Origin: Ginglymostoma cirratum
Lineage: Eukaryota
Length of the DNA stretch: 64,000 nt
Direction: 5' to 3'
NCBI GenBank assembly: GCA_024137785.1
Contig: JAHRHZ010000039.1
Location: 62,001-126,000 of the forward strand
Below are positions 1-64,000 of this stretch, piece after piece (within the stretch, counting starts at the first letter, position 1; each line of letters begins with the position of its first letter). The notes under the pieces are model-generated. The model saw only the letters and a program-made list of their open reading frames with translations. It did no database searches and was not told the origin of the DNA. The translations under genes were made by a program, and so were the position numbers.

Positions 1-1085
1 GAAGCTGAGGACTTTCATCAGAAGGAACATCACCGGCACAGTGTCATCGGCCACATCAAGCTGATTGGATTTGTTTTTTCTCTATTTTTCCTCTTGGTTA
101 TTAAAAGTTAAGGCTACAAACTGACAGAAGTTTTTGCAGCATCTGATTCAATTCAATCATCATTCAATCATTCATCATGACAAAATGTTATGATAGTATG
201 AGAGTTATGGAAAAAAATAGTCATCTTTCAGACAGGGTCATAGCATTGTGTGGTGCTTTGGCTGACTACTATGTCTGACTTCATTCTTGGAGCTGGAATG
301 AAAATGACAGTCAATCACACAGTTGATGATGGGAAGTGAACATATATTCATAAATGTGATAATGTAGTTACAATGAAGTTTCAGAGCAGGCTGGCAGGGC
401 CTGGTGATGTGGTATCCTGTAGCATTCTGCGGGGTGGTATCCTCTGACATTCTGTGGGAAAGGGGATAGCCCTCCTCTCCATCACCCCACCCTCCAGGAC
501 ATCCAGGACACTGTCAGCAAATTGAAGTGCCAAACTTGCCTCTACCAGCCATCTTCAGGGGCAATTGTCTACACACTGCAACTGTGAAGGGCTCCTCCTA
601 TCTTACAGCATATGAACTTGTGCAGAGCTGGGCTTTAAATATAGTAGCAGCAGTGGGAAATCCAGAAGGTCTCATCAGTGCCGAGTACTTCTGACTAGTA
701 AATGCAAGATAGGGCAAAAGCAGCACCTTGGAGATGTCGTGCATATTTTATGAGATGAACAACACAATATTGTAAGAGAAAACTCACTAGGGCTTATGGC
801 AAGAAACTCTCCATGAAAATTCCTGAAATTAACACACTAAATATTGGGAAAACTCAGCCTCTTTCTCAAATGTAAGTTTTATGGCCTTTCAGATATATGA
901 ATGTGGTTTTCAGGTTCTAAGCTCAACTCAGCACTCCGATAATAGCCATTAATTTTGTTTTCCAGTACCCCCTGCCAAGGTTTTATACCTTTTCATCGAA
1001 CTACACAGAGAATCTTACATTTATATAAATATCATTGCCCCTGGCTTTTATCTTGATACTGATTTTTTTCCTCTTATTGTTGCAG

Positions 1086-1168
1086 AGGTGTACTCATGGA
1101 TAATAATATATTGTGTATGATCCTCTGGATTTCTCACCACTTCACGATGAAATTGAATTTCACTGAAG
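1086..1168 (+). CDS. Candidate first coding exon (signal-peptide-like) of an unidentified gene
   Basis: Strong acceptor ttttttcctcttattgttgcag, ATG at 1096, open frame MDNNILCMILWISHHFTMKLNFTE(G), donor AAG|gttggt in phase 1. Confidence 0.4.
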
Positions 1169-2385
1169 GTTGGTTTGTGCCTGTGATATGCTGTAATTGC
1201 TTCTTTGTGTGCTAGGCAGGATCATACATATTTTTAAAAATGCTATGTCTGAAAATCTCCTTTTAACATGACCTTTGAAGAGCAACATGTTGCCTCACCA
1301 TAGCTCAGTATTTTCTGACAAACGGCCTGTGCTGAACTGCTAACCTGCTTTTTAATAAAAAACAGGTTGCTCTGTATTTCTGTTTAATTTCCAGTTTCTG
1401 GCATTTGCACTTGCTTTTAAGACCACTTTTACTGTGTAATTGTTCACAATACTATTGTCACTTATATTCATTATTTAAACTAACTACTTTGGCAAAACGT
1501 TGAAGACTGGGATTTTCTCCGAACTGAAATTGGCCACCTTATCAAATGCAAGCAAAGTACCTTTCCCCGTTCTTTTGAGTTCAAAATCTGATTGATCTGC
1601 CTGTTTAGACATGATAATGGTACACAATATCATACGGTAACTATTGGCTCCAAAAAGTGTACTACCTATTTAGACCTCAGGGGAAGTTCTATGGGCTGCT
1701 GCGAGCAATGAATTGTGGGGAGTTATTATTTAAAATTCTAAATTGATATAATCTACTGAAGATAGTTTATAGTAGCAACAATGCTGAAAAAAATCATAAT
1801 AATAGTTGTCAAATTAAGTCGAAAGAGTGAATATAGACATGACTGATGCTAACCCAATGTAATATGCCATTGAAACAGATAGAACATTCATAATACACAT
1901 CATGATACATTGATGTTGAAGCCAGTATTTAAACCTGCCAACTGGCATGATTTGAAAAATATCAGGCTCAGGTTTGGTTTCCCTTTGGCTAGATAGGCTG
2001 CCAACACTCATTGCCTACACTGATTGTGAATGAGTACACAGGAAATGATTTTAGGCTATAAGGTCTGGATAGCAGCTACCAGTCTAAGAGATACTTCTTC
2101 ATTGATATATCACTTTACTAATGGTAATCCATCGACCTGCAATTGTTGGTAGTGATCCTTACTAATGGCAAGTGCATAGCAAGCACATCTGGATCACACA
2201 GGTATATGTTCAGATGGTTCTGTATTATAACATCAGGATAAAAATAAGTATCAGAAATGAGTAAACCCTCCAGAAGGTGGGCACCAACATTTTGATCACT
2301 AATAGAGGCAGAAAATCCCCAGGAACGGTACAGAAATACAGTATTTCTATTTAGCATAATTTGGAATTTAAAAGAAGTAACAAAA

Positions 2386-2886
2386 TGCAGTACAAGGGTC
2401 CAGAGGAGGTTTACAAAAATGCTCCTGGGGATGAAGGGCTTGTCACATGAGGAGCAGCTGAGGACTCATCTGTGCTTGATGGGGTTTAGAGGAATGAGGT
2501 GGAATCTCATTGAAACTTACAAAATACTGAGGGGCCCTGGATTGAATAGATATGGAGAAGATGTTTCCCTTAGTAGGAGAGATTAGGTCCACAGGGCACA
2601 GCATCAGAATGAAGACATGGTCATTTAGAACTGAGATGAGGAGGAATTTCGTCAGCCAGAAGGTGGTGGATCTGTGGAACCCTTTGCCACAGAAGACTGT
2701 GGAGACCAAGTCGCTGAATATATTGAAGACAAAGATAGATAGAGTTTTGATCAAAAAGCAGACCAATGGTTATGGGGAGAAGGCAGGAGAATGGGTTGAG
2801 ACACATATCAGCCATGATTAAATGGCAGAGCAGGTGCAATGGACTGAATGGCATAATTCTGCTCCAATATCTCATGGTCTTGTGGT
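2386..2886 (+). mobile_element. CR1-clade LINE 3' fragment
   Basis: ORF 2552-2821 FRTEMRRNFVSQKVVDLWNPLPQ matches the CR1 ORF2 C-terminus; 3' UTR ends in atggtcttgtggt. Confidence 0.9.
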
Positions 2887-3179
2887 ATTGCTTATTAAAA
2901 TAATTGAAAACACTATTGGAAGAATAACATGCAACATTGCTATAATGGAGAATTTAAAAGTGTGGACACATTTTAAGTCAGCAGCATTGAAAACACATGG
3001 ATTTAATGCAAGATTATGAGCTTGAAGACAGCAGATTATAAACAGAATTGAAATGTTACAGTTTAATAAACTGTTCTGATGAAATGAGTAAATTCAACTA
3101 TCAAAAAAAAGGAGAAATAATACTTCGAAAAATATTTAATGTGAGAGATGGGCCAAACTAAACACAAATTTAGACATCT

Positions 3180-4620
3180 TGGAGAAGACAAACATTAAAA
3201 CGCAAAATGACTTCAGACCTAAGCAATAAGTCAGAGACTGGATAATGGTATATTTAATGGCTTCTATGGTGGCTAACATTACCAAATATCAAAGGAAATA
3301 CAGATACTTTTAATGAAGTTTTAATAATTATAATAATTTTTAATGGTTGTAGTTTTGATAATTGCTTACATCTGAGGACAATCTGAAATGAAATCAAATA
3401 ACTAGCAAAATTTAACAGAAGACTTCTGTTTCCAGCAATTTCAGTAATGTTCTCTACAGCTACATGGAAATCTATGACTATGGAGCCTTATAATCAAGAG
3501 GAAATAGAACTGTTGTCAGAATTATTGATGACTCTTTATCAGATTACTTAGAGCCAATGGAAGATTCAGGTTTAGAAAATGCATTCATCAAGTTGAAATC
3601 AGAAAGATGCACAGGCAGGTCCTAAGAAGATAAGAACAATTCTACCTGAGGATAGCAACAGAAACTATTAACTGTATAAAGTCTCTAAATAGACATGTGA
3701 CAATCCAATACAGAATATAAGTCAAACAGAAGGTGCTAAGCCTCATTGTCAACACAACAAAGCCTCACAGGCACAGACAATTTCCAACCTTAATAAAAGA
3801 ATACTCTATCCATAAAACTGTTGGTCAACTCCAAAAATGCATAGAAGTAGAACAATTTCAGACAGCAAGTGGCCAAAATTTTATTCTTATAAAGTAATAA
3901 ATGCAATGTTTCCACCTCTGTTAGTAAAGACTCCCAGATTAGATGTTCTTCCTTCATTAGAAAAGATACTAGGACTTTCTGAAGAAATTACTGGTTTAAA
4001 CAAAAGTAGTTATTCAACACATTCAACTTAGCCAGACGTATTTATGTCAAAAGACAAACTGGTTAATTTTAAGTTTGGTACAGAAACAAGTGTCCTTCCC
4101 ATTTCAGATCAAAAAACATGGCTGAAGTTACAGCTAACTACATGGTCCAAGTTGAGCAACTTCCAAAATCAAATGCTGCAAGGAATACTGCAACATGAAC
4201 AGCACGCAAGGGTTGAAGATCACAATCAACAGTCCTCACTTTTGAGACTTTATGCATGCTCTGGCCTCAACTAGCATGCAGTTGCAGGAGGAACACAACT
4301 AAGCTCAAGAAAATAACTTCCTTAGAAACAAAATGTTATTAACCAACTGGTCAAAGAGCAGGCAGTAGAAATAATCATTGGGCTTCTCAGATACATGTAA
4401 GGCTGTAAGTCCTTTCCTGTAGACAGCATAGAAGGAAGACAACATTCACATATTCATGGAATGGTGAAAAATAAGAAACTGCCTGCCCTGAACATCCAGA
4501 TTATTGCAAAAAGGAAAATTTCTGGTCAAATCAAATAGCAATTGCTTCATCAAGAAATCCAGGCTATTACAAAGAAGAAGGTATTTGCTTCAACAAAGCA
4601 GCCATATTCCATAATGAACA
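3180..4620 (+). mobile_element. Highly decayed Gypsy-like LTR retrotransposon internal remnant
   Basis: A-rich pseudo-coding stretch; ORF 4044-4274 LVNFKFGTETSVLPIS resembles the retropepsin motif V.FKLDTGAS. Confidence 0.4.
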
Positions 4621-5629
4621 TTCATGAGATTATAAGATCCTTCAGATGACTTTATGGGAGAATTAACTGAATTAGGAGTGAAGAGTTTCTCTGCAAAAGA
4701 CATTCAGCAGATTAATAGTCCACCAACTACTAGGTTCCGTGACAAAAATTGGGACGGGGGCGGAGATTATATCAGTTAATGTTTCGGAAAGAGTTAACAT
4801 TGGGTGAAGCTAATGCAACTTTAATCTGATGAGGTCATACAGTCTTTGTGTGGAGTTAATTTTGCATGAGGTCCTGAGAAATACACATGTCATATCTGTG
4901 TCTGATATTTGTCATTGTGCCTAATTAATTAATGCTAATTGTACCTATTGCCAATAAACTTCCAATTTAATATAAGACAAGTATTTTCTTCTTGTTAAGA
5001 CTCAAAAGTGATCTATCCTCCACCCTTGATAATAGCTGGGGCCTTAGTCTCAGCAAGGAAAAGAGGATTGGTGGCAGCCATAAGTCATTAGTGGTTGGTA
5101 ACTAGATGGCAAAAAACATTGGCAACAAGTTAACTAGAAATATCACAATACTAGTGTTGCATGGTTTCTCTCAAAACAATGATAAATGCTAGTTATGTCC
5201 AAAAGCTACAACAACGTTAGATGTTAATCACAAAATTTAGAAGTTCTTGCCCTTGATGTGCTGCTCTCTTCTTTTAGCTTTGTGAAACCAGACTTAGTGC
5301 TCAGCAATGAAGCAATGACCCTCAACACTGACCTCAAAGTAAGTCTTGCACAGATATGAGGCAATCCACTTATGGAATATCACCTTTGTTGTAACTGATC
5401 TCTGCATCCTATACTATACATTTCCAAAATAGCATTAAGCAATGTTATCCGTCCATCCAAGTTGCGAAAGAATTCTTACAGGCCCAAGCAGAAGACAAAA
5501 AGCAGCAAGATGAAATCTTTTTTCTTTACTTAGAGCAAATTAAAAATTGGAAAATATGACAGTGAAGGCAGGAAGTACAATGTTCTTTAAGAAAAAGATA
5601 AATTATTTCAGCTTAATATAGCTATATAG

Positions 5630-5780
5630 AAACTAGGGATTAGGCCACTCAGCCCTTTGATCCTGCTCTGATATTCATTAAGATCATGGATAATCCTCTA
5701 TCCTAATGCTGTATTCCTGCATTTTCCTCGTACTCCTTGATGCTTTTAAAAGCTAAAAGATTTATCTCTCTTCCTTGAGC
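5630..5780 (-). mobile_element. CR1 3' tail fragment
   Basis: taggccactcagccctttgatcctgctctgatattcattaagatcatgg is the reverse complement of the CR1 3' UTR seen at 2800-2886 and 52000-52087. Confidence 0.7.
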
Positions 5781-6757
5781 AATGCCATCCTTGGTATCAG
5801 CCCAGTGAGCCTTTCAAACATCTCTAATAATTAATCATTTTGCAGAACTTCATGATTCATAATTATGTTCTCAGCCCCAGTTGTGTTAAAAATTCTACTA
5901 ATCACAGCCACATTAAAACATTTGGACTCAATTGAACAACATACAACTTTATAAAGTTTCAAACAGTGATGTGATGTGGGAATAGGAATACAGAAATGCG
6001 AGGGGGTGATGCTGGTGATGGTGAGTAACTACTGTGGGAGGACACAGCACAGGTTGTATCAGAGTCCTAAGTCACAGACCACACCTTCAGGATTTTCTCC
6101 CATTGTTCCGTATGCACTTGGTATCCTGAAGTTGTTCTCAGTTTCTGAAGGGCAATGACTATTAAAATACTTATTAGTTCTTAGTGACCTACCCTTGGGA
6201 TCAGAATCAGAACCGTCATTATTTCTATTTTAAATTATTAACTTGGATTCAGTATCAGATAATAAATTTATCAAGTGCATTGTGAAAAAAATCAAAGAGG
6301 AGCATTTGATTCAGGTGAGATAGCTTGAAAACTACAAACTAAATAAAACAAAATATATAATGTGGCTGAACAATGGCAGATGAAATGTAATGCAAAAAGA
6401 ATAAAGTGCTGGACATGGAAAGAAAAGGTCTGAAACTGCCTTAAGCAACAATATTTTTGAAATTGTGGCCAGCCCAAGAATTTGGTTTTCTGACTTAATA
6501 TTGGCCTTAACTCTCTGAACTGCTATGGATTGGATGCCTGATTGATTACCAAAGACCCAACTGATGGCTGGTCCTCAAGATGAAACAAAGCTCTTTGCTG
6601 TGATAGTAGGTGACCCACTCACTGCCCAAAAGCTAAAAACCACACAGGGACTTTAGTCAATTCCTAAAGCAACCTGAACTAGCATTTGCAATGAGCATTT
6701 CTGAGTCCAAAATTATCTTCCAAACCAATTTAGAATTGTTTCCAGTTAGGTCATTCT

Positions 6758-7310
6758 AGACCATAAGGCCATAATGAATAGGAACAAGAGCATACCACTT
6801 GGCTCTTCAAGTCTGCTGTGCAATCAATAGGATCGTGGTTGATCCGATATTGCTCATGTCCACTTTCCTGCCTTTTCCCCGTGACCCTTGATTCCCTGAT
6901 TTATCGAGAATATATCTATCTGAGCCTTAAATGTACACAAGCACTCTGCCCCCACAGCATTCTGTGGCAAGGAGTTCCAAAGACTCACAACCCTCTGACG
7001 GAAGAAATTCCTCCTCATCTCAGTCTTAAATTGACACCCCTTTATTCTGAGACTATACCTTCTGATCCTAGACTGTCCCACAAGAGGAAACATCCTTTCA
7101 ACATTTACCCTGTCAAGCCCCTTAAGAATCCTACATGTTTTAATGATATCATCTATCATTCTTCTAAACTCCAACCTGTTTAAACTTTGCTCATAAGACA
7201 ATCACTGCATACCAGAGATTCTCCTAATAAATGTTCTTTAACTACCTCGTACAAAATTATATCTTTCCTTAAATAAAGGAACCGAACTGCTCACAGTACT
7301 CCAAATACTG
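6758..7310 (-). mobile_element. CR1-clade LINE 3' fragment
   Basis: ORF 6854-7201 FKTEMRRNFFRQRVVSLWNSLPQ; tail agaccataaggccata. Confidence 0.9.
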
Positions 7311-7909
7311 TTTAACATCTGTTAGATTGTTTTTTGTTTCTAAAAAAAAATCTTTCTTCCCATGCTTCAAATTGAATAAATTAATACTGTCCATGTTTCT
7401 TCATTTTTCTCAAGTTAATTTTTTTGGCCTATGTTCAAGACTAATCCCTTTCTTGTCAAGCAGGATAAGCTGAGGTCACCGCACACAATGTTTAAGCTGC
7501 TGCAGAAAATTATAAGCCATCCAGAGAGGCTGTGCACATTTATCTGTCTGAAAAAATCCTCTCTGTTATCTTGCATTACTTTTCGATCAACGGACAGGGC
7601 AGAACTGCTGAAACCAGCACTCTCATCACATTTCATAAAACTTAAGCAAGGCTGGTACTGCATACCATCTATGTACTGATAAACATGTTATGGTTTCCAA
7701 TTCATCGACTGATTAAAATGAATGTTGAAAAGGTTTTATACTTGAAGAGATATATTATAGCACCATGTTAAATTTGTAGTTGTATACGATTTGATGATAG
7801 CTCATTTCTTTTTAAAAAATCATAAATCATATTTTGGCTAGTGGGAAGAGGAAGCCTGTCTCTGAGAGTTAATGGGTCAGAATTTGCTGTCAAAATAACA
7901 CTAACAAAA

Positions 7910-8310
7910 TTACATAGGAGAAGTGGGCCATTTGGCCCTTTTGAGCCTGCACTACCACTTGAAAAGATCATGGACAGTTGGTCTGCATTTCAAATTTATG
8001 CAGTCCTATCCACCGCTATAACCTCGAATCCCCCGCCCAATAAGAATATAACCAACTCCATCTTAAAAATATTCAATATGATCGTCTGCCCTGACTTCTG
8101 AGGGCTTCAAAGGCAGACAGGCTTCAGAAAGAAAAAATAACTCTTCATCTGTGACTTCAGATGCAGCAGGAGAGTTTACCAAAGGAATGAAAGATTATCA
8201 GGGATGAGCAGGAATGTAGGGTTGAGGTTAAAGTCAGATCAGGTATGATCTTATTAAATAGTGGATCAGGCTTGAGGTGCCAAGTGTCTGACTTGTCTTC
8301 CTTGTTCATG
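7910..8310. mobile_element. Two opposed CR1 3' tail fragments
   Basis: About 7910-8160 minus-strand tail (ataggagaagtgggccatttggccc) and about 8190-8310 plus-strand tail (gggttgaggttaaagtcagatcagg). Confidence 0.6.
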
Positions 8311-8504
8311 TGTAAGTGTGCTCTGCTGCTTGAACCTTGCTGTTTTCACACCATCGGCATCATTTTTAGATTTCTGCTGTGCACCAGTTCAAATGCTGCA
8401 AGACTGGTATTGCATTTCCCAGCTCCAGTGAGGGAAGAATTACCCAAAATCTGGTCAACAGAGGCAAGTTGCTACTTTGCTGACCAGCAGTGCTGGACAA
8501 GTCA

Positions 8505-8755
8505 AAAAGTCAAACAGCACAGAAACAGACCCTTCAATCCAACTTGTCGATGCTGACCAGACACCCCAATCTGAACTTGTCCCATTTGCCAGCATTTGGC
8601 CCCTATCCCTCTAAACCCTTCCTATCTATATATATCCATCCAGATGCCTTTTAGATGTTGTAATTGTACCAGCCTCCACCAAATCCTCTTGCAGCTCATT
8701 TCATACATGCACCAACCTCTGCATGAAAATGTTATCCCTCAGGTCCTTTTTAAAA
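8505..8755 (-). mobile_element. CR1 (or partner SINE) 3' tail
   Basis: acagcacagaaacagacccttc...ccctctaaacccttcc is the reverse complement of the tail at 57060-57196. Confidence 0.8.
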
Positions 8756-8756
8756 C

Positions 8757-9064
8757 TTAATAAAAACCAAAAGAACTGCAGATGCTGTAAATCAGGAACA
8801 AAAACAAAGCTGCTGGAAAAGCTCAGCAGGTCTGGCAGCATCTGTGAAGGAGAAAACAGAGTTAATGTTTCAGGTCCGTTCTGAGGAAGGGTCACCGGAT
8901 CCGAAACGTCAACTCTGTTTTCTCCTTCACAGATGCTGCCAGACCTGCTGAGCTTTTNNNNNNNNNNNNNTCCTTCACAGATGCTGCCAGACCTGCTGGG
9001 CTTTTCCAGCAACTTTGTTTTTGTACCTGATTTATAGCATCCGCAGTTCTTTCGGTTTTTATTT
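8757..9064. mobile_element. Fold-back (palindromic) Penelope-related non-autonomous element with hammerhead core; contains assembly gap
   Basis: aataaaaaccaaaagaactgcagatgctg at the left and gcatccgcagttctttcggtttttatt at the right are inverted arms; N-run at 8958-8970. Confidence 0.8.
8878..8913 (+). ncRNA. Minimal type I hammerhead ribozyme motif
   Basis: gtt-CTGAGGA-a-gggtc(accg)gatcc-GAAAC-GTC-aac: intact core, stem II, palindromic ACGT stem III, 3-bp helix I. Confidence 0.6.
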
Positions 9065-9432
9065 AAAAATGTTTGCTAATTCTAGTATGTTCCATGCTCA
9101 TCTATCCCTGCACACACATTTCATACATAATCATTAAAGCTTTCAGGTTATGTGTGTGAATGTGATATGTGTGTGAATTGTTGTTAATTCTTGGGATGAT
9201 ATCCCTTCTCTGGTTTCAGGGAATGTCTTTCTGTTTGTGTCCTGGAGGCAAATGCAACTGGTTTCCTTCCTGCCTGAGTGATGCTCCATATTCCACACTG
9301 CAGGTGTCTCACTGTAAGGTGACTGCAATGTCAACATTGCAACATGTCTCAAGATAGACATCGTCGTCACTAATTGGTTGAAACGAGTGAAAGTTACATC
9401 TTGTTCTGTGCCCCAATAACTCTCAAAAAACA

Positions 9433-10198
9433 AAGATTAAAGAACAAAGAAAATTACAGCACAGGAACAGGCCATTAGGCCCTCCAAGCCTGCTTCGATT
9501 CAGATCCCCTATCTAAACCTGTCGCCTATTTTCCAAGGATCTATATCCCTCTGCTCCCTACTCATTCATGTATCTGTCTAGACACATCTTAAATGACGCT
9601 ATCGTGCCCAGCTCTACCACCTCCGCTGGCAATGCGTTCCAGGCACCCACCACCCTCTGCGTAAAGAACTCTCCACGCATATCTCCCTTAAACTTTTCCC
9701 CTCTCACCTTGAAATCGTGACCCCTAGTAATTGAGTCCCCCACTCTAGGAAAAAGCTTCTTGCTATCCACCCTGTCGATACCTCTCATGATTTTGTAGAC
9801 CTCAATCAGGTCCCCCCTCAACCTCCGTCTTTCTACTGTAAATAATCCTAATCTACTCAACCTCTCTTCATAGCTAGCGCTGTCCATACCAGGCAACATA
9901 CTGGCGAACCTCCTCTGCACCTTCTCCAAAGCATCCACATCCTTTTGGTAATGTGGCAACTAGAACTGTACGCAGTATTCCAAATGTGGTCGAACCAAAG
10001 TCCTATACAACTGTAACATGACCTGCCAACTCTTGTACTCAATACCTTGAATGATGAATAAAAGCATGCCGTATGCCTTCTTGACCACTCTATCGAGCTG
10101 CATTGCCACCTTCAGGGTACAATGGACATGAACACCCAGATCTCTCTGTGTATCAATTTTCCCCAGGGCTTTTCCATTTACCGTACAGTTTGCTCTTG
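9433..10198 (-). mobile_element. CR1-clade LINE 3' portion (RT C-terminus)
   Basis: ORFs 9960-10280 (LYRTLVRPHLEYCVQF) and 9558-9959 (LEKVQRRF...FFTQRVVGAWNALP); aaagaac tandem tail. Confidence 0.95.
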
Positions 10199-11354
10199 AT
10201 GGAGAGATGTCATGGGCAGTGAATCTCTTCAAAACTTTATTCAGATCCATTGGATCTAATGCATATACTAAGCTTTCCATGTTTACTCACTGCTAACATA
10301 TTGCTATTTCAATATGTAAGAGTTGACACTTCCTTCATTACTCTTTTCTTTTCAAATTAGATTTGAGGGTAGCTCCGATTCTCCTTGGCAGATGTTGAGT
10401 TGGTCTTACCCTCTCACCTACTCTGATATTCACTAGGTGGACACCCAAGTCGAAAGAATCTAGAATCTGTTCAGCAGTCAATGGTCTTGTATTCTGTGAA
10501 CTTTTATAGTGTACATACGGTTACCAGTCCAAGTTTCGGACTAGTTAAATGGATTTTTCTTAGAGTTTAGTCCTGGAATTACAGATCTTCATTCTTCCCA
10601 TCTTATTGGTCTTTTATCTTTACTTGCCCTCTTGAGGCAATTATCATTTGATCATGTACTCTCAACATTACATTTAATGGCTCCATTTTGGTTATTATCT
10701 TGTGCCACTTCACAGAGGCCAATGAAACTCATCTTGTTCCATCTAACACCCATGTCTATCTGACCTTATCTGACATGTTTTCTGGTGTACAGTGACTCAT
10801 CAGAAACATTTTACAATATCTCTGCAGGAGCTTTGCTTTGCTTCTTTCTATTAATACACTTACACATCAAGTGATTCAGCTCTTGTAGTTAGAACGCTAC
10901 TTTCCTCATGCTGGGTATGTTTTCTTTCCTTTCATGTGGTGATCTCCATAATGCTTGTACTTTGGCACTGATCATTCAGTTGAACATTCTGGAAATATTA
11001 CTTTTTGCATCAAGCATTTATTTTTTTTTTCATTGTGTTGTTCGTGATAAGCCTGGACAATCTTTCAGCATAATGCAATGCCTTGTCTGTTCTCCCCTGT
11101 GGACTCTGTAGCTGACGATTGACAAATTCTATTTCTAGTACATATTCAATAGCTTCTTTGAGACTCAGTTTATCCTCTCTCAGCAATGTGCAGCCATGGC
11201 AGGATTATTTATTCTTAAATTAATTCTATCTCTGATAGAGTGATCTTTCAGTTGCGCAAATTGATTAATTCAATTTGATATCTCAGCATTGTCACATTGA
11301 TCACTATTCATCCTCTCTTCGTGATCTTTGACATTAAAAACATACTATTCATAA

Positions 11355-11442
11355 TAGAAATAAAAACAAAAATTGCTGGATAAATTGCTATTTCTGTTTT
11401 TGTTTCTGATTTCCAGCATCCACAATCCTTTCGGTTTTTTTG
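11355..11442. repeat. Internally deleted fold-back element (same family as 8757-9064)
   Basis: aaaaacaaaaattgctgga...tttttgtttctgatttccagcatccacaatcctttcggttttt. Confidence 0.65.
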
Positions 11443-12424
11443 CTCATAATAGTATCATGGAGTGTTCAAAATAGGTCTTTAAATCTTCGGTGTTTCTCTA
11501 GTCTGGATTTTCTCTCCTCAGTGAGGTCTAGGGCGCAAGAAAGCCTATGGCAGTCTTTTTGATAACATATTTGCCATTCTTATTTGTTTGGGTTTTCTGT
11601 TTAACATTGTTGCAATCTCATAATTTTGCTATTGGGAGTAGAATTTTCAATTCTGTCCCACATTAGATTTCATCTCCACAGGAATAGGGATCAGAAAATT
11701 CACAACCACACTGAGACCCCTAGTCATGCAGAGTTGCAGTGATTAAAACAAAACTGTAGTGCTTCTTATATTAACTGGCTTTCTTACAGCTCTCAACATC
11801 TGACTTTCTTGTGCTCACTTCTGACACCGTGGCTAATGTGTAGGCATTAATGTGTTCCAGCTTCTCTCTCGATACTGAAAGCAGCTACATCCAAAGTCAT
11901 TTGGCAAAGAAAAGGTACAACGTACAGTTCACAAATGAATTTCCCCAAAAAAGTACACATTGAAGGAATGGAAACCCAATTGCCAATGAATTTTTAGATC
12001 ATTTCCTCTCTGAGCAATCTTTTTGGCATTTCACTTATGAGTCTCAAAACCATTTTGGCTGTGTTTGCTGACACCTGAGAGATGCATGGTAGCAGTGAAA
12101 TCTTGAAGTGAAGTGTGTAATAAACCTAAAAGCACCAGAAAATGTTTAAAAATAATAATAAAGATAAAATAAAAAATAAAAAGAACATAATAAAATTCAA
12201 GTTACATTTTTTTAAAATCAGCTTTACATTGCACATGCACATATGCTTGCATAGTCTGAAAAAAGAGGTCAGTCTGTGCAGTCAGAATTTACCATTGTAC
12301 CATTAGTGTCAGCAGCCACTTCTTTCATCCTTGTCCGTCCTTCACACTAGCAATAATGTCATCATAAGACAGGATAGAACTAAATACCGTCTTCATTCTT
12401 AACGTGCTCAGTACCATTATCTTA

Positions 12425-12590
12425 CACAGTATCTTCTTCCCCGCTGTTATCAGACTTTTGAACAGACCTCTCAAATGTTAATTTTGATCTTTCGCTCTGT
12501 AACTTCTCTAACGCTATATTCTACACTCTGTATAGCACACAAAACAACACTTTTCACAGGATATGTGACAACAATAAATTAAATTCAAAC
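12425..12590 (+). mobile_element. Rex1/Babar-like LINE 3' tail
   Basis: ttcttccccgctgttatcagacttttgaac = FFPAVIRLLN, a typical Rex1 ORF end, followed by gtgacaacaataaattaaattc. Confidence 0.6.
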
Positions 12591-12689
12591 TCAATATCTC
12601 CTCCAAGCCTGTTTCCCATAATTGATATGTGTATTCATGCATATAATTAAATTTATCACTATCTCATACCCCCACGTCTTTGACTTCAC

Positions 12690-13940
12690 AAATTCAGGCA
12701 ATCTAGAGGCTTCATAATTCTTCTAGAAGGAATTCTCATTGCACGTGGAAGATTGGTAGTTCCCTGGCTTAAGGACTGCTGACCTGATTTAATTCAGGAC
12801 CTGAGAAGGACTGTATAGCTTTCCTCCTCTGAAGGAACTTTTATCTCTTAGGTGTCTTTAGTGAAGCATGTCATTCCTGCTGAACCAGGAATTGTGCCAC
12901 TTCTTCATTTGGAGGACTTTCAATCTTTTGAACTTTCCTGTCAGAGGAATACTTTCCCACTGGAATAAGTAATTGCCATTTAACATTATGTGGAGCGATC
13001 TTTAACCTCAAGAACTTCTTTCATGGAAGACAGCTACTCTGATGAAACAGGTATATTCTTTTCTACTGTATCCTTGATTTCTGAGCCAAGCAATTTCTTT
13101 TTGACAACATCCTGGACCTTGGTGCCAAGCATCTTCTTTTGACCATGTCCTGAAGTTGTGGACATTGGCCATCCTACCTCAAGTGTGACTGCTGTAGAAT
13201 CATACACATTCCATTTTCAACAAATGTTTATTCTAGATCTGTGAGAAATCTCAATGCTAAAGTATGCAGACTCTGTACTTCAGATCGGAGATTAGATTGG
13301 ATGCTTGTATTTGTCCCCTGTGCTTCCTTTACTGATGAACCCAACATGTTCTCTTCCTCATTCATGCTACTTGAGGATTGCTGCTTACTTATCATGACCT
13401 CTGTCACTGGTATTAATGGTGCTTCCTTGGAAAATGAAGAATTGAAACATTCCTCTTGAACTTGGGTCACCTCATCATCTGACATCAAATGAGAATCTGC
13501 CATTACAGTTCATTTGCCAGGCTGTGCTGCTGTCTGAACAATTTCAATTAAAGATCAATCAATGAGATCAAATGGGTCAGTCTGCTCATTATCTTTCTCA
13601 TCATTTGCATCTTCTTGCAAACTTTGCTGACTTTTGCCGTCTGAACTCTCTTCAGTGCTGATAGGAGTGGAAAATGTTTCTGCCAGTCCTGTGTAATCAC
13701 ACATTTCCATCCTGTTGAATTATTCTCTCATGCCAACATGGGTCATATCAATCAATTCTGTCTTCGTTTTGGTTTCTGTCATGAGACTAGGAATCCCTTT
13801 AAAATTGTCTATTGGTTTTCCCTTGACTGAATGTTTAGCGGTTGGTGTTCAATAACTAATATTTATTTCACTTGTGATTCAAGGACTGGCATTTCCTTGA
13901 TCAGTTGTTTCAACACTGGCGTCTGCTGATGTCTTTTAAC
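12690..13940 (-). pseudogene. Decayed Ki-67 (MKI67)-like coding fragment
   Basis: One minus frame from about 13940 to 13228 with few stops: TPTAKHSVKGKPIDNFKGIPSLMTETKTKTELIDMTHVGMRE*FNRMEMCDYTGLAETFSTP, resembling Ki-67 repeats (DLSGxAEMFKTP-type), then a S/E/K-rich low-complexity region. Confidence 0.55.
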
Positions 13941-13944
13941 AAAA

Positions 13945-14666
13945 CAGTCTAAGAGAGATAGCTTTGGAGGTGAATGTGAATTTATTTACACTGGGAGTGT
14001 TTATGAGTGAACAAAGTAAACAGTAAGTGTAATGTGCTTTCACATAACAGATTCTAGAATTCTTTTTGGGCATAGGGAAACACCCACAGCTTGGTGAAAA
14101 GATATTTTATTTTTAATTTCAGGTTGCGCGTTTCTGCAGAAGTTTTTGCTGAAGCTAGATGTGTAAAGCAGTTGCTCCTGAGAAAGGGAGAGGATACTTT
14201 GGAATTTTTTAAAGTAAAAATACCTCCATGTAAGGAGTCCACTTTAAAAATTCCAGACCAATAGTGTTTGGTTAAAACCCTGGAGGGAGCATGAAAATGT
14301 ATAAGCTCAGTTATAGAATGAATCAAGGAAGAGGCTATAAGATTGTCACACTGGGGATGGAAACCATAACTAAGTCAAACACTGTGTGGGATAGAGAAGG
14401 GCATCCTCTCAGATGTTTGAGTAATGTAATGGGATGTTGTTGGGATTAATGATATTGTATTTATATCATGTTTCAAAGTCTTTAAACATATATTATATGA
14501 AACTTCTGTTTCATTGTTAAACCTAAATCTGCAACATTGCTTCCACATATTTCAGTGAGAGACCACCTTCTTAAAACCAGAAAGAAAAGCAAGATATGAT
14601 ATTTAAAGTCAGATTTCAAATTGGGATCTGACTTGTTCAGTAACAACATAATCTGGGATTATAACA
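13945..14666 (+). mobile_element. Solo-LTR-like sequence (5' end uncertain)
   Basis: Ends in ...gggatctgacttgttcag...ctgggattataaca (TAACA terminus); non-coding. Confidence 0.45.
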
Positions 14667-15699
14667 ATAGATTAACATTGAAATGGAGATTAAAATGCTC
14701 CTTTGGCTAGATTCACTGTGTTAAAGCTTTGTGAAATTTCTACACAGACTCAATAGCTCAACTGGTATATAACTGGGTTCAAAGGACAGTCTTCTTTGAT
14801 GTAGATACAATGATGGCGAATGAGATGACTTAATCAGACAAGAGTCCAAAGTCAGATTCTTGCCTTCAATAAAAGCTCTGCCAATCAAGTGCTCCTGCCT
14901 GAGATGGCAAGTTCACAATCCTGCTGTCAGTGGTGAGAAGCTCACTTCCTTGCATCTGCATCTTATTTATATTTCAATTCGCTCTTCCAATCTACCTCTC
15001 TACAATCAAGAAACTCGACAGAGAAAAACTCAACTGGTAAAACAGAGCAAGTCTCTGAAGACTTGAATTGTCAATGCCCATTGCAGCTCACGGAATGACT
15101 GTGCCAGCCACCTAGCTTCTCTTTACATGGAGCTGCTTCTTCTACACAAGATACACACTATGCTCAATGACAACACTATTCCTGGACCCATTGACCATGC
15201 AAATCAACATTGTCAAAGCTCTAACCTCACAACACAACCACATTTGGTCTTGGCCCAATTCAGCTGGGACTTTAGGATTTCAAGCATGTAATTTCGAACT
15301 GAGGGCTCCTGGCAGCTTGTTTCCGGCTATGGGAGAACCAAACATCACATGCATCTACACAAGATTTCTAGTGCTGACATGGACCCACACAACATCGGTG
15401 TTTTTGCTTGTTTTTAAGTCACACAGAACTTTAGCACTGAGTTAGAAACATGCAGCTTTACCTGCTTTAAAGTGAAGGAGAAGAAACACTCAACTTCTGT
15501 CAGTGGAAGCACTGAGGAATAAATATATCAGTCAGAGAAAGGATGACTGCACAGTGCCATATCAACATCAAAAATGTCCAGTCTATTCAGTCAGGTTTGC
15601 AGCTTCAGACAGTCAAGATGCTGGTCCGATTCTACGTGAGGTGATTGATTCTGCATAATTCCGAGGATCCATGTCCTTGGACCATGGTCAGTCCATAAA

Positions 15700-16180
15700 A
15701 CCAATCAGACATAGGAGCAGAAGTAGGCCATTCTGCCTATTGAGCCTCGTCCACCATTCAATGAGATCATGGCTGATTTGATTACCCTCAAAACCACACT
15801 CCTTCCTTTTCTCATATCACACTTGAATCTTTTACTGATTAAATATCTGTCAATTTCAGCCTTGAATACTCTTAATGATTGAGCTTTAGCAGCCCTCTGT
15901 GGTAAAAAAAATCTACAGATTCACAACGCTCCGTCAGAAGAAATTTCTCCTCATCTCTGCCTTAAATATCCTAACCCTTATTTGAAGATTATGCCCTGTG
16001 GTCCTAGAATCTCCAACGAAGGGAAACAACTTTTCTGCATCAACCCTGTTAAGTTCTCTAAAAATCTTCCAAGGTTCAATAAGCTCACCTCTCATTCTTC
16101 TACAGCTCAACAAGTACAGGCTCAATCTATCAACCTTTCTTCATAGGATAATCCGTCCATACTTGGTATCAACTTAGTAA
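15700..16180 (-). mobile_element. CR1-clade LINE 3' fragment
   Basis: ORF 15934-16125 RMRGELIE...FKAEMRRNFF; tail ataggagcagaagtaggccatt. Confidence 0.9.
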
Positions 16181-16184
16181 ATAA

Positions 16185-16302
16185 AGTGGATGCTAGAAAT
16201 CTGAAACAAGCACAGAGAATGCTGGAAAAGTTCAGCAGGTCTGGCATCATCTGTGGAGAGAGAGACAGAGTTAATGGTTCAAATCTGGTTTGACTCTTCT
16301 GA
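16185..16302. repeat. Half fold-back Penelope-related element
   Basis: gatgctagaaatctgaaacaag...gctggaaaagttcagcaggtctggcatcatctgtggagagagagacagagttaa, homologous to 8775-8865. Confidence 0.75.
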
Positions 16303-16324
16303 AGAAGCAGTCCATGTTCAAATG

Positions 16325-17062
16325 CAATAAGACCTGGGCAATATCCCAGCTTGGGCTGACCAGTGCAAAGTTACATTCATGTCATACAAATGCTAGGCGA
16401 TGACCATCTTCAATAAAAGTCAATCTAACCACCACCACCTAATAGTCAATGATGTTACCATCACTGAATCCCCCATTATCAACATCCTCGGATTTTCTAT
16501 TGACCAGAAACTGGCCATATAAATGTAATGGCTCAAAAAGCAGGTTTTGAGGCTAGAAGTAATGCAGTGAGTAACTCACTTCCTGATCTCCAGAGCCTGT
16601 GCACCAGCTACAGAGCAGAATTCAGCAGTGCCATGCCTGAATGAGTGGAGATCCAAAAACACTCAAGAAGCTTGACATCAAAGCAATCTACTTGAATGGC
16701 ATCATATCCACAAACATCTTTCCCTCTAACATTGACATTCAATCACAGCAGTGTCTACTCTCTACAAACTACATTGCAGAAACTCACCAAAGATCCTCAG
16801 TCAGTATCTTCCAAACCCATGACCATTTCCATCCAGAAGGACTGGGGCGGCAGATACATGTGTATACCCCCATTCCTTCACCATCGCTGGATCAAAACCC
16901 TGAAATGCCCTCCATAATGGTATTGCGGGTCTACCTACAGCGCATGTTCTACAGCGGTTCAAGATGGCAGCTCAACGCCATCTTGTCAAGGGCAACTAAG
17001 GATGAGCAATAAATGCTGACCCAGCTAGTGACCCCCAAATCCCATGAATGAATAAAACAAAA
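16325..17062 (+). mobile_element. CR1/L2-group LINE 3' part (second family; tail shared with tRNA-headed SINE)
   Basis: Decayed RT C-terminus (DLGNIPAWADQCKVTF...KC*AMTI); ends gggcaactaaggatgagcaataaatgctgacccagc...cccatgaatgaataaaa. Confidence 0.75.
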
Positions 17063-17375
17063 ATACTGCCTACAACACCAAGGACCCTCATCTTACGAAA
17101 TAGCCTAAAGTATGATATGTTATCAAAAGCCTTTAGTCCTCCAGAACAAGTGTAGATAAGCTCTGGGGTGTATGCACATCAGTTGGTGTGTTGTTGAGAT
17201 ATCCATTCCTGAAATAACAGTCAATCAATGTTGTTCTGACAAACCAGTGTGCAAGGTGGGCCATGATCATTCATAGAGATTTGATTGCCAAAGGTCAGAG
17301 GGTTTATTGGGCGCAGTCCATGGCATTCTGGGGAAAGTGGGCAGTTCAAGAAGAAATGGGCAGATCAAGTCTAGG

Positions 17376-17475
17376 TCATTTCTGAAGAAGGGTCTAGGCC
17401 CAAAACGTCAACCTTTCCTGCTCCTCTGATGCTGCTTGGCCTGCTGTGTTCATCCAGCTCTACACCTTGTTATCT
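17376..17475 (+). mobile_element. Solo Penelope terminal repeat with 15-bp target-site duplication
   Basis: Matches 44905-45003; flanked by cagatcaagtctagg at 17361-17375 and 17476-17490. Confidence 0.85.
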
Positions 17476-18819
17476 CAGATCAAGTCTAGGGATGGGTTTC
17501 ATCGCGCTGGTTGCTGAGGGATGGTTCCCGTGTTAGGCAACAACTTGGAGGTACTAAGGTGGAACCTAACTAATAGGAAGGGCCCAGGATCTCTTAAAAT
17601 AGGGTTCATGCATGGCATAGTTACCCTGGCCTCTACATGGAGAAGGTGCAGGGCCAACAAGGATATAGGAATCTCCAGAGTCATGGGGACTGGAGGTAAA
17701 ATAGTCAAATTAACAGTGATATAAATGAGGGGCTCAAACAAAATGAGGGGAGTCTGAAGGGTCATCTGAGGCTCAGGGACAGTAACACAAAGAACAGTAG
17801 ATTATCTTATGGTCACAGGCAGAGACCGAAAGTCATTAAAGTGAACACAATATAGGAACCTCAACGTATCGAGTCAACAGTCAACTATAAAACTTTACAA
17901 AATGACTAGAACTACGTGCAGAGTAGGATGAGTAAGATATTCTTTCCCTCTATGGGGGAGAAGTTTGCAACATTCTTTTTATGGCCCCATGAAGTAGCAG
18001 TTGCAGTCATCATGCCTTTACTTACTAAGCAATCTTACGCAGTGGAACCCTCGACCCACTCCATCTGGAGCTCTGTAATTGGTAAAGATTGCAGATAAAA
18101 GTCATATAGCTTCAAGCTTTCATGGGCGAAATGTATGTCTACTTATTGCCTTCTTGTCGAGTAATTTCAAAACATTGTAGTATGACAGGGAACTTAAAAG
18201 TTCAACATACATTTTCAATTGGCAATGGCAATTTCCTAATTGAGGACACATAGCATCCACCTTATCCTCACACAGAGAAGTCTGCAAGAAGTGAAGCTGT
18301 GAGGTGGGAGGGAGGTTTTATGAGTTTGGGTAATTTCATGGTGGTTTACCGGGAGAAACCTATTCCCAATACAGCATAGACATCTTTAGTGTTAACTACG
18401 CACTTGGTAAAGGTCACACATCTTAGAAGTCCTTATAATGCATGAGAATGTCATCCTTGGGAAGCCACTGTACTACACTTTGTGAATTCAGCTCAACTGT
18501 TAGGGAAATGAGGGTTCATATTTCAGTAAAACTGCGTGAACTCATTGCCTTTCCCCATGGATTGTTTGCTAATAAAGCTGAATTGTCAAACGTAATGCCA
18601 ACTGTATTTGTGACCTTGCTCCTACTGAGAATGAACAGGAAAAGAGACAGCAGAGGCAAGATCTTCTGCAAGGCCAGCAAGAAGCTGCTGTATAGCCTCA
18701 GAGGGAGAGGCAACAGGACAGGATCTATCAAGGAGGCATAAAGCAATGCCAAGAATCAGGGTTTAAAAGCTGCTGCAATTACGTGCATAGCTCAAATGAT
18801 AATGCAGCAGAACATTAAC

Positions 18820-19000
18820 TTGGATTTCAGTGGGACCTCCTAATCCTCCACTCATTTGTGCATTTGGAATGTTACTGATGCCATTTTCATAAGAACACAA
18901 CTCTTGAATGCCTTTCAATCTTGATGAAGAGAGTCAAATTAGGATTCCCTTGCATTGCTGGTGCAGGGTGCTATCATTTGTGCTTATGTTGCTTTAAGAG
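18820..19000 (+). mobile_element. PIF/Harbinger transposase remnant
   Basis: DFSGTS*SSTHLCIWNVTDAIF ... VQGAIICAYVALR resembles the Harbinger motifs G.SQS...R....VTDAL and V.GAIDCTHV. Confidence 0.6.
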
Positions 19001-20447
19001 AAATAGGGATGGCTGCCGTAAGACAAGGGATACACCCCTCCCCACCCCCAACCCCCGGCCCCGAACCTGACTCACAACGCCTGTAGGAAATGCACAGGTC
19101 ATTGCAGTTGAAGGTACAACACTTCCAACAGGTTTAAAGTAGAATATACAATATGTCTCCTGAAGATACTTTTCAATGCTTGGACTGCTCCAGCAGGACT
19201 TTACCGTATATTCCAGGCAGAGTCACTAGTACCAAACACCATTTGTACAAATGAAGTGGGGATGTCCTGGATGTAGAAAAAATAGAGGAAGTTGAACATG
19301 AAAATGACTTGTGTAAAGGCTGAAGGCCTCTGAACAACTTTGGAATTATGTCATAGAACTGTTTCTCCCTGGACATAAATAGCACAATATGGGTGGAGTT
19401 AAGAAAGAAGAGAGAAACACATGGACAGCAAGATAGAAGCCTGAAGTCTAGCTATGTGAATGACAGAAGTACTTACAGAGACAGTTATGGAGTAGTCTTC
19501 CAAAAATGTAACAGTAAGGTTAAAGCCTGGGATATCTCTGATTATTTCGTGTTTAGTCCTAGTATATAGTAAACAGTGACACAATGAATTGTAAGTGTAA
19601 AGACAGTTCTTGCCTTACCTTCTCCTTGGTCATTTTATCTTGAACACAAACTCTTGGACATGGGCATAAAGCCACTGGCAAAGAGGGCGAGGATCAGGAT
19701 CTTAAGCAAGAGAACTGGTTAAGCAGGAGAACAGAGGAATGTTTTGGACAGGCGAAGAGGCCAGATACAATCTTATTGACAGCTGCGTCTAGGAAAATAA
19801 TGCAGTGTTTTCAAATTTGTTTGATTGTTTACATTTTTTGGTTTCTGAACCGCCATCCTGCTAAGTTTAAAGAGCATGTCTAATTTGTTAGTTTGCTGTT
19901 ATTTACTTTGCTTTATTTCAGATTGAATGTTACATTGCCCATATTACTGTAGAAATAATAACTTCAGTTGAACCAAAATTAAAGTATCTACGTAGACTCT
20001 TCCCTGCATCACCATTAGGGGAAGAAAACAGCTCTGAAACGGTGCACTAAAATCATATGGCAATAAAGACATGTCGCTCTGAACTCATCTGTGAGAATAT
20101 GGCATGAGTCATCTGCAATCCTTGCTCTCATGGGAACCTCAAAGTTGATACGGGTCCTGACAAATCTCCATTTGTCCCTTCCTTCATCTCTATCCTTTCA
20201 ATGATTCAGTGCTCAGGGACTGTAACATCACCTGAATATACTTAAACATTTTTATGCGTGCAAAACCTGCAGGAGATAGCACTTTGTGCATGTTTTCTCT
20301 CCAGACTACTGCATTGTGAGGAACAGACAATATTTGAACTGCCCATCAATATCTCTCACTCTTGAATGTCACTGTGCTTCCTTGAAAATAATTGATGCAT
20401 AGGAACAAGCTTGCCCTACTGAGATGTGTGGAATCATCGCACTTCTG

Positions 20448-20578
20448 TTCTGTAGAAGAGTCACTGGACCCAAAAATGTTAACTCTGCTTTTCTCCAAAG
20501 ATGCTGCCAGACCTGTTGTGTTTTTCTGTTTTTGTTGAGGATCTTCAGCATCGACAACCCTTTGTTTTATTTTATTAG
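20448..20578. repeat. Half fold-back Penelope-related element
   Basis: ttctgtagaagagtcactggacccaaaaatgttaactctg...gatgctgccagacctg, homologous to 8880-9064. Confidence 0.75.
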
Positions 20579-21599
20579 TTAGGGAGATGTTGCTGCCCCT
20601 TATAAATGTATCAAAACTAGAAACCAACATTTTAAAGCATTTTGCAAAAGAATCAAATGTGCAGCTTTTAACACAATGTTTAGGTAAGGAATGTGTGGTG
20701 GAGACAATATATAAACAATATATAAGGATATGGGGTAGAGTCATGACACTAAGTTAAGATGGTCAGATAGCCAGTGCAGGCATGATGAGCTTAATAGCCT
20801 CCTTTTACATTGTAACAATTCTGTGATTGCCTTTAGCCTCAGTGCTGCCCAAATTAGCTTACAATGCTGTGGCTGTAGTCCTCAAAGTTAGGGGTCAAGG
20901 ATTCTTGACAACTACTGTTATCACTAGTCAAAGACTTATTTGCTTGCGAGAGATGAGCAATGGTTGTTGATTACACCTATTACATCCTTACATCCTCACA
21001 TCCTCACATCACTCAGATGTAACAATACAAGTAAAAATATATTAAGATATGCTGTCTTATCTACAATGACGTAGCATCCGTGTCATCTCTGTGCCCTCAA
21101 TACTTTTTCTTCTTCCTTCCCACTACATTCAGGTGCAAGCCCAAATTCAGATATTTTGGAAGGAGTCTGCTCTGTGGTTGACCCTCCTGACTTGGCAGAT
21201 TTGGGTGGTTGTTGCCTGATGCCTTTGGGCCTAAAGAGCCCAAGCTGAGAATCTCTAGCCCAGGTGTAGACTTCCGTGGCTAAAATAATGGAGTGCAGGT
21301 CCAAGTGCATATCTGACAGCCACTGAGAGTTCAGCTGGACTGAGTCTGTGGGGTCACCACCCTTTCCACAGACACAGCTAGTGTTGCATGCCAGAGCCAT
21401 CAAAGCTATGAGAACATTGAAGTACTCCATCTTTTGTCCCAGCCAGCTGTGTGTCTCTAGCACACCCACCCGATGGTCTGTGCAGGTTGAGCAAATCACT
21501 TATGGCCAAGAACAGGCAAGGGACTGAATTGGTCTCTGGGCAGTTCTCTACGTACAAGAGATGTCAGATACTTTTTTCTGCAGGGGCTGCAAAAATGCA

Positions 21600-21820
21600 A
21601 AAATATAACAACAAGAATCAGGGGTAGCCATTCAGCCCCTCAAGCCTGCTTCACCATTTAACATGATCATGGCGGATTTCATCTCGGCCTCAACCCGACT
21701 TTCCGGCCCACTCTCCATAGCCCTTAAACCCATCGCTAATGAAAAATCTGCCAATCTCCTCCTAAATTTTTGTGCAGTGTCCCACTATCCAGCACACTCT
21801 GGGACAGTGAATTCCACACA
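21600..21820 (-). mobile_element. CR1 3' tail fragment
   Basis: gtagccattcagcccctcaagcctgcttcaccatttaacatgatcatggc...gaattccaca. Confidence 0.75.
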
Positions 21821-23077
21821 AAGATTATAGTCTCTGTGCAGGTGAACATCTTGTCAGTACATACTTTGGGGGTCTACAGAATTGCTAATCAGAGATTGAG
21901 CTGTCACTGAGGGGTTAGGCTGTGGTCTCCTCCTCACAAAGTTCCTTTGCTGCTGTTAGTGCCTGTATAATAAGAGAAGAGAAAGGACTATGCAAGCTAA
22001 CTCACCTCAAGATGCAGTAGAAATGACTCCATGGAACTCACTCCATAGAAAAGGTTCTTTTGCTTGAAAAAGGAAAGTCACATTCTAAATCGCAGAGTTG
22101 TGGTTTCAAGTCCTACAGCTGAGTATTAAACTTTCTCTGAATCACTTTAGTCCAAATGCATTTGACAAACTTTAACTGAAAAAGTGCTTTTAAACTAAAT
22201 GTTGCAATCAATTCTCCACATTGGAAGTTGAGAATCTTATTTATTGAAATTTCCTGATTAAATGTCTTCATCCTTTATTAATCATCAGCAACACACCAAA
22301 TCAGGGGCAAGGGGGAACCCATCCACTAGAACAACAACTATTTTCCTTCAGCCATTTAATAGCCAATTGACCAATAATAGAAGGGACATATCGTACTCAT
22401 AGCCAATCCCAACAGGGAAATTTGGCAGATTGAATATTTGGCATGGATTTCTCTGGATGTCAGCTAAATCTCAGAGGTTGTGCGATGGAACTACTACTAT
22501 TGAACATCCCTCTGCCCGGATCTATCGATGGCTACTTCAGTCTTGCCCAGGAGCATGCCCATGAGAAAGCCCTATACCCAGCGTGCCCCATCTGCAGCAG
22601 GTGCCCAAAGATCACCAGCGTGAGGCTCAAGTGCATCTAAAGGAGCAACAAGAGGTGCTTAAGAAAACAGAGAAGGGACTGAAACTACCTACAAACTATA
22701 TAAATGTGGTCCACAGCCTCACAAAGTAAACAGTTGGCCTGGAAGTCCAACTTGGCCTGGAAGATTAAGATCTGTGAGTAAGGTCCCTCCACTCCAGGCC
22801 CCTGATAGAAAGCAGACGAGCTTCCGTATAGAGAGCCCTCCACAAGGATACAGCTCTTTCTTTTCATAAAATAAACTCACTGCCAGTCTAAAAATTGTCC
22901 ACTGAATCAAAGTACAAACAGTGACCACCAGGGGCAGTGTGACAACAATAACAAAAATCAAGAAGTGGAGGAAAAAGGGAATGGACAAAGTCAAAATTGT
23001 CGGAGGAGGAGATAATGTACCCCATGGTGCAAAGATCCCAGCTCTTGATATTCCATGATCAAGCTGTTCAAATATAA

Positions 23078-23220
23078 TCTGAAGGAGGGCCTCTGGACTT
23101 GAAACATTAACTCTGTTTTCTCTCCACAGATGTTGCCAGACCTGTTGAGTTTCCTTGAGCAAATTCTGTTTTTGTTTGTTTCAGATCTCCAGCATCTGCA
23201 GTTAGTTAGTTTCATTTTAC
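23078..23220. repeat. Half fold-back Penelope-related element inserted in a tRNA-like unit
   Basis: tctgaaggagggcctctggacttgaaacattaactctgttttctctccacagatgttgccagacctg. Confidence 0.75.
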
Positions 23221-23230
23221 TGCTCAAACA

Positions 23231-23970
23231 TGTTTTTACACATCTCTGGGGTGAGTGGAACTTGAACCTGGATCTCTGAACTCAGAAATAGGGACACTAA
23301 CACAGCACAACAGGAGCCCTTCAAAGCCCAGGTCCTAATTTTTGAGACAAGGATATACTACTGGTAGGAACAGCCAAGTAAAGACTCCTGCTTGTTTTAT
23401 ATTTCCTTTTTTTCCAACACAAAATCATCTAATTTTATTTTTATCCTTTAACCAGCATCAGTAAATCACCCAAGTTTTCCAATTGATTAATTTATGTGCA
23501 AAGTCCCTTAAGCGTAAAACAGACCATTAAATGTCAGTGAGAAGTAGGGAGAGGGGGCAAAGCCCAGCTCTTTTACTTGTATATCCAGAAGAGTTATCAT
23601 AAACAACAGAGCAACTTTCCCACCATCAAATCACAATTGACTCTTTTTTTTTGTTTTTAACATTTAACCACCACCTGTAAAGGGCACAGCTCTTTTTATT
23701 AGCCTATTTTCTACCCAATCTGTTCAGAGATATTATTATACACCCCTTGAACAGGTGGGACTTAAATTTGGACCTTCTGGCTCAAAGGTAGGGATCCTAT
23801 CACTGCACCACAAGAGACCCCAAGGGCCCACCTCTTTTTGTTTTATTTAATCTATTTTTCTAATCAACCTGTTCAGAGATGTTATTACCTCTGGAGCAAA
23901 TGGGACTTGAACTCAGGCCTCTTGGTCCAGGGGTGGGGACAGTACCACTTCACTACAAGAGGGACCCCAG
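23231..23970 (-). repeat. Three tandem tRNA-derived SINE-like heads
   Basis: Copies at about 23231-23320, 23705-23820 and 23850-23968; the minus strand shows an A-box (tggtgcagtg) and a B-box (ggttcaagttcc / gttcaagtcc). Confidence 0.7.
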
Positions 23971-25144
23971 TGGTCCACCTCTTAAATACAAAATCCAAAG
24001 AGCATCACCTATTCTTAATTAGCACTGGAATTGTGCCATTTGACTTGTAAATGGGTCTGCATTTCCAACACTGACATTTATGTTGGAATTAATCTCCTAC
24101 TTAGGGGGTTTAAGGTAGCCCTCTGGATAGAACAGGCAGTTTATTGTACTTACTAGATTCATCAAGTCTACCACCCGACCGGTTTTCTGTTGGTCAGATT
24201 TCATAAAATCCAACCCGTAACAATAGTGGGTGAAGGAAAAGGAATGGACCATACGCGAGAGCAGAATGCAGAGAACTAGAGAGGCACTGTAAGATAGAAT
24301 GGAGAAAGGGAAAGGTGATAGACTGGAATTATATCAAGACATCTTTAGGGCATGCTCAGTGTAAAAGAGATGAACTGTGAGAACAGCTTAGAGAAGATTA
24401 TATGTTATCAGCTCGAAGAAAGATAATTAAGGAACCTCACTCAAAGACCTCAGCTGCGCAACCTCTCTTCGGATGTGTGGTTCAGAATGTAAGTGCTCTT
24501 AAGTTTATATCAGTGCCTTTTTACTTTGTTCATTCAGTCTTGCACTGGTACTCTGTACAGAAAGCAACCCAGCACTTATAGCCACTTTAAAAAGCTGAGC
24601 AGCTAAGAGTACTAGTTTGGATCTGAAAGAAAGGTGTTTTTGTTTAGCAAATGTATCTAGGATTGAGCTGATAGTCAAAATCCACCATGTCCACCATTGC
24701 TAACAAGACAAATGGGCACAGAACTACATAAAATGAATTGCTTTGGTTTTGCTGTGTCTATTGTGAAAATGACCAACGATCTTTGTGAGGCTGCAGTTTC
24801 TTTTCAGGATTTAGTTCCACAATTTACAATATGGACTGAACATCTAAATGACTTAATCAAGTTGTTTATTATTCTTGCTGTAATATCTATTCAAGTAAAC
24901 TTGTGTTTTCTAATAACCATTGAGTTCCGTTTAACAAGAAATGAATTAGGAGTTGATTGACTTTAGTTGAAATCTTGTTTAATTGAATATTGATTCTCTT
25001 ACCAAATAACAAGATATAATTAGATTGTAATTTTTTAAAATCATGTCTGTCTGTCCAAAACTTATAAAGTTATATTGCTATGATGATTGAAGAACCTACT
25101 TTTGTAAACCTTCTCTTAGAATCAGATGTAGAATGAAACAGCAG

Positions 25145-25242
25145 GGGTCTTGTGCTTCAGTGGTAGTTTCCCTACGTCTGGACTAGGAGATCACATTCAA
25201 GTCCTACCTGTCATAACCTGCGTGAACAGGTTGATTTAAAAT
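25145..25242 (+). mobile_element. Short tRNA-derived SINE (same family as 23.2-24.0 kb units)
   Basis: gggtcttgtgcttcagtggtagtttccctac...attcaagtcctacctg...gaacaggttgatttaaaata. Confidence 0.7.
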
Positions 25243-25591
25243 AATTAGAATTCAACAGCATTTCAACATAGTTTATAACATGTCTGCAATTTTAAAGGAA
25301 CAGGGATGGATGGGAGGAGAAAAGTGGAAGAATATTGTGACACCAGTTAACAACAGGTACAGTGTACTATCTGGAGGGCCAAATGATTTCATTGACTGAA
25401 GTAAAAGATGACAGCACTAGGAAAATAGAGCAGGCTGGGAAGTTGCACAATATGAGAAAAAAAAACTGCACCATCTGTAATGCAATTTAATGTATTTCAT
25501 TAATACTAGCTTTCTTAGGCTGTCTGAAGTGAACCCTAAGAAAGTCTGGAATCTTGAAATGTAGGTTCTTTTTCTGTGAAAACTGATGAAG

Positions 25592-25770
25592 AGATGTCAG
25601 ATGAATTGGGCCTGTATCCATTGGAGTTTAGGAGAATGAAAGATGATTTTATTGAAACTTGTAATATCCCGTAGAAACGTGACAAGGTAGACACTGAAAG
25701 GATATTTCTCTTTGTGGGAGAGACTAGAATGAAGAGACACAGTTTAACAGTAAGGTGGCTTCCACTAAAA
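25592..25770 (+). mobile_element. CR1 fragment
   Basis: LGLYPLEFRRMKDDFIETCNI-like sequence, homologous to 51660-51800. Confidence 0.75.
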
Positions 25771-27049
25771 GATTTTATTCCCGTAAAAATTGAACTATAC
25801 TGAAATTCCCTTTACCTGAAGATTTCTGACCCAAAGCTCCCTTTTCCCTTTTTATGTCAAAAATAAATGCCACGGTGTCAGAATAAAAAATCATGTGCTC
25901 TGAATTTAAATGAGAAGCTATGGAAGAAAGGAGAAAAAGCCAGAAAAGTAGCTTCCTACAACAATACTCACCTTTAGCTAAGCAGTGGAAACTCACTCTA
26001 AAATCCAGATCCTAGCTTGATACTCCTCATTAATCTTTTCTTCCTTACCCTCCGTCACCCTCCCTGCCACTTTGCTCCACATGAAACTTGAAAGAGTTTT
26101 CTTAAGTTTCTTTTTATACAGGACTTTTTTTCTTTACTTTGCTGCATCTTATCCATCAGTGCTTGATTTTTGATCTCATCCCATCTTTGTGCCATTTCCC
26201 TGAGCAGTACACTGATCTCCTGCTGAAATTATTGTTTCAAGATCAGTGAAAACCCTGATTCAGTCCCATGCTTTAAAGTTCACACAAGAAATATACAAAT
26301 GAGTCATCTGCTGTGGCTCGTCAACAGTCATTCACATGTCAAACACTTCCCTACGCATATAATGCTTTCTCAGCCAACAGATCCATTCTTCAGCTGTTCT
26401 TGCTTTGAAAGCAAACATTACTAATTTTCAAAACTGTTAGTTCCACTATATTACTCCCAAATAAAACAGGAAATCACATTGCTCAACCGCTACCATTTAT
26501 TTAAATGAACAAATAGCTCAGTTCAGCATTTCAGCAAGTCCCAGTTAAGGACTGGAGCACCCATAAGAATGACCCTGTTGAGTTTTGTGATCATGAGAAA
26601 GATGTAAGAACTCTTTCAGTAGAATTGGATGACCTGATAATACAAGACTGCTGAGAGCACAGACTCGTAAAATATTATCTCAGTTGGGAATTTTGTCCTT
26701 ACAATAAAGCCTTGTTCGATTCATACTTTTGTTTGGCTATAATAAGTTGTTCTCTCTGTGATCCATTTTGTCTGTGTCTCAATGTCTATTTACAAGCAAT
26801 TAAGAGGTATGAAGTAGTCGAAGCATCTGTTATCGATCTTTAATGATCTCTGTTTTTTTAGGGTTGAAGCTTTGTTTTCAAAAGAAAATTTGTCAATGGG
26901 ATATTTTTGCTTAGCAGATCCACACATGCCATTGTTACTATATGGCTCATTGATATTGTACATAGTAAACACTGAGCAAACAGACATGGAAGGAAAATTA
27001 ATAAACACGTCAGGACAGAGGTGACATAGAGACTTGGAAATATCTCGCT

Positions 27050-27222
27050 GTTCCTACAGTATCACTGGGTCAAAATTCCCTCTTTAACAGCTTTGGGAGC
27101 TGGTACCTACAGCACATATACTGCAGCGGCTCAAGAAGACTGTTGGCCACCATTTTCTCAAGGACAACTACAGATAGGCAATAACTATGGCCCAGCCTTC
27201 GATTCCCACATGAATAAAAAAC
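27050..27222 (+). mobile_element. 3' tail of the LINE family at 16325-17062
   Basis: actgcagcggctcaagaag...caccattttctcaaggacaact...ggcaataa...cccacatgaataaaaaa. Confidence 0.7.
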
Positions 27223-28189
27223 AGAGATATTCCTGAAACACTTTTTTGGTTAAAGATAGTATTCTCAAGATTAGATTTCTCCCAATTCTATTATTCAGTC
27301 TTTTACTTTTGTACTTGATTTCCCTTGCTTGCTATCAACCTGGCACACATTATTTTAGTTTCGCAAATGAATTAAACTGGCTTTTCAATAGGGATTTGAT
27401 TACTTACCAGCAAGCTGTGTTTTCGACACTCTCTGACAACGTACAGTCAAAAATATTGTGGGATTCTTTCCTGCCTTTTTACATGATTTAAGACTGGCGA
27501 CCATGTGTACCATCTGTGGATTAACTTGTTTGCTAACTGTTCAACACAATAGACCTCACCAACATGATATATTCCAGCATTGTTCACCACATCATGTTGA
27601 TGGAACTAGTCTCACAATAAACTGTTTGTAAAGGATTGATGAATTCCATTGGATACCTTATTTAAAATAGAAAAATGCATTGTATGTTATGAAGCAAACA
27701 TTACAGCAAATCAATTAATTTCTGTATGCGCAACTTGAACAACCACAGCAGACTAACTAGCAGGCAGAGTCACAATATTGTGTTTACACAGCTCATGCCA
27801 TACTTAAAGCTGACTCTCTTAAAGGCAAATTACACATTCAACATTCATTCCTTGAAGCTGCTTGCTCCTTATCTCTAAGAAAGGCTCTTCGATTAATTAG
27901 CCGCTTTAGGATAATGTACTGTAACACTTTTATTTACATCTGTACTTAGTGCACTTAATTTACTCCCTAGTGTAATGTCTAAGACCTCTCTCAACACATA
28001 ACCATTGTCTTCTCCCTTAACGATGTCAGACTAATTTGATCAGAACATCATCATAATTTGTATGAAAGTCACTCTGCTAGAAGCCCCATTGGAATGTGAT
28101 TGCCTTAGTAAATAATCTGCCTGAAAATTATCAAAAATTCTTGAAGATTAAAAATAATAAAACAACCATTACTCTCAAAACTAAAATAA

Positions 28190-28360
28190 AATCAAATTAT
28201 TGGGGATGTTGCAAATCTGAAATGAAATCTAAAAGTGCTGCAAATATTCAGCAATACCCTGGGAACATCAATTGAATGAGTTCCAAACAAGTCATATTCA
28301 ACTCAAAACTGTTTCTCTCGCCACAGATGCTTCTGAATTTTTTCAGCATGTTCTGTTTTT
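28190..28360. repeat. Decayed fold-back element
   Basis: gatgttgcaaatctgaaatgaa...gtgctgcaaatattcagca...tctcgccacagatgcttctgaattttttcagca. Confidence 0.55.
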
Positions 28361-29372
28361 ACTGTGTGCAATGATTTTACTGCAATATTGAAAAATTGTT
28401 TGCTGCTTATGTCTAATGAGTATTATGCATTAGAACGCATATACACTATGATTTTGGTAGGTCTTAAGTCTAGCTTCCTTTCATAATTCACACTACTTTA
28501 CTCAAAGAAAATATTCAAATAAATTGCTTTTCAAAAGAGCAAAATACCTCATCTTTTGAATTAGTTTAACTGTGTTTGATTTTGATTTTCAAAATTCTAT
28601 TGACACAGAACAGTAAATTTTCTTTCAATTGCCTGAGAATAAATCCATTTTCTTACTGTCTGCCTGTTAGACTATCATTTGTACAAACCATTTTTAAAAA
28701 TTGGATTAGGTCAGTCAGAACAGGTAAGGATAAATGAACATGTGTACCCATATGCATGCAAATCATAAAAGGCCTTTATTACAATAATTGGCTCTCTGAT
28801 ACAGTAGAAATTCCAGTCATTGGACAGAGTTATTGTCAGTACTGAAATCTACCCTAACCAGTTTTACAACCTGTGTATCATCAGAATAATTGGTCTTTTG
28901 GTTGATGTGACTAACTGACAGCTTGGCCATTGATAATTACTTATGGCAGCATTTTTCTATTTTTTTTCCTGATTTCAAAAAGGCCATACTAATGAACAAA
29001 GGTATTTTACAGCAGAATGGGTTTTCAGTATCAAGCATATCATTTAAATAATCTTGCAATGAGTTTGTAAGCCATTCACCTACAGTTTATGATAATGAGG
29101 ATGATGGTGATTATACATAATGAAAAGGCTATTGCATTATCGCTACATTCTCTTCAAATATCTAGTAATTTATTAATTTTAGCAATTTGGAAATACCTTT
29201 TGACAGAGTGCAATTTTATTCACATGAAAGGGTAACATAAAATTAAGCCCTTTCATACAACTTCTGTTCATTGTTGGAGAGCTACAGCATAGAGATAATT
29301 CAAAGTACACTTCCTGTTCTCAGTGCTTTATTCCTGTTGTAGTATATTGCGATGATTAGTTGTAATTTACAG

Positions 29373-29498
29373 GAAACTGTGTTAGAAAATCGCACAATAT
29401 TTCTCATATGTCAGTGGGTTGTATCTCTGCTGTATCTCTGATGGATGAGAATGTGAACAGCAGCAACAAAAATTACACCCCATCTCTTGAGACAAAAG
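29373..29498 (+). CDS. Candidate internal exon (126 nt, phase 1-1)
   Basis: tttacag|...AAG|gtaagt (perfect donor); open frame GNCVRKSHNISHMSVGCISAVSLMDENVNSSNKNYTPSLETK with three N-glycosylation sequons; frame-compatible with 1086-1168; lies in a TE-poor region. Confidence 0.5.
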
Positions 29499-32400
29499 GT
29501 AAGTTAATTCAAACTTTATCAAGATTAATGAAAATAATTGAAACTATATAATGATGTTTGTGATTTATCTAATTAGTGTGCATTGTAGTGAAATAACCTA
29601 CAGAGAAAATTATTGAGCAGACCGCGTTCAAATCAGAAATCAAGGGCATTGGCAGATGTGCAAAAGAATCAAAACATGGCAGTTGTTTTTTTAATCCATG
29701 ATAGACACTTTTGGCTTGTGTTTGCTATTAATGGATAAACATTTACAGTAGGTCTGAGAGAATTTTTTAAAAATATTTAAAATATATTAAATATTTAAAT
29801 CAACAAAAAAGTTTATCAACAGAAAAAAAGGCGCGGTCCAAGTTTCAGTCTCCAACATGATTGACCTAAAAGCGAATGTCTAATAAGACAATTAGAACAA
29901 GTATTTAATGAATTTTTCTTGACAGTTTATCATGTGACTTTCAATTATGCCAATTAATGTAATTGTCTCATGGTGAATTATAGATAAGAATAGGACTCAA
30001 AACCTCTTCACATATTAAAGAGTTTATAACATTAATATTTAGTGCTCAAACTGAAACTAGCAACTTTTCTGAAGTAAAGTCAAAATATGTTAGAGATTTT
30101 CTGGGACTTTTGGACTTTAATAACAATTTAGTGGATGACTTCAAGAATGCATTGTTCCTTCAAATGATTTATAATGATACAAACTATATTTTCTTCTTTT
30201 TCCATGGAATTGCACAAATAAACCTGAACATGTTTCTACTTGCATAGAAGAGGGAGGAGTACATTGTCAAAATTATACTCGGACATGATTATGTTGGCGT
30301 TGTTACTTCACTTTGGTATTATATAGTTATTTGATTACCGATATGCTGTTTATAGTACATGATTCTGAAAGTTTCTGATGTGAAATAGAATCAAACTTCA
30401 TAATCAATAATGGAAATTTAAAATAATCAATATGAAACTTAAATAGGAAATTACAAGCAGACAAAACACCAAAAAAGAACATGCTGACAATGCCATAGTA
30501 GATCCAGCATTCGTTGGAGCAGAATACCATGTTCACATTGATATCATCTTCCATTTTATCTGTGTTTATTTATGACATATGTTTGTGATTTACATGATTA
30601 ATGTTTGAGGGCCTTCTTGTCCTGCTGAGCTTTTCTTGCCAACCATAGACTGAGGAGCACAATCAAAATTCTACCTGTTAGTATTATTAGTTTATTTATA
30701 CTTCCTTTGTGCTTTTCTTGGTCCAATATAGGTCAACATTCATCGAGAATCATAGTTACATAGAAATTCACTTCCAAATGACTGAGAAGTTGATTATTTT
30801 TCTCAAACAACAAGAAAAAAGAAGAAAAAATGTTTTAGCATCTTTAATGCCATATGGATTCATTCATTAGAAAAGGATGTATTTTTCATGAAGTGTGGAT
30901 ATAAATAAATAACAATTATGTAATTAGTAATGAAGACTAAATGCCTGATTTAAACACATGTATCATTATTAAGATTTAATAATTTGATAATCTTCAGATA
31001 ATATACTTAATTGAATAAACTAGAATGGATTAATTGACAGATTATCCGTTTCTAGCTCCATAACAATTGATAATTATCTAAGATGTGCAATTTATTTTAG
31101 AAATGCAACACTTTTTCTGTTCTGTTAACTTACATCTTCACTTCTAAAATAAATAATTGTTGATTAATTAAATAATTTTGGTGTTTATGCTATAAAATTT
31201 ACTTCAATGTTTAAGGATATGTTCCCTGACTATACATTTGAGAATTGTTAGTGTAAGTTATCTTATTGCACAAATCAAATTTATTAATTATGAAAATGTG
31301 TTGATTATAAGTTAACATTAACTTCACAAGTAATAACAAATATTTTTTGTCCTTAACAATAAACTTTGAAACCTTGTCTTTACTTAAGATATATAAGTGT
31401 TCATCCTTCTGTAAACATAAGAAATCAGTTATGTACAGTGGGTAACCTATATTTAATTGTATTTTGGAATTTTTGAACTTTGAAAGTCAACTAACTTATT
31501 GATTTTTTTTGCTGTTTACTTCTGTAATATTTCATTGTATTTGGTGTCTTTTGCCTCGTGAACTTATCTTAAGAAGAGAAACAGTGAGAAAAAGATAACT
31601 TAAATCAAGATCATTGTAATTTGCAAACAGAAATGAAATTAAAATACAGAATGGGAGCTATGTATTGTTCCTCTAATTTATGTGATTAACTGTATTCATC
31701 ACATTATAAAATTAGCACTGAAATATTTGAAATGAGATGCACACGTTTAAATGTAAAAAAAATACAGCTCAAGGTCAGAATATTTCTAGTTATTACAACA
31801 TAATGTTGGCTTAGAAAATTTTGAATGACGTTAGAAAGGGCGATACAGATACCTTCAACCTAATTGTATTACCTTCATTTCTATGTCATATATTGCATGT
31901 AAACAAGGTGCAGACCATCATATATGATAGTCATTGTTCCCTGTAATAAATCAGATTGATGTTATAAATGAAAATATATTATTTTCTATGTATTTCACAA
32001 AAACACTAATTTCTAATAAATCAGTAAGAATATGGCAAGAAAAGTAACTAAGAAAATGAATATATGTACATTTATCCACTGTGGTATTTTGTTGAATGGC
32101 AGTCTTTACCCAAGGATAATTGATAAATCAACATTTTCAGGACATGAATTTGAGTTTTTCGGTGTAGATTAAGAGGACATTCCATGAAAATTATTTAGTT
32201 ACATTATCTTTAATAATGTAAGTGAAAAAGTCGACTTTCTTGGCAATGGCAGGCAAGGAATGTAATTCTGAATGTCTTTACAAAATAGATACATGCAAGT
32301 ATTGCTGTCGCCTAACAGATCGCTTAATGGGTTAGATCGATCAGCCTGTACGACATGTTTTTGCCTGTTATTTGTTATTTATTGTTCTGTGGATTTAACT

Positions 32401-33042
32401 TGGAATAAAAAAGTAATATGAGGCTTTCTCAGATGCAAGACATTAAAAATTGAGAGTACAAATATTGTTAGGTATATGGCTACATTTCAGGACAGTTAAA
32501 ATGCATTAAATTCTGGAATCAATTCTGTTGTAAGTGATTTGCTTAATGAATTAAATACGTACAACATGTATGAACTTTAACTTTATTGTGCACTCAACAT
32601 TTGTATAACCTGGATGTTATAATAAATGGGTTTACTCTGAATAACTTCTAAACATATAAGAATCTTAATTTGAAATTTTGTTTAGTTCCTGATGTTGAAA
32701 ATTTTAAACTTCTAAAACGGCATTTGCCTTTTTAAGTTCTAACTAAATTTAACAAAAAAAGTTTTGTTTCGATATAAGGCTGTTTTAGATGCTGGGATAT
32801 ATGCTGTGTGCAGCATTTATGTGGACATGTAAATTTTAGTCGAATTGAACTGTTTTGATGATTGCTTCATTGGATGTTGATCCCATTAGACATTATGCAT
32901 GTGTCTTGATTTTAATTTCCTTTAAGTCAATGGAAATAAAACTGAGGATGTAAAACTGACAAAAAATATTTAATGGATAATTTAATCAACAGTACTGAGT
33001 TTACACAATCATCCGAAGTCAAACTTTACATCCATTCTGAAG

Positions 33043-33690
33043 GAGATATCTGAGAATATTGTTGAGGTGTAGTGATCTTTCAAGAATCACTAGAGTCAGT
33101 GAGGGTTCCAGAGGACTGGAAAATAGAAAAATGTAACACCCCTGTTTAAGAATCACATGAGGCAGAAATCAGGAAATTTTATGCTGGTTAGTCTGACACC
33201 AGTCATTGGTAAGATTTTAAAATCCATTGTTAAAAATGAGATTGTGGATTATGTGGAAGTGTATGGTAAAATAGGGCTGACTCAGCATGGTTTCATCAAG
33301 TGGGGTTGGGGGCGGGGTTTGTGCCTGACAAATCTGTTACAATTATTTGAGGAGGCAACAAGCAAGTAAGACAAAAGAGAGCCAGTGGATATGATCTATG
33401 TGGGTTTCCAGAAGGTCTTTGAAAAGGTGCTGCACAGAATGCTGCTAAATAAGATAAGAGCCCATGGTATCAGGGGCAAGGTACTGGCATGGATAGAGGA
33501 TTGACTGATTGGTAGAAGACAGAGGGATAGAGGTATAGACTATTTTCTAGATAGAGAAAGGCTTCAGAAATTTGAAGCACAGAGGAACTTGAGAGTGTTA
33601 GTTCGGGATTCTCGTAAAGTTAACATGCATTCAGTTGTCAGTTAGGCAGGCATATGCAAAGTTAACATTCATTTCAAGAGGGCTAGAAAA
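33043..33690 (+). mobile_element. CR1 RT fragments with internal deletions
   Basis: VPEDWKIENVTPLFK; ORF 33157-33369 QHGFIK...CLTNLLQLFEE. Confidence 0.9.
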
Positions 33691-33821
33691 CATACTCTCC
33701 TGGGAGACATATTATATGTACGCAGATCTTGATCAATTACTGATATTAAAATAGTGTTATTTGTTCTTCATACTGATTTTATTTTAATTTTCCAAACTAT
33801 CAATTTTATTTCAAAATTATC

Positions 33822-34773
33822 TGTTATAAAGCGGAGGTTGACACCCCCACCCCCACCGATAACTAAAACCAAACACCCAGAGAGGAGCGTGTCATGCTAT
33901 AATCTGTTAAAGGGAGTGTGAGGAGGGGTGTAATCCATCTTTTCAGCAATTTCTAGTAGTTAAGTAAAATAAACCCCTGACACTCACTTAACAATCAACG
34001 AGTAACAATTTATTTATCTAACTCTAACAGTGAACAAATTAAATTATTAACAAACCGAATAAACCCCTTCTAACTACTAACTATTCCTGAATAAAGCAAG
34101 ATTCTAATAGTATGCTTTTCCAATAAATACAAGTCCCACTTCCATAAAACAAAATTAATTTTAAAAAATCAATCTCTCAAAACTACAGCCAGGTTACGTG
34201 TCTTCTGGAATGTTCTGTGCCTTCTCTGTTGAATGTTCTGTCAGGAACACCTTCTCCATCAAATTCCTCTGCTGGGAACATTAACTAGTTGTGCCGTAGG
34301 TACCTTTGATTTAGATAGTGCTTTCTCTAAAACTTAGAGAAGGCTGTGAAAGGTAGCAATTCTCCCTTGAGAGCTGAGAGCTGTTAACTCTTGCAGATGG
34401 CAGTTCACTCTCCTGTATTGCCCAACTGCCCCTTCTTTTATATCCTTGATGACATACCAATATTCTGTACAATACAATTGGTCCTATGTTGCCAAAACCA
34501 TTAGATTTAAATTTAATTTTTTTTTATATTTGGGTGCCTGTTTCAAATTAATTGGCTAAATTCCAAACTTGTTGACTTGATAACAAAACAAAACTGCTGC
34601 TTGGCCTGCCGACTGTACAGCCTTTTGATACAACTGTTTCAATTCAGGAGCTCTGTGCACCTCTAAACCCACAAGCTGCTGCCCACAGGCATCCTTTTTG
34701 AATCACTAAGCATAGAAAAAGCACATCATCTTTCAAAGGGACCACACACTGTTTTCCCCCCTAGCATTTTACA
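33822..34773. mobile_element. Solo-LTR-like element
   Basis: Begins tgttataaa and ends ttttaca (TG...CA with short inverted termini); composition differs from the AT-rich flanks; no clear TSD. Confidence 0.55.
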
Positions 34774-35952
34774 ACTACCAATATTTTACAAACACCAAAT
34801 TCTAATGTCCTGCCTTCCAATCTACAAATACTCTACCCAACTTCGCATATGTGTAGTGAAATAGTTGCAAACTTCATCACAAATATTTAAATCACAGATG
34901 TACTCAAACGTGTATTATGCCTTAATTCCACATTTATCATCTATACTTCTATGGCATCGCTGTCTAAATTTATAGATTAAGATGTATTGACACAAACAAT
35001 TATTTGTGCAAGTAGTTTAAGTGTCTCAATTTTAATAATCAAATGTTACAATAAGACCTCTGGGCTCAACTCAAAGAAACGTTTTTTAAAATCCTTCAGA
35101 AAATATATTAGTAATGACAGTGTAATTTGACATTAAGAATCATTGTCACATTAAACAAAATCATTGGCATATATTTCTCTTTTCTATAAATAATGAAATG
35201 TTCCCCACGGTTATTGTTTGAATATTTAAAAGTACGCACATTCAATTCATTTCTCAGAGACCATTGTAACTATTGTAGGTGAAATCAGTTCCCTGATTCA
35301 CAAGCATATTTTAACAGTGTTTTAACTCAATATCGATTAAATATCATGTGAAAATAATTCAAATGTAAATTAAAAGGTCAAAACATAAAACTGAATAAAA
35401 ATTGTGGAATCATATCTAACTATGGATCAATTTGTCAAACTAAAAAGTGTCCTATCAAGTTGCTCAGAATTGTGCGTTTACAAAGTGGTCGGGGATAGTG
35501 TAGGATATAGACCTTACAAATATCTAAAAGAATAATTTTGAAAATAGGTTGTAACATATTTCCTCATTTTTGATTGGCTCCTATGAAACAAGTGAAATGA
35601 ATGACAGGAAATGAAATAACTCTCCTAATGACTGATCCTCTGGTACTGAAGCTACTCAAGACCTGAGAAACACATAGGTTGACACTTCAGTTTCAAATTT
35701 TGTAGGTGGTTTTGATGGTCACTGACCTGCAGCTTAACCAGACTCTCTAGCTCTTGGGTTAAATGGTTCAGTCCAGTTTCTGTTCAAGATGTTACTAAAC
35801 GGAGAACTAGAAATGGTGCACTTTTAAATGTCATTTTCTGTTAGTCTTGTACCATGAATGGTGTAATATTGTTTCACTTCACACCTGCATATTATCCAGG
35901 CCCTTGCTGTGGTCTGGCATGGGTTACTTCACAATTGGAATGTGATGAATCA

Positions 35953-36285
35953 TTTTTTAATTCACTCGTAGGGTGTGGGCATCACCAGCAGTTATTGCCC
36001 ATCTCTAACTGGTCAGCATGCTATTAGGGTCAACCACATTGTTGTGTATCTGGAGTCACTAGTAGGCCATACCAGGTAACTTGCAGATTGACAGATTTCC
36101 TTCCCAAAAGGGCATTAGCAAACCAGATGGGATTTTACAACTATTGAAGATCATCATCATTAGACTTTTAAATCCAGTTTTGAATTTAAATTCCACCATC
36201 TGCTCTGTTGGGATTCATTTCAGGTCCGCAGCGTCCAGATTTCTGGATTGTTAGTCTCACAACAGTATCACTGGGCCAGCACCCA
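35953..36285 (-). mobile_element. tRNA-headed SINE (head + conserved middle + LINE tail)
   Basis: Reverse complement carries ccatctggtttgctaatgcccttttgggaaggaaatctg...gtgactccagatacacaacaatgtggttgacc...gggcaataactgctgg. Confidence 0.8.
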
Positions 36286-36529
36286 ATCTGAAGAGATTCT
36301 AAGTGGAGCTAAACACTGTGGAAATAAATAACAAATGGCCCCAGTCTTGATCATATAGCAGCAGAAAGGTAAACTGAAACTGAAAATGATGACTGCAAGC
36401 TATTTTTGCTTATGAACTCCTGCAAAAATATTCTGGAATTATAACAAATGGTACCTGAGAACCACAACTGTCTACCACGGTAACCAATGCCCAGGGCTCC
36501 ATAAATGCCTCCCACATGTAACCTCTTAA

Positions 36530-36750
36530 CTTTTCTATTTCTTATTTCTACTCAGCTGATTCCACAAATTGTCCTTTTGAGCTAAAGTCACCTTTCTCTA
36601 CAGTATTAACATATCCTTAATTAACAAAGCTACCGTATCATTTAGTCCTAGGTTCCTATCTAGTCAAAATGTCAAATACCTTTAATTATTCACATCCCAG
36701 CCTTCCTCACCCTGAAACCACATCTCCTTCATTGCCATTAGGTCATGAAT
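36530..36750 (-). mobile_element. CR1 endonuclease (APE) fragment
   Basis: Minus frame DLMAMKEMWFQGEEGWDVNN resembles D...I.ETWL of CR1 APE (compare 63620-63680). Confidence 0.55.
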
Positions 36751-37814
36751 ATTATTGGGTTTTTTTTCTCTGAGCTAACGACACTTTGTCCAAACAGCAA
36801 CTCATTTAACAAAAGATGCAGCTAGCCAGGTTGATGAAGTCGCGCAATGTGAGTAAGGTTGTACAGGTGAGAAGGTAACTGAATGTCAGAAGCAGGACAC
36901 AGCTCCTACCTGTACTGCACTATCAAGGGATTCTTACTTTATAGGACCTGTTTACAAACAGAGATTATTGCCTGTGAGGAATTTCTATGTGAGACACTTG
37001 TATCAATGCAGACTATTGTACAAGGTTTGTTGAGTAGCATTAGATTTGTTGCGTAGTATTAAGAATATCACTAACCAGATCTGCACTGCAGTCTGTCCAA
37101 GAATGCATGATAGTTCCTGTGTTATTCATAGCAGAGCCCTTACAGTTCAGATGATAAGCACAGTAGAAGTCTCTCCCATTAAAGGACATCTTTGGCAGAA
37201 ACTTGCTGCCTTTGCTTTTTAATCAATTTGAGGACACATTTCTGGTTTCTGATCTGATGGATCCTGATGCATGCCTGTCTGCACGATCTTCCTGAACAGG
37301 GTTGATTAACAGGTCACCTCTACGAGCCCTATCAACTGGAGGCTGGTTGGCAGGCTGCACTTGATGGTGGAAAATCCAAGGGGACCTCCCAAACTGTGAG
37401 TACACGGCAGATCCATTTGGAGAGGTAGGCACTGCTGCTGCCAGTGAAGTAGTACAAGGGCAGTGCAGGATGGAGGATGTTAAAAAGGAGTGCAAGGGAT
37501 GTGAAAGAAAAAGCCTTAAACAGCCACAGCTATCAGCTGTCATTGTGGAGAAGGAAATAGCCATAGCTATGGCCTTTTATCACCTGCAATACTGAGGGAC
37601 ATGTAGGGTGCGGGTGGGAGGGTTGTGTCATGGAATAGGTCTAACTGGCCTTCCTGCCTGCTCTATGGAAGCCACATCCAAATCAGATGTTGGGCTTCAG
37701 TCTCAGCAGGGGCCCTGCCTGTCTGCAGCCAGTGATATCATGGTGCTGCCACCAATTTGTCCTTAAGGATCACTGTACATAATCTCAGAGTCACCCAGTT
37801 GGGACAGAGATGAC

Positions 37815-38060
37815 AAACAATGTCTTCTCTTAGAATCTATGGAATTCTGCACCACTGAGAGCTGTCATGGCTGGGTCATCAAGTATATTCGAGGTTGAGA
37901 CAAACTGGTTTCTAATAATTACGGGAATCAAGGGTTCCAAGAGGAAAAGGTAGGAAAGTGAAGTTGAGGTTTATCAGATCAGCCCTGATCTCATTGAATA
38001 GCGGGGAAGACTTGATGGGCTGAATGGCCTACTTCTGCTTATTTGTATTAAGGATTTATT
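37815..38060 (+). mobile_element. CR1 3' tail
   Basis: aatctatggaattctgcaccactgagagctgt...gggctgaatggcctacttctgct. Confidence 0.8.
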
Positions 38061-38609
38061 GCTGAAATGGAAATTTAATTGCTCTTAATTATCTTCCTAC
38101 CACTGTTTGGTGTGTAGCTGATGTTTTTCTAACCCTACCTCCATCAAGATCACTTGTCACTTCTGCTGATAGCATTTCATGCATTATTGCTGTAGAATTC
38201 TTGCACTCAGGTCTGAAAGATACTCCATCAGGCAGCTTTAATGTTCTGGGAGGCTACAGAAAATTGACCCTCAGAAAGGGATTTTGGTTGCTTTTAAGAC
38301 ATGTTTACAGGAATACCACAGAAAAGTCGATCAACTGCAATGGTACAAGAAGGTGGCTCACCACACGTTCTCCAGGATAATTAAGGATGGGCACGAAATG
38401 CTGAACCTGTCAGTGACACCCACATTCCAAGAACAAATCAAAATAAATACTCTGAGAGTCCTTTACAGAGATCAAAAGGCAAAGGTTGCACAAAAAGGCG
38501 AGAGGTGGAGCATATTTCAAATTAATTTTTCATCCTCCAGGAATTATTCAAAGATTAGCAAGGACTGACTGCATGAGCTAAATCCATGTTTTCAGAAGGT
38601 GATGCAGGC

Positions 38610-38930
38610 CATTATTTTTTATTTAATTGGGGGATGTAGGCTTTGCTGGCATGCTAACATTTATTATTCATCTCTAATTATCCTCAAGGAGGTCCTTAAT
38701 TGAATCACTCCAGTCCACTCTGTGCAGATACACCCACAAAGCTATGAGTGAGTTCCAGGATATTGACCCAATTACACTGAAGGAATGTTGACTTATTTTC
38801 AAGTCAGGATGGTGAACAGCTTGGAGAGGATATGTCAGGGGGTGGGGTTGCCATGTTTCGGCTGCCCTTATCCTTTTCAATGGTAGCGATTGTGGGTCTG
38901 GAAGGTACTGTCTAAGAAGACCTGGTGATG
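38610..38930 (-). mobile_element. 3' tail of the LINE family at 16325-17062
   Basis: ggggatgtaggctttgctggcatgctaacatttattattcatctctaatt...gagttccaggatattgaccca. Confidence 0.7.
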
Positions 38931-39281
38931 TAAAATGTTTGCTTTGTCTTTTGGAATATTGGGAATGACTCTCAATTCTTAAAGAGTTAGTTGCTTTATG
39001 TGGTCAGTTATCTCACCTCAAAGCCACTCAAGAAATAATTCATTCACTGGGATTCCAGGGGTAAATTTTTGACATACAAGCTACCATTCTGACCTGAATT
39101 AAAAACAAAATTTTAATCAGAATATTTTATCATGGAGCTAAGCCAGCTGTCAAAATGTGATAGAATATTGTCATGATAACATTTATTGTTAGTCTCTCAT
39201 TGTCCTCAAAAAGGCTCCTACTTGAAAATGGTAGAATACTGATTGTCAGTAACTGTTGTGACTATGCTGTAATATTTCTAG

Positions 39282-39382
39282 GTTTTCAATATGAGAGGTT
39301 AAACGTGGCTCCATCATCGCCAAATGACAGGAAACGAGCAATTGGAGGTCAAGTGCATATTCGTTATAAAATATGCTCTACT
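39282..39382 (+). CDS. Candidate internal exon (phase 1 start)
   Basis: atatttctag|; open frame GFQYERLNVAPSSPNDRKRAIGGQVHIRYKICST; retains several CpGs against a depleted background; donor gtaaag only moderate. Confidence 0.35.
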
Positions 39383-39507
39383 GTAAAGTTCACATCAGGC
39401 ATTCATTGAGTACTTACCAAGTGTAGGCATGAATCACAGTGCTCTACATTCTAAATCAGTCTATTACCTACAGTCATTTTGCTGGTACGTCTTGCTACTG
39501 TGGATGA

Positions 39508-39602
39508 TTACAACAGTGACTAACCTTCAAATAGGACTTCACTGCTATAAAGCACTTTGCGATGCCCAGTGGATGTGAAAAGCATTATATAAATGCAGGA
39601 CC
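39508..39602 (+). mobile_element. Ancient L2/SINE-type 3' tail
   Basis: tacaacagtgactaaccttcaaa...aaagcactttgcgatg...gtgaaaagcattatataaatgca. Confidence 0.55.
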
Positions 39603-40111
39603 ATTTTGTGTCTTTTAAAATAAGGGCAGAGAGAGATCTGAACATGAACTACACCCACAGACACTGGAAGTCACAAAATAATTTCAAGATAAATCTGAGT
39701 CAAGCTGCTTTTCAAGTTTCAAAACAGTGATTTCACAGCTTTTTTTTTGACAGACAGTGGTTAAGTAGATCATGTCAACACCTACCATTCTGAAACATTT
39801 TCAGAAGCTGACATGCAGCAAAGCACCAAAGCATTATTCCCTTAATGATTTGAGGAGGACAGAAGCAATCTGGTTTTATGTGAACACAGCCGACAGTCAC
39901 ATCTTAAGGTTGCATTGGTGTGTGTGATGTTGTTGGATACTCACATGGATCACTAGAAGACAAGAGTATTTTTGAGAAACTGGGCAAAACCATCCAAATA
40001 CTCGAGAGATTATTTCTGGGGACTGTGTTTAAGATCGCTACTAAAGCCTGTCAACATCAGTGCACAGTGCAATCACCACGCTTCATACCTCCTAATGTAA
40101 TTAAGGTCTTT

Positions 40112-40270
40112 TAAAAAAAAGTTCTGTCATGGGACATGGGCATTTCTGGAAAGACCAGCAATTGCTATCCAACCATGATTATTCGTGAACTGAATAGCTT
40201 ACTAAACCAGCCCAGAGGGCAGTTAAGTCAACTACATTGTCGTGGGTCGGGAGTCACTTGTAGATTAGTT
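40112..40270 (-). mobile_element. Fragment of the tRNA-headed SINE family
   Basis: cagagggcagttaagtcaactacattgtcgtgggtcgggagtcac is the reverse complement of the middle block. Confidence 0.65.
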
Positions 40271-43200
40271 CTTGGATTTTAGCAACTTATGAGATCAAAG
40301 TGTCTTATCACTTGAACCGGGTGGCAATCTAACCACTCCTTCTATAACTCCACCCAAATTGACAACAACTGAAATGCCAGCAAAGTCAGGGTGGCTAAAT
40401 GATCTGATGATAATTTTCGGTTCCTGCCAGGATGTTTACATTAAGCAGAGTTAAAATTAACTCAGAGATAGCAAGAACTGCAGATGCTACAGTCAGAGAC
40501 AACACAGGTTTCTGTTCCTTTCAAGTTTCTGTAATATTTTAAATCCTAAATCTTGACATTATTTCATGATTAGCCTCCCATCCCCAGCTGTAAGAAATAT
40601 TCAAAACCAAACTGTTTTTGATATCTGGGTTTGTCCATCACAATCAACTATTGAGTCAATGTGATTCACACATTTCCCAAGTCCAGTCAGGTTTATGCAA
40701 AATTGGAAAATCCCCATTCTTTCCTGTTCACCTAGAAGTTTCAATCAATGTCTATGAACCATTCAAATTATCTCTTACAGATTATGATACTGTTTTTGTT
40801 TTGCCATTTTTGTGCCATTTTTCATGTCATGTGTGTACATTGTCAGCGTCCAGTGCCATCATAAGTCAGTATCCTACTGCACTGCCTATATCATAGACAC
40901 TCTCTCCGTTTTGTTCTTGCTACGGGCAAGGGGTGTTGCCTCCCTCTTGAACTTGCTTTTCAGCTTTGGCTCGTGGTTTGCTTTGCCGAAGTTTGTCTCA
41001 CCGTGGCCCTGCTTCCAGATCTTGCAGCTTCCTGACCTTATCTCCACTTGGCACAGTCCCCCAACTTGCTCTGCCCTGGTCATGGTATTTTTTGGCCTCG
41101 GACTTCATCTTGCTCAGAGCTTGTTCTCTCTCTGGGCCTCATTCTTAAAACCCCCTGACCTCCTACTCCCAGCGTTGCTGTTCCCTGGCCTCACCTTCCA
41201 CCTTCCTTTATAACATGAGGCTCTAGATCTGGTTTTCCTTTCTCTGCTGGCTCTGCTCCTGAGTCCTCGCTTTCCATCTGAATTTGAACTGAGGTCCTAG
41301 GCTCCATCTAGTGGCAAATATTTTTCAGTGCATTTAGTCTGAGGATCCCAGATTGAGCAAGGTCAATCTTGCATGAGTATGGAAAATGACTTTTTCTTTG
41401 CATTTTTTTATTTTAAGTTATTTCATTTACCAACACAGCATCACAGCTATTTAATTTATTTATATTTCAATTTACAGGGTACAAATATAATGTTTTAATA
41501 CTTTTCTCTGCTGAATAACACTCTGTAGAACATAACTTGAATTTTAACATTGATTCCTATGAGAATCAATGCTTCACTTAAAGTTTTTTTGCATAAAGTT
41601 GCATGTTTCAAGAATGTAACCCAACTTTAGGTGAGGATTCCAGTACTCCAAAGTATAAATTATTCTTCTTGCAATTATTTTCCTTTATAATCTTCACCGC
41701 AGAAGGTGAAAAGGGACAGAATTTTAGTCCCTGTCTGCAAGTCTCTTTGTCTGTTGTCTGTAGATAATATATTTCAAAGCTAGTTGTTATATTTCAATGA
41801 AACCTGATACATTGATAGGGAAAATCCATTGAAGATCTGATTCATTTCTGCAACTATGCTGATTTGATCCTGGATTCTAAAGGATTGTTAACATTGGGAG
41901 ATCTGCAATGGCTTTTTGTTAGAATGTAGTGGGGTGTTTTATTTAGAATATTGCTGATCAATTTAAAATATTGTGGATTGTCTTAGCTGCTGAGATAGAA
42001 TTATTGTCATCCTATCTAAGTTACGAATTCGTTTAAGCAAACGAATTTCAAAACTGAGCACTATTCCTGGATGGGATAAGTACATACCCGTTATGATAGT
42101 TAACTAGATTTTATCAGGTCAGTATTTTTTGTGATTTATTCCAAGAGACAAAATTCCAGGGTTTCCCACTGCTGTGGTTTTCTCGTACATTAATTTCATG
42201 AAAGCCAAACGTGAACGAATCATAAGCTTTATGTTTTATTATATAAACTAAGCACAAATGTAACACACAAACACAAGGGAAACTTGATAAAACAACATCA
42301 AAGATTTTGAACTTTTAATTGCTTCAAAAACAGTTCTGAAGGAAGAAAAATGTAATCCCAAATTTAAAAATGTTGTAAAGCTAAACTTGCGTTGTTGTCA
42401 CATTCAATCACGGTGTCCCTGACACATCATAACTGCTATAAACCTGTAAAATAAACTAACGAGCCAGACCCTTGAAGACATGATGAACATAACATTAGAA
42501 CTAATTTAACTCTCATGAAACCGATTGGGCCACAATTTAATTGTTTGTACGGAAAAGGTTCGGGGATAAAAAAAATGAAATTGTCAGTTTTTTTAAAGTT
42601 AGTTTACAAAATATTCTTTGTACTAGAGATCAGGTTGATATAAAATATTATTTGTGTTGTCTACAAAGATAACCTGTATTGACGAAATAACTGATACGTT
42701 GACTGATGCCTTAAGCCGCATTGACTTTCTGTTGAGATGAATGTAATAGCTGTGGTGGTGGCCCTGCAAACACAGGGCCAATCCTGCCATGACCACTCTA
42801 GGACCTCTGATGGGATTCTGTCATTCAAGTGGCTACCTGCCTCCATATCTTTAAAGGTGAATAGCCTCCCCTAAGACACTCATCATCCCACAGCAGACCT
42901 GGATCAATGTTCATGGAGAATGTCTAGAAACACAGGTGACTGGTTAGGTTCAATGGGGCTGATCAGGCAGCCCCAATGTGGTGGGAGTGAGAGTCACTGC
43001 GGGTGGCAGGGGTGGCAGTTCCTGATGTAGTGGAGTTCCCTCCTGGCATTACAGAGTGTCTGAATACAGAATGCCACCAGCTTTTACTAGGTATGGTGTA
43101 CCAAACCTTGCCACTGGCAGAATGCCTGCGGCGGCCTGAAGAAGCCCTTACATACATTGCCATGTATTAATGGCCTCACTTGGCCTCTAGATGGAAAGTA

Positions 43201-43397
43201 GATCCGAGATCTTCACCACCCCTGTCTCATTGGGAGCTGTCAGAAATGTGTCGGAAATCTGCTCCATGCTATCCTGGCTGATTATATGGTGCCCCTGCTA
43301 TCCATTTCACTCCGAGGTGGGTGGTTGTGAATAGAAAGTAAATCAATTCTCTTATTATCCTTATTTTGAAGCAAACCGTATAAATCTGAAATGGGAT

Positions 43398-43496
43398 TCA
43401 TTTCTGAAGAAGGGTCTAGGCCCGGAACATCAGCCTTCCTGCTCCTCTGATGCTGATTGGCCTGCTCTGTTCATCCAGCTCTACACCTTGTTATCT
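43398..43496 (+). mobile_element. Solo Penelope terminal repeat
   Basis: tttctgaagaagggtctaggcccggaacatcagc...ctctacaccttgttatct, a near copy of 17376-17475. Confidence 0.85.
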
Positions 43497-43568
43497 GGCA
43501 TTTGAAAGCCTCATTTATCAACTTCATTTATGAACTTATTTCTAGCAAATAAAGTAATAATAGTGGGA

Positions 43569-45004
43569 GAGAGTTCATTCACTTCACTAACACCTTCCAC
43601 CCCAACCTTAAGTTCACCTGGACAATCTCCGATACCTCTCTCTCCTTTCTGGACCTCTCTGTTTCCATCTCTGGCAACCGCCTGGAAACCGATATCCATT
43701 TCAAGCCTACCAACTCCCAAAGCTACCTAGAATACACCTCCTCTCACCCACCTTCCTGCAAAAATGCCATCCCCTATTCCCAATTCCTTCGCCTCTGCCG
43801 CATCGGCTCCCAAGATGAGGCATTCCACTCCCGGCCATCCCAGATATCCTCATTTTTCAAGGACCGCAACTTCCCCTCTATAGTGGTCGAAAACACCCTT
43901 GACCATGTCTCTTGCATTTCCCACAACTCATCCCTCAAACTCCATCCCTGCAATAACAACCAAAACAGAATCCCCCTCATCCTCACGTACCACCCCACCA
44001 ACATCCAGATCCAACACATCATCCTCTGGCACTTCCGCCATCTGCAATCTGACCCCACTACCAAAGACATTTTTCCCTCCCCACCCTTATCTGTCTTCCG
44101 GAGGGACCACTGTCTCCGTGACTTCCTTGTCCGCTCCACACTCCCCACCAGCCCCACCACACCCGGCACTTTTCCCTGCATCTGCAGGAAGTCCTACACC
44201 TGCCCCTATGCCACCCCTTTACCCCCTTTCCAGGCCCCAAGAAGACCTTCCACATCAAGCAGATGTTCACCTGCACATCTGCTATTGTGGTATGTCGTAT
44301 CTGCTGTTCCCGATGTGGCCACCTCTACATTGGGGAAACCAAGTGGAGGCTTGGAGACCGCTTTGTGGAACACCTACGCTCGGTTCACGACAACCAACTG
44401 CACCTCCCAGTCGTGAACCATTTCAACTCCCCCTCCCACTCCTTGGATGAAATGTCCATCCTGGGCCTCCTGCAGTGCCACAACAATGCCACTCGAAGGT
44501 TGCAGGAACAGCATGTCATATTTCGCTTGGGAACCCTGCAGCCCAATGGTATCAACGTGGACTTCACAAGCTTCAAAATCTCCCCTCCCCCGACTGCATC
44601 CCAAAACCAGTCCAGCTCGTCCCCGCCTCCCTAACCTGTCCGTCCTTCCTCCCACCTAGCCAAGCCTTCCACATTAAGCCCCACCCCCACCTCCTACCTA
44701 CCAGCCTCATCCCGCCTCCTTGACCTGTCTGTTCTCCCTGGACTGACGTATCCCCACCCTAACTCCCCACCTACACTCACCTTTACTGGCTCCATCCCCG
44801 CTTCTTTGGCCTGTCTGTCTCCTCTCCACCTATCTGCTCTTTTATCCAACTTCCATCCACCTCCCCCTCTCTTTCTATTTATTTCAGAGTTCTCTTCTCC
44901 TCCCACATTTCTGCAGAAGGGTCCAGACCCAAAATGTCAGCTTTCCTGCTCCTCTGATGCTGCTTGGCCTGCTGTGTTCATCCAGCTCTACACCTTGTTA
45001 TCTT
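43569..45004 (+). mobile_element. 5'-truncated Penelope-like element (RT C-terminus + GIY-YIG endonuclease) with 14-bp TSD
   Basis: ORF 44263-44634 VVCRICCSRCGHLYIGETKWRLGDRFVEH; frameshifted; TSD taataatagtggga at 43555-43568 and 45005-45018. Confidence 0.95.
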
Positions 45005-46059
45005 TAATAATAGTGGGATGTTGGTTTGCATAAATCCTGTTGGCCCAATGAAAAATTGTCGCGTCTTACCTGCTTTTCTCAAGAGACTTGAGGTGAGATT
45101 CTCACCAGAGCACAGTAAGTTCTCAAATGACACTATTTTGTTTGTTAATCAGCTTGTTAATAGCTCAACTCACCCCAGATTGCGACCTTTCTGAACTCAC
45201 CCTGCAAACAAAATCAGGTGATATGGGTGGAGTGAAACACTGAGCAGACAGTTCAGTGGTCTTGACCACAGGTTTACTAAGATTATCCTTTTGCTGCTTC
45301 TCAATCTTCTCTCTCCAGGTAAATTCACTTGTTTGCGGGAGGCAGAATGTGACTGATTCACACTTTTAAAGGTCTCTGATGTATTAATTAAAAAATCACA
45401 CCTTACAGGAATTGATGAAGGCAAATAAATCTTCTATCTTCAGGCTTGAGGTGCTTTTAACTGCAGAACAAAACAGCTTCTTCCTTTTTGGAAGTCCATT
45501 GCATCTGACCAGAATATTTACAGCCTGAAGCCATACAATTACCTGGGAACTAATCATACAGTTGTTAGCAGGCAAAAGACCTTCGTCATCAATAACTGGT
45601 CATTATTTCACAAACAAATCAGTTACCTTTTTCCGAGCTGATGCTCCATTTATCCATAGGCTCCCGGCTCCAACTTGTCTGAAACTGGATTTTCCTTTTG
45701 AACCAACAGCCATGTAAGCAGCACTTACAATGAGTGTCAGGCAACTTGCTTTTAAAAAGTGAAATAATCTGCTGTTATATCAGTTTTTTACCCATTTCAG
45801 TCCACAATCAAAAATAAGGAAAAATAAAAAGATATGGACTTTACAGTCTCTTCTGTTCCTTTTGATACAGCTTGTTAACCAGCTCCTAGCACTCAGAGCA
45901 AGAGAATCATTTACCTGCAATGCAGGGGTGATTAATAGATGGTTCTTTAACTCTTCAACACAGACCACCAGTGCTCAAACCCAGGCTACTACACTTGAGT
46001 ACCTCAATCCACCAGATCACAAAAGTGGGGAAAATGCAAACACAGCTCGACCTCAAACT

Positions 46060-46150
46060 GAGATAAAACGTTGTGGAGCTGGATGAACACAACAGGCCGA
46101 ACAGCATCAGAGGAGCAGGAAAGTTGATGTTTTGGGTCGAGACCCTTCTT
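46060..46150 (-). mobile_element. Solo Penelope terminal repeat
   Basis: gagataaaacgttgtggagctggatgaacac...gggtcgagacccttcttc; imperfect flanking duplication ac(c/t)tcaaactg. Confidence 0.8.
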
Positions 46151-46390
46151 CTCTACTTCAAACTGTTTTCTTTACCATCAACCTAACATTTCACTAGCCA
46201 AGGATGTACATTGCATCTCTCTGAAGTCTCTGACTCCAGCAATGCAGAATCCTGGGCAACATCCTTGGCCATTAAAAGTTCAAATTTCCCAGGTAGTTCC
46301 TTGGGAGGTCAGATATGTCTATATGTTTTGCTTTTGGGGCACAATCTGGAGGATTTGCATCAATGTGACTTTCCTATTAGGCCTTGAGTT

Positions 46391-48326
46391 GAGAGATAAA
46401 AGGTACTGCGGATGCTGGAGAATCCGAGATAACAAGCATGGGGCTGGATGAACACAGCAGGTCAAGCAGCATCATAGGAGCAGGAAAACTAGACGTTTCG
46501 GGCCTAAACCCTTCATCAGAAATGGGGGAGGGGAAGAGGGTTCTGAAATAAATAGGGAGAGAGGGGGAGTTGGATAGAGGATGGATAGAGGAGAGGATAG
46601 GTGGAGAGGAGACAGACAAGTCAAAGAGGCGGGGATGGAGTCAGTAAAGGTGAGTGTAGGTAGGGGGGTAGGGAGGAGATAGGTCAGTCCAGGGAGGACG
46701 GACAGGTCAAAGGGGCGGGATGATGTTAGTAGATAGGAGATGGGGGTGTGGCTTGAGGTGAGAGGAAAAACAGGTTAGGGAGGTGGAGATGAGCTGGGCT
46801 GGTTTTGGGATGCGGTTGGGGGAGGGGAGATTTTGAAGCTTGTGAAATCCACATTGATGCCATTGGGCTGCAGGGTTCCCAGGCTGAATATGATTTGCTG
46901 TTCCTGCAACCTTCGGGTGGCATCACTGTGGCATTGCAGGAGGCCCAGGATGGACATGTCATCTGAGGAATGGGAGGGGGAGTTGAAATGGTTCGCGACT
47001 GGGAGGTGCAGTTGTTTGTTGCGAACTGAGCGCAGGTGTTCTGCAAAGCGGTCCCCAAGCCTCCGCTTGGTTTCCCCGATGTAGAGGAAGCCACAACTGG
47101 TACAGCGGATGCAGTATACCACATTGGCAGATGTGCAGGTGAACATCTGCCTGATGTGGAAAGTCTTCTTGGGGCCTGGGATTGGGGTGAGGGAGGAGGT
47201 GTGGGGGCAGGTGTAGCACTTCCTGCGGTTACAAGGAAAAGTGCCGGGTGTGGTGGGGCTGGAGGGGAGTGTGGAGCGGACAAGGGAGTCGCGGAGGGAG
47301 TGGTCCCTCCGGAAGGCAGATAAGGGTGGGGAGGGAAAAATGTCTTTGGTGGTCGGGTCAGATTGCAGATGGCGGAAGTGTCGGAGGATGATGCGTTGGA
47401 TCCGGAGGTTGGTGGGGTGGTATGTGAGGATGAGGGGGATTCTTTTTTGGTTATTATTGCGGGGACGGGGCATGAGGGATGTGTTCCGGGAAATGCGGGA
47501 GACATGGTCGAGAGCGTTCTCGACCACTGTGGGGGGGAAGTTGCGGTCCTTGAAGAATGAGGACATTTGAGATGTACGGGAGTGGAATGTCTCATCCTGG
47601 GAGCATATGCGGCAGAGGCGAAGGAATTGGGAATAGGGGATGGCACTTTTGCAGGAGGGTGGGTGGGAGGAGGTGTATTCCAGGTAGCTGTGGGAGTCAG
47701 TGGGCTTGAAATGGACATCTGTTTCTCGGTGGTTTCATGAGATGGAGACAGAGAGGTCCAGGAAGGAGAGAGAAGTGTTGGAGATGGTCCAGGTGAACTT
47801 CAGGTTGGGGTGGAAGGTGTTGGTGAAGTGGATGAACTGTTCGAGCTCCTTGTGGGAGCACGAGGCGGCGCCGATGCAGTCATCAATGTAACGGAGGAAG
47901 AGGTGGGGTTTAGGGCCAGTGTAGGTACGGAAGAGGGATTGTTCCACGTAACCTACAAAGAGGCAGGCATAGCTTGGGCCCATGCGGGTACACTTGGCCA
48001 CCCCCTTTGTCTGTAGGAAGTGGGAGGAATTGAAAGAAAAGTTGTTGAGGGTGAGGACGAGTTTGGCTAAGCAGATGAGGGTGTCGGTGGAGGGGGATTG
48101 GTCAGTTCTGCGGGACAGGAGAAGCGGAGGGCCTTTAGGCCATCAGCATGGGGAATACAGGTGTATAGGGACTGGACGTCCATAGTAAAAATGAGGTGTT
48201 GGGGACCGGGGAATTGGAAGTTCTGGAGGAGGTGAAGGGCATGGGTGGTGTCACAGACGTAGGTAGGGAGTTCCTGGACCAAGGGGGTGAAAATGGAGTC
48301 CAGGTAGGTGGAGATGAGTTCGGTGG
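46391..48326 (-). mobile_element. 5'-truncated Penelope-like element (RT + GIY-YIG)
   Basis: RT motifs FTMDVQSLYT (48067-48357) and FLRYIDD (47735-48001); ORF 46775-47566 has a Cys cluster CNRRKCYTCPH and NVVYCIRCTSCGFLYIGETKRRLGDRFAEH; frameshifts present. Confidence 0.95.
46492..46519 (-). ncRNA. Minimal hammerhead ribozyme core in Penelope terminal repeat
   Basis: Minus strand CTGATGA-a-gggt(ttag)gccc-GAAAC-GTC; helix I poorly formed in this copy. Confidence 0.5.
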
Positions 48327-50620
48327 AAATCAACTTGCAACTGAGCAAACTGACCACTTGGTGGCACTTCCCTACAAATTGCTCAAATTACATGTAAAAA
48401 TTTCTTCTGAATATTTTTATGGAGTAATTTTTTTCCTCAGTAACTGAAACTTCTTTCATCCAAAATAATGATCTAAACAGAATTTTTAAAATTAAAACAA
48501 AATTTCTCAAACTCACTATAACATTTACATATTGAAACTTTTATGTCTGTGTTTTGCTGAGGTCCCTGACTCTCCCAAGATCTAGGTCTAGGACTTAGAC
48601 TTTGCCCAAAACTGTAGCATTGTGATGTGAATTTGGATTCTGCAGCCAAAGAACTGCATGGTATCTATCTTCCTGTTAGCAGCAGTTCCCTTCATAGCTC
48701 AATCTTTCTTCAAATTTAAGCAGTTGCTACCAGATAATTTTTCTTCAAATGGTTTTGATAAACAGTGTCGACTGTACAACACAGCAGAGTTTTAGCATGA
48801 GGCTTTATTGAAGTCACGTTTATGCTGCCTCTGTACAGGGTGTGTGGGTTATGGTAGCGGCCGCATGACAATGGCAGATGAGAACAGGCATATCCTGCAG
48901 TTGCAATGGTATATCTAGTCATTTGCTTCCACCACATGAGATTGAAGAGACAATTGCTTCACACAGGACTCTGGCTGCCATGCAAACTGACATTAGTTGA
49001 GAATATTAAATGTTTGTACTCTCTCTAAGTCTCCAATACTCAACCCTGCTAATGGCCTGGCAGGCTTGTCAGATGAAATTTGGCTCTCTGCCACTTCACC
49101 TTTATCTTTTCACTCACAGCTGGTTTCAGTAGCTTTTGTACTCTTGGAAGAATAGTTTGTATTAGTTTGATATTCATCTTTGTAATGGACCATGTTCCAT
49201 GCCTTGCGTAAGTGTGTTTTGCCACTTTTGGATCCCTGATTCCTAACGCAATCCTGTCTCTAATTAGCTCACCCCTTTAATTGAGCTAATTCACAGATGC
49301 TGCAGGATCTGTGTGCATAGCCGGTAACTCTGTCCAGACCAGTCGCTGGAAGAATTCTCAGTTCTGTCTCATATTCCCAGTGATTTGAACAAGAGCTGGT
49401 AGGGGAAAAGCTGCATCCATGTTGTCTTTAGCAGATTTTCACTGTGATCTTTGTTCTTTCACTTTCAATGGCAGCACACAACTCTGCAGCTGTGCTTTTT
49501 GTGTCGGGTCTGGGCATTCACTGCGTCTGACTCCGTATTGCAAATGTACAACACAGCAATGTGTTAAACACAAGGACATTAATAAAATAGGCCTTAAGAT
49601 GTCTGCCTACAAGGTGTGTGCTTATTATAGAGATCATGTGACTGCAGCAGACTAGGACAGATATTTGTTCATGATTGCATTTCAACTGAAACACAAAATA
49701 ATGGGTGTGTTAATTTCGCTTTTTGGACAGGGACCTACAGGGCAGCGCAGAAGAAAGATGTCATCTACTGACAACCATGACAACTTCCTGACTTTGTCTT
49801 TATGCTCAATGGAAAGGTAAGACAGAAGTACTGTGAACCTTAAATCTCTGACTGAGGGGGAAAAGTGCATGAAGGAAAGGAGGCAATACTGTAAGCATTT
49901 AGATAGGATCAGGCTGAGTGAGCACTAAAAGCGCAAGAAAACAGCCCTGCGATGCAGCTGGGTCCAAACCATGAGCTGGGTGCCTCCCTCTTCATGCAGA
50001 AGCATTGATAGCTGTTGGTGTATCCAAGTTGCAGCTTTAAAGTTCAGAAATGTCCTGTAAGTGGATTGGAGACAGGCCATGATGGCATGGGAAGGCTGGC
50101 AAGCATCTGATGTTTGTGCACATTGATGCATGCAGCAGGTGCCCACAGAGTGAGCCCTGAGATGTTGATGCTGGGCGTTCATTCTGTAGGTTCAGAAGTG
50201 GAAGCAGTGTGCTGGAGTCATCAGGTCCCTGCTCTGACCTTTATGCTGAGAATTCTTAGCATCAGGTTTCTTTTCAGCAGGTAGTAGGATAGGAAGCTGC
50301 ATAAAAATGAGGTTGGTGTGTATTTATGAGTCTGACAATGAGAAATAATTTCCCTTAATATGGATCGCACCACTGCCTAGCCCTAATCTTGTTTTAAAGC
50401 CCAGAATTCAGTTGTAAAATGTATTAGGTTGCTCCCAACATCGAGAAAGGCCTTGCTGGGGTTACGCAATTCTCCTATGTTTCTCGCCATCGTCCAAGTT
50501 GTTCAGGCCCTTATAAGTTTCTGCCACAACATCCTTGTAAACACCTGAAAAACTTTCTGGCTCTTTTAAAAAAATATTTTGTTGTGTGAATATGTACATT
50601 TGTATGTGTGTACAAGTGTT

Positions 50621-52087
50621 TGAGAGTCAGGGAGGGTCCCAGAGGCTGGAAAATCACTAACGTAACCCCGTGCTTAAGAAGGGAGTAAGGCAAAAAATGG
50701 GAAATTACAGGCTAATTAGCCTGACCCTGGTCATTGGAGTCCATTGTGAAGGATGAGATTTCTGAATACTTGGAAGTCCATGGTAAAATAGGGCAAAGTC
50801 AGCATGGCTTCATCAAGGGGAGGTCATGCCTGGCAAATCAGTTAGAATACTTTGAGGAGGTAAGAGCAGGTTAGACCAAGGAGAGCCAGTGGATGTTATC
50901 TACCTGGACTTCCAGAAGGCCTTTGACAAGGTGCCAGGGAGGAGGTTGCTGAGTAAGTTAAGTGCACATGGTGTTAGAGGCAAGGTACTGGTTGGGTAGA
51001 AGATTGGCTGTCTGGCAGAAAGCAGAGAGTCGGGATAAAAGGGTCTTTCTCAGGTATGGCAACCAAGTGGTGTTCCACAAGGGTCAGTGTTGGGACCACA
51101 ACTTTTCACTTTATACATTAATGATCTGGATGAAGGAACTGAGGGGATTCTGGCTATGTTTGCAGACGATACAAAGGTAGGTAGAGGGACTGGTAGTATT
51201 GAGAATGCAGGAGGCTGCAGAAGGATTTAGACAGGTTAGGAAGTGGGCAAAGAAGTACAGGTGGAATACACATGGGAAAGCGTGAGGTCATTCACTTTGG
51301 CAGGACAAATAAAGGCATGGACTATTTTTTAAATGGGGAGAAAATTCTGAAATCTGAAGTGCAAAGGGAATTGAAAGTTCTCGTCCAGGATTCTCTTAAG
51401 GAAAACTTGCAGATTGAGTCAGTAGTTAGGAAGGCAAATACAGTATTAGTATTTATTTTGAGAGGACTGGAATATAAAAGCAGGGATGTACTTCTGAGGC
51501 TTAATAAGGCTCTGGTCAGACCACATTTAGAGTATTGTGAGCAATTTTGGGTCCCATATCTCAGGAAAGATGGACTGGCCCTGGCACGGGTTCAGAGGAG
51601 GTCCACAACAGTGATCCCAGGAAAGAAAGGCTTAACAAATGAGGACTGTTTGAGGACTCTGGGTCTATATGTTGATGGAGTTTAGAAGGATGAGGGGAGA
51701 TCTAATTGAAACTTATATAATACTGAACAGCCTGGACAGAGTGGACATTGGGAAGATGTTTCCATTGGTAGGAGAGACGAGGACCTGGGGCACAGCCTTG
51801 GAGTAAAGGGAAGACCTTTCAGAACGGAGGTAAGGAGACACTTCTTCAGCCAGAGAGTGGTGAATCTATGTAACTCACTGCCACAAAAGGCTGTGGAGGC
51901 CAGGTCGTTGAATATATTTAAGACAGAGATAGGTAGGTTCTTGATTGTCAATGGAGTCAAGGGTTATGGGGAGAAAGCAGGAGAATGGGGTTGAGAAACT
52001 CATCAGCCATGATTGAATGGTGGATTAGACTTGATGAGCCGAATGGCCTAATTCCTGCGCCTATGTAGTTATGGTCTTATGGTCTTA
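50621..52087 (+). mobile_element. CR1-clade LINE, RT to 3' end
   Basis: QHGFIKGRSCL, YLDFQKAFDKVP, GVPQGSVLGP, FADD motif, LVRPHLEYCEQFW; tandem tatggtct tail. Confidence 0.95.
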
Positions 52088-53564
52088 CACTGTACGGATT
52101 GATTGTGGTTGTGGCTTGTGTGTTCTATAAACTTCGGGATCTGCACTGAGCAGGGAAGTGTGAAATTGCAATAAAGATTTGAGCAAAAATAAAGTAAATA
52201 TAAAGGGGAAACAGAGACATGTTCTTCAGGGTAATGTTAGCTCAAAAACACATAGGTTAACTGATGAGGCAATTGTTAACATGTACGTGAAGGTAGTAGA
52301 AAGAAGAGATAAAGGCACAAAGAGTTTCATGGTTGAAGACACTAATTCTGGAACAAACCATGTGGGTGATGAGAAATTTGGATTTCTGAGCAGTAGAGTT
52401 TATAACTAACTTGTTTCAAAGTGACTGAAAATTTAGCCAACATAGGCCACAAAACCACATGAAATGGCTCTTTTTTATATAAATAGAATTTAGCTACGAA
52501 GGGTTTGACCCAGTTTGAATTTTAAAATAATTTACTACTCATCCATGCAAGTTATAATAGCAATAATTGTCATAGCACTTCTAATTAGATAAGTACATTA
52601 TTAAATGTGTTCCTGATAATTATATAATTGACATCATTTTACCTTTGCCTTTATTCACTGAGCCATAATATTGCTCATTCTTATTGTTCACTCTTTTGTT
52701 CCATATGTATTTCAATCCAGCACCTAAACAATTGAGTATTTTTTGTTGAACTTTAATGACTGTAAAAGCGACTGTGTATTTCCGGCAGTTCATGTTTATA
52801 TTTCAGATTTCCAATATTTCCAATATGTTCCCTTTATTTTCATATTTTCTACGTGGCTACAGTGGGCATTCTGGTTCTCCCAGCTGATATTTATGTATGG
52901 AAATACAATTGGTCTACGTAATCTATTTGGAGCCAATATGCTGAGTTGCACCCATCAATAGCAGCATTATAATTAACTATCTCAGTACAATTAAAGCACT
53001 GTTATGCTTGAGCATTAAGATTCTCTCTGCTACTTATGTAAATAATTGACTTCGGTATCCATTCAGATTGGAGTAATTTTAATTAAACACATATGTTTTT
53101 ATTTTAAAGCAATGATTAATTTGTACTTGAAGAACATTAAACAGGCTAAAAGACCTATTGTAATTTTAAGATGTACACACATCTATACTTATTTACTAGA
53201 CAAGAGTAAAATTTGATTCACATTGTGTCAAACTATTTACTTGTATATTAATCCTGCCCGTAATCTACTTACACCATCCCCTTTTATCACCTACTTGGAT
53301 GAGATTTTTTCAAAAGATATGGTTGCTGTTTCTCCTGGTCAAATGTTTCATTATTGCTCATCTTATGCTTTGTGAGAATAGAATTGTCTAAATTAATAGA
53401 CCATGAGTAATCAAGTAAATACGATAATGGTTGAAACAATATTATTTAGAATTCCAAACAGATTCACGAAGTCAGAAGACTATTTAGCATGGTGTCTCTT
53501 ATTTTGTTATTAATTACAAGAAGAACATGAAACAACATTTTACACTGTCTTTCTTTACTGACAG

Positions 53565-53670
53565 TGAGTTCTGAAACAATACAGCCTGGTGTTTCTGTCA
53601 CATGTTGTTTTATGTACCTGAGAAAATCCAGCAAGCTTATCAAACAAACTGATCTTGAGTTAACACATGG
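53565..53670 (+). CDS. Candidate internal exon (phase 1-2)
   Basis: tgtctttctttactgacag|; open frame VSSETIQPGVSVTCCFMYLRKSSKLIKQTDLELTHG; donor gtaaaa. The acceptor overlaps a gtgagt, so it is ambiguous. Confidence 0.35.
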
Positions 53671-54602
53671 GTAAAACCCTGTCTTAAGCATATTTAAAAG
53701 AACTTTTTACAACTAATGTGAGTGAATTCAGCACCAATGTAACATAAGTTAGATATTTGAAACATAAAACACTGGATTTTCGTACCTGAAAATGCTTGTA
53801 TTGGGCACATCTTTAATTGAAAGAGAGTGATACAACTTGGCTAAAAAGCCAAATCCCAAAAATGTCCATGTGAACTTTCAGTAGTAAATCCACCAATTTT
53901 CTTTCTGTAATCTAGTTTCCAGAGCAGCTCACAATGCTCCAGATGTGTACTATATGATGAGAGAATTATTTTCTTTGATCTACATTTGATTCTTCCTTTC
54001 ATATAACCAAATAATCCATTAGTTATTTTGGCAGCAGCCAGAAATTCTTCAAGGAACTATCTGCAATGATCATAATTCTAATAGTTCTTGGGTTCCTTTT
54101 CAAACTGACTTCATTCAACATTTTCCTATTAAGCTATTTAATTTTTTAAAAGGCATTTTCCCAAAATTTTTGATGTTTTTCCTGGGTCTACCACCTTAAC
54201 TTTAATGGAGACCATTAAGTAACTCAGGAATCATATAAACAGCTACTTTTTGCCATGTTGCTGAGTCTCCTGCTGAAGATATAATGGGGCAACACCCAAA
54301 AGACTGTCAAGTTCTCCAACATATATCATTATCTGAAATATTTATTGGAATGTTGTTTATTTTTACATATGCTTTCTAATCAACATTGTCAATAGACTTT
54401 GCATAATTTATTACATTTCTGAGGGATTAAACTAAATTCGGCTCTTGAGAGTAGTACCTTTTCATCTTAAGAATCTGGCTTTGAAAATATAAACTCAAAA
54501 CAAATTTTAAAAAGACTTAGGCTGAACAGTGCTATTAATGGCTTCTGGTATCCATTGTTGATTAGGCATCCAGCACATTTCTACCTTAAAAAGTCAAGCA
54601 AT

Positions 54603-57378
54603 GAGGGAGGTAGTGGCATAATGGTAATGTCATTGGACTCATAATTCAGAGCACCAGGTTGGCATCCAAATCCCACCTTATGAACTGGTGGAGCTTGAAT
54701 TCAATAAAACTGTGGAATTAAAAGAAAACACTTGTCCAATGGCAACCATGTAACCACTATCAATTGTCAAAGGGCAATTGAGGAGCAAATATGGTTGTAA
54801 TAATAGAGGATTTTAACTTTCCAAACATAGACTAGAACTGTCATAGTGTCAAGAGTTTGGATGGGAGGAAGTTGATAAGTGTGTTCAAGAAAATTTTCTT
54901 CATTAATATGTAGATGTAACCACTAAAGAAGGACCTGAGGGGCAACCTCTTCACACAGAGGGTGGTGATTATATGAAATGAGCTGTCAGAGAAAGTGGTA
55001 GTGGCAAGTACAGTTACAACATCGAAACTCAACCTTTACTGGGGAAATTACAAAGGGCAAGTGACTGAGGTGTTAGTGGGGGAGCACTCTGGGACCAGTG
55101 ATCATAATTCTAATAGTTTTAAAATAGTTATGGAAATTGATAGGCCTGGTCCACAAATTAAAGTTCTAAATTGGAGCATAGCCAATTTTGGTGATATTAG
55201 ACGGGAACTTTCAGAAGTTGGTTGCGGTAGGCTGTACACAGGCAAAGAGATGACTGCCAAGTGGGAGGCTTTCAAAAGTGAGATCACGAGAATTCAGAGA
55301 CAATATTTTCCCATTAGAGTGAACGGCAAGACTGTAGGAGTAGGGAACATTGGATGACTAGAGATATTGAGGTTCTGGTCAAGAAAAAGAAGGAGGCATA
55401 TGTTAGATATAGACAGCTGGGATCATACTTAAGAGGTAAGTCGGGGGGGATAAAGGGGACATGAGATAGCTTTGGCAGATAAGGCTAAGGAGAATCTAGA
55501 GATTCTACAAATACATTAAGAGCAAAAGAGCAACTCGGGAGAGAATAGGGTCACTTAAAGATCAACAAAGCCATGTGTGGAACCATAGGAGATTCACAAA
55601 GGCATGGAAGCTAGAGAACTTAGGGAAAGAAACAGTGATTGTTTTGAAAACAGTCCAGATTACAGAAGAGGTGGTGCAGGAGGACTTGAAACGCATAAAT
55701 GTGGGTAAATGCCCTGGATTTGATCAAGTGCATCCCAGGACATTGTCAGAAGCTAGGAAAGAAATTAAGGAATCCTAGCAGAGATATTTGTATTATCTAT
55801 AGCCACATGAGGTGCCAGAAGACTGGGAGATGGCTAATGTTGTGCCTTTATTTAAGGAAGGCTGCAAGGAAAAGCCCATGGACTATAGATTGGTAAGTCT
55901 GACATCAATGGTGGTAAGTTGTTTGAGGGGATTCTGAGCAACAGAATTTACATGCATTTGGAGAGAAAGGACGGATTAGGGATAGTCAGTGTTGCTTTGT
56001 GCAATGGAAATTGTGTCTCACTAACTTTGATTGAGTTTTTTGAGGACATAACCAAGATGATAGATGAGGCTAGAGTGGTAAACATTGTCCACATGGATTT
56101 TAGCAAGACCTTTGATAAAGTTTCACATGGTAGACTGGTTAGTAAAGTTAGATCGCGTGGGATTCAGGGAGAGATAGCTAATTGGATCCAAAATTGGCTT
56201 GACAATAGGAGACAGAGAGTGGTGGTAGAGGGTTGTTCAGACTGGAGGACTGTGACCAGCAGTGTTCTGCAGCGATCAGTGCTGATCCACTGTTGTTTGT
56301 CTTTTGTACAAATGATATAGATGACAATATAGGAAGTGTGGCTAGTAAGTTTGCAGATGACAGCAAAATTGGTGGTACAACGGGTTCTTTATCAGCTGGA
56401 CCAATTTGAATAAATGTAAGGTGTTGCATTTTGGTAAGGCAAAGCAGGGCTGGATTTATACAGTTAATGTAGGACCCTGGGAAATGTTGTCAAACAGAAA
56501 GACCTACTGGTTCTGGTACTTAGTTCCCTGAAAGTGGTATCACAGGCAGACAGGGTGGTAAAGAATGTGTTTCGCATGCCTGCCTTCATTGTTCAGAGCA
56601 TTGAGGACAGGAGTTGGGATGTCACATTACAATGATACAAGACATTGGTAAGGCCACATTTAAAGTACTCATACAAATCTGGTCACACTGCTATATGAAG
56701 GATGTTACTAAGCTGGAAAGGGTGCAAAAAAGATTCACAAGGATGATGCCGAAGCTGGAAGGTTTGAGTTATAAAGAAAGGATGGATAGGCTGGGACAGT
56801 TTTGCCTGGAGTGTAGGAGGCTGCCAGGTGACCTTATAGAGGTTTATAAAATCATGAGGGGCATAGATAGGGTGAGTATCCACTGTCTCTTCCCCAGGAT
56901 ATGGAGTCCAAAACAAGAGGGCATAGGTTAAAGGTCAGAGGGAAATGATTTAAAAAGGGCCTGAGGGGTAACCTTTTCACATAGAAGGTGGTACATATGT
57001 GGAATGAACTGCCAGAGAAAGTGGTAGAGGCAAGTACAGTAACAACATTTGAAAGATATTTGGACATGTACATGAACAGGAAAGGCTTAGAGGGGTATGG
57101 GCCAAATACAAGCAAATAGGAATAGTTTAGTTTAGGAAACTTGGTTAGCGTGGATGAGTTGAACTGAAATGTCTGTTTCTGTGCTGTAAGTCTCTATAAA
57201 AACTCATCTGGTTCACTGACATCCTTTGGGAAAGGAAATTTGTCATTATTACCTGCTCTGTGACTACATGTGACTCCAGACACACAGCAATGCGATGGAT
57301 TCTTAATCACTTTTTGGGAAATTCAGCATTGGCAATAAGTGATGTCCTAGCCAATTGCACCTTCATCCTGTGAAAGAA
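54603..57378 (+). mobile_element. tRNA-headed SINE split by a CR1 insertion (SINE parts about 54603-54769 and 57197-57378)
   Basis: A-box tggcataatgg at 54614; left part ends caattgtc; right part resumes aaaaactcatctggttcactgacatcc and ends in the ggcaataagtg tail. Confidence 0.8.
54770..57196 (+). mobile_element. CR1-clade LINE ORF2 (APE end + RT + 3' UTR), decayed
   Basis: GDFNF-like ggattttaactttcc, SDHN, MDFSKTFDKVSH, FADD, LERVQKRFTRM, 3' tail ctgtttctgtgctgta. Confidence 0.95.
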
Positions 57379-57812
57379 TAGTGGGAAAAATTGGAGCCCA
57401 TCAACCAGTTTATTAACAAAATGAAACAAACGTAGATACCAGTAGACCATTACATTGTCTTGCGATGGACCTCCCCAGGTTGCTTTAATTACGGCCTTGT
57501 CATCTGCTGGTGACTACATAACCTGGAAGGAGACACATGGATGATATTGAATAAGTATTTTGACTGACTACCAGCTCTACTCCAAAACGCTTTACATAAA
57601 AAGTGAGCTTTCATTTTTCCAAACCTAGCAAAATGAGGGCAATTTTTTTGCTTGAATGCTCCAAGCATGAAACGTCACTAGGTGAGATATTGACAAATCC
57701 TGCGGGCATAGAATGTGATCAATGATTGGAAGATCATTACCGCAATCACAGCATTTTAAGCCAAGGAATTGTGAAAGGTAAATCTCCATTCTAATACTTG
57801 TCAACACAAGAT

Positions 57813-58185
57813 TAGAACATAGAACATAGAACTGTACAGCACAGTACAGGCCCTTTGGCCCACGATGTTGTGCCAAACTTTTACCCTAGACCTAAGGTCT
57901 ATCTAATCTCCATTCCTACCTTATACTATCATCCATATGCCTATTGAATAACCGCTTAAATGCCCCTAATGAGGCCGACTCCACTACTCTCTCCAGCAAT
58001 ACATTCCACGCCCCTACCACTCTCTGAGTAAAGAATCTACCTCTGACATCTCTTCTATATCTACCTCCACTCACTTTAAAACTATGCCCCGTCATATAGC
58101 TACCTCCACCCTAGGAAAATTCTCCGGCTGTCCACTCTATCTATACCTCTGGTCATTTTGTACACATCTATCAAGTTATATTCTA
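57813..58185 (-). mobile_element. CR1 3' end
   Basis: Tandem agaacat tail followed by acagcacagtacaggccctttggccc. Confidence 0.85.
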
Positions 58186-61100
58186 CTTCCTTATGTTTCA
58201 AGACCCTCACTGCTTCTGCCAGTTACATTGTATGCAGCTATTAGGGATTGTAAGGTCATGATCTTATTTCCTTTTGAGCTGGAACATTGTGAGTACTAAG
58301 TCCCATTAACAAGGCAGCACGTATGCAGGATTGCATTAAACTTTCCGCATAGGTTTAAAGCAGCCTCCTGCAGAAGACTGCCGAAGTGTTGTTTTGTCCT
58401 GTGATTGTTCAGATGGCTATTCTGCCCACTGCAGGAAGGTGGTATGGTTGATACTCTGGAACAATGATAACAAGTGTGTCAGAGGGTTTTCATCACCTTG
58501 ATGATCCAACTAAAAACTAGAATATATTATGGCTGTACTTTTTGTTTCATATCTATCTAGTCAGTAGACTGTCGATGGTCGGCAGAAATGTCAGAATGTA
58601 AGTGCCTTATTACAGAATTAATTAAAATTGAAATGGGTAAAATAATTTGTATATTAAACAGTAATACAATTACATCAATAATAGTTCACAGTTGGAAGTG
58701 GTAGCTTCTACTTAGACAAGTTGATGGTGGTAGCTAGGTACAACTTCAAAGTAACAATACACATCCAGCTCTTGATGACATTTGATTTTTTTTTTGTCCA
58801 TAGTTATTCATGACAAAAGCCTGGTAGGTTTGGCCTATTTTTCAATTAAACTGGCTGCCATTTACAGGTATTATGTGGCCCTGTTATATACATATTGCAA
58901 GCTCACTGGGCTATTGTGCTGGTCAAAACTACAGAAAAGCTCATGGATAAAAGACAATGATTAATTTCTTGAAGCAGTGGATGAGGCTGTCAGCACAATA
59001 GGCAAGAGGCAATCATCAGTGCAATCATTTTCTGCTGGGGTTCGCAATGATGAAATTAGCTTGAGTATTGCGCTGCCTTTGAAGTCTTTTTCACCCCCCA
59101 TTTAGACATCAAATAATACTGCACATTTATTCCTCACAGTCTTGAAGTGTAAATTTATGCCAATTCTGAAAGTGAGGTAGAATGACTATAAATTGTTTGT
59201 GGGAAACCAAATAATAATAAAAGCACAACTGTGAAATTTGTGACATGTATTCTTGAACTATTCATGTTAACTATATGAATCCATTGGTATTTGCTTTCCC
59301 TTGCTTCATTATATACTATATATCATACACACAACTATATAACTATATCATATTGCCTGCAGAAAGCATTGTTTACATATGTATAGCACTCTATGTGTAT
59401 TTTCTGAATGTTGTTTTGTGTGCTTCTTTGTAATACATGATTGCATTAAAGATCTGTATCACTGTTCAAAGCTGTATTAAGTGTGACAAGTACATGTATA
59501 TAGTATTAATTCTCAAATGTGAGAATTTGATGAACTCCCAATTTCCTATGTTGTACGCCACAACGAGAAGATTAATGCCAATAACTAGGTAGATTGTGAA
59601 AAGTGTCTGTTTCTCCGACATATGCAAAACAGAAAGATGAGCATTTTATAGAGTTTCTCGAAACATGCCAAATCACATTACACACAATAAATTACTTTGA
59701 AATGTTGTTATATAACAAACACACCAACCATTTTGAGCACCCTAAGAAGTAATGGCAGAAATAATCTGCTAAACTATTTTCTCTGGTGTTGACAAAAGGA
59801 GGAATATTGGCCTATATACCAGGAAAGCTCATTTTCTCCTTCAAGGTGGTTAAAGTCCACTTGAACAGATAGGTGGTGTGCCAGTTTTAACATTTCATCC
59901 AAGCATCGTAATTCAACAATATTGCTCCAAATTGCCAGCCTAGTTAATGGATTTAAATTCTGGTTTGCTGTTTGAATTCTTGACCTTCTGAATCAGTTAT
60001 GGGTACTGAGGTCTGAACCAAGGTAACAAACTCACGCCATTCATGGTATTCTGTTTTGTGATGCTGTACTGTATAAGCATCAAATACAATGGCATGTTGA
60101 AAGGATTTAGTTATACAATAGCAGCCAATTCTTCACTCCAAGCTAAGCCTGGTCTCTTTTGTTTTGGAATTGTTGTAAAACTTTTCATAAGTGTACTGAT
60201 CTGACTAACTTTGATGCTCTGTGGTTAGCGAATTTGAATGATTATTCATCATTACCTACACCAGGAACTAACCTATTGGCAGATATGCAAAATTTGATGA
60301 TTGAAAGGGAACACTAATGAATCAAATATGAAGAAAACTCTTGACGTTTAAGTTCATAAATATCTCCTTACGCTGTTTTCCTCGTCTCAAAGAGAGCAGT
60401 GGCTACAAATGCAGAGCATAGTATCTTTTAAAGATCTATTAACTTTTTAAAGCATTTATTTTGCTGGAGGTTGACTGATTGTACAGCATGGTTTCTGGAG
60501 CTCACAGGACTGATCCCTTCAGCAAAGAGAATCTGAGGGACTTACTGCAGGAGGTGGCCCAGAGAGAAGTGAGACAGTGGACGCTCCTTCATATGGCGCC
60601 AAAATACAGTTGCCTGGTGGGGTGGCCTATCAGGTAGATTCTGCCCTTCTAGCACATTGGTCAGGAAAGAGAATAAGAAAATAAGTTCTCCAGACTAAAT
60701 GAGGTTGTCAAGGTAAGGAACAGGAATAGGTGCCCACTAAGAACAGTGGTACAATTTGTTATGCAGACCAAAAGAATAACTGCTCACCTAATGCCGCCAT
60801 ATTTGTAATGCATTCTGCAAAGAACTGGCCCTATCTCTCATGTATTAAATGTTCATGTAAGATGGCTGTCCAACCAATCTGTAATGCCTGAGCCACTGTA
60901 AGCCACTGGCTGTCCAAATAAATGAGAGAAAAGCTATCGACAGAGTGGACAAGTGGCTGTTTAGTGAATGGTTCCTTTGATTTTATTGCTTTCCTCAAAT
61001 CTAGCTCTCTTTTGAGTAACTCCTAGCAAGTCTCCCATCTTCCACTTCCATAATTTTGATTTCATCCTAAATTTTGTATCACAGCTTGCAGAAAATCCCC

Positions 61101-61199
61101 TTTAACCAGTTCCGATCACGCAGCTTCTTCCAGTTCCACAGACCCTCGTGACCCCTCTACTATTCCCACTCAAGATTCTAGTACATTCCGTTAAGTAAG

Positions 61200-63070
61200 T
61201 CAGTGGTGTAGTGATATTATCGCTGGATTTGAACTCAGGTTTGAATCCCACTAGAACAGATCACAGAATCTGAATCTGGAATTAAAAGTCTAATGATGAC
61301 CATTGTTGATTTACTGGAAATCCCATTATGTTCACTGATGTCATTTAGGGAAGGAAATCTGCTGTACTTACCTAATCTGACCTACATGTGACTCCAGACC
61401 TGCAGCAATGTGGTTAGCTCTTAATTGCACTCTGAAATGGCCTAGCATACCATTCAAATATGTCAAACCACTAGAAAGCCTTGAGGGATCAAGAATGAAA
61501 GCAGCTGGACCACTTGGTATTGACCTAGGCACTGGAAATAACAAGAACAACACGTCCCAATTGACTTAGCAAAGTCCTTCTTACTAACATCTTGGGCTGA
61601 TGCTGAACTTGGGACAGCTGTCTCACAAACTAGTCAAGTAACAGCCTGATATAGTCATACACAGGTAATCATACCTTACAATGTCCCAGTCAACACCGCC
61701 ACCATCCCTGGGCAAGTCAAGTCCCACCAGCAGAGCAGACCCGACACAAGTGGTAGTACAATGGTACACTCCGTTCTCATTATCTGCTGACTTATTACCC
61801 ATGGATCCAAGTACTCGTGAGGTCATCCACAGATTTTTCTCCCTGTTGTCCCATTCAGTCTGCTTCAGTAAATATCACACATTCCTTTGTGGTACATGGG
61901 AAACGTACACAGAAATCATTTTTTTTTGTTATTTGCAAGAAATCTGTGCTCCTATCCCTTGTGGATATTGAGGATTTCGTCTATACAGTCAGGAGGGAGT
62001 TGCTTTGGAAGTCCTCAACATTGACTCTAGATTTCAAAAAGTCTTATAGCATCTGGTCAAATAGGGGCAAGGAAGCCTCCTGCAAATTATTATGTATCAC
62101 AACCCCTTGACTGATGAATCAGTACACCTTCATGTTGAATTGGACTTGGAGGAGGCACTGAGAGTGGTAGGGTGCAGAATGTACTCCAAGGGACGACTTC
62201 AATGCCCATCATCAGGAGTAGCATGGCAGGTCTACTACTGATTGAGCGAGACATAACTGCTAGACTGGGACTGTTGCAAGTTGTGAGGAAAACATCACAA
62301 GGTAAAAGGATACTTGACCTCATCCTCACCAATTTGCCTTCCATAGATGCATCTGTCCATGATAGTATCAGTAAGAGTGACCACCCCTTCATGTCTTCAT
62401 AAAGAGAATACTCTTCATTGTGTTTTCTGACACAATCACCATGCTAAATGGGATACATTTTGGACAGATCTGGCAACTCAAGACTGGGTATCCATAAGGT
62501 GCTGTGAGTCGTTAGCAGCAGCAAAATTCTACTCAAGAACAATTTGCAACCTGCTATATCCCTCATTCAACCATTACCATCAATCCAGGGAATTAACCCT
62601 GGTCCAGTGGAGAGTGCAGGAAGGCTTCTGGGAGCAGTACCAGGCATACCCAAAAACTAAGTGTCAACCTGGTGATGTTTCAAAGTAGGACTACTTGTAT
62701 GCAAGAAGCATGAGCAGCAAGTGATAGAGCTAAGCGATTCCAGAGCTGGTGGATCAGATCAAAGTTCTGCATTCTTACCCCATCCAGTTGTAAATGGTGG
62801 TGAACAATTACACATCTCATAGGGGGAGGATGCTCCACAAACATTATCACCTGCAATGATGGAACAGCCCAGTTCATCATTGCAAGAGAAAAGGGTGAAG
62901 CATTTGCATCTATTTTCAGCCAGAAATGTCAAGTAGATGATCTATCTAAGCCCCCTCCATTGGTCCCCAACAGCTCAGATGTCAGTGTTCAGCCAATTCA
63001 ATTCACTCCATGTGATATCAAGAAATTATTGGAGGCACTAGATACTGACAAGACTATGGATCTCCATAGT
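61200..63070 (+). mobile_element. LINE 5' part: tRNA-like head followed by decayed APE endonuclease
   Basis: A-box 61204-61214, B-box ggtttgaatcc 61238-61248, SINE middle block 61330-61450, then LGQLSHKLVK*QPDIVI..., QVVRKTSQGKRILDLILTN, SDH and QPIQFTPCDIKKLL. Confidence 0.85.
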
Positions 63071-63075
63071 ATTAT

Positions 63076-64000
63076 GTCTTCAGGAAGTGTGTTTGGTTGC
63101 GAATCCTATCGGGTCACATGGATCGGTTGGAATGGCAGCTGGATGCATTCACAGGAGTTAGGGGGCATGATGGTTGGCACTTGCAGTAAGGGAGACAAAC
63201 TGACGATAGAGTCAGGTAGATGGGCTACTGCTAGGGAAGGTAGGAGAGGGAGGCAGGGGAGAAGGATTCACATTTTTGGATCATTGGAATCTCTTCTGGG
63301 GTAGAAGTAATGTGCATAAGAAAGACGAATTTCACCTGAATTGGAAGGGGACTAATTACTGGCAGGGAGATTTGCGAGAGCTGCTCAGGAGGATTTAAAT
63401 CAGTAAGGTTGTGTTGGGACTCAGGGAGATAGTGAGGAAAGAGATCAGTCTGAGACTGGTACAGTTGGGAAAAGGAGTAAATCAAACAGTGAGGACAAGC
63501 AGGAACAAAGCAGAAAGCGAGGTAGGACTGACATATTAAACTGCATTTATTTCAATGAAAAAAAGGCCTAACTGGTAAGGCAGATGGACTTAGGGCATGG
63601 TTGGGAACATGGGATTGGGAATATCATAACAATTACAGAGATGTGGCTCAGGGATGTACAGGACTGGCAGCTTAATGTTCCAGGGTATAGATGCTATAGG
63701 AAGGATTGAAAGGGAGGCAAGAGAGGAGGGGGTGTGTCATTTTCGATTGTGGATAACATTACAGCTGTACTCAAGGAGGATATTCCTGGGAATACATCCA
63801 GAGAAGTTATTTGGGTGGAACTGAGAAATAATAAAGGGATGATCACCTTATTGGGATTGTATATAGAACATCCCCAAAACCCCCTACCCCACCACCACCC
63901 CATCAAATAGTCAGCAGGTAATTGGGAAACAGATTTGTAAGGCGATCTCTGTTACTTGCAAGAATAATAGGGTGGTTATGGTAGGGGATTTTAACTTTCC
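63076..64000 (+). mobile_element. CR1-clade LINE 5' region (ORF1 remnant + ORF2 APE start), runs off the window
   Basis: ORF1 esterase-like GFTFLDHWNLFWGRS...HLNWKG; APE LNCIYFN...TEMWL...RGGGV...VVMVGDFNF. Confidence 0.9.

Follow-up and report, generated by a model that had tools for sequence, protein, structure and literature searches.

Head-to-head pairs of 5′-truncated pseudo-LTRs (pLTRs) of an endonuclease-bearing (EN+) Penelope-like element (PLE), likely made afresh at each insertion, best explain the fold-back at positions 8757 to 9064 of the window (the whole stretch of 64,000 nucleotides of Ginglymostoma cirratum DNA that was analysed), and in the window copy the assembly has likely joined two of them; we put the probability of this reading at roughly 0.8. 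The class of insertion is already known, and the window copy is likely inert as well as misassembled. The value lies in the population, whose thousands of stubs record the likely start of the element RNA and the start and end of its copying, and which bears on the Penelope insertion mechanism and on the role of the hammerhead ribozyme.

The parent element

The proposal of the sequence-only reading that the arms are an inverted Penelope terminal repeat was upheld, the arm forming the 3′ end of copies with reverse transcriptase (RT) and GIY-YIG open reading frames (ORFs). Copies selected by their ORF have the arm as 3′ end and RT motifs upstream, and both the RT motifs and the GLLYIGE..H..H region were read in L106, L093 and L065. 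The locus L065 consists of an inverted arm and 3′ UTR, RT thumb, CX4CxxC linker, GIY-YIG domain, 3′ UTR and sense arm, with a target site duplication (TSD) of 13 bp. Its linker, CNRRRCNTC, fits the pattern CX2-5CxxC that marks the Neptune and Nematis clades when found between RT and EN, according to PMC8557442, and makes the element a candidate member of one or the other of these clades. Its sequence identifies the arm as the 3′ pLTR of an abundant EN+ PLE with a Neptune/Nematis linker.

The claimed abundance of the family was borne out in the 4.36 Gb of genome searched: 8,647 exact matches were found to a 42-nt pattern in the arm downstream of the hammerhead and 828 to a 42-nt pattern of the hammerhead itself, and none to the controls, including the reversed arm pattern. 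The RT-thumb peptide of L065 drew 92,114 first-look candidates, of which 150 were scored, a figure that is not a copy number. Three short ORF pieces of the family of the window copy (family A) gave zero matches in Pfam.

The pLTR was found both as the 3′ end and ahead of the ORF, but in separate copies; the arm of L138 continues past the tail into the start of the L093 ORF (86% over 154 nt). A single full-length pLTR-ORF-pLTR copy was not recovered among the loci searched, and L106, a candidate for one, was rejected as composed of separate insertions. The spacers between arms form a continuum from 0 to 1.6 kb. In L093 (1611-1632) and L138, a pyrimidine run ending in AG lies about 30 nt past the tail, immediately ahead of where the ORF region has its first ATG; it resembles a 3′ splice site, and a leader intron is possible there.

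Arm 5′ ends and the candidate transcript start

Positions in the arms are counted from C3 of the hammerhead as 0. The 5′ ends were tallied for 113 arms with usable flanks, at 88 loci chosen by the pattern downstream of the ribozyme. They pile up just before the hammerhead, with 54 at -6 to -1, 21 at 0 to 19, nine at -40 to -7 and none at -100 to -41; the others lie before -100 (13), at the cut site at +28 to +32 (three) or further in (13). The pile-up is spread over about -7 to -1 instead of falling on one base, and ends called by BLAST can creep by a few bases. In 67 long copies, TATAAA is found at -33, and TCAGTT is placed so that its A falls at -4. The sister families B and C have other upstream sequence, with TATTTA at -35 and CCATTT, again with A at -4. 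Among 39 copies of these two families, the upstream sequence is retained in 19; of the 20 short copies, 17 begin no more than 8 nt from the core and the other three at 13-14 nt. In family D, the TATA-like ATAAAT and TCAGCT stand in the same register. TATA boxes and initiators (Inr) follow spacing rules, and it is likely that the element RNA starts at about -4, at the Inr-like A of a TATA/Inr-like site. Promoters that are internal or lie in the pLTR are known in Penelope, as PMC2377424 and PMC3846280 report.

The pile-up suggests that cDNAs were primed on both nicked strands and copied until they ran off at the start of the transcript. Under such a mechanism, the Inr-like A, ~29 nt past the TATA box and at a distance of four bases from the core, would begin the RNA, whose first bases would form stem I; the element protein would nick both target strands and prime reverse transcription internally at two sites, and both cDNAs would run off or stop near the 5′ end of the RNA and be joined by microhomology. 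A tail of 30-40 bp bounded in vitro by two internal RT start sites, with both strands cut and extended and a dimer predicted, is described in PMC11167929. The Anolis carolinensis Poseidon element PAc, as presented in that paper, likewise has a pLTR hammerhead upstream of two ends that delimit the tail and are separated by ~35-40 nt; it differs from the element studied here, which has the CX4CxxC linker of Neptune/Nematis and an ORF that seemingly begins past the tail, not at stem II. We give an even chance to the proposition that a TATA/Inr-driven transcript opens with the hammerhead in its first ~34 nt and that every pLTR copy with its TATA box preserved yields an RNA with a leader that undergoes two rounds of reverse transcription, begun at two internal sites, onto the two nicked strands of the target. 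If this is true, stubs of the "strong-stop" kind and fold-backs would be made by the tens of thousands, and the ribozyme would be a self-decapping switch, not a device for release from tandems.

An untemplated cap-G left no clear sign in 47 solo arms: the base in front was G in four and A in three of those starting with AG, and T in seven, G in four and C in two of those starting with G, in a sample biased by the ~12 solos that came from a pattern with initial CAG. The missing clear cap-G counts against the sharp version of the start-site model. No paper devoted to the start-site or twin-priming ideas was found in the partial library searched.

The pile-up could instead mark a splice acceptor, the CAG before stem I, or some other RNA processing site. 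Family A does have CTGAC, which resembles a branch point, together with a pyrimidine run and, at -5 to -3, CAG, and the intron of Drosophila virilis Penelope ends at helix I (PMC4209133). Families B and C have no AG at that place and show the same pile-up, which makes the acceptor the weaker rival to a transcript start; the solo arms, moreover, share no upstream exon. We regard a processing site as unlikely.

Pairing, target site duplications and junctions

Unpaired arms have their 3′ ends near +96 (41 of 73) or near +132 (31 of 73), the long site being at about +132/136. After four of the 68 head-to-head pairs were dropped for N, the 64 gap-free pairs combined a short with a long end in 50 cases, a long with another end in 11, two long ends in two and two short ends in one; in a subset of 24 selected independently of the junction, the corresponding counts were 18, five, one and zero. 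The TSDs are roughly 10-15 bp and variable. A flank score of at least 8 was reached by 51 of the 64 pairs versus a shuffled mean of 0.6%, and by 23 of 63 solos versus 1.3% shuffled, the far end of some solos lying beyond the locus. The population has the features of EN+ PLE insertions, namely an inverted 5′-truncated copy, a one-sided tail and a TSD; the window copy, which straddles an apparent assembly join, does not.

An inverted 5′-truncated copy with a one-sided tail of 30-40 bp and a TSD is described in PMC8557442 and PMC3846280, where the insertions of the Pen2a_Av type in Adineta share with those studied here the head-to-head arrangement and the trouble that they cause in assembly. Their TSDs are about 8-10 bp, compared with about 10-15 bp here, and they differ from the present population, in which the arms are mostly ORF-less and of 100-136 nt with 5′ ends piled just before the hammerhead. 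From their structure, the fold-backs look like the shortest form of this known inverted-pLTR insertion, by-products of insertion.

The junctions of 823 short fold-backs are diverse; one junction accounts for about seven of 100 listed, counted by eye, and the type found in the window for one of 100 listed. The window junction was found at 12 other loci by a search biased towards it, on both alleles of the subfamily marker at +46 and in both short/long polarities (six versus four). The rough classifier used for polarity calls L006 short+short, whereas the end-class analysis calls it short+long. Both arms of an insertion share the +46 allele in 63 of 66 pairs, so a single source RNA was likely the template for both, unless they were homogenised later; arm-to-arm conversion or self-priming of the fold-back could have produced the sharing.

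Self-priming as the origin of the fold-backs, with a cDNA or antisense template folding at the junction and being copied onto itself, is proposed for rotifer Penelope in PMC3846280. It would fit the lower divergence of arms within an insertion than between insertions (0.062 versus 0.090) and the small palindromic or duplicated bits at some junctions. By itself, self-priming leaves unexplained why a short end is nearly always combined with a tailed end, in either polarity, and why the two arms of some pairs (L065, L036, L062) extend far into the ORF but to unequal extents, and it is improbable as the explanation.

Two loci, L061 (C8:10760400-10762900) and L064 (C12:37575700-37578900), have far longer inverted repeats that take in flanks foreign to the element; they reflect either captures by fold-backs on a large scale or artefacts of the assembly.

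The hammerhead and its predicted activity

A hammerhead core had been placed at the centre of the fold-back, and the motif is indeed there, at 8878-8913 on the forward strand. As read from the letters, GTT (8878-8880) precedes the core CTGAGGA (8881-8887); an extra A stands at 8888, ahead of stem II (8889-8902) and GAAA-CG-UC, so that GAAAC-GTC ends at 8910, after which the cut is predicted; the AAC that follows (8911-8913) pairs with 8878-8880 in a stem I of 3 bp. One of the five pairs of stem II (8889-8893/8898-8902) is G-U, in place of the G-C of the family. The GUC triplet reported earlier is present at 8910, as a minority variant; 66 of 67 long copies have GUU.

The motif was judged by the descriptor of PMC4209133 and by stem covariation. 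The arms have CUGANGA, GAAA and UH, the extra base after A9 and the palindromic ACGU, and are rightly described as carrying a minimal type I hammerhead. The published motif is alike in its short helix I, the extra base between 9 and 10.1, the pair G10.1-C11.1, the palindromic 15.2-16.2 and the lack of helix III, and pairs of motifs on opposite strands are noted there too; unlike it, helix II here is 4-5 bp. A search of all 64,000 nucleotides of the window against Rfam (E ≤ 1) returned zero matches, for the hammerhead as for all else.

Covariation of stem II had been suggested as a check; across six sister (sub)families it was found for stem II and for stem I as well. In 12 natural copies of these groups, 95% of cells are paired, two-sided changes occur in six of seven pairs and the covariation score is reached by none of 500 shuffles, while controls slid along the alignment are 12-52% paired. 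The alignment used 12 of 17 rows, two per group, with L260, the window copy, L242, L285 and L266 excluded; relatedness of the copies inflates the scores, and the search patterns fixed the core (making its invariance across families partly circular), not stem I. Variation at N7, in loop II and at position 17 fits a hammerhead. A more distant family (L269, L271), in which the extra base is U instead of A, stem I is UGCA/UGCA and the downstream sequence is unrelated, possibly represents another PLE clade.

Intact cores genome-wide number 9,743 with 10 nt and 87,273 with 8 nt inserted between the closing pairs, and 656 more were found with other stem II bases (control 23). The ~97,000 cores in these two insert lengths are roughly tenfold the about 9,000 reported in Xenopus tropicalis with a different descriptor. 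In 32 copies selected by ORF, non-CpG substitutions number six of 317 in the core (1.9%) and 57 of 1685 and 71 of 2019 in the flanks (3.4-3.5%), all small counts; decay per copy appears similar in core and flanks, as expected of dead copies with counts of this size.

Folding separates the arms from the fold-back. For 44 nt from the predicted start, the penalty for the hammerhead fold is 0.0, and for longer single arms it is 4-6 kcal/mol, an unpaired arm to +96 being predicted to favour another fold by 5.8 kcal/mol. In the fold-back, the probability of the stems is at most 0.001 (stem II 0.001) and forcing the hammerhead costs 20.8 kcal/mol; the long hairpin is predicted to sequester the ribozyme and render it inactive. 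When two monomers were cofolded naively, the active dimer was not obtained. The minimal motif as published shows no cleavage as a monomer and low cleavage as a dimer (PMC4209133), and the Anolis motif, according to PMC11167929, is cleaved only with protein, is dispensable for insertion in vitro and has no ends in RNA-seq. The hammerhead would be expected to act only in the parent transcript, as a dimer or with the help of protein, while that of the fold-back would be locked in the long hairpin of a copy without its own TATA box. As a lead only, PMC13725137 gives type I hammerheads in RNA viruses roles in translation.

The sequence-only reading had gone further and seen in the fold-back a self-cleaving, re-mobilised RNA. 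Such a non-autonomous unit, akin to a retrozyme or SINE, would be a hairpin RNA that cleaves itself and is re-inserted by the Penelope machinery. Some junctions do recur, as the window junction and the one counted about seven times among those listed illustrate, and bioRxiv 10.64898/2026.07.22.740005 derives animal retrozymes from pLTRs; the animal non-LTR retrozymes described in it are, like the fold-backs, non-coding and pLTR-related with a type I hammerhead. Those retrozymes form head-to-tail tandem units, whereas the arms at the mapped loci are solo or head to head, each insertion with its own TSD, and neither tandem units nor propagation as a unit with shared junction and ends was found. 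The heterogeneity of the junctions, the rarity of the window type in the unbiased list, its occurrence with either +46 allele and in either polarity, the lack of an upstream TATA-like box and the blocked hammerhead fold all speak against such a unit. The fold-back is probably not a mobile self-cleaving RNA, and propagation of this kind is very improbable as an account of the population.

That the fold-back is a DNA-transposon MITE with a chance match to the hammerhead, as its long terminal inverted arms, its lack of an ORF and the empty Rfam result might suggest, has a negligible chance, being contradicted by unequal ends in place of symmetric terminal inverted repeats, TSDs that are variable and not short and fixed, solo arms and compensatory stem changes, and refuted by the linkage to RT/GIY-YIG ORFs.

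The window copy as a likely assembly join

The long inverted arms noted earlier are 94% complementary, and 8817-8957 folds with an energy of -111.2 kcal/mol (z -17.4). The left arm (8758-8878, minus strand) is an inverted, antisense pLTR with a tail, running from +15 to about +136; it lacks the core, the truncation falling inside stem II, and is a 95% match to the 3′ end of L093 (+15 to +132). The sense arm (8878-8957, plus strand; 95% match) runs from -3 to +76 and into a gap. G 8878 is common to both arms and constitutes a microhomology.

The "308-bp element" does not hold as one intact unit, being split by a gap of 13 N (8958-8970) with a 35-nt overlap across it. The tailed right arm beyond the gap (8971-9064, plus strand), from +42 to about +136, is identical to the first bases of scaffold C39 and is likely that of another insertion. 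C39:1-4000 corresponds to window 8971-12971 (99.85%), C39:30001-33000 to window 38971-41970, and C39:52001-62000 to the stretch 70,970 bp further on; window 1-8957 is found again up to C39:141,927, after which N extends to at least C39:181,899, a gap of at least 40 kb. About 26 of 71 kb were compared. On this evidence, a contig of ~70,957 bp with both ends inside fold-backs seemingly occurs in two copies, with the 13 N as the link between them. Since the gap splits the element and the right arm is the start of this twice-present contig, the window fold-back likely joins two different insertions through the assembly. Both of its ends are of the tailed type, a long+long combination found elsewhere in two of the 64 gap-free pairs. 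A TSD around the window copy was not seen by eye. The left flank (8500-8756) is a common repeat fragment with 57 BLAST rows, presumably the end of a CR1-type LINE, which is not continued on the right side of the element, where the flank has only a self hit. A search of the genome for the true right half of the window insertion did not find it.

Alternatively, recombination between two elements may have produced a genuine tandem duplication, in which case the window copy would again be a chimera. Over C39:1-141927, the ~71-kb contig seemingly stands in tandem twice at about 99.9% identity, and everything in the window (1-64000) may have been duplicated by the assembly. Among the 88 sampled loci, six of 11 gaps adjoin an arm; fold-back hairpins break assemblies in practice. 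The unique right flank, window 9065-15963, has ~96% identical contigs in the run X21, from a relative.

Other Penelope-related sequences in the window

Of the decayed relatives that had been listed at 11355, 16185, 20448, 23078 and 28190, the first four are decayed arm pieces, while at the last BLAST gave no match whatever; the core pattern is matched by none of the five. They comprise a distal arm stub without the hammerhead at 11355-11439 (plus strand) and three single arms with a broken core, at 16186-16300 (minus strand), at 20444-20556 (plus strand, from -3) and at 23078-23203 (plus strand, from -1). A solo arm of a third sister family, with G12 of the core changed to A, lies at 17381-17470 (plus strand).

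A 5′-truncated sister-family PLE occupies 46399-48326 (minus strand), with RT motifs, a CX4CxxC linker (CNRRKCYTC), a GIY-YIG domain (PF01541, E 2.6e-5), a 3′ UTR and 58% amino acid identity to L065. Near 46519 on the minus strand it has an intact core attached to the Penelope ORF, which the sequence-only reading had missed. Its open stretch with GIY-YIG is 318 aa long, and another ORF copy of a sister family lies at 43595-44376 (plus strand).

Pfam searches with 28 of the 143 window ORFs of at least 70 aa found GIY-YIG and weak RVT_1 only, and no host gene, from which short exons would escape. No splice-like joints were found in presumed-RNA runs (four on 1-8750, two of them on 9065-16000, where two unlabelled runs were compared as well), which cover mainly repeats. 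The suggestion that copies in introns could affect host pre-mRNA gained no support for the window copy from these results. The weak RVT_1 match (E 1.8e-4) lies at 55889-56320 (plus strand) and is likely a LINE fragment.
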